Source: a virus
Lineage: Duplodnaviria > Heunggongvirae > Uroviricota > Caudoviricetes
Length of the DNA stretch: 24,127 bases
Reading direction: 5' to 3' (one strand)
IMG/VR virus record: IMGVR_UViG_2703718829_000007
Span: 1-24,127 of that record
Shown here: piece by piece, positions 1 to 24,127 of the stretch
Position numbering within the stretch: the stretch's first letter is position 1
How the letters are laid out: every line of letters starts with the position of its first letter
Notes under the pieces: generated by a model
Told to the model about the DNA's origin: nothing
Seen by the model: only the letters and a program-made list of their open reading frames with translations
Databases searched by the model: none
Made by a program: the position numbers and the translations under genes

Positions 1-165
1 AATATAGGGGCAAATCCAGAGTCACAGAGAACCCAGAAAGATATCAAAGTGGCTGTTGCGGATGATGGTTGTGCTGCACGCCTTGTGCCTGCTGCCGCTG
101 CTGAGCGGTTGCGGAAGTACGCGGACAGTTTACGTGAGCACTCCGGCTACAACATTACCGACTAG
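1..165 (+). CDS. i-spanin (Rz-like) C-terminal fragment, 5' end cut by window edge
   Basis: Frame 1 is open from position 1 to TAG at 163-165 and fully overlaps the start of the downstream lipoprotein ORF in another frame, the classic overlapped spanin arrangement. The call rests on position and architecture, not on recognised motifs. Confidence 0.4.
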   Translation, partial: NIGANPESQRTQKDIKVAVADDGCAARLVPAAAAERLRKYADSLREHSGYNITD

Positions 166-319
166 TCTGACTTCTGAAACACCTGTACCGTTCATACCAA
201 ATCCTCTGACTTATGGTGCCAGCCTGGAGCTGAATGTGAGTCTGTTGTCTGCACTGGCTAACTGCAATCGGGATAAAGCTGATATTCGTAAAATAGATGC
301 AGAGAGAACTAACCATTAA
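62..319 (+). CDS. o-spanin outer-membrane lipoprotein (Rz1/LysC-like)
   Basis: N-terminus MMVVLHALCLLPLLSGCGS has a signal peptide and lipobox (LLSGC); the mature part is Pro/Thr-rich, as in Rz1-type proteins. The ORF starts inside the upstream ORF in a different frame. The track start at 56 is a TTG; ATG at 62 is preferred. Confidence 0.6.
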   Translation: MMVVLHALCLLPLLSGCGSTRTVYVSTPATTLPTSLTSETPVPFIPNPLTYGASLELNVSLLSALANCNRDKADIRKIDAERTNH

Positions 320-340
320 GCAATAAAATTGTCAAATTAA

Positions 341-967
341 TCAGTTGTCAAATGAATATACGTTAAAGGTATATGTCGACATAATTTCACCAAGTACCTC
401 AATACATATACTTTTTTTATGAAAGATACTGGGGAAGGAACTTAGCTCTTCAAGGCATTGCACATAAGTGCTGATATCACTTGCATCACGTTCAAGGAAT
501 TTCACTTGGCCAAAAGAAGGAGTATTAATCCTAGTTCTTTGCTGGATTATATGGATAAAATGTGTAGTTGGTGAAACTATTACTCTTGAAATATCGGAAA
601 TGATGTCTTCTTGAACTTGCCGATAAAGTAAATCCTTTGGGTAATGGTGTTTGATCTCGATGGTTGCAACATTGCCATTATGTTCAGACGTTAATATCGA
701 CTGGTTATAAAGTGATATGTCAACAGCGCCGATACCGAGTTTTGGATGCTCACTTAAAGCAGTTAGTGTGCTGATTTGATTGAGAATAACAACTAACTCA
801 TCACGTATTTGAGTTTCATGTTTGCGATTGTAGAAGTAGCAATTCAGTTCATTTAACTTTTTATGCATCCTATCGTGACTAATTGCTTCGATCAGTAAAT
901 CCTGAATCATACTTTTCTCTAGGTAATCCGAACGGTTGTAAGTGACAGTATTGTGCTGGCATGTCAT
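341..967 (-). CDS. hypothetical protein, second gene of an AT-rich two-gene cassette
   Basis: 208-aa ORF on the strand opposite to the whole late operon, visibly AT-rich, lying 43 bp downstream of a co-directional 111-aa ORF. No motif recognised by eye. Confidence 0.55.
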   Translation of the reverse strand: MTCQHNTVTYNRSDYLEKSMIQDLLIEAISHDRMHKKLNELNCYFYNRKHETQIRDELVVILNQISTLTALSEHPKLGIGAVDISLYNQSILTSEHNGNVATIEIKHHYPKDLLYRQVQEDIISDISRVIVSPTTHFIHIIQQRTRINTPSFGQVKFLERDASDISTYVQCLEELSSFPSIFHKKSICIEVLGEIMSTYTFNVYSFDN

Positions 968-1010
968 TAGTATGTAAAGGTATTGTGAATGCCAGCAAGA
1001 TAACGAAGTA

Positions 1011-1346
1011 TCATCGATAGAAAAACTTTACGGCCCACTCGTAAACCGCTTTGTAAATCGGTTCATGGTAAATACTATCGATACTATTCAGATGTGCGAT
1101 CATCGCCTCCACAGTTGTAGTGGTTGTTTCTAATATTTCGATTATTGCAGGGCGGTCATCATCTTCATCGAAGTATTCGAACAGCAGTACAGGTTTACCA
1201 TGCCATTCAGCATCTGAGACTCTAAGGTTACAACTACCGCTCAACTCAAAGTGAATTTTGTAATTACCTTCTACAGAATGGCCTACGGGGAAAAAGCATA
1301 GGGTGTCATCTTTGTTTAAAAGCCATTCCCATTCATAACTATTCAT
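1011..1346 (-). CDS. hypothetical acidic protein, first gene of the AT-rich two-gene cassette
   Basis: The track ORF runs 1011..1364, but the second in-frame ATG (1344-1346) is preceded by AGGAG at 6-7 nt spacing, while the first ATG has no Shine-Dalgarno. The protein has an acidic stretch (FEYFDEDDDRP) and a TTTT run; no recognisable domain. Confidence 0.55.
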   Translation of the reverse strand: MNSYEWEWLLNKDDTLCFFPVGHSVEGNYKIHFELSGSCNLRVSDAEWHGKPVLLFEYFDEDDDRPAIIEILETTTTTVEAMIAHLNSIDSIYHEPIYKAVYEWAVKFFYR

Positions 1347-1496
1347 TTGTGAACTCCTGTTCATTGAGTTTCAACAACTATCAACTACATCCAGCGAAGC
1401 ATAAAAGATCGTTTATGGCAAAACCGGAGTGGAGTGCGATTCGATTCTGAGAAGGATGCCACGTATCGCACGCGAACCACCCAAGAGGATTATGCA

Positions 1497-1847
1497 ATGC
1501 CACCACGAACCCCAAAAGCCTGCCGTGTTCGCGGCTGCCGCCATACCACTACTGACCCGTCAGGCTACTGCGAAAGCCACAAAAGCGAAGGCTGGAAGCA
1601 ATACAAGCCAGGCCAGTCCCGACACCAGCGCGGTTATGGTTCGAAATGGGATGTTATCCGTGAACGTGTCCTGAAGCGTGACAAAGGCCTGTGCCAGTTG
1701 TGCCTGCGTGCTGGTGTGGTGCGTGAGGCGAAAACCGTTGATCACATCATCCCTAAAGCGCATGGCGGCACCGATGCAGACAGTAATCTGCAGAGCCTGT
1801 GCTGGCCGTGTCATAAGGCGAAGACGGCCCGTGAACGGCTGAAGTAA
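1497..1847 (+). CDS. HNH endonuclease, terminase-associated
   Basis: Cys pairs (CRVRGCRH...CESH) and an HNH motif (VDHIIPKAHGGTDADSNLQSLCWPCHKAK). ATG at 1497 is preceded by AGAGGA; the track start at 1434 is a GTG with no RBS. Sits directly upstream of the terminase genes, as in HK97-like phages. Confidence 0.85.
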   Translation: MPPRTPKACRVRGCRHTTTDPSGYCESHKSEGWKQYKPGQSRHQRGYGSKWDVIRERVLKRDKGLCQLCLRAGVVREAKTVDHIIPKAHGGTDADSNLQSLCWPCHKAKTARERLK

Positions 1848-1874
1848 GAACCAGTTCCCACTGCCAGAGGGGAG

Positions 1875-1933
1875 GGGCGGGTCAAATCCCTGTGACCTGA
1901 CGTCTTCCGGACTGCCCGCCCCATCGTTTTTTT
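1875..1933 (+). terminator. GC-rich hairpin plus T-tract between HNH and small terminase genes (terminator and/or cos-region candidate)
   Basis: GGGGCGGG (1875-1882) pairs with CCCGCCCC (1915-1922), followed by ATCG and a run of T's. Confidence 0.4.
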
Positions 1934-1972
1934 ATACCCGCGAAAAATGAAATTTAACCAGGAGTGCCGCAT

Positions 1973-2467
1973 ATGGCTGGAACGGCGGGGCGTTCCGGGC
2001 GTCGCCCCAAGCCAACGGCGCGCAAGGCGCTGGCCGGAAACCCCGGCAAGCGAGCCCTGAATAAAGATGAACCTGTTTTTACGCCCATCAAAGGTGTTGA
2101 GCCACCGGAGTGGTTCGCTGAAGAAGATCTCCCTCTCGCCACGATCATGTGGCAACTGACAACCAAAGAACTCTGCGGTCAGGGCCTGCTGTGCGTGACT
2201 GACCTGGCGGTGCTTGAGCGGTGGTGTGTGGCCTATGAGTTCTGGCGACGTGCCGTGAAAAATATTGCCAGACAGGGCAACACCATCACCGGTGCAATGG
2301 GCGGTATGGTCAAAAATCCTGAGCTGACCGCCAAAAAAGAACAGGAGTCCGAGATGAGCAGCACGGGGGCAATGCTCGGACTCGACCCCAGCAGCCGCCA
2401 GCGTCTGATTGGCCTGGCGGGGCAGAAGAAAGCTACTAACCCGTTTCTGAAAATCATCGAATCATGA
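1973..2467 (+). CDS. terminase small subunit (P27-family-like)
   Basis: Basic N-terminus ([27 protein letters not shown]) typical of P27-type small terminases. AGGAG lies 8 nt upstream of ATG 1973 (the track's GTG at 1964 falls inside that SD). The stop overlaps the large-subunit start (ATGA). Confidence 0.8.
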
Positions 2468-4197
2468 GCCGGAAATCTTACCCCAACGTAAATGCTGCCA
2501 ATCAGTATGCCCGGGATGTCGTTCGCGGAAAGATTGTGGCCTGCCAGTTTGTGATTCAGGCCTGCCAGCGCCATCTTGATGACCTGATGGCGGAAAAAAG
2601 TAAGTCGTTTCGTTACCGCTTCGACAAGGACCTGGCTGAACGGGCCGCCAAATTTATTCAGCTGTTGCCGCACACCAAGGGTGAGTGGGCATTCAAGAGG
2701 ATGCCCATCACGCTGGAGCCGTGGCAGCTCTTTGTGATCTGCTGCGCGTTTGGCTGGGTCAATAAAGGCTCCCGGCTGCGCCGCTTCCGTGAGGTGTATA
2801 CCGAAATCCCCCGTAAGAACGGCAAATCGGCAATCTCTGCCGGTGTCGCCCTGTATTGTTTTGCCTGTGATAACGAGTTTGGCGCGGAAGTGTATTCCGG
2901 TGCCACGACAGAGAAACAGGCGTGGGAAGTCTTTCGCCCGGCGCGACTGATGTGTAAACGCACACCCATGCTGACGGAAGCGTTCGGGATTGAGGTTAAC
3001 GCCTCAAACATGAACCGTCCGGAGGATGGCGCGCGGTTTGAACCGCTGATCGGTAACCCCGGTGATGGTTCATCACCCCACTGTGCGGTGGTGGATGAAT
3101 ATCACGAGCACGCCACCGATGCGCTTTACACCACGATGCTTACCGGGATGGGGGCGCGACGTCAGCCACTGATGTGGGCCATTACTACTGCCGGGTACAA
3201 CATTGAGGGGCCGTGCTACGACAAGCGGCGGGAAGTTATCGAGATGCTCAACGGGTCGGTGCCTAACGATGAACTGTTCGGGATCATCTATACCGTTGAT
3301 GAAGGTGACGACTGGACCGACCCGCAGGTGCTGGAAAAAGCCAATCCAAATATTGGCGTGTCGGTTTATCGCGAATTTTTGTTAAGTCAGCAGCAGCGTG
3401 CGAAAAATAACGCCCGTCTGGCAAACGTCTTTAAAACAAAACACCTCAATATCTGGGTGTCGGCGCGTTCGGCGTATTTCAACCTGGTGAGCTGGCAGAG
3501 CTGCGAGGATAACTCACTGACCCTTGAGCAGTTCGAGGGGCAGCCGTGCATTCTGGCCTTTGACCTGGCGCGTAAGCTGGATATGAACAGCATGGCGCGA
3601 CTTTATACCCGCGAGATTGACGGTAAAACGCATTACTACAGTGTGGCCCCGCGGTTCTGGGTACCGTATGACACGGTGTACAGCGTCGAGAAAAATGAAG
3701 ATCGACGGACAGCCGAACGCTTTCAGAAATGGGTGGAAATGGGCGTTCTGACCGTTACCGATGGTGCAGAGGTGGATTATCGCTACATCCTCGAAGAGGC
3801 CAAAGCGGCGAACAAAATCAGCCCGGTCAGTGAGTCACCCATCGACCCTTTCGGAGCGACCGGGCTCTCACATGACCTTGCTGATGAAGACCTGAACCCC
3901 ATCACTATCATTCAGAACTACACCAACATGTCCGACCCGATGAAAGAGCTGGAAGCGGCAATTGAATCGGGGCGCTTTCATCATGATGGCAATCCCATCA
4001 TGACCTGGTGTATCGGCAACGTGGTCGGCAAAACCATTCCGGGTAACGATGATGTGGTGAAGCCCGTCAAAGAGCAGGCGGAAAACAAAATCGATGGTGC
4101 AGTTGCGCTGATTATGGCGGTTGGCAGAGCCATGCTGTACGAGAAAGAAGACACGCTGTCTGACCACATTGAGTCCTATGGGATCCGCTCGCTTTAA
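2464..4197 (+). CDS. terminase large subunit
   Basis: 577 aa with a Walker A-like motif (PRKNGKS) and a C-terminal nuclease-type region; translationally coupled to the small subunit. Confidence 0.93.
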
Positions 4198-4208
4198 CTG
4201 AGGTAATT

Positions 4209-4391
4209 ATGATCATGCTGATTCTCGCGCCTCTGGTGGGCGTGCTGGGGGCGCTTTTGCTGGCGTATGGTGCCTGGCTGATTTATCCCCCGGCGGGGTT
4301 TGTTGTTGCCGGGGCGTTGTGCCTGTTCTGGTCGTGGCTGGTGGCGCGATATCTCGACCGTACACAGTCGTCTGTCGGCGGAGGTAAATAG
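4209..4391 (+). CDS. small hydrophobic protein with two predicted transmembrane segments
   Basis: 60 aa, two hydrophobic stretches ([22 protein letters not shown] / [16 protein letters not shown]). GAGGT SD 5 nt upstream; the stop overlaps the GTG start of the portal gene. Confidence 0.5.
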
Positions 4392-5632
4392 TGTTCTTTT
4401 CGGGATTATTTCAACGAAAAAGTGACGCACCGGTGACCACGCCAGCAGAGCTGGCGGATGCTATCGGGTTGTCCTACGACTCCTATACCGGAAAGCAGAT
4501 CAGCAGCCAGCGGGCCATGCGACTGACGGCGGTTTTTTCCTGTGTCAGGGTGCTGGCGGAGTCGGTCGGGATGTTGCCCTGCAACCTGTATCACCTGAAC
4601 GGCAGCCTGAAGCAGAGAGCCACTGGCGAACGTCTGCATAAGCTGATCTCCACGCATCCCAATGGCTATATGACGCCGCAGGAGTTCTGGGAGCTGGTGG
4701 TCACCTGTCTGTGCCTGCGGGGAAACTTTTACGCCTACAAAGTGAAAGCATTTGGCGAAGTGGCTGAACTGCTGCCCGTCGATCCCGGCTGTGTGGTACC
4801 GAAGCTTAACAGTAGCTGGGAGCCGGTCTATCAGGTCACATTCCCGGATGGCTCCACGGATGTACTGAGCCAGGAAGATATCTGGCATGTGCGCACGCTG
4901 ACGCTGGACGGACTGGTGGGGCTGAATCCCATCGCCTATGCCCGCGAGGCAATATCGCTGGCAGCTGCGACCGAAGAGCACGGGGCCAGACTGTTCAGCA
5001 ATGGCGCGGTGACGTCGGGTGTGTTGCGTACAGAGCAGACGCTGTCAGATCAGGCTTATGAGCGCCTGAAGAAAGATTTTGAGGAGCGTCACACCGGGCT
5101 TGGCAATGCTCACCGCCCGATGATCCTTGAGATGGGGCTGGACTGGAAGTCGATGGCGCTGAACGCCGAGGACAGCCAGTTCCTGGAAACCCGCAAGTTT
5201 CAGCTTGAAGAAATCTGTCGTCTGTTCCGGGTGCCGTTGCACATGGTGCAGAACACCGATCGCGCCACCTTCAACAATATCGAAGAACTGGGGCTCGGAT
5301 TTATCAACTATTCACTGGTGCCGTATCTGACCCGCATCGAACAGCGGATCAACACCGGACTGGTACGAAAAAGTAAGCAGGGTGTTTATTACGCCAAATT
5401 TAACGCCGGGGCGTTACTGCGCGGGGATATGAAGTCCCGTTTTGAAGCCTACGCCACCGGGATTAACTGGGGAATTTACTCTCCCAATGACTGCCGCGAC
5501 CTGGAAGATATGAATCCGCGTCCCGGTGGGAATGTCTATCTCACACCGATGAACATGACCACGAAACCCTCCGATGGCAGTAAAGCCGGTAAGCAGAAGG
5601 ATAACGCCAATGCAGACGAAACAACGTCTTGA
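4391..5632 (+). CDS. portal protein (HK97 family)
   Basis: 413 aa directly after the terminase, GTG start with a GGAGGT SD; length and sequence character fit HK97-type portals. Confidence 0.9.
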   Translation: MFFSGLFQRKSDAPVTTPAELADAIGLSYDSYTGKQISSQRAMRLTAVFSCVRVLAESVGMLPCNLYHLNGSLKQRATGERLHKLISTHPNGYMTPQEFWELVVTCLCLRGNFYAYKVKAFGEVAELLPVDPGCVVPKLNSSWEPVYQVTFPDGSTDVLSQEDIWHVRTLTLDGLVGLNPIAYAREAISLAAATEEHGARLFSNGAVTSGVLRTEQTLSDQAYERLKKDFEERHTGLGNAHRPMILEMGLDWKSMALNAEDSQFLETRKFQLEEICRLFRVPLHMVQNTDRATFNNIEELGLGFINYSLVPYLTRIEQRINTGLVRKSKQGVYYAKFNAGALLRGDMKSRFEAYATGINWGIYSPNDCRDLEDMNPRPGGNVYLTPMNMTTKPSDGSKAGKQKDNANADETTS

Positions 5633-6260
5633 TGTACCGCTGAGTCTGAAATCTGTCAGTGACTCCGGTGAGTTTGAAGGGTATGGCTCCGTCTTTGGTG
5701 TAAAGGACAGCCACGATGATGTGGTGATGTCCGGGGCATTTGCTGCTTCCCTGCGGGCGTGGAGTGACAGAAAAGCGTTACCTGCGCTGCTCTGGCAGCA
5801 CCGCATGGATGAACCCATCGGTGTTTACACCGAAATGAAGGAAGACGATGTCGGGCTTTACGTCAGGGGACGGTTGCTTATTGATGATGATCCCCTCGCA
5901 AAACGCGCACATGCACACATGAAGGCCGGTTCGTTAACCGGCCTTTCTATTGGGTACGTCCTGAAAGACTGGGAATACGACCGGAGCAAAGAAGCCTTTC
6001 TGCTGAAAGAAATCGACCTCTGGGAAGTCAGCCTGGTGACGTTCCCGTCTAACGACGAGGCGCGGATCAGCGACGTCAAGAACGCACTGGCCCGCGGGGA
6101 AATCCCCGAACAGAAAAAAATCGAAAGAGTCCTGCGTGATGTCGGACTCTCCCGTACCCAGGCCAAAGCATTCATGGCCGGGGGCTATGGCGCACTGTCC
6201 CTGCGCGACGCTGAGGATGTGGGCTCTGCACTGAATGCACTGAAAAATCTGAACTTCTAA
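5610..6260 (+). CDS. prohead maturation protease (HK97 family)
   Basis: Contains ...GEFEGYGSVFGVKDSHDDVVMSGAFAASL..., typical of HK97-type prohead proteases. ATG 5610 has an AAGGA SD at 8 nt; the track start 5574 has none. Overlaps the portal 3' end. Confidence 0.88.
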   Translation: MQTKQRLDVPLSLKSVSDSGEFEGYGSVFGVKDSHDDVVMSGAFAASLRAWSDRKALPALLWQHRMDEPIGVYTEMKEDDVGLYVRGRLLIDDDPLAKRAHAHMKAGSLTGLSIGYVLKDWEYDRSKEAFLLKEIDLWEVSLVTFPSNDEARISDVKNALARGEIPEQKKIERVLRDVGLSRTQAKAFMAGGYGALSLRDAEDVGSALNALKNLNF

Positions 6261-6274
6261 TCAGGAGAAATACG

Positions 6275-7480
6275 ATGGCGGTTGATATTAAAGATGTCGA
6301 ACAGGTCGCGCAGGAGCTGCAGCAGAAGTTTGACGACTTCAAAGCAAAGAACGACAAGCGCGTGGATGCGATTGAGCAGGAAAAAGGCAAGCTTGCCGGG
6401 CAGGTGGAAACCCTGAACGGGAAACTCAGCGAGCTGGAAAATCTCAAAAGCGACCTTGAAAAAGAGCTTCTTGAGCTGAAACGTCCGGCTGGTGGAGCGC
6501 AAAATAAACTGGCCACCGAGCATAAAGAGGCGTTTGTGGGCTTCCTGCGTAAAGGCCGTGAAGACGGTCTGCGCGATCTGGAGCGTAAGGCATTGCAGGT
6601 GGGTACCGATGAAGACGGTGGCTACGCCGTGCCGGAAGAACTGGATCGCAACATTCTTAACCTGCTGAAAGATGAAGTGGTGATGCGTCAGGAAGCCACG
6701 GTGATCACCGTTGGCGGTTCCGACTACAAAAAACTGGTGAATCTGGGCGGTACGGCTTCCGGATGGGTGGGGGAAACGGATACGCGATCCCAGACTGCCA
6801 CCTCCAGACTGGAGCTGATTGAACCTCTCATGGGGGAAATTTACGGCAACCCGCAGGCTACCCAGAAAATGCTGGACGATGCCTTCTTCAACGTGGAGGC
6901 CTGGATCAACAGCGAGCTGGCAACCGAATTTGCCGAACAGGAAGAAATTGCCTTTACCTCAGGCGATGGCACCAAGAAGCCGAAAGGGTTCCTGGCGTAT
7001 GAATCCACTGATGAAACCGACAAGGTCCGGGCGTTCGGCAAACTTCAGCATATTGTATCCGGCGAAGCGACCGCGGTGACCGCAGACGCCATTATCAAAC
7101 TGATTTACACGCTGCGTAAGGCACACCGCACTGGCGCGAAGTTCATGATGAACAACAACAGCCTGTTTGCCATCCGTCTGCTTAAAGACAGCGAGGGTAA
7201 CTATCTGTGGCGTCCGGGGCTGGAACTGGGGCAGCCGTCCTCTCTGGCGGGTTACGGTATCGCTGAAAACGAACAGATGCCGGATATCGCCGCTGATGCG
7301 AAAGCCATTGCATTTGGTAACTTCAAACGGGGTTACACCATCGTTGACCGTATCGGCACCCGCATTCTGCGTGACCCGTACACCAATAAACCGTTTGTCG
7401 GTTTTTATACTACCAAGCGCACCGGCGGGATGCTGGTCGATTCGCAGGCCATCAAACTGCTGAAGATTGCAGCGGCGTAA
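6275..7480 (+). CDS. major capsid protein (HK97 fold) with N-terminal coiled-coil delta domain
   Basis: 401 aa; N-terminal ~100 aa are strongly coiled-coil (scaffold-like delta domain), followed by a capsid body. Strong AGGAG SD. Confidence 0.9.
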   Translation: MAVDIKDVEQVAQELQQKFDDFKAKNDKRVDAIEQEKGKLAGQVETLNGKLSELENLKSDLEKELLELKRPAGGAQNKLATEHKEAFVGFLRKGREDGLRDLERKALQVGTDEDGGYAVPEELDRNILNLLKDEVVMRQEATVITVGGSDYKKLVNLGGTASGWVGETDTRSQTATSRLELIEPLMGEIYGNPQATQKMLDDAFFNVEAWINSELATEFAEQEEIAFTSGDGTKKPKGFLAYESTDETDKVRAFGKLQHIVSGEATAVTADAIIKLIYTLRKAHRTGAKFMMNNNSLFAIRLLKDSEGNYLWRPGLELGQPSSLAGYGIAENEQMPDIAADAKAIAFGNFKRGYTIVDRIGTRILRDPYTNKPFVGFYTTKRTGGMLVDSQAIKLLKIAAA

Positions 7481-7487
7481 TCACTCA

Positions 7488-7515
7488 GGGGCGCGGAACC
7501 GCGCCCCCTGTTCTG
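7488..7515 (+). terminator. hairpin after the capsid gene (terminator/attenuator)
   Basis: GGGGCGCGG-AA-CCGCGCCCC is a perfect 9-bp GC stem, followed by CTGTTCTG. Confidence 0.5.
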
Positions 7516-7529
7516 ACGGGTGAAGAATC

Positions 7530-7730
7530 ATGATCCTGAAACAAGATCTGAAATGGTCACCGGACGGTATGCGTGTTGAGGTCATTCGGGCCGGTGAGTA
7601 TGACGACGGGGCACTTCCTGCCCGGGTGCAGGAGATTGCACTTCAGGCCGGGTTAGCAGAGCGCGGAATCAGTGCAAAAAGCAGTAAAGCGGCAAAAGAG
7701 AAAAAAGCCACGACCAGTAAAGAGGGCTGA
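7530..7730 (+). CDS. hypothetical small protein between capsid and connector genes
   Basis: 66-aa ORF that fits the gap in the operon; C-terminus is Lys/Ala/Ser-rich. No recognised domain. Confidence 0.4.
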   Translation: MILKQDLKWSPDGMRVEVIRAGEYDDGALPARVQEIALQAGLAERGISAKSSKAAKEKKATTSKEG

Positions 7731-7732
7731 GT

Positions 7733-8056
7733 ATGCTTCTGACAATGGAAGAGATTAAAGCCCAACTCCGGCTGGATGAGGATTTCGATGCTGATGACCG
7801 CCATCTGCAACTGCTGGCCTGTGCGGCACAAAAGCGGACGGAAACGTATCTGAACCGGAAGCTCTATGCACCGGATGAAACCATTCCGGACAGCGATCCG
7901 GACGGGCTGCACCTGCCGGATGATATTCGTCTGGGGATGCTGATGCTTATCAGCCATTTTTACGAAAACCGCTCGTCGGTTACGGAAGTGGAGAAACTCG
8001 ACATGCCGCAGAGTTTTGGCTGGCTTGTCGGCCCGTACAGGTACTTTCCGCAATGA
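7733..8056 (+). CDS. head-tail connector protein (gp6-like)
   Basis: 107 aa, N-terminus MLLTMEEIKAQLRLDEDFDADD, typical of gp6-like head-tail connector proteins; position after the capsid gene. Confidence 0.78.
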   Translation: MLLTMEEIKAQLRLDEDFDADDRHLQLLACAAQKRTETYLNRKLYAPDETIPDSDPDGLHLPDDIRLGMLMLISHFYENRSSVTEVEKLDMPQSFGWLVGPYRYFPQ

Positions 8057-8463
8057 AAATTCGTCAGGCGCAGACCAGCGCAACCTACATTCTGCCGGAC
8101 CCCGGCGAACTGAATAAACGCGTCCTGATCCGCCAGCGGGTGGATATGCCCGCGGATAACTTTGGCGTGGAGCCTCAATACCCGGTTGCGTTCCGGGCAT
8201 GGGCGAAGGTTATCCAGACCAGTGCCACCACCTGGCAGGAAACCGCGCAGACCGGAGATGCCATCACCCATTACATCACCATTCGCTACCGCCGGGGGAT
8301 CACTGCTGATTATGAGGTGGTCTGTGATGACAGTGTGTACCGGGTGAAACGTCAGCGCGATCTGAACGGGGCGCGGCGCTTTCTGCTGCTGGAGTGTACG
8401 GAACTGGGCGAATTTACGCAGAGTCACGGAGGCAGCAATGGCGACTCCCTTTTTGCACGTTGA
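8053..8463 (+). CDS. head-tail adaptor / head closure protein
   Basis: 136 aa, translationally coupled to the upstream gene; size and position match head closure proteins of HK97-like heads. Confidence 0.7.
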   Translation: MKIRQAQTSATYILPDPGELNKRVLIRQRVDMPADNFGVEPQYPVAFRAWAKVIQTSATTWQETAQTGDAITHYITIRYRRGITADYEVVCDDSVYRVKRQRDLNGARRFLLLECTELGEFTQSHGGSNGDSLFAR

Positions 8464-8944
8464 TGTTCAGCAGCCCGCGGAGATGCGCTTTAACCGCGCC
8501 CGTGTCCGGCGGGCGTTTGTCACGATTGGGCAGCGTCATATGCGTGATGCCCGTCGGCTGGTGATGCGCCGTGCGCGGTCGGCACCGGGTGAAAACCCCG
8601 GTTATCAGACCGGACGCCTGGCTCGTTCGATTGGCTACATGGTGCCGAGAGCCAGTAAAAAGCGAGCCGGTTTTATGACACGCATTGCCCCTAACCAGCG
8701 CAACGGGAAGGGGAACCGGATGATCTCTGGTGACTTTTATCCGGCGTTTCTGTTTTTTGGTGTCCGGGGAGGAGCAAAACGTCGTTGTAGTCATCATCGT
8801 GGTGCATCCGGTGGCAGCGGCTGGCGGCTGGCTCCACGTAATAACTTTATGGTGGAAACGCTTGAAAAGAACCGCAGCTGGACACGCTATTTTCTGGCGC
8901 GGGAATTACGTAAATCACTGAAGCCGGAGCGACGACACAGATGA
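8438..8944 (+). CDS. HK97 gp10-like neck/tail-joining protein
   Basis: 168 aa, basic, with a ...GYQTGRLARSIGY... region resembling HK97 gp10-family proteins. Confidence 0.7.
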   Translation: MATPFLHVDVQQPAEMRFNRARVRRAFVTIGQRHMRDARRLVMRRARSAPGENPGYQTGRLARSIGYMVPRASKKRAGFMTRIAPNQRNGKGNRMISGDFYPAFLFFGVRGGAKRRCSHHRGASGGSGWRLAPRNNFMVETLEKNRSWTRYFLARELRKSLKPERRHR

Positions 8945-9501
8945 AACTGACGCCTGTTATTGCTGCGCTGCGTGCCCGCTGCCCGTATTTTGAAAACCGG
9001 GTGGCAGGCGCGGCACAGTTCAAAAATCTGCCGGAGGTCGGAAAGCTGAGACTCCCGGCGGCGTATGTGGTACCGGGTGATGACTCTCCGGGAGAAAACA
9101 AAAGCCAGACCGACTACTGGCAGGAGCTGAAAGAGGGCTTCTCCGTGGTTGTCATACTGAGTAACGGGTGTGATGAGCGCGGTCAGTTTGCCTCGTATGA
9201 TGTGGTGGACGATGTCCGGCAGATGCTCTTTAAGGCCCTGCTGGGCTGGAACCCGGAAGCGTGCGGTAACCCGATTACCTATGACGGCGGCACGCTGCTG
9301 GATCTGAATCGTCATGAGCTGATTTATCAGTTCGATTTTTCGGCCATCAGCGAGCTGACCGAAGACGATACCCGCCAGCAGGATGAGCTGAACAGTCTGG
9401 ATGAACTGCGAACGCTGGCGATTGATGTTGATTATCTCGATCCCGGTAACGGCCCTGACGGCGATATCGAACATCACACCGAAATAACCCTTCCTTCCTG
9501 A
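8941..9501 (+). CDS. tail completion / neck protein (Mu gp37-like)
   Basis: 186 aa immediately upstream of the sheath gene; acidic C-terminus. Placement matches Mu-like tail modules. Confidence 0.55.
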   Translation: MKLTPVIAALRARCPYFENRVAGAAQFKNLPEVGKLRLPAAYVVPGDDSPGENKSQTDYWQELKEGFSVVVILSNGCDERGQFASYDVVDDVRQMLFKALLGWNPEACGNPITYDGGTLLDLNRHELIYQFDFSAISELTEDDTRQQDELNSLDELRTLAIDVDYLDPGNGPDGDIEHHTEITLPS

Positions 9502-9509
9502 GAATCTTC

Positions 9510-9680
9510 ATGTTTGTGAAACCTGTTAAAGGGCGGTCAGTGCCTGACCCTGCCCGCGGTGACCTTTTGCCCACCGAAGGGCGAAATGTTGACGAGAACA
9601 ACTACTGGCTGCGCCGTGAAGCAGCGGGTGATATCCGGCGCGTGAATAAAAAGGTGAACACCGATGACGATAAGCTTTAA
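9510..9680 (+). CDS. small conserved tail-module protein (DUF2635-like)
   Basis: 56-aa ORF not in the track because it is under 60 aa (MFVKPVKGRSVPDPARGDLLPTEGRNVDENNYWLRREAAGDIRRVNKKVNTDDDKL). Its 3' end overlaps the sheath start; a protein of this type commonly precedes Mu-like sheath genes. Confidence 0.5.
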   Translation: MFVKPVKGRSVPDPARGDLLPTEGRNVDENNYWLRREAAGDIRRVNKKVNTDDDKL

Positions 9681-11160
9681 CACCATTCCGTCGAATACGC
9701 TGGTTCCGCTGTTTTATGCGGAAATGGATAACCAGGCTGCGAATACTGCACAGGACAGCGGAGCATCGCTGCTGATTGGTCATGCCAATAACGGTGCAGA
9801 GATTGTTGCCAACAGTCTGGTGCTGATGCCGTCGGCAGACTATGCACGCCAGATTTGTGGTGCGGGAAGTCAGCTGGCGCGTATGGTCGAGGCTTATCGC
9901 CAGACCGACCCGTTTGGTGAGCTGTATGTGATTGCCGTTCCGGAAGCCACAGGCGCGGCGGCAACGGTTACGCTGACGGTGACCGGGGAAGCAACCGAAA
10001 GCGGCACGGTGAATGTCTATGTGGGACGTACCCGCGTGCAGGCACCGGTGACCAACGGCGATAACGTTGCGACGATTGCCAGCAGTATCCAGGATGCCAT
10101 CAATGCCGTTCCGGCCCTGCCGTTTACTGCCTCATCTTCGGCAGGCGTGGTCACACTGACCGCGCGTCATAAGGGGCTTTGCGGGAATGAAATTCCTGTC
10201 AGCCTCAATTACTACGGCTTTGGTGGGGGCGAAGTGCTGCCAGCGGGCGTACAGATTGCCGTGGCGACGGGTACCGCCGGAACGGGCGCTCCTGTTCTCA
10301 CCGGCGCGGTGGCTGCAATGGCGGATGAGCCGTTTGATTATATCGGCCTGCCGTTCAACGACACGGCCTCCGTTAACACGCTGGTGACCGAGATGAACGA
10401 TACCAGCGGTCGCTGGAGCTATGCGCGTCAGCTGTATGGTCATGTGTATACGGCAAAGATCGGCACGCTGTCAGAACTGGTGACCGCAGGTGACCAGTTT
10501 AACCAGCAGCACATTACCCTGGCGGGATACGAAAAAGAGACCCAGACGCCTGCCGACGAGCTGGCGGCAAGCCGTACCGCCCGCGCAGCGGTGTTTATCC
10601 GCAACGATCCGGCACGTCCCACGCAGACCGGTGAGCTGGTGGGTATGCTGCCTGCGCCGAAGGGGAAACGGTTCACGATGACCGAACAACAGACCCTGCT
10701 GGCTCATGGCGTGGCAACGGCGTATGTCGAAAGCGGGGTGCTGCGCATTCAGCGTGATGTCACCACGTACAGGAAAAACGCTTACGGTGTTGCGGATAAC
10801 AGCTACCTCGACAGCGAGACGCTGCATACCAGCGCGTATGTGCTGCGCAAACTGAAATCCGTCATTACCAGTAAGTACGGGCGTCACAAGCTTGCCAGCG
10901 ACGGTACCCGCTTTGGTCCCGGTCAGGCGATTGTCACACCGGCGGTGATCAAAGGGGAACTGCTGGCAACCTACCGTCAGCTTGAGCGTGCGGGGATCGT
11001 GGAAAACTACGAACTGTTTAAGCAGTACCTGGTTGTGGAGCGTGATGCCAGCGATCCGAACCGCCTGAACACGCTGTTCCCGCCTGACTATGTTAACCAG
11101 TTGCGTGTCTTTGCCGTGGTTAACCAGTTCCGTCTTCAGTATTCAGAGGAGTCTGCATAA
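9664..11160 (+). CDS. contractile tail sheath protein
   Basis: 498 aa, followed directly by a tube gene, chaperone pair and tape measure; sequence character fits Mu L-type sheath proteins. Confidence 0.9.
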   Translation: MTISFNTIPSNTLVPLFYAEMDNQAANTAQDSGASLLIGHANNGAEIVANSLVLMPSADYARQICGAGSQLARMVEAYRQTDPFGELYVIAVPEATGAAATVTLTVTGEATESGTVNVYVGRTRVQAPVTNGDNVATIASSIQDAINAVPALPFTASSSAGVVTLTARHKGLCGNEIPVSLNYYGFGGGEVLPAGVQIAVATGTAGTGAPVLTGAVAAMADEPFDYIGLPFNDTASVNTLVTEMNDTSGRWSYARQLYGHVYTAKIGTLSELVTAGDQFNQQHITLAGYEKETQTPADELAASRTARAAVFIRNDPARPTQTGELVGMLPAPKGKRFTMTEQQTLLAHGVATAYVESGVLRIQRDVTTYRKNAYGVADNSYLDSETLHTSAYVLRKLKSVITSKYGRHKLASDGTRFGPGQAIVTPAVIKGELLATYRQLERAGIVENYELFKQYLVVERDASDPNRLNTLFPPDYVNQLRVFAVVNQFRLQYSEESA

Positions 11161-11516
11161 TGGCCCGTATCGGGGGAACCTGTTATTTCAAAATTGACGG
11201 TCAACAGCTATCGCTGACCGGCGGCATTGAGGTGCCCATGAACAGGACGGTCAATGATGACATCATCGGCCTGGACGGTTCAGTGGACCGCAAGGAAACT
11301 CACCGTGCGCCTTATGTCAAAGGGACTTTCAAGGTGCCGAAGAATTTTCCGGTGAACAAAATCACCTCGTCTGATGAGATGACTATCACTGCCGAGCTGG
11401 CGAACGGTCAGGTCTATGTACTGTCGTCTGCCTGGCTGCACGGCGAAGCGAACCATAATGCCGAAGAAGGCACGGTTGATCTTGAGTTCCACGGTGAAGA
11501 AGGGGATTACCAGTAA
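11160..11516 (+). CDS. tail tube protein
   Basis: 118 aa, ATG overlaps the sheath stop (TAATG), strong AGGAG SD; size and position match a tail tube. Confidence 0.85.
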   Translation: MARIGGTCYFKIDGQQLSLTGGIEVPMNRTVNDDIIGLDGSVDRKETHRAPYVKGTFKVPKNFPVNKITSSDEMTITAELANGQVYVLSSAWLHGEANHNAEEGTVDLEFHGEEGDYQ

Positions 11517-11785
11517 TGAAAGAGCTTGAGTTAAAGAAACCGATTACTGCTCATGGCGAGACACTCTCCGTACTGGAGTTTGATGAGCCCACCGGGAAGG
11601 ATGTCCGCGAGCTGGGGTATCCCTACCAGATGAATCAGGATGAGTCAGTCAAACTTCTGGCGCATGTGGTGTCGAAATACATTGTGCGGCTGGCGAAAGT
11701 GCCGCAAAGCTCTGTCGACCAGATGTCTCCGGCAGACCTGAATGCAGCGGCGTGGCTTGTGGCTGGTTTTTTCCTCCAGGCCTGA
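11516..11785 (+). CDS. tail assembly chaperone (G-type)
   Basis: 89-aa ORF between tube and tape measure, ending just past a TTTTTTC slippery site. Confidence 0.75.
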   Translation: MKELELKKPITAHGETLSVLEFDEPTGKDVRELGYPYQMNQDESVKLLAHVVSKYIVRLAKVPQSSVDQMSPADLNAAAWLVAGFFLQA

Positions 11786-11934
11786 CGGCTGAATACCTCA
11801 CTGATCGCTTCTTTGACTGCGCCAGCTACTGGCGCATTAATCCTTTCGAATTGCTGAATATGCCGATCAGTGAAATTCCCTTACTGGTCAGTCAGGCAAA
11901 CAGGATAGAGCAGGAGAAACGCACACATGGCTGA
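11516..11934 (+). CDS. tail assembly chaperone, -1 frameshift fusion product (GT-type)
   Basis: The -1 frame ORF (11752..11934) overlaps the 3' end of the chaperone gene. A shift at T_TTT_TTC (11767-11773) would fuse it to give a longer product ending 8 bp after the tape-measure start. Confidence 0.55.
11767..11773 (+). promoter_or_regulatory. programmed -1 ribosomal frameshift slippery heptamer (TTTTTTC)
   Basis: The X_XXY_YYZ heptamer T_TTT_TTC sits in the zero frame of the chaperone ORF (codons GGT TTT TTC), 12 nt before its stop, with the -1 frame open downstream. Confidence 0.55.
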
Positions 11935-13759
11935 ATTTGAGCTTAAGGCGTTGATCACCGGTGTCGACAGGCTTTCTCCCGCGCTGTCGAAAATGCAAAA
12001 GAAAATCCGGGGATTTAAACGCCAGGCGGAAGAAGCGTCACAGGGTGGGCTGGCGCTTGGGGGCGGACTGGCAGCGGGTCTGACGCTTTCCCTGAAATCT
12101 TATGCCGATCAGGAAAACGCCGCCACCGGGCTGAAAGTCGCCATGATGGATGCGAACGGCGAGGTTGGAAAGAGCTTTCAGGACATCAATAAACTGGCTA
12201 TTGGCCTGGGTAACCAGCTACCCGGTACAACGGCTGATTTCCAGAACATGATGCAGATGCTGGTGCGTCAGGGGATCCCGGCAGAAAACATTCTGGGTGG
12301 TGTGGGTAAAGCGACAGCTTATCTTGCGGTACAACTGAAAAAAACACCGGAAGCGGCTGCCGAGTTTGCTGCAAAGATGCAGGATGCTACCGGAACGGCG
12401 TCAGAAGACATGATGGGGCTGTTCGACACTATCCAGAAGGCGTTTTATCTGGGCGTTGACGATACCAACATGTTGTCCTTCTTCACTAAAACCAGTTCTG
12501 TTCTGAAGATGGTGAACAAGGACGGTCTTCAGGCTGCACAGAGCCTTGCCCCCATCAGCGTCATGATGGATCAGATGGGGATGAACGGGGAGTCGGCAGG
12601 TAATGCCCTGCGAAAAGTTATCCAGTCCGGATTAAGTGTTAAGAAAATCAGGGACGTCAATAAAGTCATGGCCCGCCAGAAACTCGGGGTACAGCTCGAT
12701 TTTACTGACGGCAAAGGAAGTTTTGGCGGTCTTGATAACATGTTCAGGCAACTGGCAAAGTTGCGAAAACTGACCGACGTTAAGCGAACCGGTGTACTTA
12801 AGGCAATATTTGGTGATGATGCCGAAACCCTTCAGGTGGTCAATGCCCTGATCGATAAAGGAAAGGATGGCTACGATCAGATCCAGCAGAAGATGAATAA
12901 ACAGGCCAGCCTGAATAAACGTGTTCAGGCTCAGCTTGGTACGCTGTCCAACCTGTGGGAGGCAATGACGGGGACCGCAACTAACGGTCTTGCAGCTATT
13001 GGCGGCGCATTTTCTGGTGACGCTAAAAATATCACGCAATGGCTGGGGGAGTTGGGGGAAAAATTCACGAAGTTTGCGGATGAAAATCCCCGGGTTATTC
13101 GCGGCGTCGTCGGGCTTGCTGCCGGTCTTGCGATTCTGAAACTGGGATTGATGGGCGTTGGCGGTGCCATCAGTATTGTCAGCAGGATCATGTCGATGAC
13201 GCCGATTGGCATGATTGCGACGGCGATAGCCCTGGCTGCGGGATTAATTATCACTAACTGGGATGTTGTCGGACCTTATTTTAAGAAACTCTGGGAAACC
13301 ATTGGTCCTTATTTTGAGACTGGCTGGGAACTTCTTAAGAAGGTTTTTGCCTGGTCGCCGCTGGGGATGGTGATCAATAACTGGGGACCGGTTGTTAAGT
13401 GGTTTCAGGATATGTGGGACAAGCTGAAGCCAATTATTGAGTGGTTTACCGACAGTTCCGGTGACACGGTCGATGCCATTAACTCTGCGCAGTGGGGCGC
13501 GGGTGCTTATGATGCTTATGGGACGGGAATACCGGCGCGGGGATACACACCTTATCCGGCGGTGGATCCGGCTCAGGCAAACAACGCCTCCGGTGCCACA
13601 GGCCCGAATCCCTTCATGATTAATAAAGCTACCGCGCCAAAAGTTGATGGTGAGATCAAGGTATCATTTATAAATATGCCATCAGGTATGCGGGTTACGG
13701 AAACACGCTCCAGTGGCATTGATATAAATCACGATGTTGGCTATACCCGATTTTGGTAG
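11927..13759 (+). CDS. tail tape measure protein
   Basis: 610 aa, alpha-helical and Ala/Gly/Leu-rich, with a hydrophobic segment (VIRGVVGLAAGLAILKLGLMGVGGAISIV...); lies after the chaperone pair. Confidence 0.9.
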   Translation: MAEFELKALITGVDRLSPALSKMQKKIRGFKRQAEEASQGGLALGGGLAAGLTLSLKSYADQENAATGLKVAMMDANGEVGKSFQDINKLAIGLGNQLPGTTADFQNMMQMLVRQGIPAENILGGVGKATAYLAVQLKKTPEAAAEFAAKMQDATGTASEDMMGLFDTIQKAFYLGVDDTNMLSFFTKTSSVLKMVNKDGLQAAQSLAPISVMMDQMGMNGESAGNALRKVIQSGLSVKKIRDVNKVMARQKLGVQLDFTDGKGSFGGLDNMFRQLAKLRKLTDVKRTGVLKAIFGDDAETLQVVNALIDKGKDGYDQIQQKMNKQASLNKRVQAQLGTLSNLWEAMTGTATNGLAAIGGAFSGDAKNITQWLGELGEKFTKFADENPRVIRGVVGLAAGLAILKLGLMGVGGAISIVSRIMSMTPIGMIATAIALAAGLIITNWDVVGPYFKKLWETIGPYFETGWELLKKVFAWSPLGMVINNWGPVVKWFQDMWDKLKPIIEWFTDSSGDTVDAINSAQWGAGAYDAYGTGIPARGYTPYPAVDPAQANNASGATGPNPFMINKATAPKVDGEIKVSFINMPSGMRVTETRSSGIDINHDVGYTRFW

Positions 13760-13787
13760 CCAGGATTCCCCTCACAGGTATTGCTGG

Positions 13788-13815
13788 TTGTAAGTCATAA
13801 ATAGAGTGATAGAAT
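13788..13815 (+). promoter_or_regulatory. candidate sigma70 promoter for the AT-rich tail-module gene
   Basis: TTGTAA (13788-13793), 16-bp spacer, TAGAAT (13810-13815), about 35 bp upstream of ATG 13851. Read by eye, weak. Confidence 0.3.
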
Positions 13816-13850
13816 TAATGCACATTTAGAAAAATGTTAATAGGCGAAAA

Positions 13851-14381
13851 ATGAAAGGCTATATCACAGCAAGTGTAATTCTTGGAGCGGCGGCTATTTT
13901 TTCATCTCTCATAATCTCTGGCAACATCTCCTTTAAAGATGAACATATTATTCAGTTATCTGGAGGAGCCATAAAACTTGGTGATGTTTATAAAGAAAAT
14001 AAATTGATAAGTGCAAAGATTATTTTTCCAGATAATCAGGGTGAACAGATTCTTGTTGTCGACGGCAATCCTGAAAACTTTAAGGAGGATTTTCAGGAGA
14101 AATTAAATAAAGTAATAAAAACTTTAAATGCGTCAAAGAAAAAAGATGAAGAGAAAGTTAGCCTGGATAATTTAAGTGTTGTTGAAGAGTCTAAACTAGA
14201 GCTCGTTTCTGCGGTGCGTTACTCTGCTCAGTATGTTCCTATGTTTACTCTGACGCTGGACAAAAAAGAAATTACCATGCCTAAAAATACGGTAATATTT
14301 CCATTTGCCAGCGATGAAACAGCTAAGTATTTAAATGAACAACAGCAAAAGTATAAAGATTCGTTGTTTCTGACTCGCTAA
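13851..14381 (+). CDS. hypothetical exported or membrane-anchored protein (insertion in the tail module)
   Basis: 176 aa, visibly AT-rich and Lys/Asn/Ile-rich, unlike the flanking genes. N-terminal hydrophobic segment (ITASVILGAAAIFSSLIISG) with no lipobox Cys. Flanked by a promoter-like sequence upstream and a hairpin terminator downstream. Confidence 0.6.
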   Translation: MKGYITASVILGAAAIFSSLIISGNISFKDEHIIQLSGGAIKLGDVYKENKLISAKIIFPDNQGEQILVVDGNPENFKEDFQEKLNKVIKTLNASKKKDEEKVSLDNLSVVEESKLELVSAVRYSAQYVPMFTLTLDKKEITMPKNTVIFPFASDETAKYLNEQQQKYKDSLFLTR

Positions 14382-14398
14382 TTAATAAAATTCATTAC

Positions 14399-14432
14399 AA
14401 GGCCACCTTCTAATAGGTGGCTTTTTAATTTT
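14399..14432 (+). terminator. Rho-independent terminator after the AT-rich tail-module gene
   Basis: GCCACCT (14402-14408), loop TCTAAT, AGGTGGC (14415-14421), then TTTTTAATTTT. Confidence 0.6.
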
Positions 14433-14442
14433 CGGAGTATAT

Positions 14443-15771
14443 ATGACGTGGAAAGACAGGCTTCAGGATGCGTCATTTCGAGGTGTGCCGTTTAAGGTTG
14501 AAGAAGAAACTGCGGGAACTGGCCGTCGTGTGGAAACGCACGAATACCCGAACCGCGACAAACCCTATACCGAAGACCTGGGGAAAATCACTTTCCGCCC
14601 GTCCATCACGGCTTATGTGGTGGGAGATGACTGCTTTGACCAGCGCGATCGCCTGATTGACGCGCTGAATAAACCCGGTCCCGGCACGCTTGTCCATCCG
14701 ACTTACGGTGAGCTGAAAGTCTGTGTTGACGGAGAATTTCGGGTCAGCACATCGAAGAGTGAAGGGCGTATTGTCCGCTTTGACCTGAAGTTTGTCGAAG
14801 CGGGAGAACTCTCTTACCCCACATCAGGTGCGGCGACGGCGCAGACGCTGATGTCATCCTGTTCTGCACTGGATGACTGCATCAGTGACAGTTTCAGTAG
14901 TTTCAGTATCGATGGCGTGGCAGATTTTGTGCAGAACGATGTCGTCGGTAATGCCAGCACAATGCTTGGGTATGTTTCTGATGCGATGAAAGTGGTGGAT
15001 TCTGCCGTATCGGATGCCGCCAGGCTGTTGCAGGGGGATATCTCGGTACTTCTGCCGCCGCCATCGTCAGGCAAAAATTTCGTTGAGCAGGTGCAGAAAA
15101 TGTGGCGTACCGGGAAACGCCTTTATGGTAACGCCAGCGACCTGGTCACCATGATCAAAACGCTTTCCGGTGTCAGCCTCGGCAGCGATCTGCAACCGCG
15201 CGGCGTCTGGAAAACGGACAGTAAAACCACCGCCACGGCGACGCAGCAGCGTAACGTGGTTGCCAGCACCCTTCGTATGACCGCAATCAGCGAAGCGGCG
15301 TATGCCGTTACCCGATTGCCTGCGCCAACAACTTCTGCGGTGATGCAGAATGCCGCAGTGGGGCAGTCAACAACACCCGCGCAGAGCTCCGGCTGGCCTG
15401 CCGTCACGCATCCGGTGCTGAACAATGCACCGGCGGTGAAAAACACGGTTGACCTGCCAACGTGGGAAGAACTGACCGACATTCGCGACACACTGAATAT
15501 GGCAATTGATAAGGAGTTGTCCCGTACAACCAGTGATGCGCTGTTTCTGGCGCTGCGCCGGGTGAAAGCAGATCTGAATGCGGATATCAACACGCGCCTT
15601 GAACAGTCTGCTCGGATCATTCAGCGCACGCCGGATGAGGTTTTACCCGCGCTGGTGCTGGCGGCGACCTGGTTTGATAACGCGGCGCGTGACGCGGACA
15701 TTATCCGGCGTAATGCCATTACGCATCCCGGCTTTGTGCCGGTGATCCCTCTGAAGGTGCCAGTGCAATGA
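14443..15771 (+). CDS. DNA circularization protein (Mu N-like)
   Basis: 442 aa; N-terminus MTWKDRLQDASFRGVPFKVEEETAGTGRRVETHEYPNRDKPYTEDLG is characteristic of Mu N-type DNA circulation proteins; lies after the tape measure. Confidence 0.8.
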   Translation: MTWKDRLQDASFRGVPFKVEEETAGTGRRVETHEYPNRDKPYTEDLGKITFRPSITAYVVGDDCFDQRDRLIDALNKPGPGTLVHPTYGELKVCVDGEFRVSTSKSEGRIVRFDLKFVEAGELSYPTSGAATAQTLMSSCSALDDCISDSFSSFSIDGVADFVQNDVVGNASTMLGYVSDAMKVVDSAVSDAARLLQGDISVLLPPPSSGKNFVEQVQKMWRTGKRLYGNASDLVTMIKTLSGVSLGSDLQPRGVWKTDSKTTATATQQRNVVASTLRMTAISEAAYAVTRLPAPTTSAVMQNAAVGQSTTPAQSSGWPAVTHPVLNNAPAVKNTVDLPTWEELTDIRDTLNMAIDKELSRTTSDALFLALRRVKADLNADINTRLEQSARIIQRTPDEVLPALVLAATWFDNAARDADIIRRNAITHPGFVPVIPLKVPVQ

Positions 15772-16847
15772 ACGACAATGTCACGCTACGGGTAAATGGC
15801 CGGGAGTGGAATGGCTGGACATCGGTGCGCATCGGTGCCGGTATTGAACGGCTGGCGCGGGATTTCAGCGTGGAGATCACCCGCCAGTGGCCGGGAGATG
15901 AGGGTATCACCACGCTTCAGCCGCGCATTAAAAATGGTTCAAAAGTGGAAGTGCTGATTGGTGATGAGCTGGTGATCACCGGCTGGGTGGAGGCGACCCC
16001 CGTTCGTTACGATGCCCGTTCGGTCAGCACCGGTATTGCCGGACGTAGTCTGACTGCTGACCTGATTGACTGTGCAGCCGAACCGACACAGTTTAACGGA
16101 CGATCGCTGGTACAGATTGCGCAGGCGCTTGCTGCGCCTTTCGGCATTGAGGTGGTGAACAACGGTGCGCAGTCGGGTGTTATTCCTGACGTCCAGCCCG
16201 ATCACGGTGAAACGGTGATTGAGGTAATCAACAAAATACTCGGTCAGCGGCAGGCACTGGCTTACGACGACCCGCACGGCAGGCTGGTGATTGGTGGTAT
16301 TGGCTCAACGCGGGCACATACTGCGCTGGTACTCGGGGAAAACATCCTTTCCTGCGATACGGAGAAGAGTATCCGGGAGCGGTTTTCAGTTTACCAGGTG
16401 GCGGGGCAGCGTGCCGGAAACGACGATGATTTCGGTGAGGCCACCACCACCGCGCTGCGGGCCCGCACAGAGGACGCATTTATTGCCCGTTACCGTCCGA
16501 TGTATATCAGGCAGACAGGGCAGGCTACGGGGGCAGGCTGTATTGCCCGTGCGGACTTTGAAGCCCGACAACGGGCGGCGCGGACGGATGAAACCACCTA
16601 TGTGGTGCAGGGCTGGCGACAGGGTAACGGTACGCTGTGGCAGCCCAACCAGCGGGTGATTGTCTTTGATCCGGTCTGTGGTTTCGACAATACCGAACTG
16701 CTTGTTTCGGAAGTCACGTTTACTCAGGACCAGAACGGCACCCTGACGGAAATCCGTGTCGGCCCGCCTGATGCTTATCTGCCTGAACCCGAAGCCCCCG
16801 GCGCGCGGAAAAAGAAAAAAGCCAGAGTACAGGAGGACCCGTTCTGA
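15768..16847 (+). CDS. baseplate hub protein (Mu P / gpD-like)
   Basis: 359 aa, translationally coupled to the upstream gene; position and size match Mu gene P. Confidence 0.72.
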   Translation: MNDNVTLRVNGREWNGWTSVRIGAGIERLARDFSVEITRQWPGDEGITTLQPRIKNGSKVEVLIGDELVITGWVEATPVRYDARSVSTGIAGRSLTADLIDCAAEPTQFNGRSLVQIAQALAAPFGIEVVNNGAQSGVIPDVQPDHGETVIEVINKILGQRQALAYDDPHGRLVIGGIGSTRAHTALVLGENILSCDTEKSIRERFSVYQVAGQRAGNDDDFGEATTTALRARTEDAFIARYRPMYIRQTGQATGAGCIARADFEARQRAARTDETTYVVQGWRQGNGTLWQPNQRVIVFDPVCGFDNTELLVSEVTFTQDQNGTLTEIRVGPPDAYLPEPEAPGARKKKKARVQEDPF

Positions 16848-17395
16848 TGAGGACGATTGAAGCCATGCAGCGACAACTCCTCGGCCTGATTGGGCGGGCC
16901 GTGGTGAAAAGCATCAGTGCCGCCACGAAATGTCAGACCGTGGATGTGTTCCTGATTGCCGGTGAACCCAAAGCCGGGGTTGAACATCTTGAACCCTACG
17001 GTTTTACCGCAAGGGCAAACAGCGGTGCGGAAGCGGTGGTGTTGTTTCCGGATGGCGACCGTTCTCATGCGGTGGTTGTTACGGTGTCGGACCGTCGCTA
17101 CCGCCTGAAAGGGCTGCAGACGGGTGAGGTGGCTGTCTATGACGATCAGGGGCAGTCCGTGACGCTGACCCGGGAGGGGATCGTGGTGGACGGTGCAGGT
17201 AAAACGATCACGTTTCGCAATGCACCTGAAGCACGTTTTGAAATGGACCTGGAAGTGACAGGACAGGTGAAAGACCTGTGCGACTCCGGCGGCACCACCA
17301 TGTCAGCGATGCGGCTTGCCTATAACGGGCATAGTCACAGAGAGAACGGTCAGGGCAGTAACACCGACAAACCGGATAAAGCGATGGAGGCATGA
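16847..17395 (+). CDS. baseplate spike / assembly protein V-like
   Basis: 182 aa, coupled (ATGA overlap); C-terminal region with an HSH motif; position matches the gpV-like spike of Mu-like baseplates. Confidence 0.75.
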   Translation: MRTIEAMQRQLLGLIGRAVVKSISAATKCQTVDVFLIAGEPKAGVEHLEPYGFTARANSGAEAVVLFPDGDRSHAVVVTVSDRRYRLKGLQTGEVAVYDDQGQSVTLTREGIVVDGAGKTITFRNAPEARFEMDLEVTGQVKDLCDSGGTTMSAMRLAYNGHSHRENGQGSNTDKPDKAMEA

Positions 17396-17820
17396 TGGAA
17401 CTGTGGCTGACGGTGAACGGTAAACGCACCTGCGCCAGCGCACCGCTGGATCCGCTGACCCGCGCCGTGGTGATTTCCCTGTTTACCTGGCGGCGGGCGG
17501 AGCCTGATGACAACGCCGACGTCCCGATGGGATGGTGGGGGGATACCTGGCCTGCGGTACAGAATGACCGTTACGGCTCCCGACTGTGGCTGCTTCAGCG
17601 CAGCAAACTGACCAATCAGCTGGTGCAGACGGTAAGGGGGTATATCCGCGAATGCCTGCAATGGATGATTGATGATGGCGTGGTGTCCCGTATTGATCTG
17701 GATATCCGCCGCACCGGGATTAATGAACTGGGTAACAGTATCACTCTCTGGCGTCGTGACGGACCGGTAATGATTTCTTTTGATGATCTGTGGAGTGCGA
17801 TAACGCATGGCGGACAGTGA
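17392..17820 (+). CDS. baseplate wedge protein (Mu gp46 / GPW-gp25-like)
   Basis: 142 aa between the spike and the J-like protein; coupled start. Confidence 0.65.
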   Translation: MMELWLTVNGKRTCASAPLDPLTRAVVISLFTWRRAEPDDNADVPMGWWGDTWPAVQNDRYGSRLWLLQRSKLTNQLVQTVRGYIRECLQWMIDDGVVSRIDLDIRRTGINELGNSITLWRRDGPVMISFDDLWSAITHGGQ

Positions 17821-18865
17821 ATTTCAGCGCCCGACGCTGGCAGAAAATATCAGTATGCTCCGTAACGATTTATTCGCCAGGCTGGACGTCAGCGACACGC
17901 TCCGGCGCATGGATGAAGACGTGCGGGCAAAGGTGTATGCGGCGGCGCTGCATACGGTTTACGGGTACATCGATTATCTGGCAATGAACATGCTGCCTGA
18001 CCTGTGCGATGAGTCCTGGCTGGCGCGACATGCTGCGATGAAACGGTGTCCGCGCAAGGGGGCCACGGCTGCCAGCGGGTATATGCGCTGGGAAGGTGTC
18101 AGCGATGGCCTGAAGGTGACCGCCGGGAGTGTTATTCAGCGCGATGACCTGGTTCAGTACACGGCAACTGCTGATGCAACCAGCTCCGGTGGTGTCCTGC
18201 GCGTGCCGATCACCTGCTCAACTACAGGCGTGGTCGGTAACGCTGACGACGGTACGGCATTAATCCTGGTCACGCCGGTGAATGGTCTGCCGTCTTCCGG
18301 CGTGGCAGATACACTGACAGGTGGATTTGATACTGAAGAGCTGGAAACGTGGCGCGCCCGCGTCATTGAGCGGTATTACTGGACGCCTCAGGGCGGGGCT
18401 GACGGGGACTATGTCGTCTGGGCTAAAGAAGTACCCGGCATTACCCGCGCATGGACATACCGACACTGGATGGGAACGGGGACTGTCGGTGTGATGATTG
18501 CCAGCAGTGACCTGATTAATCCCATTCCGGAAGAGTCAACGGAAACGGCGGCAAGACAACATATCGGGCCACTGGCCCCGGTGGCAGGCTCTGATTTGTA
18601 TGTATTCAGGCCGGTGGCGCATAAAGTGGATTTTCATATCCGCGTGACGCCGGACACACCGGAAATACGGGCTGCCATCACCGCCGAGTTGCGTTCGTTC
18701 CTGCTGCGTGATGGTTATCCGCAGGGAGAACTGAAGGTGTCACGTATCAGTGAAGCGATTTCCGGTACGAACGGGGAATACAGCCATCAGTTGCTTGCCC
18801 CGGCGGACAATATCTCCATTGCAAAAAATGAGCTGGCGGTTCTGGGGACGATTTCATGGACGTGA
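17807..18865 (+). CDS. baseplate J-like protein
   Basis: 352 aa; position and size match Mu gp47 / Baseplate_J family. Confidence 0.8.
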
Positions 18866-19440
18866 CAAACGATGATTATATCCGTCTGTTGTCGGCACTG
18901 TTGCCGCCCGGTCCGGCGTGGTCAGTCAGCGATCCGGCGATTGCCGGTGCGGCACCGTCATTAACCCGCGTTCATCAGCGTGCGGATGCCCTGATGCGGG
19001 AGCTGGATCCGCGCACCACCACTGAACTGATAAACCGCTGGGAGCGTCTGTGCGGTCTGCCGGATGAATGTATTCCCGCAGGGACACAGACCCTTCGCCA
19101 GCGTCAGCAACGGCTGGATGCGAAGGTTAATCTGGCGGGCGGCATCAATGAGGATTTTTATCTTGCACAGCTTGCTGCCCTGGGCAGACCAGACGCCACT
19201 ATCACGCGATACGATAAAAGCACGTTCACCTGCTCATCGGCCTGTACTGACGCAGTGAATGCGCCGGAATGGCGGTATTACTGGCAGGTCAACATGCCAG
19301 CCGCCACCAACACCACCTGGATGACATGTGGCGATCCCTGTGATTCCGCACTGCGTATCTGGGGCGACACCGTTGTCGAGTGCGTGCTTAACAAACTCTG
19401 CCCTTCGCATACCTACGTAATTTTTAAATATCCGGAGTAA
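18856..19440 (+). CDS. tail protein, DUF2313-like (Mu gp48 / YmfQ-like)
   Basis: 194 aa, Cys-rich C-terminus, between the J-like protein and the tail fibre. Confidence 0.7.
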
Positions 19441-19443
19441 TCC

Positions 19444-20490
19444 ATGCATCGTATAGACACGAAAACCGCGCAGAAGGATAAGTTCGGCGCGGGTAAGAAC
19501 GGTTTTACCCGTGGTAACCCCCAGACCGGCACACCTGCCACCGATCTGGATGATGACTACTTTGACATGTTGCAGGAAGAACTTTGTAGCGTTGTTGAGG
19601 CATCCGGTGCCAGTCTGGAGAAGGCGCGGCACGACCAGCTGCTTACCGCACTTCGTGCGCTGCTGTTAAGCCGCAAGAATCCGTTTGGCGATATCAAATC
19701 GGATGGCACTGTGCAAACGGCTCTCGAAAACCTTCAATTGCGAGAATCATTCACAGGTGTGGTTGGTCAGGCCGTTAACCAGAAAATGAGCGTGGCAATA
19801 GCGTCGGCATCAGCAACATTCACCGCTGACCAGGTTATTGTTGGTGAGTCATTATCTGGCAAGCAGTACCGTGTAAGTTCGGTAAGCGAAACTATCAACC
19901 TCACCACGACTGGGGCGGGCGGGATGGATACAGGAGCAGCCCCTGCCAGTGGTTGGGTTGCTATTTACCTTATTTACAACCCAACGACCAACACCTCAGC
20001 ATTACTTGGTGTTAACACGACAACCGTCGTTGCGCCCACAGTCTACGGCGGTGCAAACATGCCAGCGGGATATACGGCGAGCGCACTCGTATCCGTCTGG
20101 AGAACAACAAGCGGCTCTTTGCTTCTGAATGGGTACCAGCGAGGTCGAAAATTTTGCATCCCGCGTGTAGATGTACTGACCACAAGCAGTAACCCAGGAC
20201 CATACTCACCAATCCCTCTTAGCGCAGCCGTACCGCTAAACGCTATAGCAGCGAGTGGTTACGCATTCTGTAACTCAGGCTCTGGTTCTGGGTTTGCGGT
20301 TTTGTCTGTCGGGTCTGATGCAAATGGGCTTGGGTATTTTCAGGTGTATGCCGGGCTGGTTGGTTCGCTAGGGAGCGATATCTATTTTGAGAATACCCTC
20401 GCTGAACCTCAAAAACTTTACTACACGTTTACCTGGACAACGCCAGCAGTGTCAAATGCCACCATTGGGATAAGCGGTTATACGATCTAA
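19444..20490 (+). CDS. tail fibre protein
   Basis: 348 aa; conserved N-terminal domain ([47 protein letters not shown]...) followed by a Ser/Thr/Gly-rich variable C-terminal part typical of receptor-binding fibres. Confidence 0.8.
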
Positions 20491-20500
20491 GGAGTGAATT

Positions 20501-20668
20501 ATGTCTGTTGTATATGTGCAGTTCTCTGATGAGAAAGAAACAGAAATTGTCTCTGTTTTTGCATCTCCGGCCGACCCGGATTACTACCAGTTTTTGGGGG
20601 AGGTAGAGGGGGATGATGAGCGGCTTAAAATCTTTTGGAAGCAATTCCCTCAGCATGCCGTAGGTTGA
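20501..20668 (+). CDS. hypothetical small acidic protein downstream of the tail fibre
   Basis: 55-aa ORF not in the track (under 60 aa), with a perfect AAGGAG SD 6 nt upstream of the ATG. Acidic (DEKETE, EVEGDDE). Could be a remnant or adaptor. Confidence 0.35.
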   Translation: MSVVYVQFSDEKETEIVSVFASPADPDYYQFLGEVEGDDERLKIFWKQFPQHAVG

Positions 20669-20848
20669 TTGGATAATAAGTCGCTAGGTGAGAACTGGCG
20701 GATAATTTTTCTAGATAAGTTTTTAGCAACCAGCATTCCTGTTTTTTATATCCAGGATTTTGGTTTACAGTACTTATTTTTAACTGTATTGAGGATGGCG
20801 AAAACAGATTGAAAATTACATCCAGATCACCCAATCGATAATCAACCA

Positions 20849-20882
20849 TTATAAAAAAGGCTCCCTTTTTAGGGAGCCTTGT
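20849..20882 (-). terminator. Rho-independent terminator of the acyltransferase gene (also a possible bidirectional stop for the late operon)
   Basis: Perfect 10-bp stem AAGGCTCCCT / AGGGAGCCTT (20857-20880) with a 4-nt loop, followed on the minus strand by TTTTTTAT, a few bp after the acyltransferase stop. Confidence 0.55.
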
Positions 20883-20886
20883 GTGG

Positions 20887-22092
20887 TTATATTTTTGCTT
20901 TACTGATAAAATTATCTAGGGTTTTTCCTACGGTACGGCTAAGTATCACTGATTTTTTCTCTATTAATTGATAAAATATCATTGAACCAATTAAAGAAAG
21001 AGTGACGAATACTAAAAAGGAAGCAATGTATGCTAAATAAACGTTATTTGTATGAATATATACATATAGGTTTATTGGCATTATTGCAGATGAAAGAACT
21101 AACCAGTGAACAAGGTATAAAGAGAAAGAAATTTTCCCAAAAAATTGAACAAGTTTAGTGGATAGGAAATCGCGAATGTATCCTCTGGACATTACTAGAA
21201 TTAGCAATAATATTGCACCGACACCACGTAAAAACTCGTATGGGTGGTAAGGGAACATCCCAGGAATCGATAAGTCTTGCATGTTTATTAATGGGGCAAC
21301 AAAATAGTTCCCTGGTATAAAAATCCAACCCCAGGGATAGAATACCGGGCAACTTTGAAGTATCACTATAGCTAATATCATTAGCAAAGTAATAACGTAT
21401 TTTTCTTTGTTGTTAAATAAATTGCTTGTTTTTTCGTCGGCAAACAAGATGGATATCCATGCGCCAATGAGAAGAAAAAACACATAATATCCGTAACTAA
21501 AGATAGTAAATAAAAATAATAAAAGAATGCCATGCCTTGAATTATTTCTTCCTACCTGAGCAACAATTAATAGTAACAGCGAGCCCATAAACTCAGTCGA
21601 CATTGACCATATTACAGGGTTAAGAAATCTAGTTGAAAAATCTGTGGTATATAGCGTAAGAATGCCTTGCTTTATTACTTCATCGAAAGCTACATTTTCA
21701 TCGTGATCATAACGAAATCCAGATTTTACTAAGATATATCCAATAATACAGGAAGCAAATACAGGAACACCAAGTCGAATAAAACGACGTATTAATGATG
21801 CTATAAATGTTGTATTTGCTTTGAAGGCGCCAAGAAGAATTGCGCCAGATAAGATGAAAAAAACTATAGTAGCAAAATTACCATTGATAGTGAATACGAA
21901 TGGTGTCGTTTCAGTAAATTCGTAGAATTTTGAAAGCCAATAAGGGAATGCATCTGGGTAGTGTGAAAGCATAAAAAGCTTTGTTTCACCAAAAAAATGA
22001 CCATAAGCAACAATTATAGCCATTAGTCCGCGTAACCCATCAAAATATAGGATTCTGTTCTTTTTTTGTTCCAATTTATTGAACCTCATCAT
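20887..22092 (-). CDS. acyltransferase family 3 integral membrane protein (probable O-antigen / polysaccharide O-acetyltransferase, lysogenic conversion)
   Basis: About 400 aa, very hydrophobic with many predicted TM helices. N-terminal signature ...ILYFDGLRGLMAIIVAYGHFF... matches the conserved Arg/His region of AT3 acyltransferases (Oac/OafA-type). Visibly AT-rich. Start is uncertain: the track uses a TTG at 22137; the ATG pair at 22087-22092 fits family N-termini better. Confidence 0.8.
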   Translation of the reverse strand: MMRFNKLEQKKNRILYFDGLRGLMAIIVAYGHFFGETKLFMLSHYPDAFPYWLSKFYEFTETTPFVFTINGNFATIVFFILSGAILLGAFKANTTFIASLIRRFIRLGVPVFASCIIGYILVKSGFRYDHDENVAFDEVIKQGILTLYTTDFSTRFLNPVIWSMSTEFMGSLLLLIVAQVGRNNSRHGILLLFLFTIFSYGYYVFFLLIGAWISILFADEKTSNLFNNKEKYVITLLMILAIVILQSCPVFYPWGWIFIPGNYFVAPLINMQDLSIPGMFPYHPYEFLRGVGAILLLILVMSRGYIRDFLSTKLVQFFGKISFSLYLVHWLVLSSAIMPINLYVYIHTNNVYLAYIASFLVFVTLSLIGSMIFYQLIEKKSVILSRTVGKTLDNFISKAKI

Positions 22093-23096
22093 TTCAAAAT
22101 AGTGAGCAATGATAGTGTTAAGAGTGTAGTAAAGCAATGCCTTCTGGAATCGAAGTTAAAACAACGGAGCTTAAATTAGTTGAAGTGAGATTTGCTAATA
22201 AAGGTAATAAATTCAATCAATTACTTCTTGAGGGCGTATTGGTGTTAAGAAGATTTTAACATTGTATCACATACCACGGGGGCATTCTGATGAAATCAGA
22301 AAAATAGACAGGGTAATAGCTATCGATTGATGATGGTGGTTGCTATGCTTCATATAGAGTTTCCGATACTATCACGCACATTATTAATGATAGCAGAACG
22401 GTGGAGTTTAATGGTTGGCCAAGCCTTGTTGAACAATGGTTAATCATGCTGTTTTAATATACCTTCTTTGGAGAAAAATGCTAACAACTCCAACGTGCAT
22501 TGCCCGAGATTGGCTGTAACCATAATAATTTTATGGAGTTTATTGAATAAACCCGAGTTAGTAGACAGGATGACGCCTACCGGAACACCCGTTATGCGAT
22601 GCGGACGCTGTCCGGCATACCCAGCACGGTCATCCGGTTTAGCGCTTTGACCATCGCCGTTTCTGCCACTGAACGACGGTGATAACCCACTTTCTTTTTC
22701 CAAACATAATTGCTGGATAGGGTCAGGGTTATTATGATGCTTGGAATTATCGAACGCTGCCGCAGAATGTTAGAGAACGGAGCAATCCGGCAACGTGATC
22801 GGTGTGGGGGTAAAGACGATTTATAAATACTTTCCTGTCACAAGTCCAGCGCGTAATGCCAGTTCCCGAGTGTAGGTATGATCATGAAAAAGTGGTGCGC
22901 ACCTAAATATCTTTAATACAGGCGTAGGATGCCATGCATTAGGATCGGGTTAAACAGGGATGTTTACGTTCTGGAAAACTGCCCGCAGATAGCCGGCGTG
23001 ATCTAGAATGATTTTTGTGTACATATATGTGTACTGTACAAAAGAAGATTTGGCTTTTAATTTCAATAAAAACAATAAATTGAATTGTTTTTAAAA

Positions 23097-23119
23097 TATA
23101 TCCATTTAACTAAGAGGAC
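23097..23119 (-). pseudogene. 5' fragment of a tRNA-Arg(CCU)-like gene (argW-like), apparently truncated
   Basis: Minus-strand sequence GTCCTCTTAGTTAAATGGATATA matches the first 23 nt (acceptor stem, D-arm) of enterobacterial tRNA-Arg(CCU) as recalled from memory. What follows is AT-rich and cannot form anticodon or T arms. Lies about 75 bp downstream of the YfdC-like gene. Confidence 0.35.
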
Positions 23120-23194
23120 AATGCGGCATGAGTATACCCGCTAATGGAGTGCGGGGTAAGTACGCTGCCGCTCGATTGCTTAAACCCTCGCCAT

Positions 23195-24127
23195 TTATGC
23201 CGGGTTTTTATAATTTTTCTTAATGTTTTCCGCACGTTCTGCTTTTTGGCGTGCTTCTGCTTTACGCTTATTGCTCATGTCGTTACGAATCTGTGCATGA
23301 CTCATTAACGCGAAGATAAAGGTGCCGCCGCAGATGTTCCCCGCTAAAGTAGGTAGTGCGAAGGGCCAGATGAAATCGCTCCAGTGCAGCGTACCGTTAA
23401 ACACCAGATAGAGGATTTCAACAGAACCGACCACGATATGGGTGGTGTCACCCAGGGCAATAAGCCAGGTCATCAATATAATCACCACAATCTTTGCCGC
23501 ACCCGCTGCAGGAAACATCCAAACCATAGTGGCGATCAGCCAGCCGGAAATGATCGCGTTGGCAAACATCTCGCTGGGGGTGTTCTTCATCACATCCATG
23601 CCGATTTTGACAAATGCATCGCGAGTTTCTTCATTGAAGATAGGCATATATTCAAATGCCCACGCCGCAATACCTGTCCCGAGAATATTACCCAGCAGCA
23701 CGACGCCCCATAACCGTATAAGTAAGCCGACGTTGCTCATTGTCGGTTTTTGCATGACGGGTAGTACCGCAGTCACGGTATTTTCGGTAAATAATTGCTG
23801 GCGGGCCATAATGACGATAATAAAACCAAAGGTATAACCGAGATTCTCCAGCAAGAAGCTGCCCGGCACACCTTCCAGTTCGACTTGAAATATCCCTTTT
23901 GCCAGTAACGAAGCGCCCATCGACAGACCCGCCGCAATGGCTGACCACAGTAGCGCCATTGCGTCGCGTTCCAGCTCTTTTTCACCATCCTGGCGGATAT
24001 GCTCATGAATTGCCATCGCCCGGGAGGGGAGTCGGTCTTCATCTATTTCTATTTTTTTGCCGCGCTCTTTTTCTTCGCTCTCAACTTCCATTTCGTCGCT
24101 GTGTTGATCAATTTTGTCGTTGTCCAT
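23195..24127 (-). CDS. yfdC: formate/nitrite transporter (FNT) family inner-membrane protein, YfdC-like (host gene)
   Basis: 310-aa ORF with a hydrophilic acidic N-terminus followed by multiple TM helices. The start codon is at the very end of the window. Codon usage is host-like. In E. coli-like genomes yfdC lies next to argW, a known prophage integration site. Confidence 0.75.
   Translation of the reverse strand: MDNDKIDQHSDEMEVESEEKERGKKIEIDEDRLPSRAMAIHEHIRQDGEKELERDAMALLWSAIAAGLSMGASLLAKGIFQVELEGVPGSFLLENLGYTFGFIIVIMARQQLFTENTVTAVLPVMQKPTMSNVGLLIRLWGVVLLGNILGTGIAAWAFEYMPIFNEETRDAFVKIGMDVMKNTPSEMFANAIISGWLIATMVWMFPAAGAAKIVVIILMTWLIALGDTTHIVVGSVEILYLVFNGTLHWSDFIWPFALPTLAGNICGGTFIFALMSHAQIRNDMSNKRKAEARQKAERAENIKKNYKNPA

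Follow-up and report, generated by a model that had tools for sequence, protein, structure and literature searches.

Two minus-strand genes of an Escherichia coli prophage, located between the lysis and packaging modules, raise the question of whether they constitute an undescribed two-gene anti-phage system or are neighbors of separate origin. A sequence-only reading of the window (here, the whole stretch of 24,127 nucleotides that was analyzed) had singled out this cassette as the best candidate for such a system, on the grounds that a small acidic protein followed by a larger one would fit an antitoxin/toxin or sensor/effector pair. The comparative analysis described below splits this proposal: the larger protein stands as a plausible undescribed defense gene, but the two-gene system does not. 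The feature and the hotspot that harbors it are real, the two-component mechanism is unsupported, and the larger gene represents a new family of predicted stand-alone nucleases with a restriction-type fold.

Genomic setting and composition of the cassette

The host element is an e14/SfV-like E. coli prophage, and the window opens within its lysis cassette. The conserved left flank of the region is the Rz1-like o-spanin gene lysC (56..319, plus strand), which is convergent with the nuclease gene at a distance of 21 nt; the conserved right flank is an HNH endonuclease gene (1497..1847, plus strand), with which the packaging module starts and which is followed on the plus strand by a P27-family TerS, TerL, an HK97-type head module and a contractile tail. 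An annotated genome (L001) has the same gene order and is 100% identical to the window in the region between the spanin and HNH genes. As the sequence-only reading had it, two co-directional minus-strand open reading frames (ORFs) lie between the Rz/Rz1 and the HNH/terminase genes, at 341..967 (208 aa) and 1011..1364 (117 aa), and run against the late operon. The AT-richness that it had remarked upon is pronounced: the GC content of the cassette is 0.375, whereas 1,024-bp windows taken from the late operon average 0.548 (sd 0.040; z = -4.3), and the GC3 values of the cassette genes are 0.33 to 0.39 versus 0.56 to 0.68. The window contains no Rfam family and no tRNA.

The start codons of both genes could be assigned by comparison with homologs. 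The small gene (1011..1346, minus strand; WP_001089762.1, PHROG 14397) starts at ATG 1346-1344, a position that is the same in the PGAP annotation (WP_001089762.1), in PHROG 14397 (aligned over residues 1-111/111) and in all homologs; the AGGAG ribosome-binding site (1354..1358, minus strand), originally read from the sequence, is indeed present, with a 7-nt spacer to this ATG. Accordingly, the size of 111 aa given for this protein is confirmed, but the 208 aa given for the larger one most likely should be 189 aa (341..910, minus strand; WP_000613841.1, PHROG 12494), with M20 (ATG 910-908) as the probable real start. The latter is backed by PGAP (WP_000613841.1), by the PHROG 12494 profile, which aligns from residue 20, and by every homolog (MIQDLL...). 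The in-frame 19-codon upstream extension (911..967, minus strand) is probably not translated; it is missing in all homologs outside E. coli, and no Shine-Dalgarno sequence precedes the ATG at 967. Between the window and the E. coli allele L085, 3 of the 19 extension residues differ, and the remaining protein is 96% identical.

The intergenic region 949..1002 contains a promoter-like site (978..950, minus strand; TTTACA-17-CACAAT) with a 14-nt inverted repeat around it (949-962 / 989-1002, minus strand), and a terminator-like hairpin followed by a T-run (1020..1049, minus strand) lies within the last codons of the small gene. The promoter-like and terminator-like sites occur once each and are sensibly placed, at chance frequency: the former does not exceed the chance expectation, and a single hairpin was found versus 0.7±0.9 by chance, so that it weakly suggests separate transcription units; the inverted repeat is likewise a pattern match at chance level. 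In L085, which has no small gene, homology to the window begins at position 1036, indicating that the intergenic region 949..1002 travels with the nuclease gene.

The lysis/packaging junction is a cargo hotspot

The cassette had been placed in an accessory-gene slot that ends the lysis cassette, and a comparison of related prophages, proposed as a check, reveals precisely such differing cargo. At the lysC|HNH junction, one prophage (L019) has an empty slot of 27 bp, and others carry one 169-aa gene (L020), two small genes (L021 and L023), a ClpP-like gene and a 182-aa gene on the minus strand (L022), or a GrlR-like gene (L024). Given the empty slot, at least 5 other cargo types between the same flanks and the foreign GC content, the junction is a true cargo hotspot and the cassette is accessory; the relatives with an empty slot show that it is dispensable for the phage. 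Of 5,426 complete E. coli genomes, 1,302 contain the flank sequences of the 2.4-kb region and only 76 the entire region; the cassette is carried by about 80 of the complete genomes (~1.5%). Both genes are absent from 50,697 isolated phage genomes (megablast of the DNA and tblastn of both proteins), and a search of plasmids with the nuclease protein only retrieved one fragment from a single record. Nothing specific on this hotspot or its morons was found in the literature searched.

The slot of the lambda bor gene, which sits after Rz/Rz1 and before cos/terminase, is similar in its position, in the orientation of its content opposite to the late operon, in foreign composition and in being variable and dispensable. 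The cargo described here differs in that it is unrelated to Bor (an outer-membrane lipoprotein) and consists of two stacked units, one of which is a predicted nuclease.

The right border of the variable region is marked by the 36-nt fossil 5' end of a Terminase_2-type small-terminase gene (1415..1450, plus strand; MAKPEWSAIRF*), which aligns with the live TerS start (MAKPDWG...) that, in other prophages, lies ~68 bp away from the small gene. The same fossil borders different cargo in L022 and is missing at the empty slot of L019; a second terminase fossil is present upstream of the nuclease gene in Enterobacter. We infer that the cargo is swapped by recombination within the conserved flanks, on the spanin-3' and terminase-5' sides. 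The sequence CCAGTCCGGTTTTGCCATGTATAATCC, which is conserved upstream of the nuclease gene in diverged loci, was considered as a perfect -10 promoter element and rejected because it recurs upstream of the small gene; read on the opposite strand, it is the start and ribosome-binding site of a Terminase_2 small-terminase gene, live or fossil (ATGGCAAAACCGGACTGGGG, corresponding to MAKPDWG).

The larger gene encodes a predicted PD-(D/E)xK nuclease

The AlphaFold2 model of the larger protein, which was built from 14 sequences (pLDDT 83.7, pTM 0.84), has a predicted alpha-beta-beta-beta-alpha-beta core in which E32 opens helix 30-46, D64 precedes strand 65-68, and E85-x-K87 is located in strand 80-89. 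Across 33 members of the family, down to 20% identity, K30, E32, D64, E85, K87 and D93 are invariant, and N28, R36, E54, P56, D106 and Y180 are nearly so. The E/D/ExK arrangement is that of the active site of the PD-(D/E)xK superfamily, and the placement of the candidate catalytic residues E32, D64, E85 and K87 in the model matches it. By predicted fold and motif, the protein appears to belong to this superfamily and would be a one-domain, metal-dependent endonuclease. The earlier statement that neither protein shows an assignable motif had to be revised for the larger one in view of the invariant E...D...ExK signature.

The larger protein has no Pfam, NCBIfam or PADLOC match, the window protein shows no profile match to the PD-(D/E)xK clan at E up to 1, and PHROG 12494 carries no function. 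Among the 33 homologs, two match HSDR_N (1.4e-4), one PDDEXK_9 (0.022), one SduA (1e-5) and three REase_II, all weakly. The Foldseek comparison of the model, which had been proposed as a check, returned nothing significant, with no match below E 0.01 in PDB or BFVD; its closest structural matches are sequence-specific restriction endonucleases, not resolvases. The family profile has no significant match among PDB sequences, and hhalign comparison of the wide family alignment with single PD-(D/E)xK or DUF2779 proteins from neighboring loci gave probabilities below 1%.

Among 1.84 billion representative proteins, the family profile retrieved only 42 matches at E up to 1e-3; therefore, the family is rare, and it is previously undescribed. 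The accessions of both proteins are absent from the literature searched and from the DefensePredictor supplements. Homologs with at least 60% identity are confined to Enterobacterales, and some homologs of the nuclease are found outside phages, in ordinary chromosomal contexts. The nuclease gene is truncated or disrupted by insertion sequences (IS) in ~6% of the E. coli carriers; the small gene never is.

The small acidic protein

The acidic character of the 111-aa protein holds (pI 4.56, with 20 D+E versus 8 K+R). Its family is limited to Enterobacterales (Escherichia, Citrobacter, Hafnia, Serratia, Pantoea and Pectobacterium) and has no Pfam, PADLOC or NCBIfam match and no significant match in PDB. 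The conserved features include a DEDDD patch (residues 60-64), P20 and D45 (both invariant), H94 (nearly so) and a C-terminal helix with the sequence PIYKxVYEWA. The sequence contains neither a signal peptide nor a membrane segment, so the protein is predicted to be cytoplasmic. The AlphaFold2 model (pLDDT 56) is unusable. A weak match of the C-terminal half to the CPR-C4 protease, which recurred between searches, was considered and rejected, being non-significant (E 0.12-0.19) and lacking a conserved catalytic Cys. Where its context was inspected (L013-L018 and L118, one of these prophages being from Serratia), the small gene is solitary between the terminase and lysis genes.

The two genes are independent units

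The co-occurrence of the two families was analyzed in 125 loci from viral contigs, reference genomes, metagenomes and annotated genomes, using profiles of both families to search six-frame ORFs with filters off and at E up to 10. Both genes are present in 54 loci, which are redundant views of ~28 contigs that carry one cassette, in which both proteins are at least ~97% identical to those of the window. The nuclease gene occurs without the small gene in 47 loci (34-72% identity, plus the E. coli alleles L085, L086 and L089 at 94-96%), and the small gene occurs without the nuclease gene in 18 (50-72% identity among those compared by tblastn). There is no credible trace of the missing partner in the single-gene loci; the sole match at E up to 10 had E=9. 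The content upstream of the nuclease gene varies accordingly, with an unrelated 77-aa gene in Enterobacter, a terminase start 41 nt away in Citrobacter, no ORF in Yersinia, nothing in the case of a non-prophage chromosomal homolog, and a 151-aa membrane-protein gene on the other strand in E. coli L085. Three E. coli contigs carry a nuclease gene that is interrupted by an IS3-family element, next to an intact small gene.

These observations bear on the original proposal that the acidic protein neutralizes or controls the nuclease, as in an antitoxin/toxin or a sensor/effector pair. Acidic inhibitors encoded beside nucleases are a familiar pattern, and the two genes are co-directional, 100 bp apart and nearly always found together in complete E. 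coli genomes (80 with the nuclease gene, 79 with the small gene). However, all E. coli copies form one cassette at 95% identity or higher, which points to one recent juxtaposition rather than selection for linkage and renders this linkage evolutionarily uninformative; outside this near-identical cassette, there is no co-occurrence, even at E up to 10, the nuclease gene is found with other upstream genes or none, and IS-disrupted nuclease copies retain an intact small gene. We therefore rejected the pair, a reading that we regard as very improbable. Type II toxin-antitoxin systems with a nuclease toxin share with the cassette the arrangement of a small acidic ORF followed directly, on one strand, by a nuclease-like ORF, but here the partners do not co-vary, the 100-bp gap contains promoter-like and terminator-like sites, and gene order and sizes are not kept anywhere beyond the one cassette. 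Thus, the two genes are unrelated, independently mobile single-gene units that became neighbors by juxtaposition. The presence of a small acidic ORF next to a larger ORF in one genome is not evidence of a toxin-antitoxin or sensor-effector pair; despite the adjacency, cross-genus comparison resolves two separate units in this case.

Relationship of the nuclease to known systems

By predicted fold and size, the closest known systems are small Type II restriction endonucleases (R.SwaI, 5tgq; MspI, BglI, ThaI, NlaIV, HincII and EcoRV). Unlike these, the nuclease described here is a lone gene in prophages, without detectable sequence similarity to them and with no cognate methyltransferase nearby; lacking an adjacent methyltransferase, it does not qualify as a member of a Type II restriction-modification (R-M) system. 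Shedu SduA and the Type IV enzymes (Mrr, DpnI-like) are likewise lone PD-(D/E)xK nucleases without a methyltransferase. In contrast to Shedu, the 189-aa protein has no DUF4263 match and no N-terminal regulatory or sensor domain, so it falls outside that family. In contrast to the Type IV enzymes, it is modeled as a single compact domain, with no SRA, EVE/ASCH or winged-helix reader and no such Pfam match; its catalytic domain may read modification by itself.

Alternative roles of the nuclease

Several roles other than defense of the lysogen have to be weighed. The nuclease might serve phage DNA metabolism, as a structure-specific resolvase, a repair nuclease or an enzyme for degradation of host DNA. 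Such a role is unlikely for a gene that opposes the late operon, has a foreign composition and is dispensable, being absent in close relatives with an empty slot; furthermore, the genome with the identical copy of the cassette (L001) already encodes RusA, the slot and the neighbors of the gene elsewhere are rich in defense genes, and the closest structural matches are the sequence-specific restriction enzymes mentioned above. Still less probable is a homing function, in which a free-standing PD-(D/E)xK endonuclease would insert a copy of its own gene into the post-spanin junction of co-infecting phages; we consider this the least likely of these scenarios. It would account for the constant location of the gene, which in prophages of Escherichia, Enterobacter, Citrobacter, Yersinia and Proteus always follows Rz/Rz1 immediately and in convergent orientation, and for the fossil terminase 5' ends that move with the cargo in the manner of co-conversion tracts. 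Nevertheless, the spanin and terminase flanks differ between genera, so that a common target site is not evident, the same slot accepts many unrelated cargo genes, and distant homologs exist outside phages.

A further scenario, to which we assign a slim chance, takes the nuclease to be the endonuclease half of a Type II R-M system whose methyltransferase acts in trans, either a Dam-like N6-adenine methyltransferase of the prophage or the Dam/Dcm enzymes of the host, such that the enzyme would leave fully methylated host DNA intact and cleave phage DNA that is under-methylated, whether incoming or replicating fast. The predicted fold and size are those of restriction endonucleases, and the close family is restricted to Enterobacterales, which are Dam-positive. 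A phage N6-adenine methyltransferase (Dam-like) is annotated ~6 kb from the identical cassette copy in L001, and a D12-class methyltransferase gene is located 3.3 kb away in a Yersinia prophage (L008). These are the nearest such genes, however: none adjoins the nuclease gene in the window or in any inspected locus, none is found within 8 kb in six Enterobacter loci and the chromosomal locus L009, and phage Dam-like genes are common with or without this nuclease.

Defense context and a possible mechanism

The genes next to some homologs of the nuclease are suggestive. In Proteus prophages, the homolog adjoins Lamassu (LmuA+LmuB) or a PDC-S66 TIR gene; among distant homologs, one is located in an AAA_15/PDDEXK_4 island and another beside WYL/AAA genes. 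In L001, a TIR and caspase pair lies between Q and the holin gene. The PADLOC run proposed as a check on the cassette gave no match for either protein, with zero families of PADLOC-DB v2.0.0 at E up to 1. By guilt by association, the nuclease would be an anti-phage barrier with a probability that we judge to be near, or slightly short of, an even chance.

The reading that we favor, with modest confidence, is that the cassette consists of two stacked morons, of which the nuclease unit would be a restriction-like, methylase-less barrier to superinfecting phages and the acidic unit would be unrelated to it. Under this scenario, two independent single-gene morons would have been stacked in the lysis/packaging hotspot. 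The nuclease (341-910) would be made in the lysogen and would cut the DNA of superinfecting phages without the involvement of a methylase. Self and non-self would be told apart by the substrate, that is, by its modification state, under-methylation or DNA structure, and not by a partner protein; tight expression would be an alternative source of host protection. The solitary state of the nuclease gene in most lineages argues for substrate choice or tight expression, as opposed to a partner protein, as the basis of this protection. The late transcription of lambdoid phages is organized such that the Q-modified polymerase could read through into the junction; since both genes face against the late operon, antisense late transcription upon induction would be expected to run through both and damp their expression during the phage's own lytic growth. 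The gene of the 111-aa protein, found by itself beside the terminase gene in many further enterobacterial prophages, is a separate unit, and its product would be neither an antitoxin nor a sensor of the nuclease.

A solitary restriction-type nuclease should be toxic unless host DNA is spared, which speaks against the proposal; neither a reader domain nor an inhibitor that could account for such sparing was detected. Also counting against it are the lack of a match to defense models and of significant Foldseek matches, the small number of sequences (14) behind the structural model, the truncated or IS-disrupted nuclease copies, the ordinary chromosomal contexts of some homologs, and the absence of both genes from the isolated phage genomes. 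A bolder version, which is improbable, would make the 189-aa protein the founder of a new family of single-gene immunity, a minimal methyltransferase-free restriction enzyme that discriminates by a principle as yet undescribed in a protein of this small size (for example, by restricting its cuts to DNA that is under-methylated or being replicated). It would spread among enterobacterial prophages by recombination in the conserved spanin and terminase flanks. A weaker addition to this version would have the 111-aa protein act on its own as a decoy or anti-nuclease with a new fold.

If the nuclease protects lysogens, a very small, methylase-free, restriction-like gene joins the defenses borne by prophages, and the way in which a one-domain nuclease spares its host becomes a clear question. 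In that case, further defense genes might be sought at the lysis/terminase junction of e14/SfV-like and other lambdoid prophages, since it holds several unannotated cargo genes.

Selection on the two genes

Both genes are under purifying selection. The dN/dS ratios of the nuclease gene are 0.10 in the comparison with L085 and 0.12 in the comparison with Yersinia, and the ratio of the small gene is 0.24 in the comparison with its closest allele. Among diverged pairs, synonymous sites are saturated (pS 0.82-0.91), with pN at 0.16-0.21; the most distant pair of each gene reaches a pN of 0.30-0.36.

Proposed cargo exchange between the lysis and terminase genes

In the slot between the lysis and terminase genes, prophages of Proteus combine the nuclease homolog with known defence genes. 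A Lamassu operon, LmuA(Cap4) plus LmuB (E values of 1e-148 and 9e-237), adjoins the homolog in three of the comparison loci (L064, positions 118-3018; also L107 and L109), and a split PDC-S66 TIR gene is an alternative neighbor in the same slot (L105, 734-1680). In relatives from E. coli, the slot is occupied by a gene for a ClpP-like protease (Pfam CLP_protease, E value of 2e-12) and a 182-aa gene (L022, 529-1716, minus strand); these two genes, for which the PADLOC profiles gave no match, are a further uncharacterized two-gene cargo.

On its right side, the variable slot is bordered by a fossil 5' end of a Terminase_2-type small terminase subunit (TerS) gene, 12 codons long (MAKPEWSAIRF*; 1415-1450, plus strand), unlike the working TerS of this phage, which belongs to the P27 family. 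Fossils of this kind are also present in two comparison loci, L022 (about 1808-1845) and L003 (about 7940-7965), among them a comparable one that precedes the nuclease gene of Enterobacter. These remnants suggest that the cargo was swapped through recombination in the conserved flanks, namely, the terminase 5' and spanin 3' regions.

Variants and local features of the cassette

The nuclease open reading frame (208-aa reading) is interrupted after codon 57 by an IS3-family element in three loci (L047, positions 4553-5790; also L048 and L049). A second HNH/TerS copy follows, and the small gene is intact. P0048 and P0060, both remote homologs of the nuclease (L012, 4517-6555; L125, 178-2859), are each encoded directly downstream of a large DUF2779 protein, a possible sign that this branch of the family has a two-gene arrangement.

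Residues 45-109 of the small protein (window 1011-1214) repeatedly produced a non-significant profile match to the CPR-C4 cysteine protease (7ob6; E values of 0.12-0.19), centered on DEDDD and PIYKxVxExA. The small-protein family lacks a conserved catalytic cysteine.

A direct repeat, TTGTCAAATTAAT / TTGTCAAATGAAT, with a spacing of 16 bp (329-357), spans the nuclease stop codon at the Rz1 junction and could be a junction scar or a chance occurrence. The promoter-like site that precedes the nuclease gene is flanked by the arms of a 14-nt inverted repeat, TATTGTGCTGGCAT / ATGCCAGCAAGATA (949-1002), which may act as an operator or form an RNA hairpin.

Other candidate cargo genes

Within the tail module, the GC content drops to 0.44-0.47 in a patch between the tape-measure and DNA-circularization genes; the 176-aa ORF located there (13851-14381, plus strand), without matches in Pfam or PADLOC, may be a further cargo insertion. 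Following the tail-fiber genes, an AT-rich gene (GC 0.33; 20887-22137, minus strand) for a 416-aa Acyl_transf_3 protein (E value of 3.5e-21) looks like a serotype-conversion moron of the O-antigen-acetyltransferase type. The formate/nitrite-transporter-family gene at 23195-24127 (minus strand) presumably belongs to the host, so that the prophage end would lie between these two genes. Just outside the window, the interval between the Q antiterminator and holin genes is a second opposite-strand cargo slot: in L001 (NZ_CP101274.1), the annotated genome with the identical cassette, it holds minus-strand genes for a TIR-domain protein and a caspase-family protein (17017-18394).

Follow-up and report, generated by a model that had tools for sequence, protein, structure and literature searches.

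An SfII/SfV-type prophage of E. coli carries a probable serotype-converting AT3-only O-antigen acyltransferase

Results and discussion

The window, by which we mean the whole stretch of DNA that was analyzed (24,127 nucleotides), contains a gene for an AT3-only membrane acyltransferase (hereafter AT3) whose sequence and setting mark it as a probable agent of serotype conversion through O-antigen acylation. Phage conversion of this kind is well known, and the gene adds a new example. The explanation that we favor, and consider likely, is that this enzyme acylates the rare, O non-typeable (ONT), ABC-transporter-dependent O-antigen of its host, supplying in trans a step that is absent from the host cluster and thereby converting the serotype. 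This reading predicts a specific serotype conversion in an ETEC lineage with a non-typeable O-antigen and names the cluster for the acceptor polysaccharide. Phage-borne O-acylation of an ABC-transporter-dependent O-polysaccharide is little documented.

Prophage and gene neighborhood

The prophage is a temperate myovirus of the SfII/SfV type that is integrated in argW. Up to position 19734, it shares a backbone of ~97% identity with SfII, SfI, SfIV, and SfV, serotype-converting phages of Shigella, and in ETEC 720632 (serotype ONT:H21) it is degraded. AT3 is located at the att/int-proximal end of the phage, near the gene for the receptor-binding protein, and the following features surround it:

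19444–20490, + strand: tail-fibre gene; the N-terminal ~97 aa (to 19734) are SfII-like
20501–20668, + strand: 55-aa ORF matching PHROG 20339, to which no function is assigned
20850–20880, − strand: intrinsic terminator of AT3, directly 3′ of the stop codon and also delimited more tightly as 20880–20857 (10-bp stem with 6 GC pairs, 4-nt loop, T run)
20887–22092, − strand: AT3-only membrane acyltransferase gene (stop codon 20887–20889)
22075–22308, − strand: leader and putative promoter region of AT3, conserved with the copy in a P2-like prophage
22592–22714, − strand: remnant of an IS5/IS1182-family transposase between the AT3 cassette and att (positions 22193–22315 of locus L001, offset +399)
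23097–23119, − strand: host-derived first 23 nt of the tRNA-Arg gene argW, with the 18-bp att core CTTAGTTAAATGGATATA at 23097–23114 as the prophage/host junction
23195–24127, − strand: yfdC, a host gene of the formate/nitrite transporter family, outside the prophage

The integration site is in the 5′ portion of argW (D-arm), and the 5′ fragment of the tRNA gene that holds the att core adjoins yfdC. The location of the intact tRNA gene next to int had raised the possibility of a chromosomal inversion at argW, which was discarded: the genes merely run in the opposite order to K-12. A first-pass annotation of the same DNA had placed the acyltransferase gene directly after the tail-fibre gene and before the host junction. 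The gene does lie between the two on the opposite strand, but the 55-aa ORF intervenes on one side and about 960 bp, IS5-family remnant included, on the other.

An AT3-only enzyme with the conserved motifs of the family

The gene had been delimited as 20887–22137 on the minus strand. This ORF exists (416 aa, with a TTG start), but 22137 is only the most upstream start possible, and two others are candidates. The ATG at 22092 is the RefSeq start (401 aa), while the TTG at 22074, which would yield 395 aa and lies 9 nt downstream of a GAGG, has the better support from homologues: the P2-like copy, 90% identical, has an ATG at the equivalent position. Either product agrees with the length of about 400 aa first proposed, and residue numbers below refer to the 395-aa form.

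Membership in the AT3 family, as proposed from the letters alone, was borne out by profile search. Pfam PF01757 matches at 76.1 bits (E 3.5e-21; cut-off 31 bits) over profile positions 2–325 of 326, and PHROG 3333, ‘O-acetyltransferase’, matches with an E value of 9e-20. The Pfam match, the only one found, extends from residue 30 to residue 389 of the 416-aa ORF and thus leaves no room for an SGNH domain, so that the protein is AT3-only, as had been supposed, in contrast to OafA, OafB, and OatA with their fused periplasmic SGNH domain. An AF2 model (pLDDT 84.6, pTM 0.85) is all-helical and polytopic, a membrane fold of the transmembrane acyltransferase type, in keeping with the multi-transmembrane topology that had been anticipated.

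The conserved N-terminal Arg/His region noticed earlier corresponds to Arg15-X10-His26 in the first transmembrane helix, an instance of the R/K-X10-H motif defined for the AT3 family (PMC9558356); in an alignment of 31 sequences His26 is invariant and Arg15 nearly so. Both Arg residues of the RXXR motif in the first cytoplasmic loop (Arg97-Phe-Ile-Arg100) are invariant in the same set, as is Phe72-Phe73-x-x-Ser76-Gly77 within the core segment F72-F73-I-L-S76-G77. The flanks of the latter deviate from the pattern V-x-x-F-F-x-[IVL]-S-G-[FWY], with Thr in place of Val at −3 and Ala in place of Phe/Trp/Tyr after the Gly. The enzymes Oac, OacB, OafA, and Lag-1 require these motifs for function (PMC9558356; PMC8952252), and the OacB residues equivalent to Arg15 and His26, Arg47 and His58, are critical (PMC8952252). 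A PADLOC search assigned the protein to no defence family.

Closest relatives lie in an O-antigen cluster orthologous to that of the host

The sequences closest to AT3 are four full-length homologues (P0003–P0006) with 55–61% identity and a GC content of 0.31–0.36, all four of which are located inside one conserved Wzm/Wzt O-antigen cluster; in Pantoea stewartii (P0006), this cluster lies between galF and gnd. The galF–gnd interval of E. coli 720632 holds an orthologous cluster, with nine genes at 42–81% amino acid identity in the same order, but no AT3 gene is found between WavE and the gene for a 595-aa protein. The GC content of AT3 (0.332) is close to that of both the host cluster and the Pantoea cluster (0.331 each). 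Because its closest relatives reside in the Pantoea version of the host's own O-antigen cluster, AT3 probably acylates the O-antigen of the lysogen, and because the Pantoea-type cluster has the gene in cis where the orthologous E. coli cluster does not, the prophage would supply acylation in trans.

The distribution of the gene points the same way. The O-antigen cluster occurs in 2 of 5,426 complete genomes, and a sensitive blastn search found AT3 in one of the 5,426, ETEC 720632, which is among the two cluster carriers. E. coli ES1 has the cluster and lacks AT3. Seven further draft genomes that carry AT3 also have proteins of the cluster, judged by the proximity of accession numbers. For one of these seven, GCA_029706505.1, the cluster was confirmed at the assembly level, and it proved to be a divergent, ES1-like variant. 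A search for Wzm homologues gave representatives that did not include the exact E. coli protein, so that the co-occurrence rests on accession proximity together with this one assembly-level confirmation. Comparison of other Wzm variants with the genomes that bear the P2-like AT3 copy gave no overlapping samples. Strains with this O-antigen cluster share one degraded colanic-acid region, so that common descent within one or a few clones, and not functional dependence, could lie behind much of the co-occurrence. ES1 as an AT3-negative strain and the in-cis counterparts in Pantoea provide natural comparisons.

An alternative that we regard as unlikely is that AT3 acts on another envelope glycan (ECA, OPGs, the LPS core, capsule, or peptidoglycan) or transfers a group other than acetyl, such as succinyl. 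The family has the necessary breadth, as its members also modify ECA, osmoregulated periplasmic glucans, capsules, and peptidoglycan, and some transfer succinyl; E. coli itself has AT3-only enzymes of both sorts, WecH for ECA and OpgC for the succinylation of OPGs (PMC9558356). AT3 moreover has no close characterized relative, and NCBIfam contains neither a family nor an equivalog for it. Yet a profile built from the AT3 subfamily fails to detect WecH or OpgC, all close chromosomal relatives belong to the O-antigen-type cluster described above, and in every case open to assessment the gene is confined to genomes with the rare cluster. Acceptors that all E. coli possess, as is true of ECA, OPGs, and peptidoglycan, would not explain such a restriction.

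A self-contained cassette under purifying selection

We propose that AT3 is carried as a self-contained, AT-rich moron made up of leader, gene, and terminator (20847–22308), with a putative promoter. The AT-richness noted at first reading is pronounced: the GC content of 0.332 compares with 0.55 for the phage structural genes. Within the leader, a putative extended −10-like element, TGnTACAAT, was spotted by eye near 22260. A scan for sigma-70 promoters returned fewer sites than in shuffled sequence, and in view of this lack of excess no promoter is claimed. A search for Dam/OxyR-type phase-variation signals showed the ~700 bp upstream of the gene to be free of GATC sites, and Rfam gave only sub-threshold matches to the conserved leader. 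A match to the Rfam family ‘Phe_leader’ overlaps the terminator hairpin and was judged to be due to chance. In loci L030–L032, an IS5-family element with intact genes replaces the native upstream region from 22170 onwards, so that expression may differ between strains.

The gene is under purifying selection, with a dN/dS of 0.07 (dS 0.71) between the two phage-borne copies. These figures bear on a second alternative, to which we assign a low probability, below that of another acceptor: AT3 might be unexpressed or decaying prophage cargo that leaves the lysogen unaffected, its association with the O-type being purely clonal. Decay of the phage itself is evident, both in 720632 and in SRR15128260, where AT3, the 55-aa ORF, and a fragment of the integrase are all that is left of the prophage; AT3 is bordered by IS remnants, and both the outcome of the promoter scan and the apparent clonal relatedness of the O-type strains would fit. 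The ORF, however, is intact in all copies, with the low dN/dS maintained across 0.71 synonymous substitutions per site, all catalytic motifs are kept, the cassette outlives the phage genes around it, and it is found in two phage backbones, at no fewer than two integration sites, and with two variants of the O-antigen cluster that differ by 7% in DNA.

Comparison with known serotype-converting systems

The resemblance in place and type to the Oac acetylases of serotype-converting phages, suggested in the first-pass annotation, is upheld by the SfII/SfV-type backbone and by the position of AT3, which matches that of oacD in SfII, of oac in Sf6, and of an acyltransferase gene in Pantoea phage PA-1. 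Identity as an Oac-like enzyme holds at the level of shared AT3 motifs and does not extend to orthology with Oac or OacD, the two members compared directly.

A close parallel in layout is OacD (SfII_25) of SfII, which is likewise AT3-only. Its gene, on a ~97% identical backbone, follows the fibre genes in the opposite orientation, has a separate terminator and a neighboring IS element, and lies close to att and int. The SfII-type slot nonetheless holds different AT3 lineages in the two phages: BLASTP between the proteins gives an E value of 0.22, and OacD is not significant with the subfamily HMM. SfII further differs in carrying gtrA/B/II, which are absent from the present prophage, and in its tail-fibre tip and integration site (argW here). 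OacD 6-O-acetylates the GlcNAc of the Shigella flexneri O-antigen (PMC8952252), whereas the present host has an ABC-transporter-dependent O-antigen of another type. Orthology of AT3 to OacD, OpgC, or WecH was rejected, as direct BLASTP was not significant.

Oac of Sf6 is the only characterized AT3 protein detectably related beyond the Pfam level (subfamily HMM E value of 1.8e-8). It is AT3-only, has the R-X10-H, FFxISG, and RXXR motifs in common with the present enzyme, and is encoded on the opposite strand after the receptor-binding protein (tailspike) gene and beside int/att, in a phage that also uses argW. The two proteins are only 22% identical over 192 aa, and Oac is shorter (333 versus ~395 aa). 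Sf6 is a podovirus with a tailspike, and Oac, which 2-O-acetylates rhamnose I, has a Wzx/Wzy-type S. flexneri O-antigen as its target.

Among phage database proteins, the nearest is the acyltransferase of PA-1 (ORF081), with 26% identity over its full length and 83 bits to the subfamily HMM; its gene follows the tail spike and precedes the integrase, but the protein is distant in sequence and uncharacterized. The in-cluster Pantoea proteins, which are conceptually like Salmonella WbaK, are closest in sequence and belong to a cluster orthologous to that of the host; they differ in being chromosomal, inside a biosynthetic cluster and not phage-borne, and are known from sequence. HGSNAT and GWT1, transmembrane acyl-CoA:glycan acyltransferases with solved structures, are eukaryotic, have other acceptors, and show 10–12% identity; a Foldseek search did not detect them.

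Proposed mechanism

For the reaction, we infer the O-antigen as acceptor, acetyl as the transferred group, a periplasmic timing, and an exclusion effect. Judging by the family, the inner-membrane enzyme would draw its acyl group from the cytoplasm, most likely as acetyl from acetyl-CoA, and pass it through the membrane bundle via the residues of the R-X10-H and RXXR motifs. A sugar of the O-polysaccharide of the lysogen would then be O-acylated on the periplasmic side, probably between export by Wzm/Wzt and ligation by WaaL, when the polymer is still attached to undecaprenyl. Once acylated, lysogens would probably adsorb this phage and related ones less well. The mechanism of AT3-only enzymes is poorly understood and could conveniently be studied with a pair of enzymes, one in-cluster and one phage-borne, that act on orthologous polymers.

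Linkage to a tail-fibre tip

The C-terminal tip of the tail fibre (19722–20490) has been exchanged relative to the SfII-like N-terminal part and is 70% identical in DNA to that of the P2-like prophage that also bears AT3. The 55-aa ORF always follows this tip and travels with AT3. In the P2-like prophage, tip, small ORF, and AT3 lie in the moron slot, which has the fibre genes on one side and the sheath genes on the other, with 70% DNA identity to the window for the tip and small ORF and 84% for the AT3 cassette. Because AT3 accompanies the tip and the small ORF across unrelated backbones, the glycan that it modifies is probably also the receptor of the fibre.

This tight linkage in two phage types could also be taken to mean that AT3 serves the lytic cycle or the virion, for example by a modification needed for assembly or release, and not lysogenic conversion. 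We give this very little credence, less than any other reading, given that AT3 has the layout typical of a moron (strand opposite to that of the late operon, separate terminator, deviant GC content), is predicted to be a polytopic inner-membrane enzyme, and is kept in prophages that can no longer make virions.

With lysogenic conversion as the preferred role, a broader scenario may be offered tentatively, as one that has somewhat less than an even chance of being right. The fibre tip, small ORF, and AT3 might constitute a single mobile unit that couples recognition of the receptor to its masking and moves between unrelated chassis, namely SfII-type myoviruses at two integration sites and a P2-like phage. 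AT3 would have been captured from a Pantoea-type O-antigen cluster, would restore in trans the acylation missing from the E. coli cluster, and would have been domesticated after decay of the phage, as in SRR15128260, where the cassette was kept. The co-movement of a receptor-binding tip with a receptor-modifying enzyme bears on the prediction of phage host range, on schemes for O-antigen typing, and on ETEC vaccines based on the O-antigen. The 55-aa ORF in such a unit may encode a fibre chaperone.

The acyltransferase gene and its product

The reading frame that the first-pass annotation had assigned to an acyltransferase-3 (AT3) gene (20887-22137, minus strand) exists and gives 416 aa from a TTG, but 22137 is simply the end of its most extended possible form. 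RefSeq begins the protein at ATG 22092 (401 aa), and in a P2-like prophage, a copy that is 90% identical has an ATG at the exact position of the window's TTG 22074, which lies 9 nt 3′ of a GAGG and gives a 395-aa protein. A profile search confirmed the proposed domain: Pfam PF01757 (Acyl_transf_3) matches residues 30-389 with 76.1 bits (gathering score 31; E 3.5e-21), so that no space is left for an SGNH domain and the product is AT3-only, as had been suggested. PHROGs assigns it to phrog_3333 (‘O-acetyltransferase’, E 9e-20), and no NCBIfam model for the protein was found. The gene is also AT-rich as described, with a GC content of 0.332 versus ∼0.55 for the phage structural genes.

Features around the AT3 gene (window coordinates)
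19444-20490, tail-fibre gene, convergent with the AT3 gene
20501-20668, 55-aa ORF between the fibre and AT3 genes (PHROG 20339)
20880-20857, minus, strong intrinsic terminator directly downstream of the AT3 gene
20887-22137, minus, AT3 ORF in its longest form, 416 aa from TTG
to 22308, conserved leader upstream of the AT3 gene
22592-22714, IS5-family remnant in AT-rich DNA between leader and junction
23097-23119, minus, first 23 nt of argW (tRNA-Arg), adjoining host yfdC; prophage junction

Three motifs characterize AT3 proteins: TM1 carries R/K-X10-H, the first cytoplasmic loop carries RXXR, and the third motif is V-x-x-F-F-x-[IVL]-S-G-[FWY] (PMC9558356). Mutagenesis of OacB identified the equivalent residues R47, H58, F98, R116, and R119 as essential (PMC8952252). 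The protein contains the first two (R15-X10-H26 and R97-x-x-R100 in 395-aa numbering) and the core of the third (F72-F73-x-x-S76-G77), with deviations confined to the flanks of the FF motif, and these residues are invariant or nearly so in 31 relatives. Comparison of the window gene with the P2-like copy yielded a dS of 0.71 and a dN/dS of 0.07, which at the sequence level indicates strong purifying selection.

Position within the prophage

The window is ∼97% identical to the serotype-converting S. flexneri phages SfII, SfI, SfIV, and SfV over 1860-19734, and the SfII-type similarity ends within the tail-fibre gene, past ∼97 codons. The AT3 gene had been placed on the opposite strand directly after the tail fibre; orientation and order stand, with the 55-aa ORF lying in between. 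Its location at the prophage end, before the host, is borne out by the argW junction, which lies beyond the gene and beside yfdC. The 18-bp core CTTAGTTAAATGGATATA at this junction has a second copy by the integrase in the sole complete genome with the element, and its presence at both ends places the AT3 gene inside the prophage, at the end away from the integrase.

The prophage is integrated in the 5′ part (D-arm) of argW, for which the phage contributes a new 5′ end (window 23097-23119; 12196-12270 of the retrieved locus L001). Integration at the 3′ end is the common mode, and use of the 5′ part is unusual by comparison. The reconstituted tRNA-Arg by the integrase begins GCCCCC because the phage supplies this end; the displaced host fragment begins GTCCTC. 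The swap alters acceptor-stem positions 2 and 5 and exchanges the region upstream of the tRNA.

Two further AT-rich stretches were observed. An island at 13851-14381 (plus strand, GC ∼0.36) between the tape-measure (11927-13759) and DNA-circulation (14443-15771) genes carries a 176-aa ORF that matches PHROG 5485 and has no match in Pfam or PADLOC; it may be a second moron, within the tail operon. Just upstream of the terminase genes, minus-strand ORFs of 208 aa (341-967) and 117 aa (1011-1364) lie in DNA of GC 0.37-0.43 and belong to PHROGs 12494 and 14397, likewise with no match in Pfam or PADLOC.

Movement of the cassette with the fibre tip

In the P2-like prophage, the AT3 copy (protein P0002) lies on the opposite strand between a fibre gene plus 58-aa ORF and the sheath gene. 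The two DNAs are 70% identical over 19722-20657 (fibre tip and small ORF) and 84% over 20847-22308 (terminator, AT3 gene, and leader), and this similarity starts almost exactly where that to SfII ends (19734). Tip, companion ORF, and AT3 gene have thus been exchanged as a set between two tail architectures that are unrelated, and the same module is also found beside dacD, a different integration site. Within the phage database, the tip resembles, at 41-58%, fibres of BcepMu-like Burkholderia, Yersinia, Ralstonia, and Pseudomonas phages, which is uninformative on the receptor.

In SRR15128260 (locus L014, 7948-12470), a prophage remnant adjoining yfdC consists of the AT3 gene, the 55-aa ORF, and an integrase fragment, suggesting that the cassette is kept after phage decay. 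This retention, together with the purifying selection, contradicts the view that the gene is itself a silent remnant. A role in the virion or lytic cycle is contradicted by the gene's moron layout and by its persistence in defective prophages.

The final ∼125 nt of the leader (22075-22200, minus strand) seem more conserved between SfII-type and P2-type cassettes than the whole cassette (84% identical), on visual inspection of the alignment; Rfam gave no matching family for this segment. In loci L030 (2035-2958) and L031 and L032 (4904-5872), the AT3 gene has directly upstream of it an intact IS5-family transposase gene. Similarity of these loci to the window stops at 22170, so the IS takes the place of the native upstream sequence, with a possible effect on expression; the window's own IS5 remnant is farther upstream (22592-22714). 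L032 (1711-3741; GCA_003980485.1, strain 710607) also carries another AT3 gene that is unrelated to the first (380 aa, 23% identical), with its own 58-aa ORF and fibre-gene-end remnant, beside dacD and ∼3 kb away; acyltransferase cassettes are thus stacked at one prophage end.

Relationship to an O-antigen cluster

The AT3 family has few members: a search of 5.8 billion proteins gave only about seven clusters above 55% identity, and the relatives that follow do not surpass 30%. The four with 55-61% identity are all part of one conserved gene cluster, with the order 262 aa, 124 aa (HAD-like), 513 aa (kinase-like), 234 aa, Wzm, Wzt, GT2, WavE, AT3, and finally two genes, the first of ∼600 aa and the second of ∼346 aa. 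The Pantoea stewartii version occupies the classical O-antigen locus, flanked by galF and gnd. The sole complete E. coli genome with the AT3 gene, that of ETEC 720632, carries at galF-gnd an orthologous cluster of nine genes (42-81% amino acid identity, same order) in which AT3 is missing, only 115 bp separating WavE from the 595-aa gene. GC contents match closely (AT3 gene 0.332, host cluster 0.331, Pantoea cluster 0.331), versus 0.50-0.51 in galF and gnd on either side. The published in silico serotype of 720632 is ONT:H21, ST1564 (PMC6446980), and its O-antigen is therefore non-typeable.

Both components are rare. The cluster was found in 2 of 5,426 complete E. coli genomes and the AT3 gene in one, sensitive blastn included; the second cluster-bearing genome, ES1, has a variant at 92-98% amino acid identity and lacks AT3. 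The AT3 protein cluster has 82 members, all those with a source name being labelled E. coli, and exact proteins of the host cluster occur on ∼190-290 contigs from draft genomes. Since NCBI protein numbering runs consecutively within a genome submission, we infer that seven AT3 accessions 77 to ∼3,200 away from cluster-protein accessions (for example, EEV5578771/EEV5581797 and HDV1377317/HDV1377394) each share a genome with them. One case was checked: GCA_029706505.1 contains AT3 variant P0071 together with the ES1-like Wzm P0086, its cluster being a second version, 7% divergent. The gene is also present in 710607 (PNSA01), a further ONT:H21 ST1564 isolate.

The main weakness of this association is that strains of this O-type look clonally related. 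A degraded colanic-acid region, in which wzc is split into pieces, IS fragments are present, and most wca genes are absent, is common to 720632 (L012, 39443-47590) and loci L016, L019, and L020, all with the O-antigen cluster; galF of 720632 contains an internal stop, and in the other three loci galF is annotated in pieces. In the other loci compared, including L021, no genes were called over this stretch. The shared region points, on sequence grounds, to a clonal lineage without colanic acid, and independent associations are therefore few, with at least two cluster variants.

Another acceptor (ECA, OPGs, core, or capsule) or another acyl group fits poorly with the confinement of AT3 to one rare O-type, in those genomes whose O-antigen cluster could be assigned, and with the genomic contexts of the homologues. 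The prophage most likely expresses an inner-membrane AT3-only enzyme that would use cytoplasmic acyl-CoA, probably acetyl-CoA, to O-acylate the Wzm/Wzt-exported O-polysaccharide of its host, presumably on a sugar presented at the periplasmic face, leading to serotype conversion. It would thereby provide, in trans, a step for which the Pantoea-type cluster has its own gene in cis. Because the AT3 gene travels with the fibre tip, this glycan is probably also the phage receptor, and its acylation would probably reduce re-adsorption.

Comparison with known phage acetylases

Phage-borne AT3 O-antigen acetylases are well known, among them Shigella Oac, OacB, OacC, and OacD and Salmonella OafB, and the gene described here shares their position and probably their mode of action. 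In SfII, the arrangement is the same (fibre gene, assembly protein gene, and opposite-strand AT3 gene with terminator), followed by an IS element, gtrII/B/A, and int; SfII_25 is oacD, a GlcNAc 6-O-acetylase gene (PMC8952252). In Sf6, the tailspike gene is followed by opposite-strand oac and then int/attP, and in Pantoea phage PA-1, a tail spike gene by an acyltransferase gene and the integrase. O-antigen-modifying temperate coliphages at argW, such as Kapi1, have already been described. By sequence comparison, the protein belongs to a separate lineage, being 22% identical to Oac, without detected similarity to OacD, and 26% identical to the nearest phage-database protein. Less ordinary is that the gene appears to come from, and to complement, a gene in the cluster for an ABC-transporter-dependent, untyped E. 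coli O-antigen, and that it moves with the receptor-binding tip across phage chassis.

In 720632 (L013, 1904-13383), genes for HAD-like (124 aa), APH/kinase-like (513 aa), and GT2-like (234 aa) proteins precede Wzm/Wzt and may constitute a chain-terminating or phospho-substituent module. Relatives of the Wzm of this cluster are found in Pantoea, Cronobacter, Leminorella, and Salmonella, and those of its Wzt in Kluyvera.

Follow-up and report, generated by a model that had tools for sequence, protein, structure and literature searches.

The argW 5' fragment beside yfdC very probably marks one end of an SfII-like prophage integrated near the start of this tRNA gene

The stretch of DNA analysed here, referred to as the window, comprises positions 1 to 24,127 of the IMG/VR virus record IMGVR_UViG_2703718829_000007, at its full length of 24,127 nt. 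Most of it (1..20490, plus strand) is the late region of a prophage resembling the Shigella phages SfII, SfI, SfIV and SfV, with functions for lysis, packaging, head, contractile tail and baseplate. From about 1860 to 19734, the sequence is about 97% identical to these four phages, which possess a contractile tail and Mu-like baseplate genes; about 97% identity is likewise found to Escherichia phage vB_EcoM-689R6 between 19 and 19746. The resemblance to SfII, SfI, SfV and vB_EcoM-689R6 breaks off within the tail-fibre gene (19444-20490), an ORF of 348 aa, at about 19734-19746. No Pfam family matches the C-terminal part of this ORF, which may be a receptor-binding module acquired by exchange.

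Between the tail-fibre gene and the attachment arm of the prophage lies a cargo block of 3.3 kb (19750-23015), which is present in 1 of 5,426 complete E. coli genomes. It encodes an acyltransferase-3 family membrane protein (20887..22137, minus strand; Pfam PF01757, Acyl_transf_3, E=3.5e-21), a cargo or moron gene with a GC content of 30-36%. In serotype-converting phages, this position, from the tail fibre to the att arm, is occupied by O-antigen modification genes. The cargo region also harbours a remnant of an IS5/IS1182-family transposase (22592..22714, minus strand), which is annotated by RefSeq in E. coli strain 720632 (L001 44765..44887) and was mapped to the window by alignment offset.

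The opposite end of the window consists of host DNA. The gene yfdC (23195..24127, minus strand), a host gene of the formate/nitrite transporter family located upstream of argW, was taken from the ORF list and is so annotated in 720632, K-12, O157:H7 and EC7; the window ends with its start codon. It is followed by the native yfdC-argW spacer (23120..23194, minus strand), which is near-identical to that of K-12 and would hold the displaced host promoter of argW. In our reading of the letters, TATACT at 23131..23136 may be the -10-like element of this promoter. The next sequence, GTCCTCTTAGTTAAATGGATATA (23119..23097, minus strand), begins 75 nt past the yfdC stop codon, exactly as argW does in K-12, and is identical at 23 of 23 positions to nt 1-23 of K-12 MG1655 argW, the gene of the tRNA-Arg with anticodon CCU. 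This fragment contains the 5' acceptor strand, nt 8-9, the 5' D-stem, the D-loop and the first two nucleotides of the 3' D-stem. Its part from argW nt 6 to nt 23, CTTAGTTAAATGGATATA (23097..23114, minus strand), is the core identity block of this type of phage, as the tRNA gene of 720632 departs from argW at nt 2 and nt 5, and the window does so from nt 24 on. Past nt 23, the window continues with TTTTAAAAACAATTC..., which is unrelated to argW.

The fragment and its exact break point are directly seen in the window. Positions 23097-24127 are 99.9% identical to K-12, and in all K-12-like genomes found by megablast among complete E. coli genomes, the match to the window ends exactly at 23097. 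The preliminary description of this DNA had recognised the 23-mer on the minus strand as the 5' end of an argW-type tRNA-Arg and had suggested comparing the junction with prophage-free relatives. The alignment with genomes of the K-12 type, in which yfdC, the spacer and nt 1-23 are colinear with the window up to 23097, bears out this identification. It had also placed the truncation correctly: ARAGORN finds 0 tRNA genes in the window, and a permissive Rfam scan of 22000-24127 returned only chance-level matches and no tRNA at E<=10. The fragment therefore does not offer tRNA finders the complete cloverleaf of a functional tRNA gene. It is a tDNA end fragment, identical to the gene and lying at the native chromosomal position in the native orientation of argW. 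The shortness of the match is the sole point in favour of regarding the 23-mer as a chance resemblance to argW, or as part of a complete tRNA gene missed by the tools. This explanation is already refuted, since the match is exact, syntenic and preceded by the native spacer, and neither ARAGORN nor Rfam detects a tRNA. Moreover, the 18-nt core occurs as a single copy in the window, with 0.02 copies expected by chance at up to 3 mismatches, and this rarity, together with the syntenic position, excludes a chance match.

The regenerated tRNA gene and the integrase that belong to this junction are known from relatives rather than from the window's own genome, the far prophage end lying beyond the window. 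The nearest of them is strain 720632, the only genome that matches 22140-24127 at 100% in a megablast search of the 5,426 complete E. coli genomes, and its identity to the window is 99.9% over 14695-24127. The gene order in 720632 is dsdC, tRNA-Arg, tyrosine integrase, IS1, baseplate genes, acyltransferase, 23-mer and yfdC. A copy of IS1A, at L001 36119-36816, has taken the place of the whole interval from the integrase to halfway through the DNA-circulation gene. This deletion of most of the prophage, compared with the undeleted late region of the window (1-14694), identifies the window as coming from a close relative with a fuller prophage.

The tRNA gene at the far prophage end of 720632 (L001 34768-34842) has the orientation of the fragment and is called Arg(cct) by ARAGORN. 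Its sequence, GCCCCCTTAGTTAAATGGATATAACGAG..., starts with GCCCCCT instead of the GTCCTCT of the host; it differs at nt 2 and 5 and equals host argW from nt 6 on. The DNA upstream of it is unrelated to the yfdC-argW spacer. These differences at the 5' end, together with the unrelated upstream DNA, imply that the element supplies the first nucleotides and the upstream region, and that the host promoter and nt 1-23 have been displaced towards yfdC. Since dsdC lies 95 nt past the 3' end of this tRNA gene, the 3' side of argW is unoccupied in 720632. Upstream of the regenerated gene and divergent from it lies the integrase gene (L001 35038..36108), the 356-aa product of which combines the Pfam domains PF13356 (Arm-DNA-bind_3) and PF00589 (Phage_integrase). 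The earlier remark that no intact gene is nearby thus holds inside the window, but not beyond it, where the regenerated argW is found at the far prophage end of relatives. Similarly, the proposal to search that end did resolve the question, although the 3' portion of the tRNA gene had been expected there and, in 720632, a complete gene with a phage-derived 5' end was found.

The integrase of 720632 belongs to a family with known members. It shares 95% identity with integrases from induced phages of E. coli and Klebsiella, and 86% with those of more than 100 Stx2a-converting phages whose known integration site is argW, among them ArgO145, Stx2 phage 86, VT2phi_272, PA2, PA8, PA28 and Stx2a_F451. 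An attachment site with the same core is directly seen in a free phage genome of this group. On the circular genome of Stx2 phage 86, the interval between orf35 and int contains ...CTTGATTttaaaaccataaagacggTATTATcagtcatatggtgaacaaccaaaatcaatacgcaacaat-GTCCTCTTAGTTAAATGGATATAA-tgaacataaatatc..., that is, an attP in which argW nt 1-24 stands behind a promoter-like pair of hexamers and joins both arms. The free-phage attP of the exact phage in the window was not found, and the attP read here is that of a phage with an 86% identical integrase. In an O157:H7 lysogen, the yfdC-side junction (attL) consists of the host spacer, the same 24 nt and a phage arm of the Stx2-86 type. In these Stx2a phages, a very large ORF (orf35 of Stx2 phage 86, annotated with an LPD38 domain) adjoins the distal att arm and converges on the fragment; behind orf35 comes a GC hairpin, CCCCG...CGGGG, which on the tRNA strand lies about 115 nt downstream of the 24-nt core.

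A further independent lysogen is EC7; its prophage measures about 37 kb and includes a lambdoid-type tail gene. The junction on the yfdC side (attL) keeps host argW nt 1-22, and the one on the dsdC side (attR) holds a complete tRNA-Arg gene that starts with GTCCCCT, with the integrase gene 195 nt away. The regenerated gene and the adjoining tyrosine integrase are therefore directly seen both in the nearest relative of the window and in independent lysogens, and in 720632 as well as in EC7, the second core lies in the same orientation, within a complete tRNA gene at the other end of the prophage. The record ON470608 (vB_EcoS-733R5, here 733R5) was considered as a source of an intact attP, but was ruled out: it includes host flank in the form of a complete tRNA-Arg and a sucrose permease gene, and its att site is accordingly an attR. 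Although labelled as a complete phage genome, this record contains host DNA, its ends are not phage ends, and the annotation of its integrase CDS begins at an upstream start.

On the phage side of the break, the AT-rich sequence 23016..23096 (minus strand) is the phage-derived distal (P') att arm, and 23016 is also where other genomes cease to match the window. The arm contains the motif TGTACNCA as a pair, AGTACACA at 23028..23035 and TGTACACA at 23016..23023 (both minus strand). Homologous distal arms with the same paired motif, otherwise diverged, are found in the attP of Stx2 phage 86 and in the attL of O157:H7 and of EC7. The spacing of the pair is kept as well, with AGTACTCA and TGTACACA in Stx2-86 and O157, and TGTACTCA and TGTACACA in EC7. 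Across the window, TGTACNCA is not enriched (2 matches versus 2.2 expected), so it is the conserved position in the arms that counts as evidence. This conservation makes the pair a candidate for arm-type sites, to which the N-terminal arm-binding domain of the integrase would bind.

The combination of a tRNA fragment, an abrupt end of homology and mobile elements at a prophage hotspot could also be read as the leftover of argW after a deletion or an IS-mediated rearrangement, without any site-specific recombination. The preliminary description had offered this as one of two explanations. The IS5 remnant, located about 380 nt from the fragment, and the IS1-mediated internal deletion of the 720632 prophage do attest IS activity at the locus. 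However, such an event would leave an idiosyncratic break with neither a partner copy nor a conserved arm, and the comparison reveals the reverse. In three unrelated types of element, the break lies at argW nt 22 (EC7), 23 (window) or 24 (Stx2a phages), followed each time by a homologous att arm with the paired TGTACNCA motif. The same core is present in the attP of a free phage, and in relatives an intact argW with a phage-supplied 5' sequence lies beside the integrase at the far prophage end. In addition, argW is split alike in 235 genomes. A deletion or rearrangement is therefore not supported and is considered very improbable. The second suggestion, an unusual crossover position, was right: this family of integrases recombines in the 5' acceptor and D-arm part of argW and duplicates the 5' end of the gene, not the 3' end.

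Hence, the fragment is very probably the host part of an SfII-like myovirus att junction, named attL or attR according to the convention used. Integration near the start of argW with a phage-borne replacement of that start is a known, but less common, use of tRNA genes. It differs from integration at the 3' side, in which a 3' fragment is displaced and the integrase lies downstream of an intact gene; the fragment found here is nt 1-23. In the proposed sequence of events, a temperate SfII-like myovirus would carry a P4-like tyrosine integrase (Arm-DNA-bind_3 plus catalytic domain) and an attP holding a copy of the 5' part of argW with a phage promoter ahead of it. The prophage would land inside argW, so that a dead stub, made up of the native promoter and nt 1-23, stays behind next to yfdC. 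At the far end of the prophage, the body of argW would be joined to nt 1-5 and an upstream region supplied by the phage, and this fusion would regenerate a complete tRNA-Arg(CCU) gene adjoining the integrase gene.

The exact positions of strand exchange, like the arm-type sites, are proposed here from sequence comparison. The block common to all partners is argW nt 6-22, CTTAGTTAAATGGATAT, which spans the last two nucleotides of the acceptor stem, nt 8-9, the 5' D-stem, the D-loop and the first nucleotide of the 3' D-stem. Judging from this shared block, strand exchange must be confined to the core, most narrowly to nt 6-22. By analogy with the anticodon-loop and T-loop sublocations, it would probably take place in the D-loop, between the partly symmetric halves of the D-stem.

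Alignment of the int-proximal arms from 720632, 733R5 and Stx2-86 needs no gaps, and all three possess three direct TGTAC(A/T/G)CA repeats near int. These arms also have in common a CTTGAT-N18-TAACAT/TATTAT block; from the end of its second hexamer to nt 1 of the tRNA downstream, the distance is about 40 nt. Any phage that integrates at the 5' side must supply a promoter for the regenerated tRNA gene, and this block is the putative one. A sigma-70 consensus scan returned no call for the native argW promoter or for the proposed phage promoter, the 720632 version of which matches the consensus at 8 of 12 positions. As the scan is uninformative, statements on promoters rest on conservation and on reading by eye. 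A terminator scan found none, including in the interval between the fragment and the acyltransferase gene.

The three phage versions of the tRNA 5' end are not equivalent in predicted structure. In minimum free energy (MFE) folds of this tRNA, which has a 4-nt variable loop, both the host version and the Stx2-86 version form the full cloverleaf at -26.0 kcal/mol, and the 733R5/EC7 version turns the U5.G wobble into a C-G pair, reaching -29.0 kcal/mol. The C5 of the 720632 version likewise turns U.G into C-G, but its C2 is mismatched with A, which opens the first two acceptor pairs in the fold (-24.2 kcal/mol). With this C2.A mismatch, the regenerated argW of 720632 may be less than fully functional.

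This fold, and the dependence of argW expression on a putative phage promoter, are the arguments for a different outcome of integration, namely that an imperfect phage 5' end inactivates or weakens argW, in a gene disruption possibly reversed by excision. That outcome is very unlikely. Other types of phage bring a 5' end that is either perfect (Stx2-86) or, with C5-G, stabilising (733R5, EC7), and the 720632 gene is still called tRNA-Arg by ARAGORN and RefSeq. The promoter-like upstream block, moreover, has been kept across integrases that are only 86% identical, which argues for selection to keep argW expressed. Regeneration of argW by the phage thus remains the preferred reading. A bolder possibility, to which little probability is given, is that in this lineage the stub, in which this family of integrases leaves the strong native argW promoter facing the prophage, serves as a host promoter captured by the element, with the acyltransferase gene about 960 nt downstream in the same direction, and that the only tRNA-Arg(CCU) gene is under a phage promoter with an imperfect C2.A stem. 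If so, decoding of AGG in the lysogen would be set by the phage.

The frequency of such junctions was assessed with a query composed of the K-12 spacer and complete argW. Among the 5,426 complete E. coli genomes, argW is contiguous with the spacer in 5,191 and split from it in 235 (4.3%); the split genomes contain 237 extra match places, as expected for one stub and one regenerated gene per genome. The configuration seen in the window is thus common. Short megablast queries of the junctions (5 genomes for attL, 24 for attR) undercount relatives because the arms diverge outside short motifs, and the exact int-proximal arm of 720632 occurs in 1 complete E. coli genome only. In about 4% of complete E. 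coli genomes, Stx2a lysogens included, argW has therefore been rebuilt with a 5' end of phage origin and, probably, with a promoter of the phage as well. In annotation, a tRNA 5' stub next to yfdC is to be taken as an exact prophage boundary rather than as damage to the genome, and the positions of the second boundary and of the integrase can be predicted from it.

The feature is already known to the field. The integration sites of argW Stx phages are routinely called by means of a 24-bp att sequence, and Stx2a phages with argW among their integration sites have yielded K-12 lysogens (10.1101/2024.03.06.583675). In a long-read study of O157:H7, the yfdC-argW interval is listed as holding an stx2a prophage, and the argW-lacY interval as holding an Sp16-like element (PMC8190617); according to this table, both ends of argW are in use in one genome. 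The element of the window resembles the argW Stx2a phages in its target gene and the end of the gene used, in an overlapping core (their nt 1-24 versus nt 6-23 here) and in an 86% identical integrase. It also shares with them the paired TGTACNCA motifs in the distal arm, the three copies in the int-proximal arm and a distance of 195 nt from tRNA nt 1 to the start of int. Unlike those short-tailed Stx phages, it has the body of an SfII-like myovirus with acyltransferase cargo. Its arms have diverged outside the motifs, its identity block is shorter, and nt 2 and 5 of the phage version differ from the host in the nearest relative.

A comparable strategy was described in 2020 for islands and prophages of Klebsiella pneumoniae, where integrases of clade I.d target the 5' end of the tRNA-Arg gene arg2A and integrate upstream of it (10.1101/2020.11.02.365908). 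The repeats of clade I.d cover the 5' acceptor half plus both D-stem and D-loop, termed a "novel D-loop sublocation" by the authors of that study. By this published description, the arg2A elements, which belong to another host species, resemble the element of the window in using the 5' end of a tRNA-Arg gene. Klebsiella phages in GenBank encode an integrase 95% identical to the one beside the regenerated argW of 720632. The Islander algorithm also explicitly permits a 5' fragment upstream of the tDNA (PMC4383910). The window thus provides a clear example that tRNA-targeting integrases are not limited to the 3' side.

The classical argW elements, KplE1/CPS-53 (IntS), Sf6, HK620, Kapi1 and Sp16, are reported to use the same gene and, as here, carry a replacement segment in attP. 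In elements of the KplE1/CPS-53 type, however, the 3' part of argW is duplicated, the element lies downstream of the gene with int adjoining the tRNA's 3' end (K-12), and no promoter is needed. In the element of the window, by contrast, it is the 5' part that is duplicated, the prophage is located upstream, and a promoter must be supplied.
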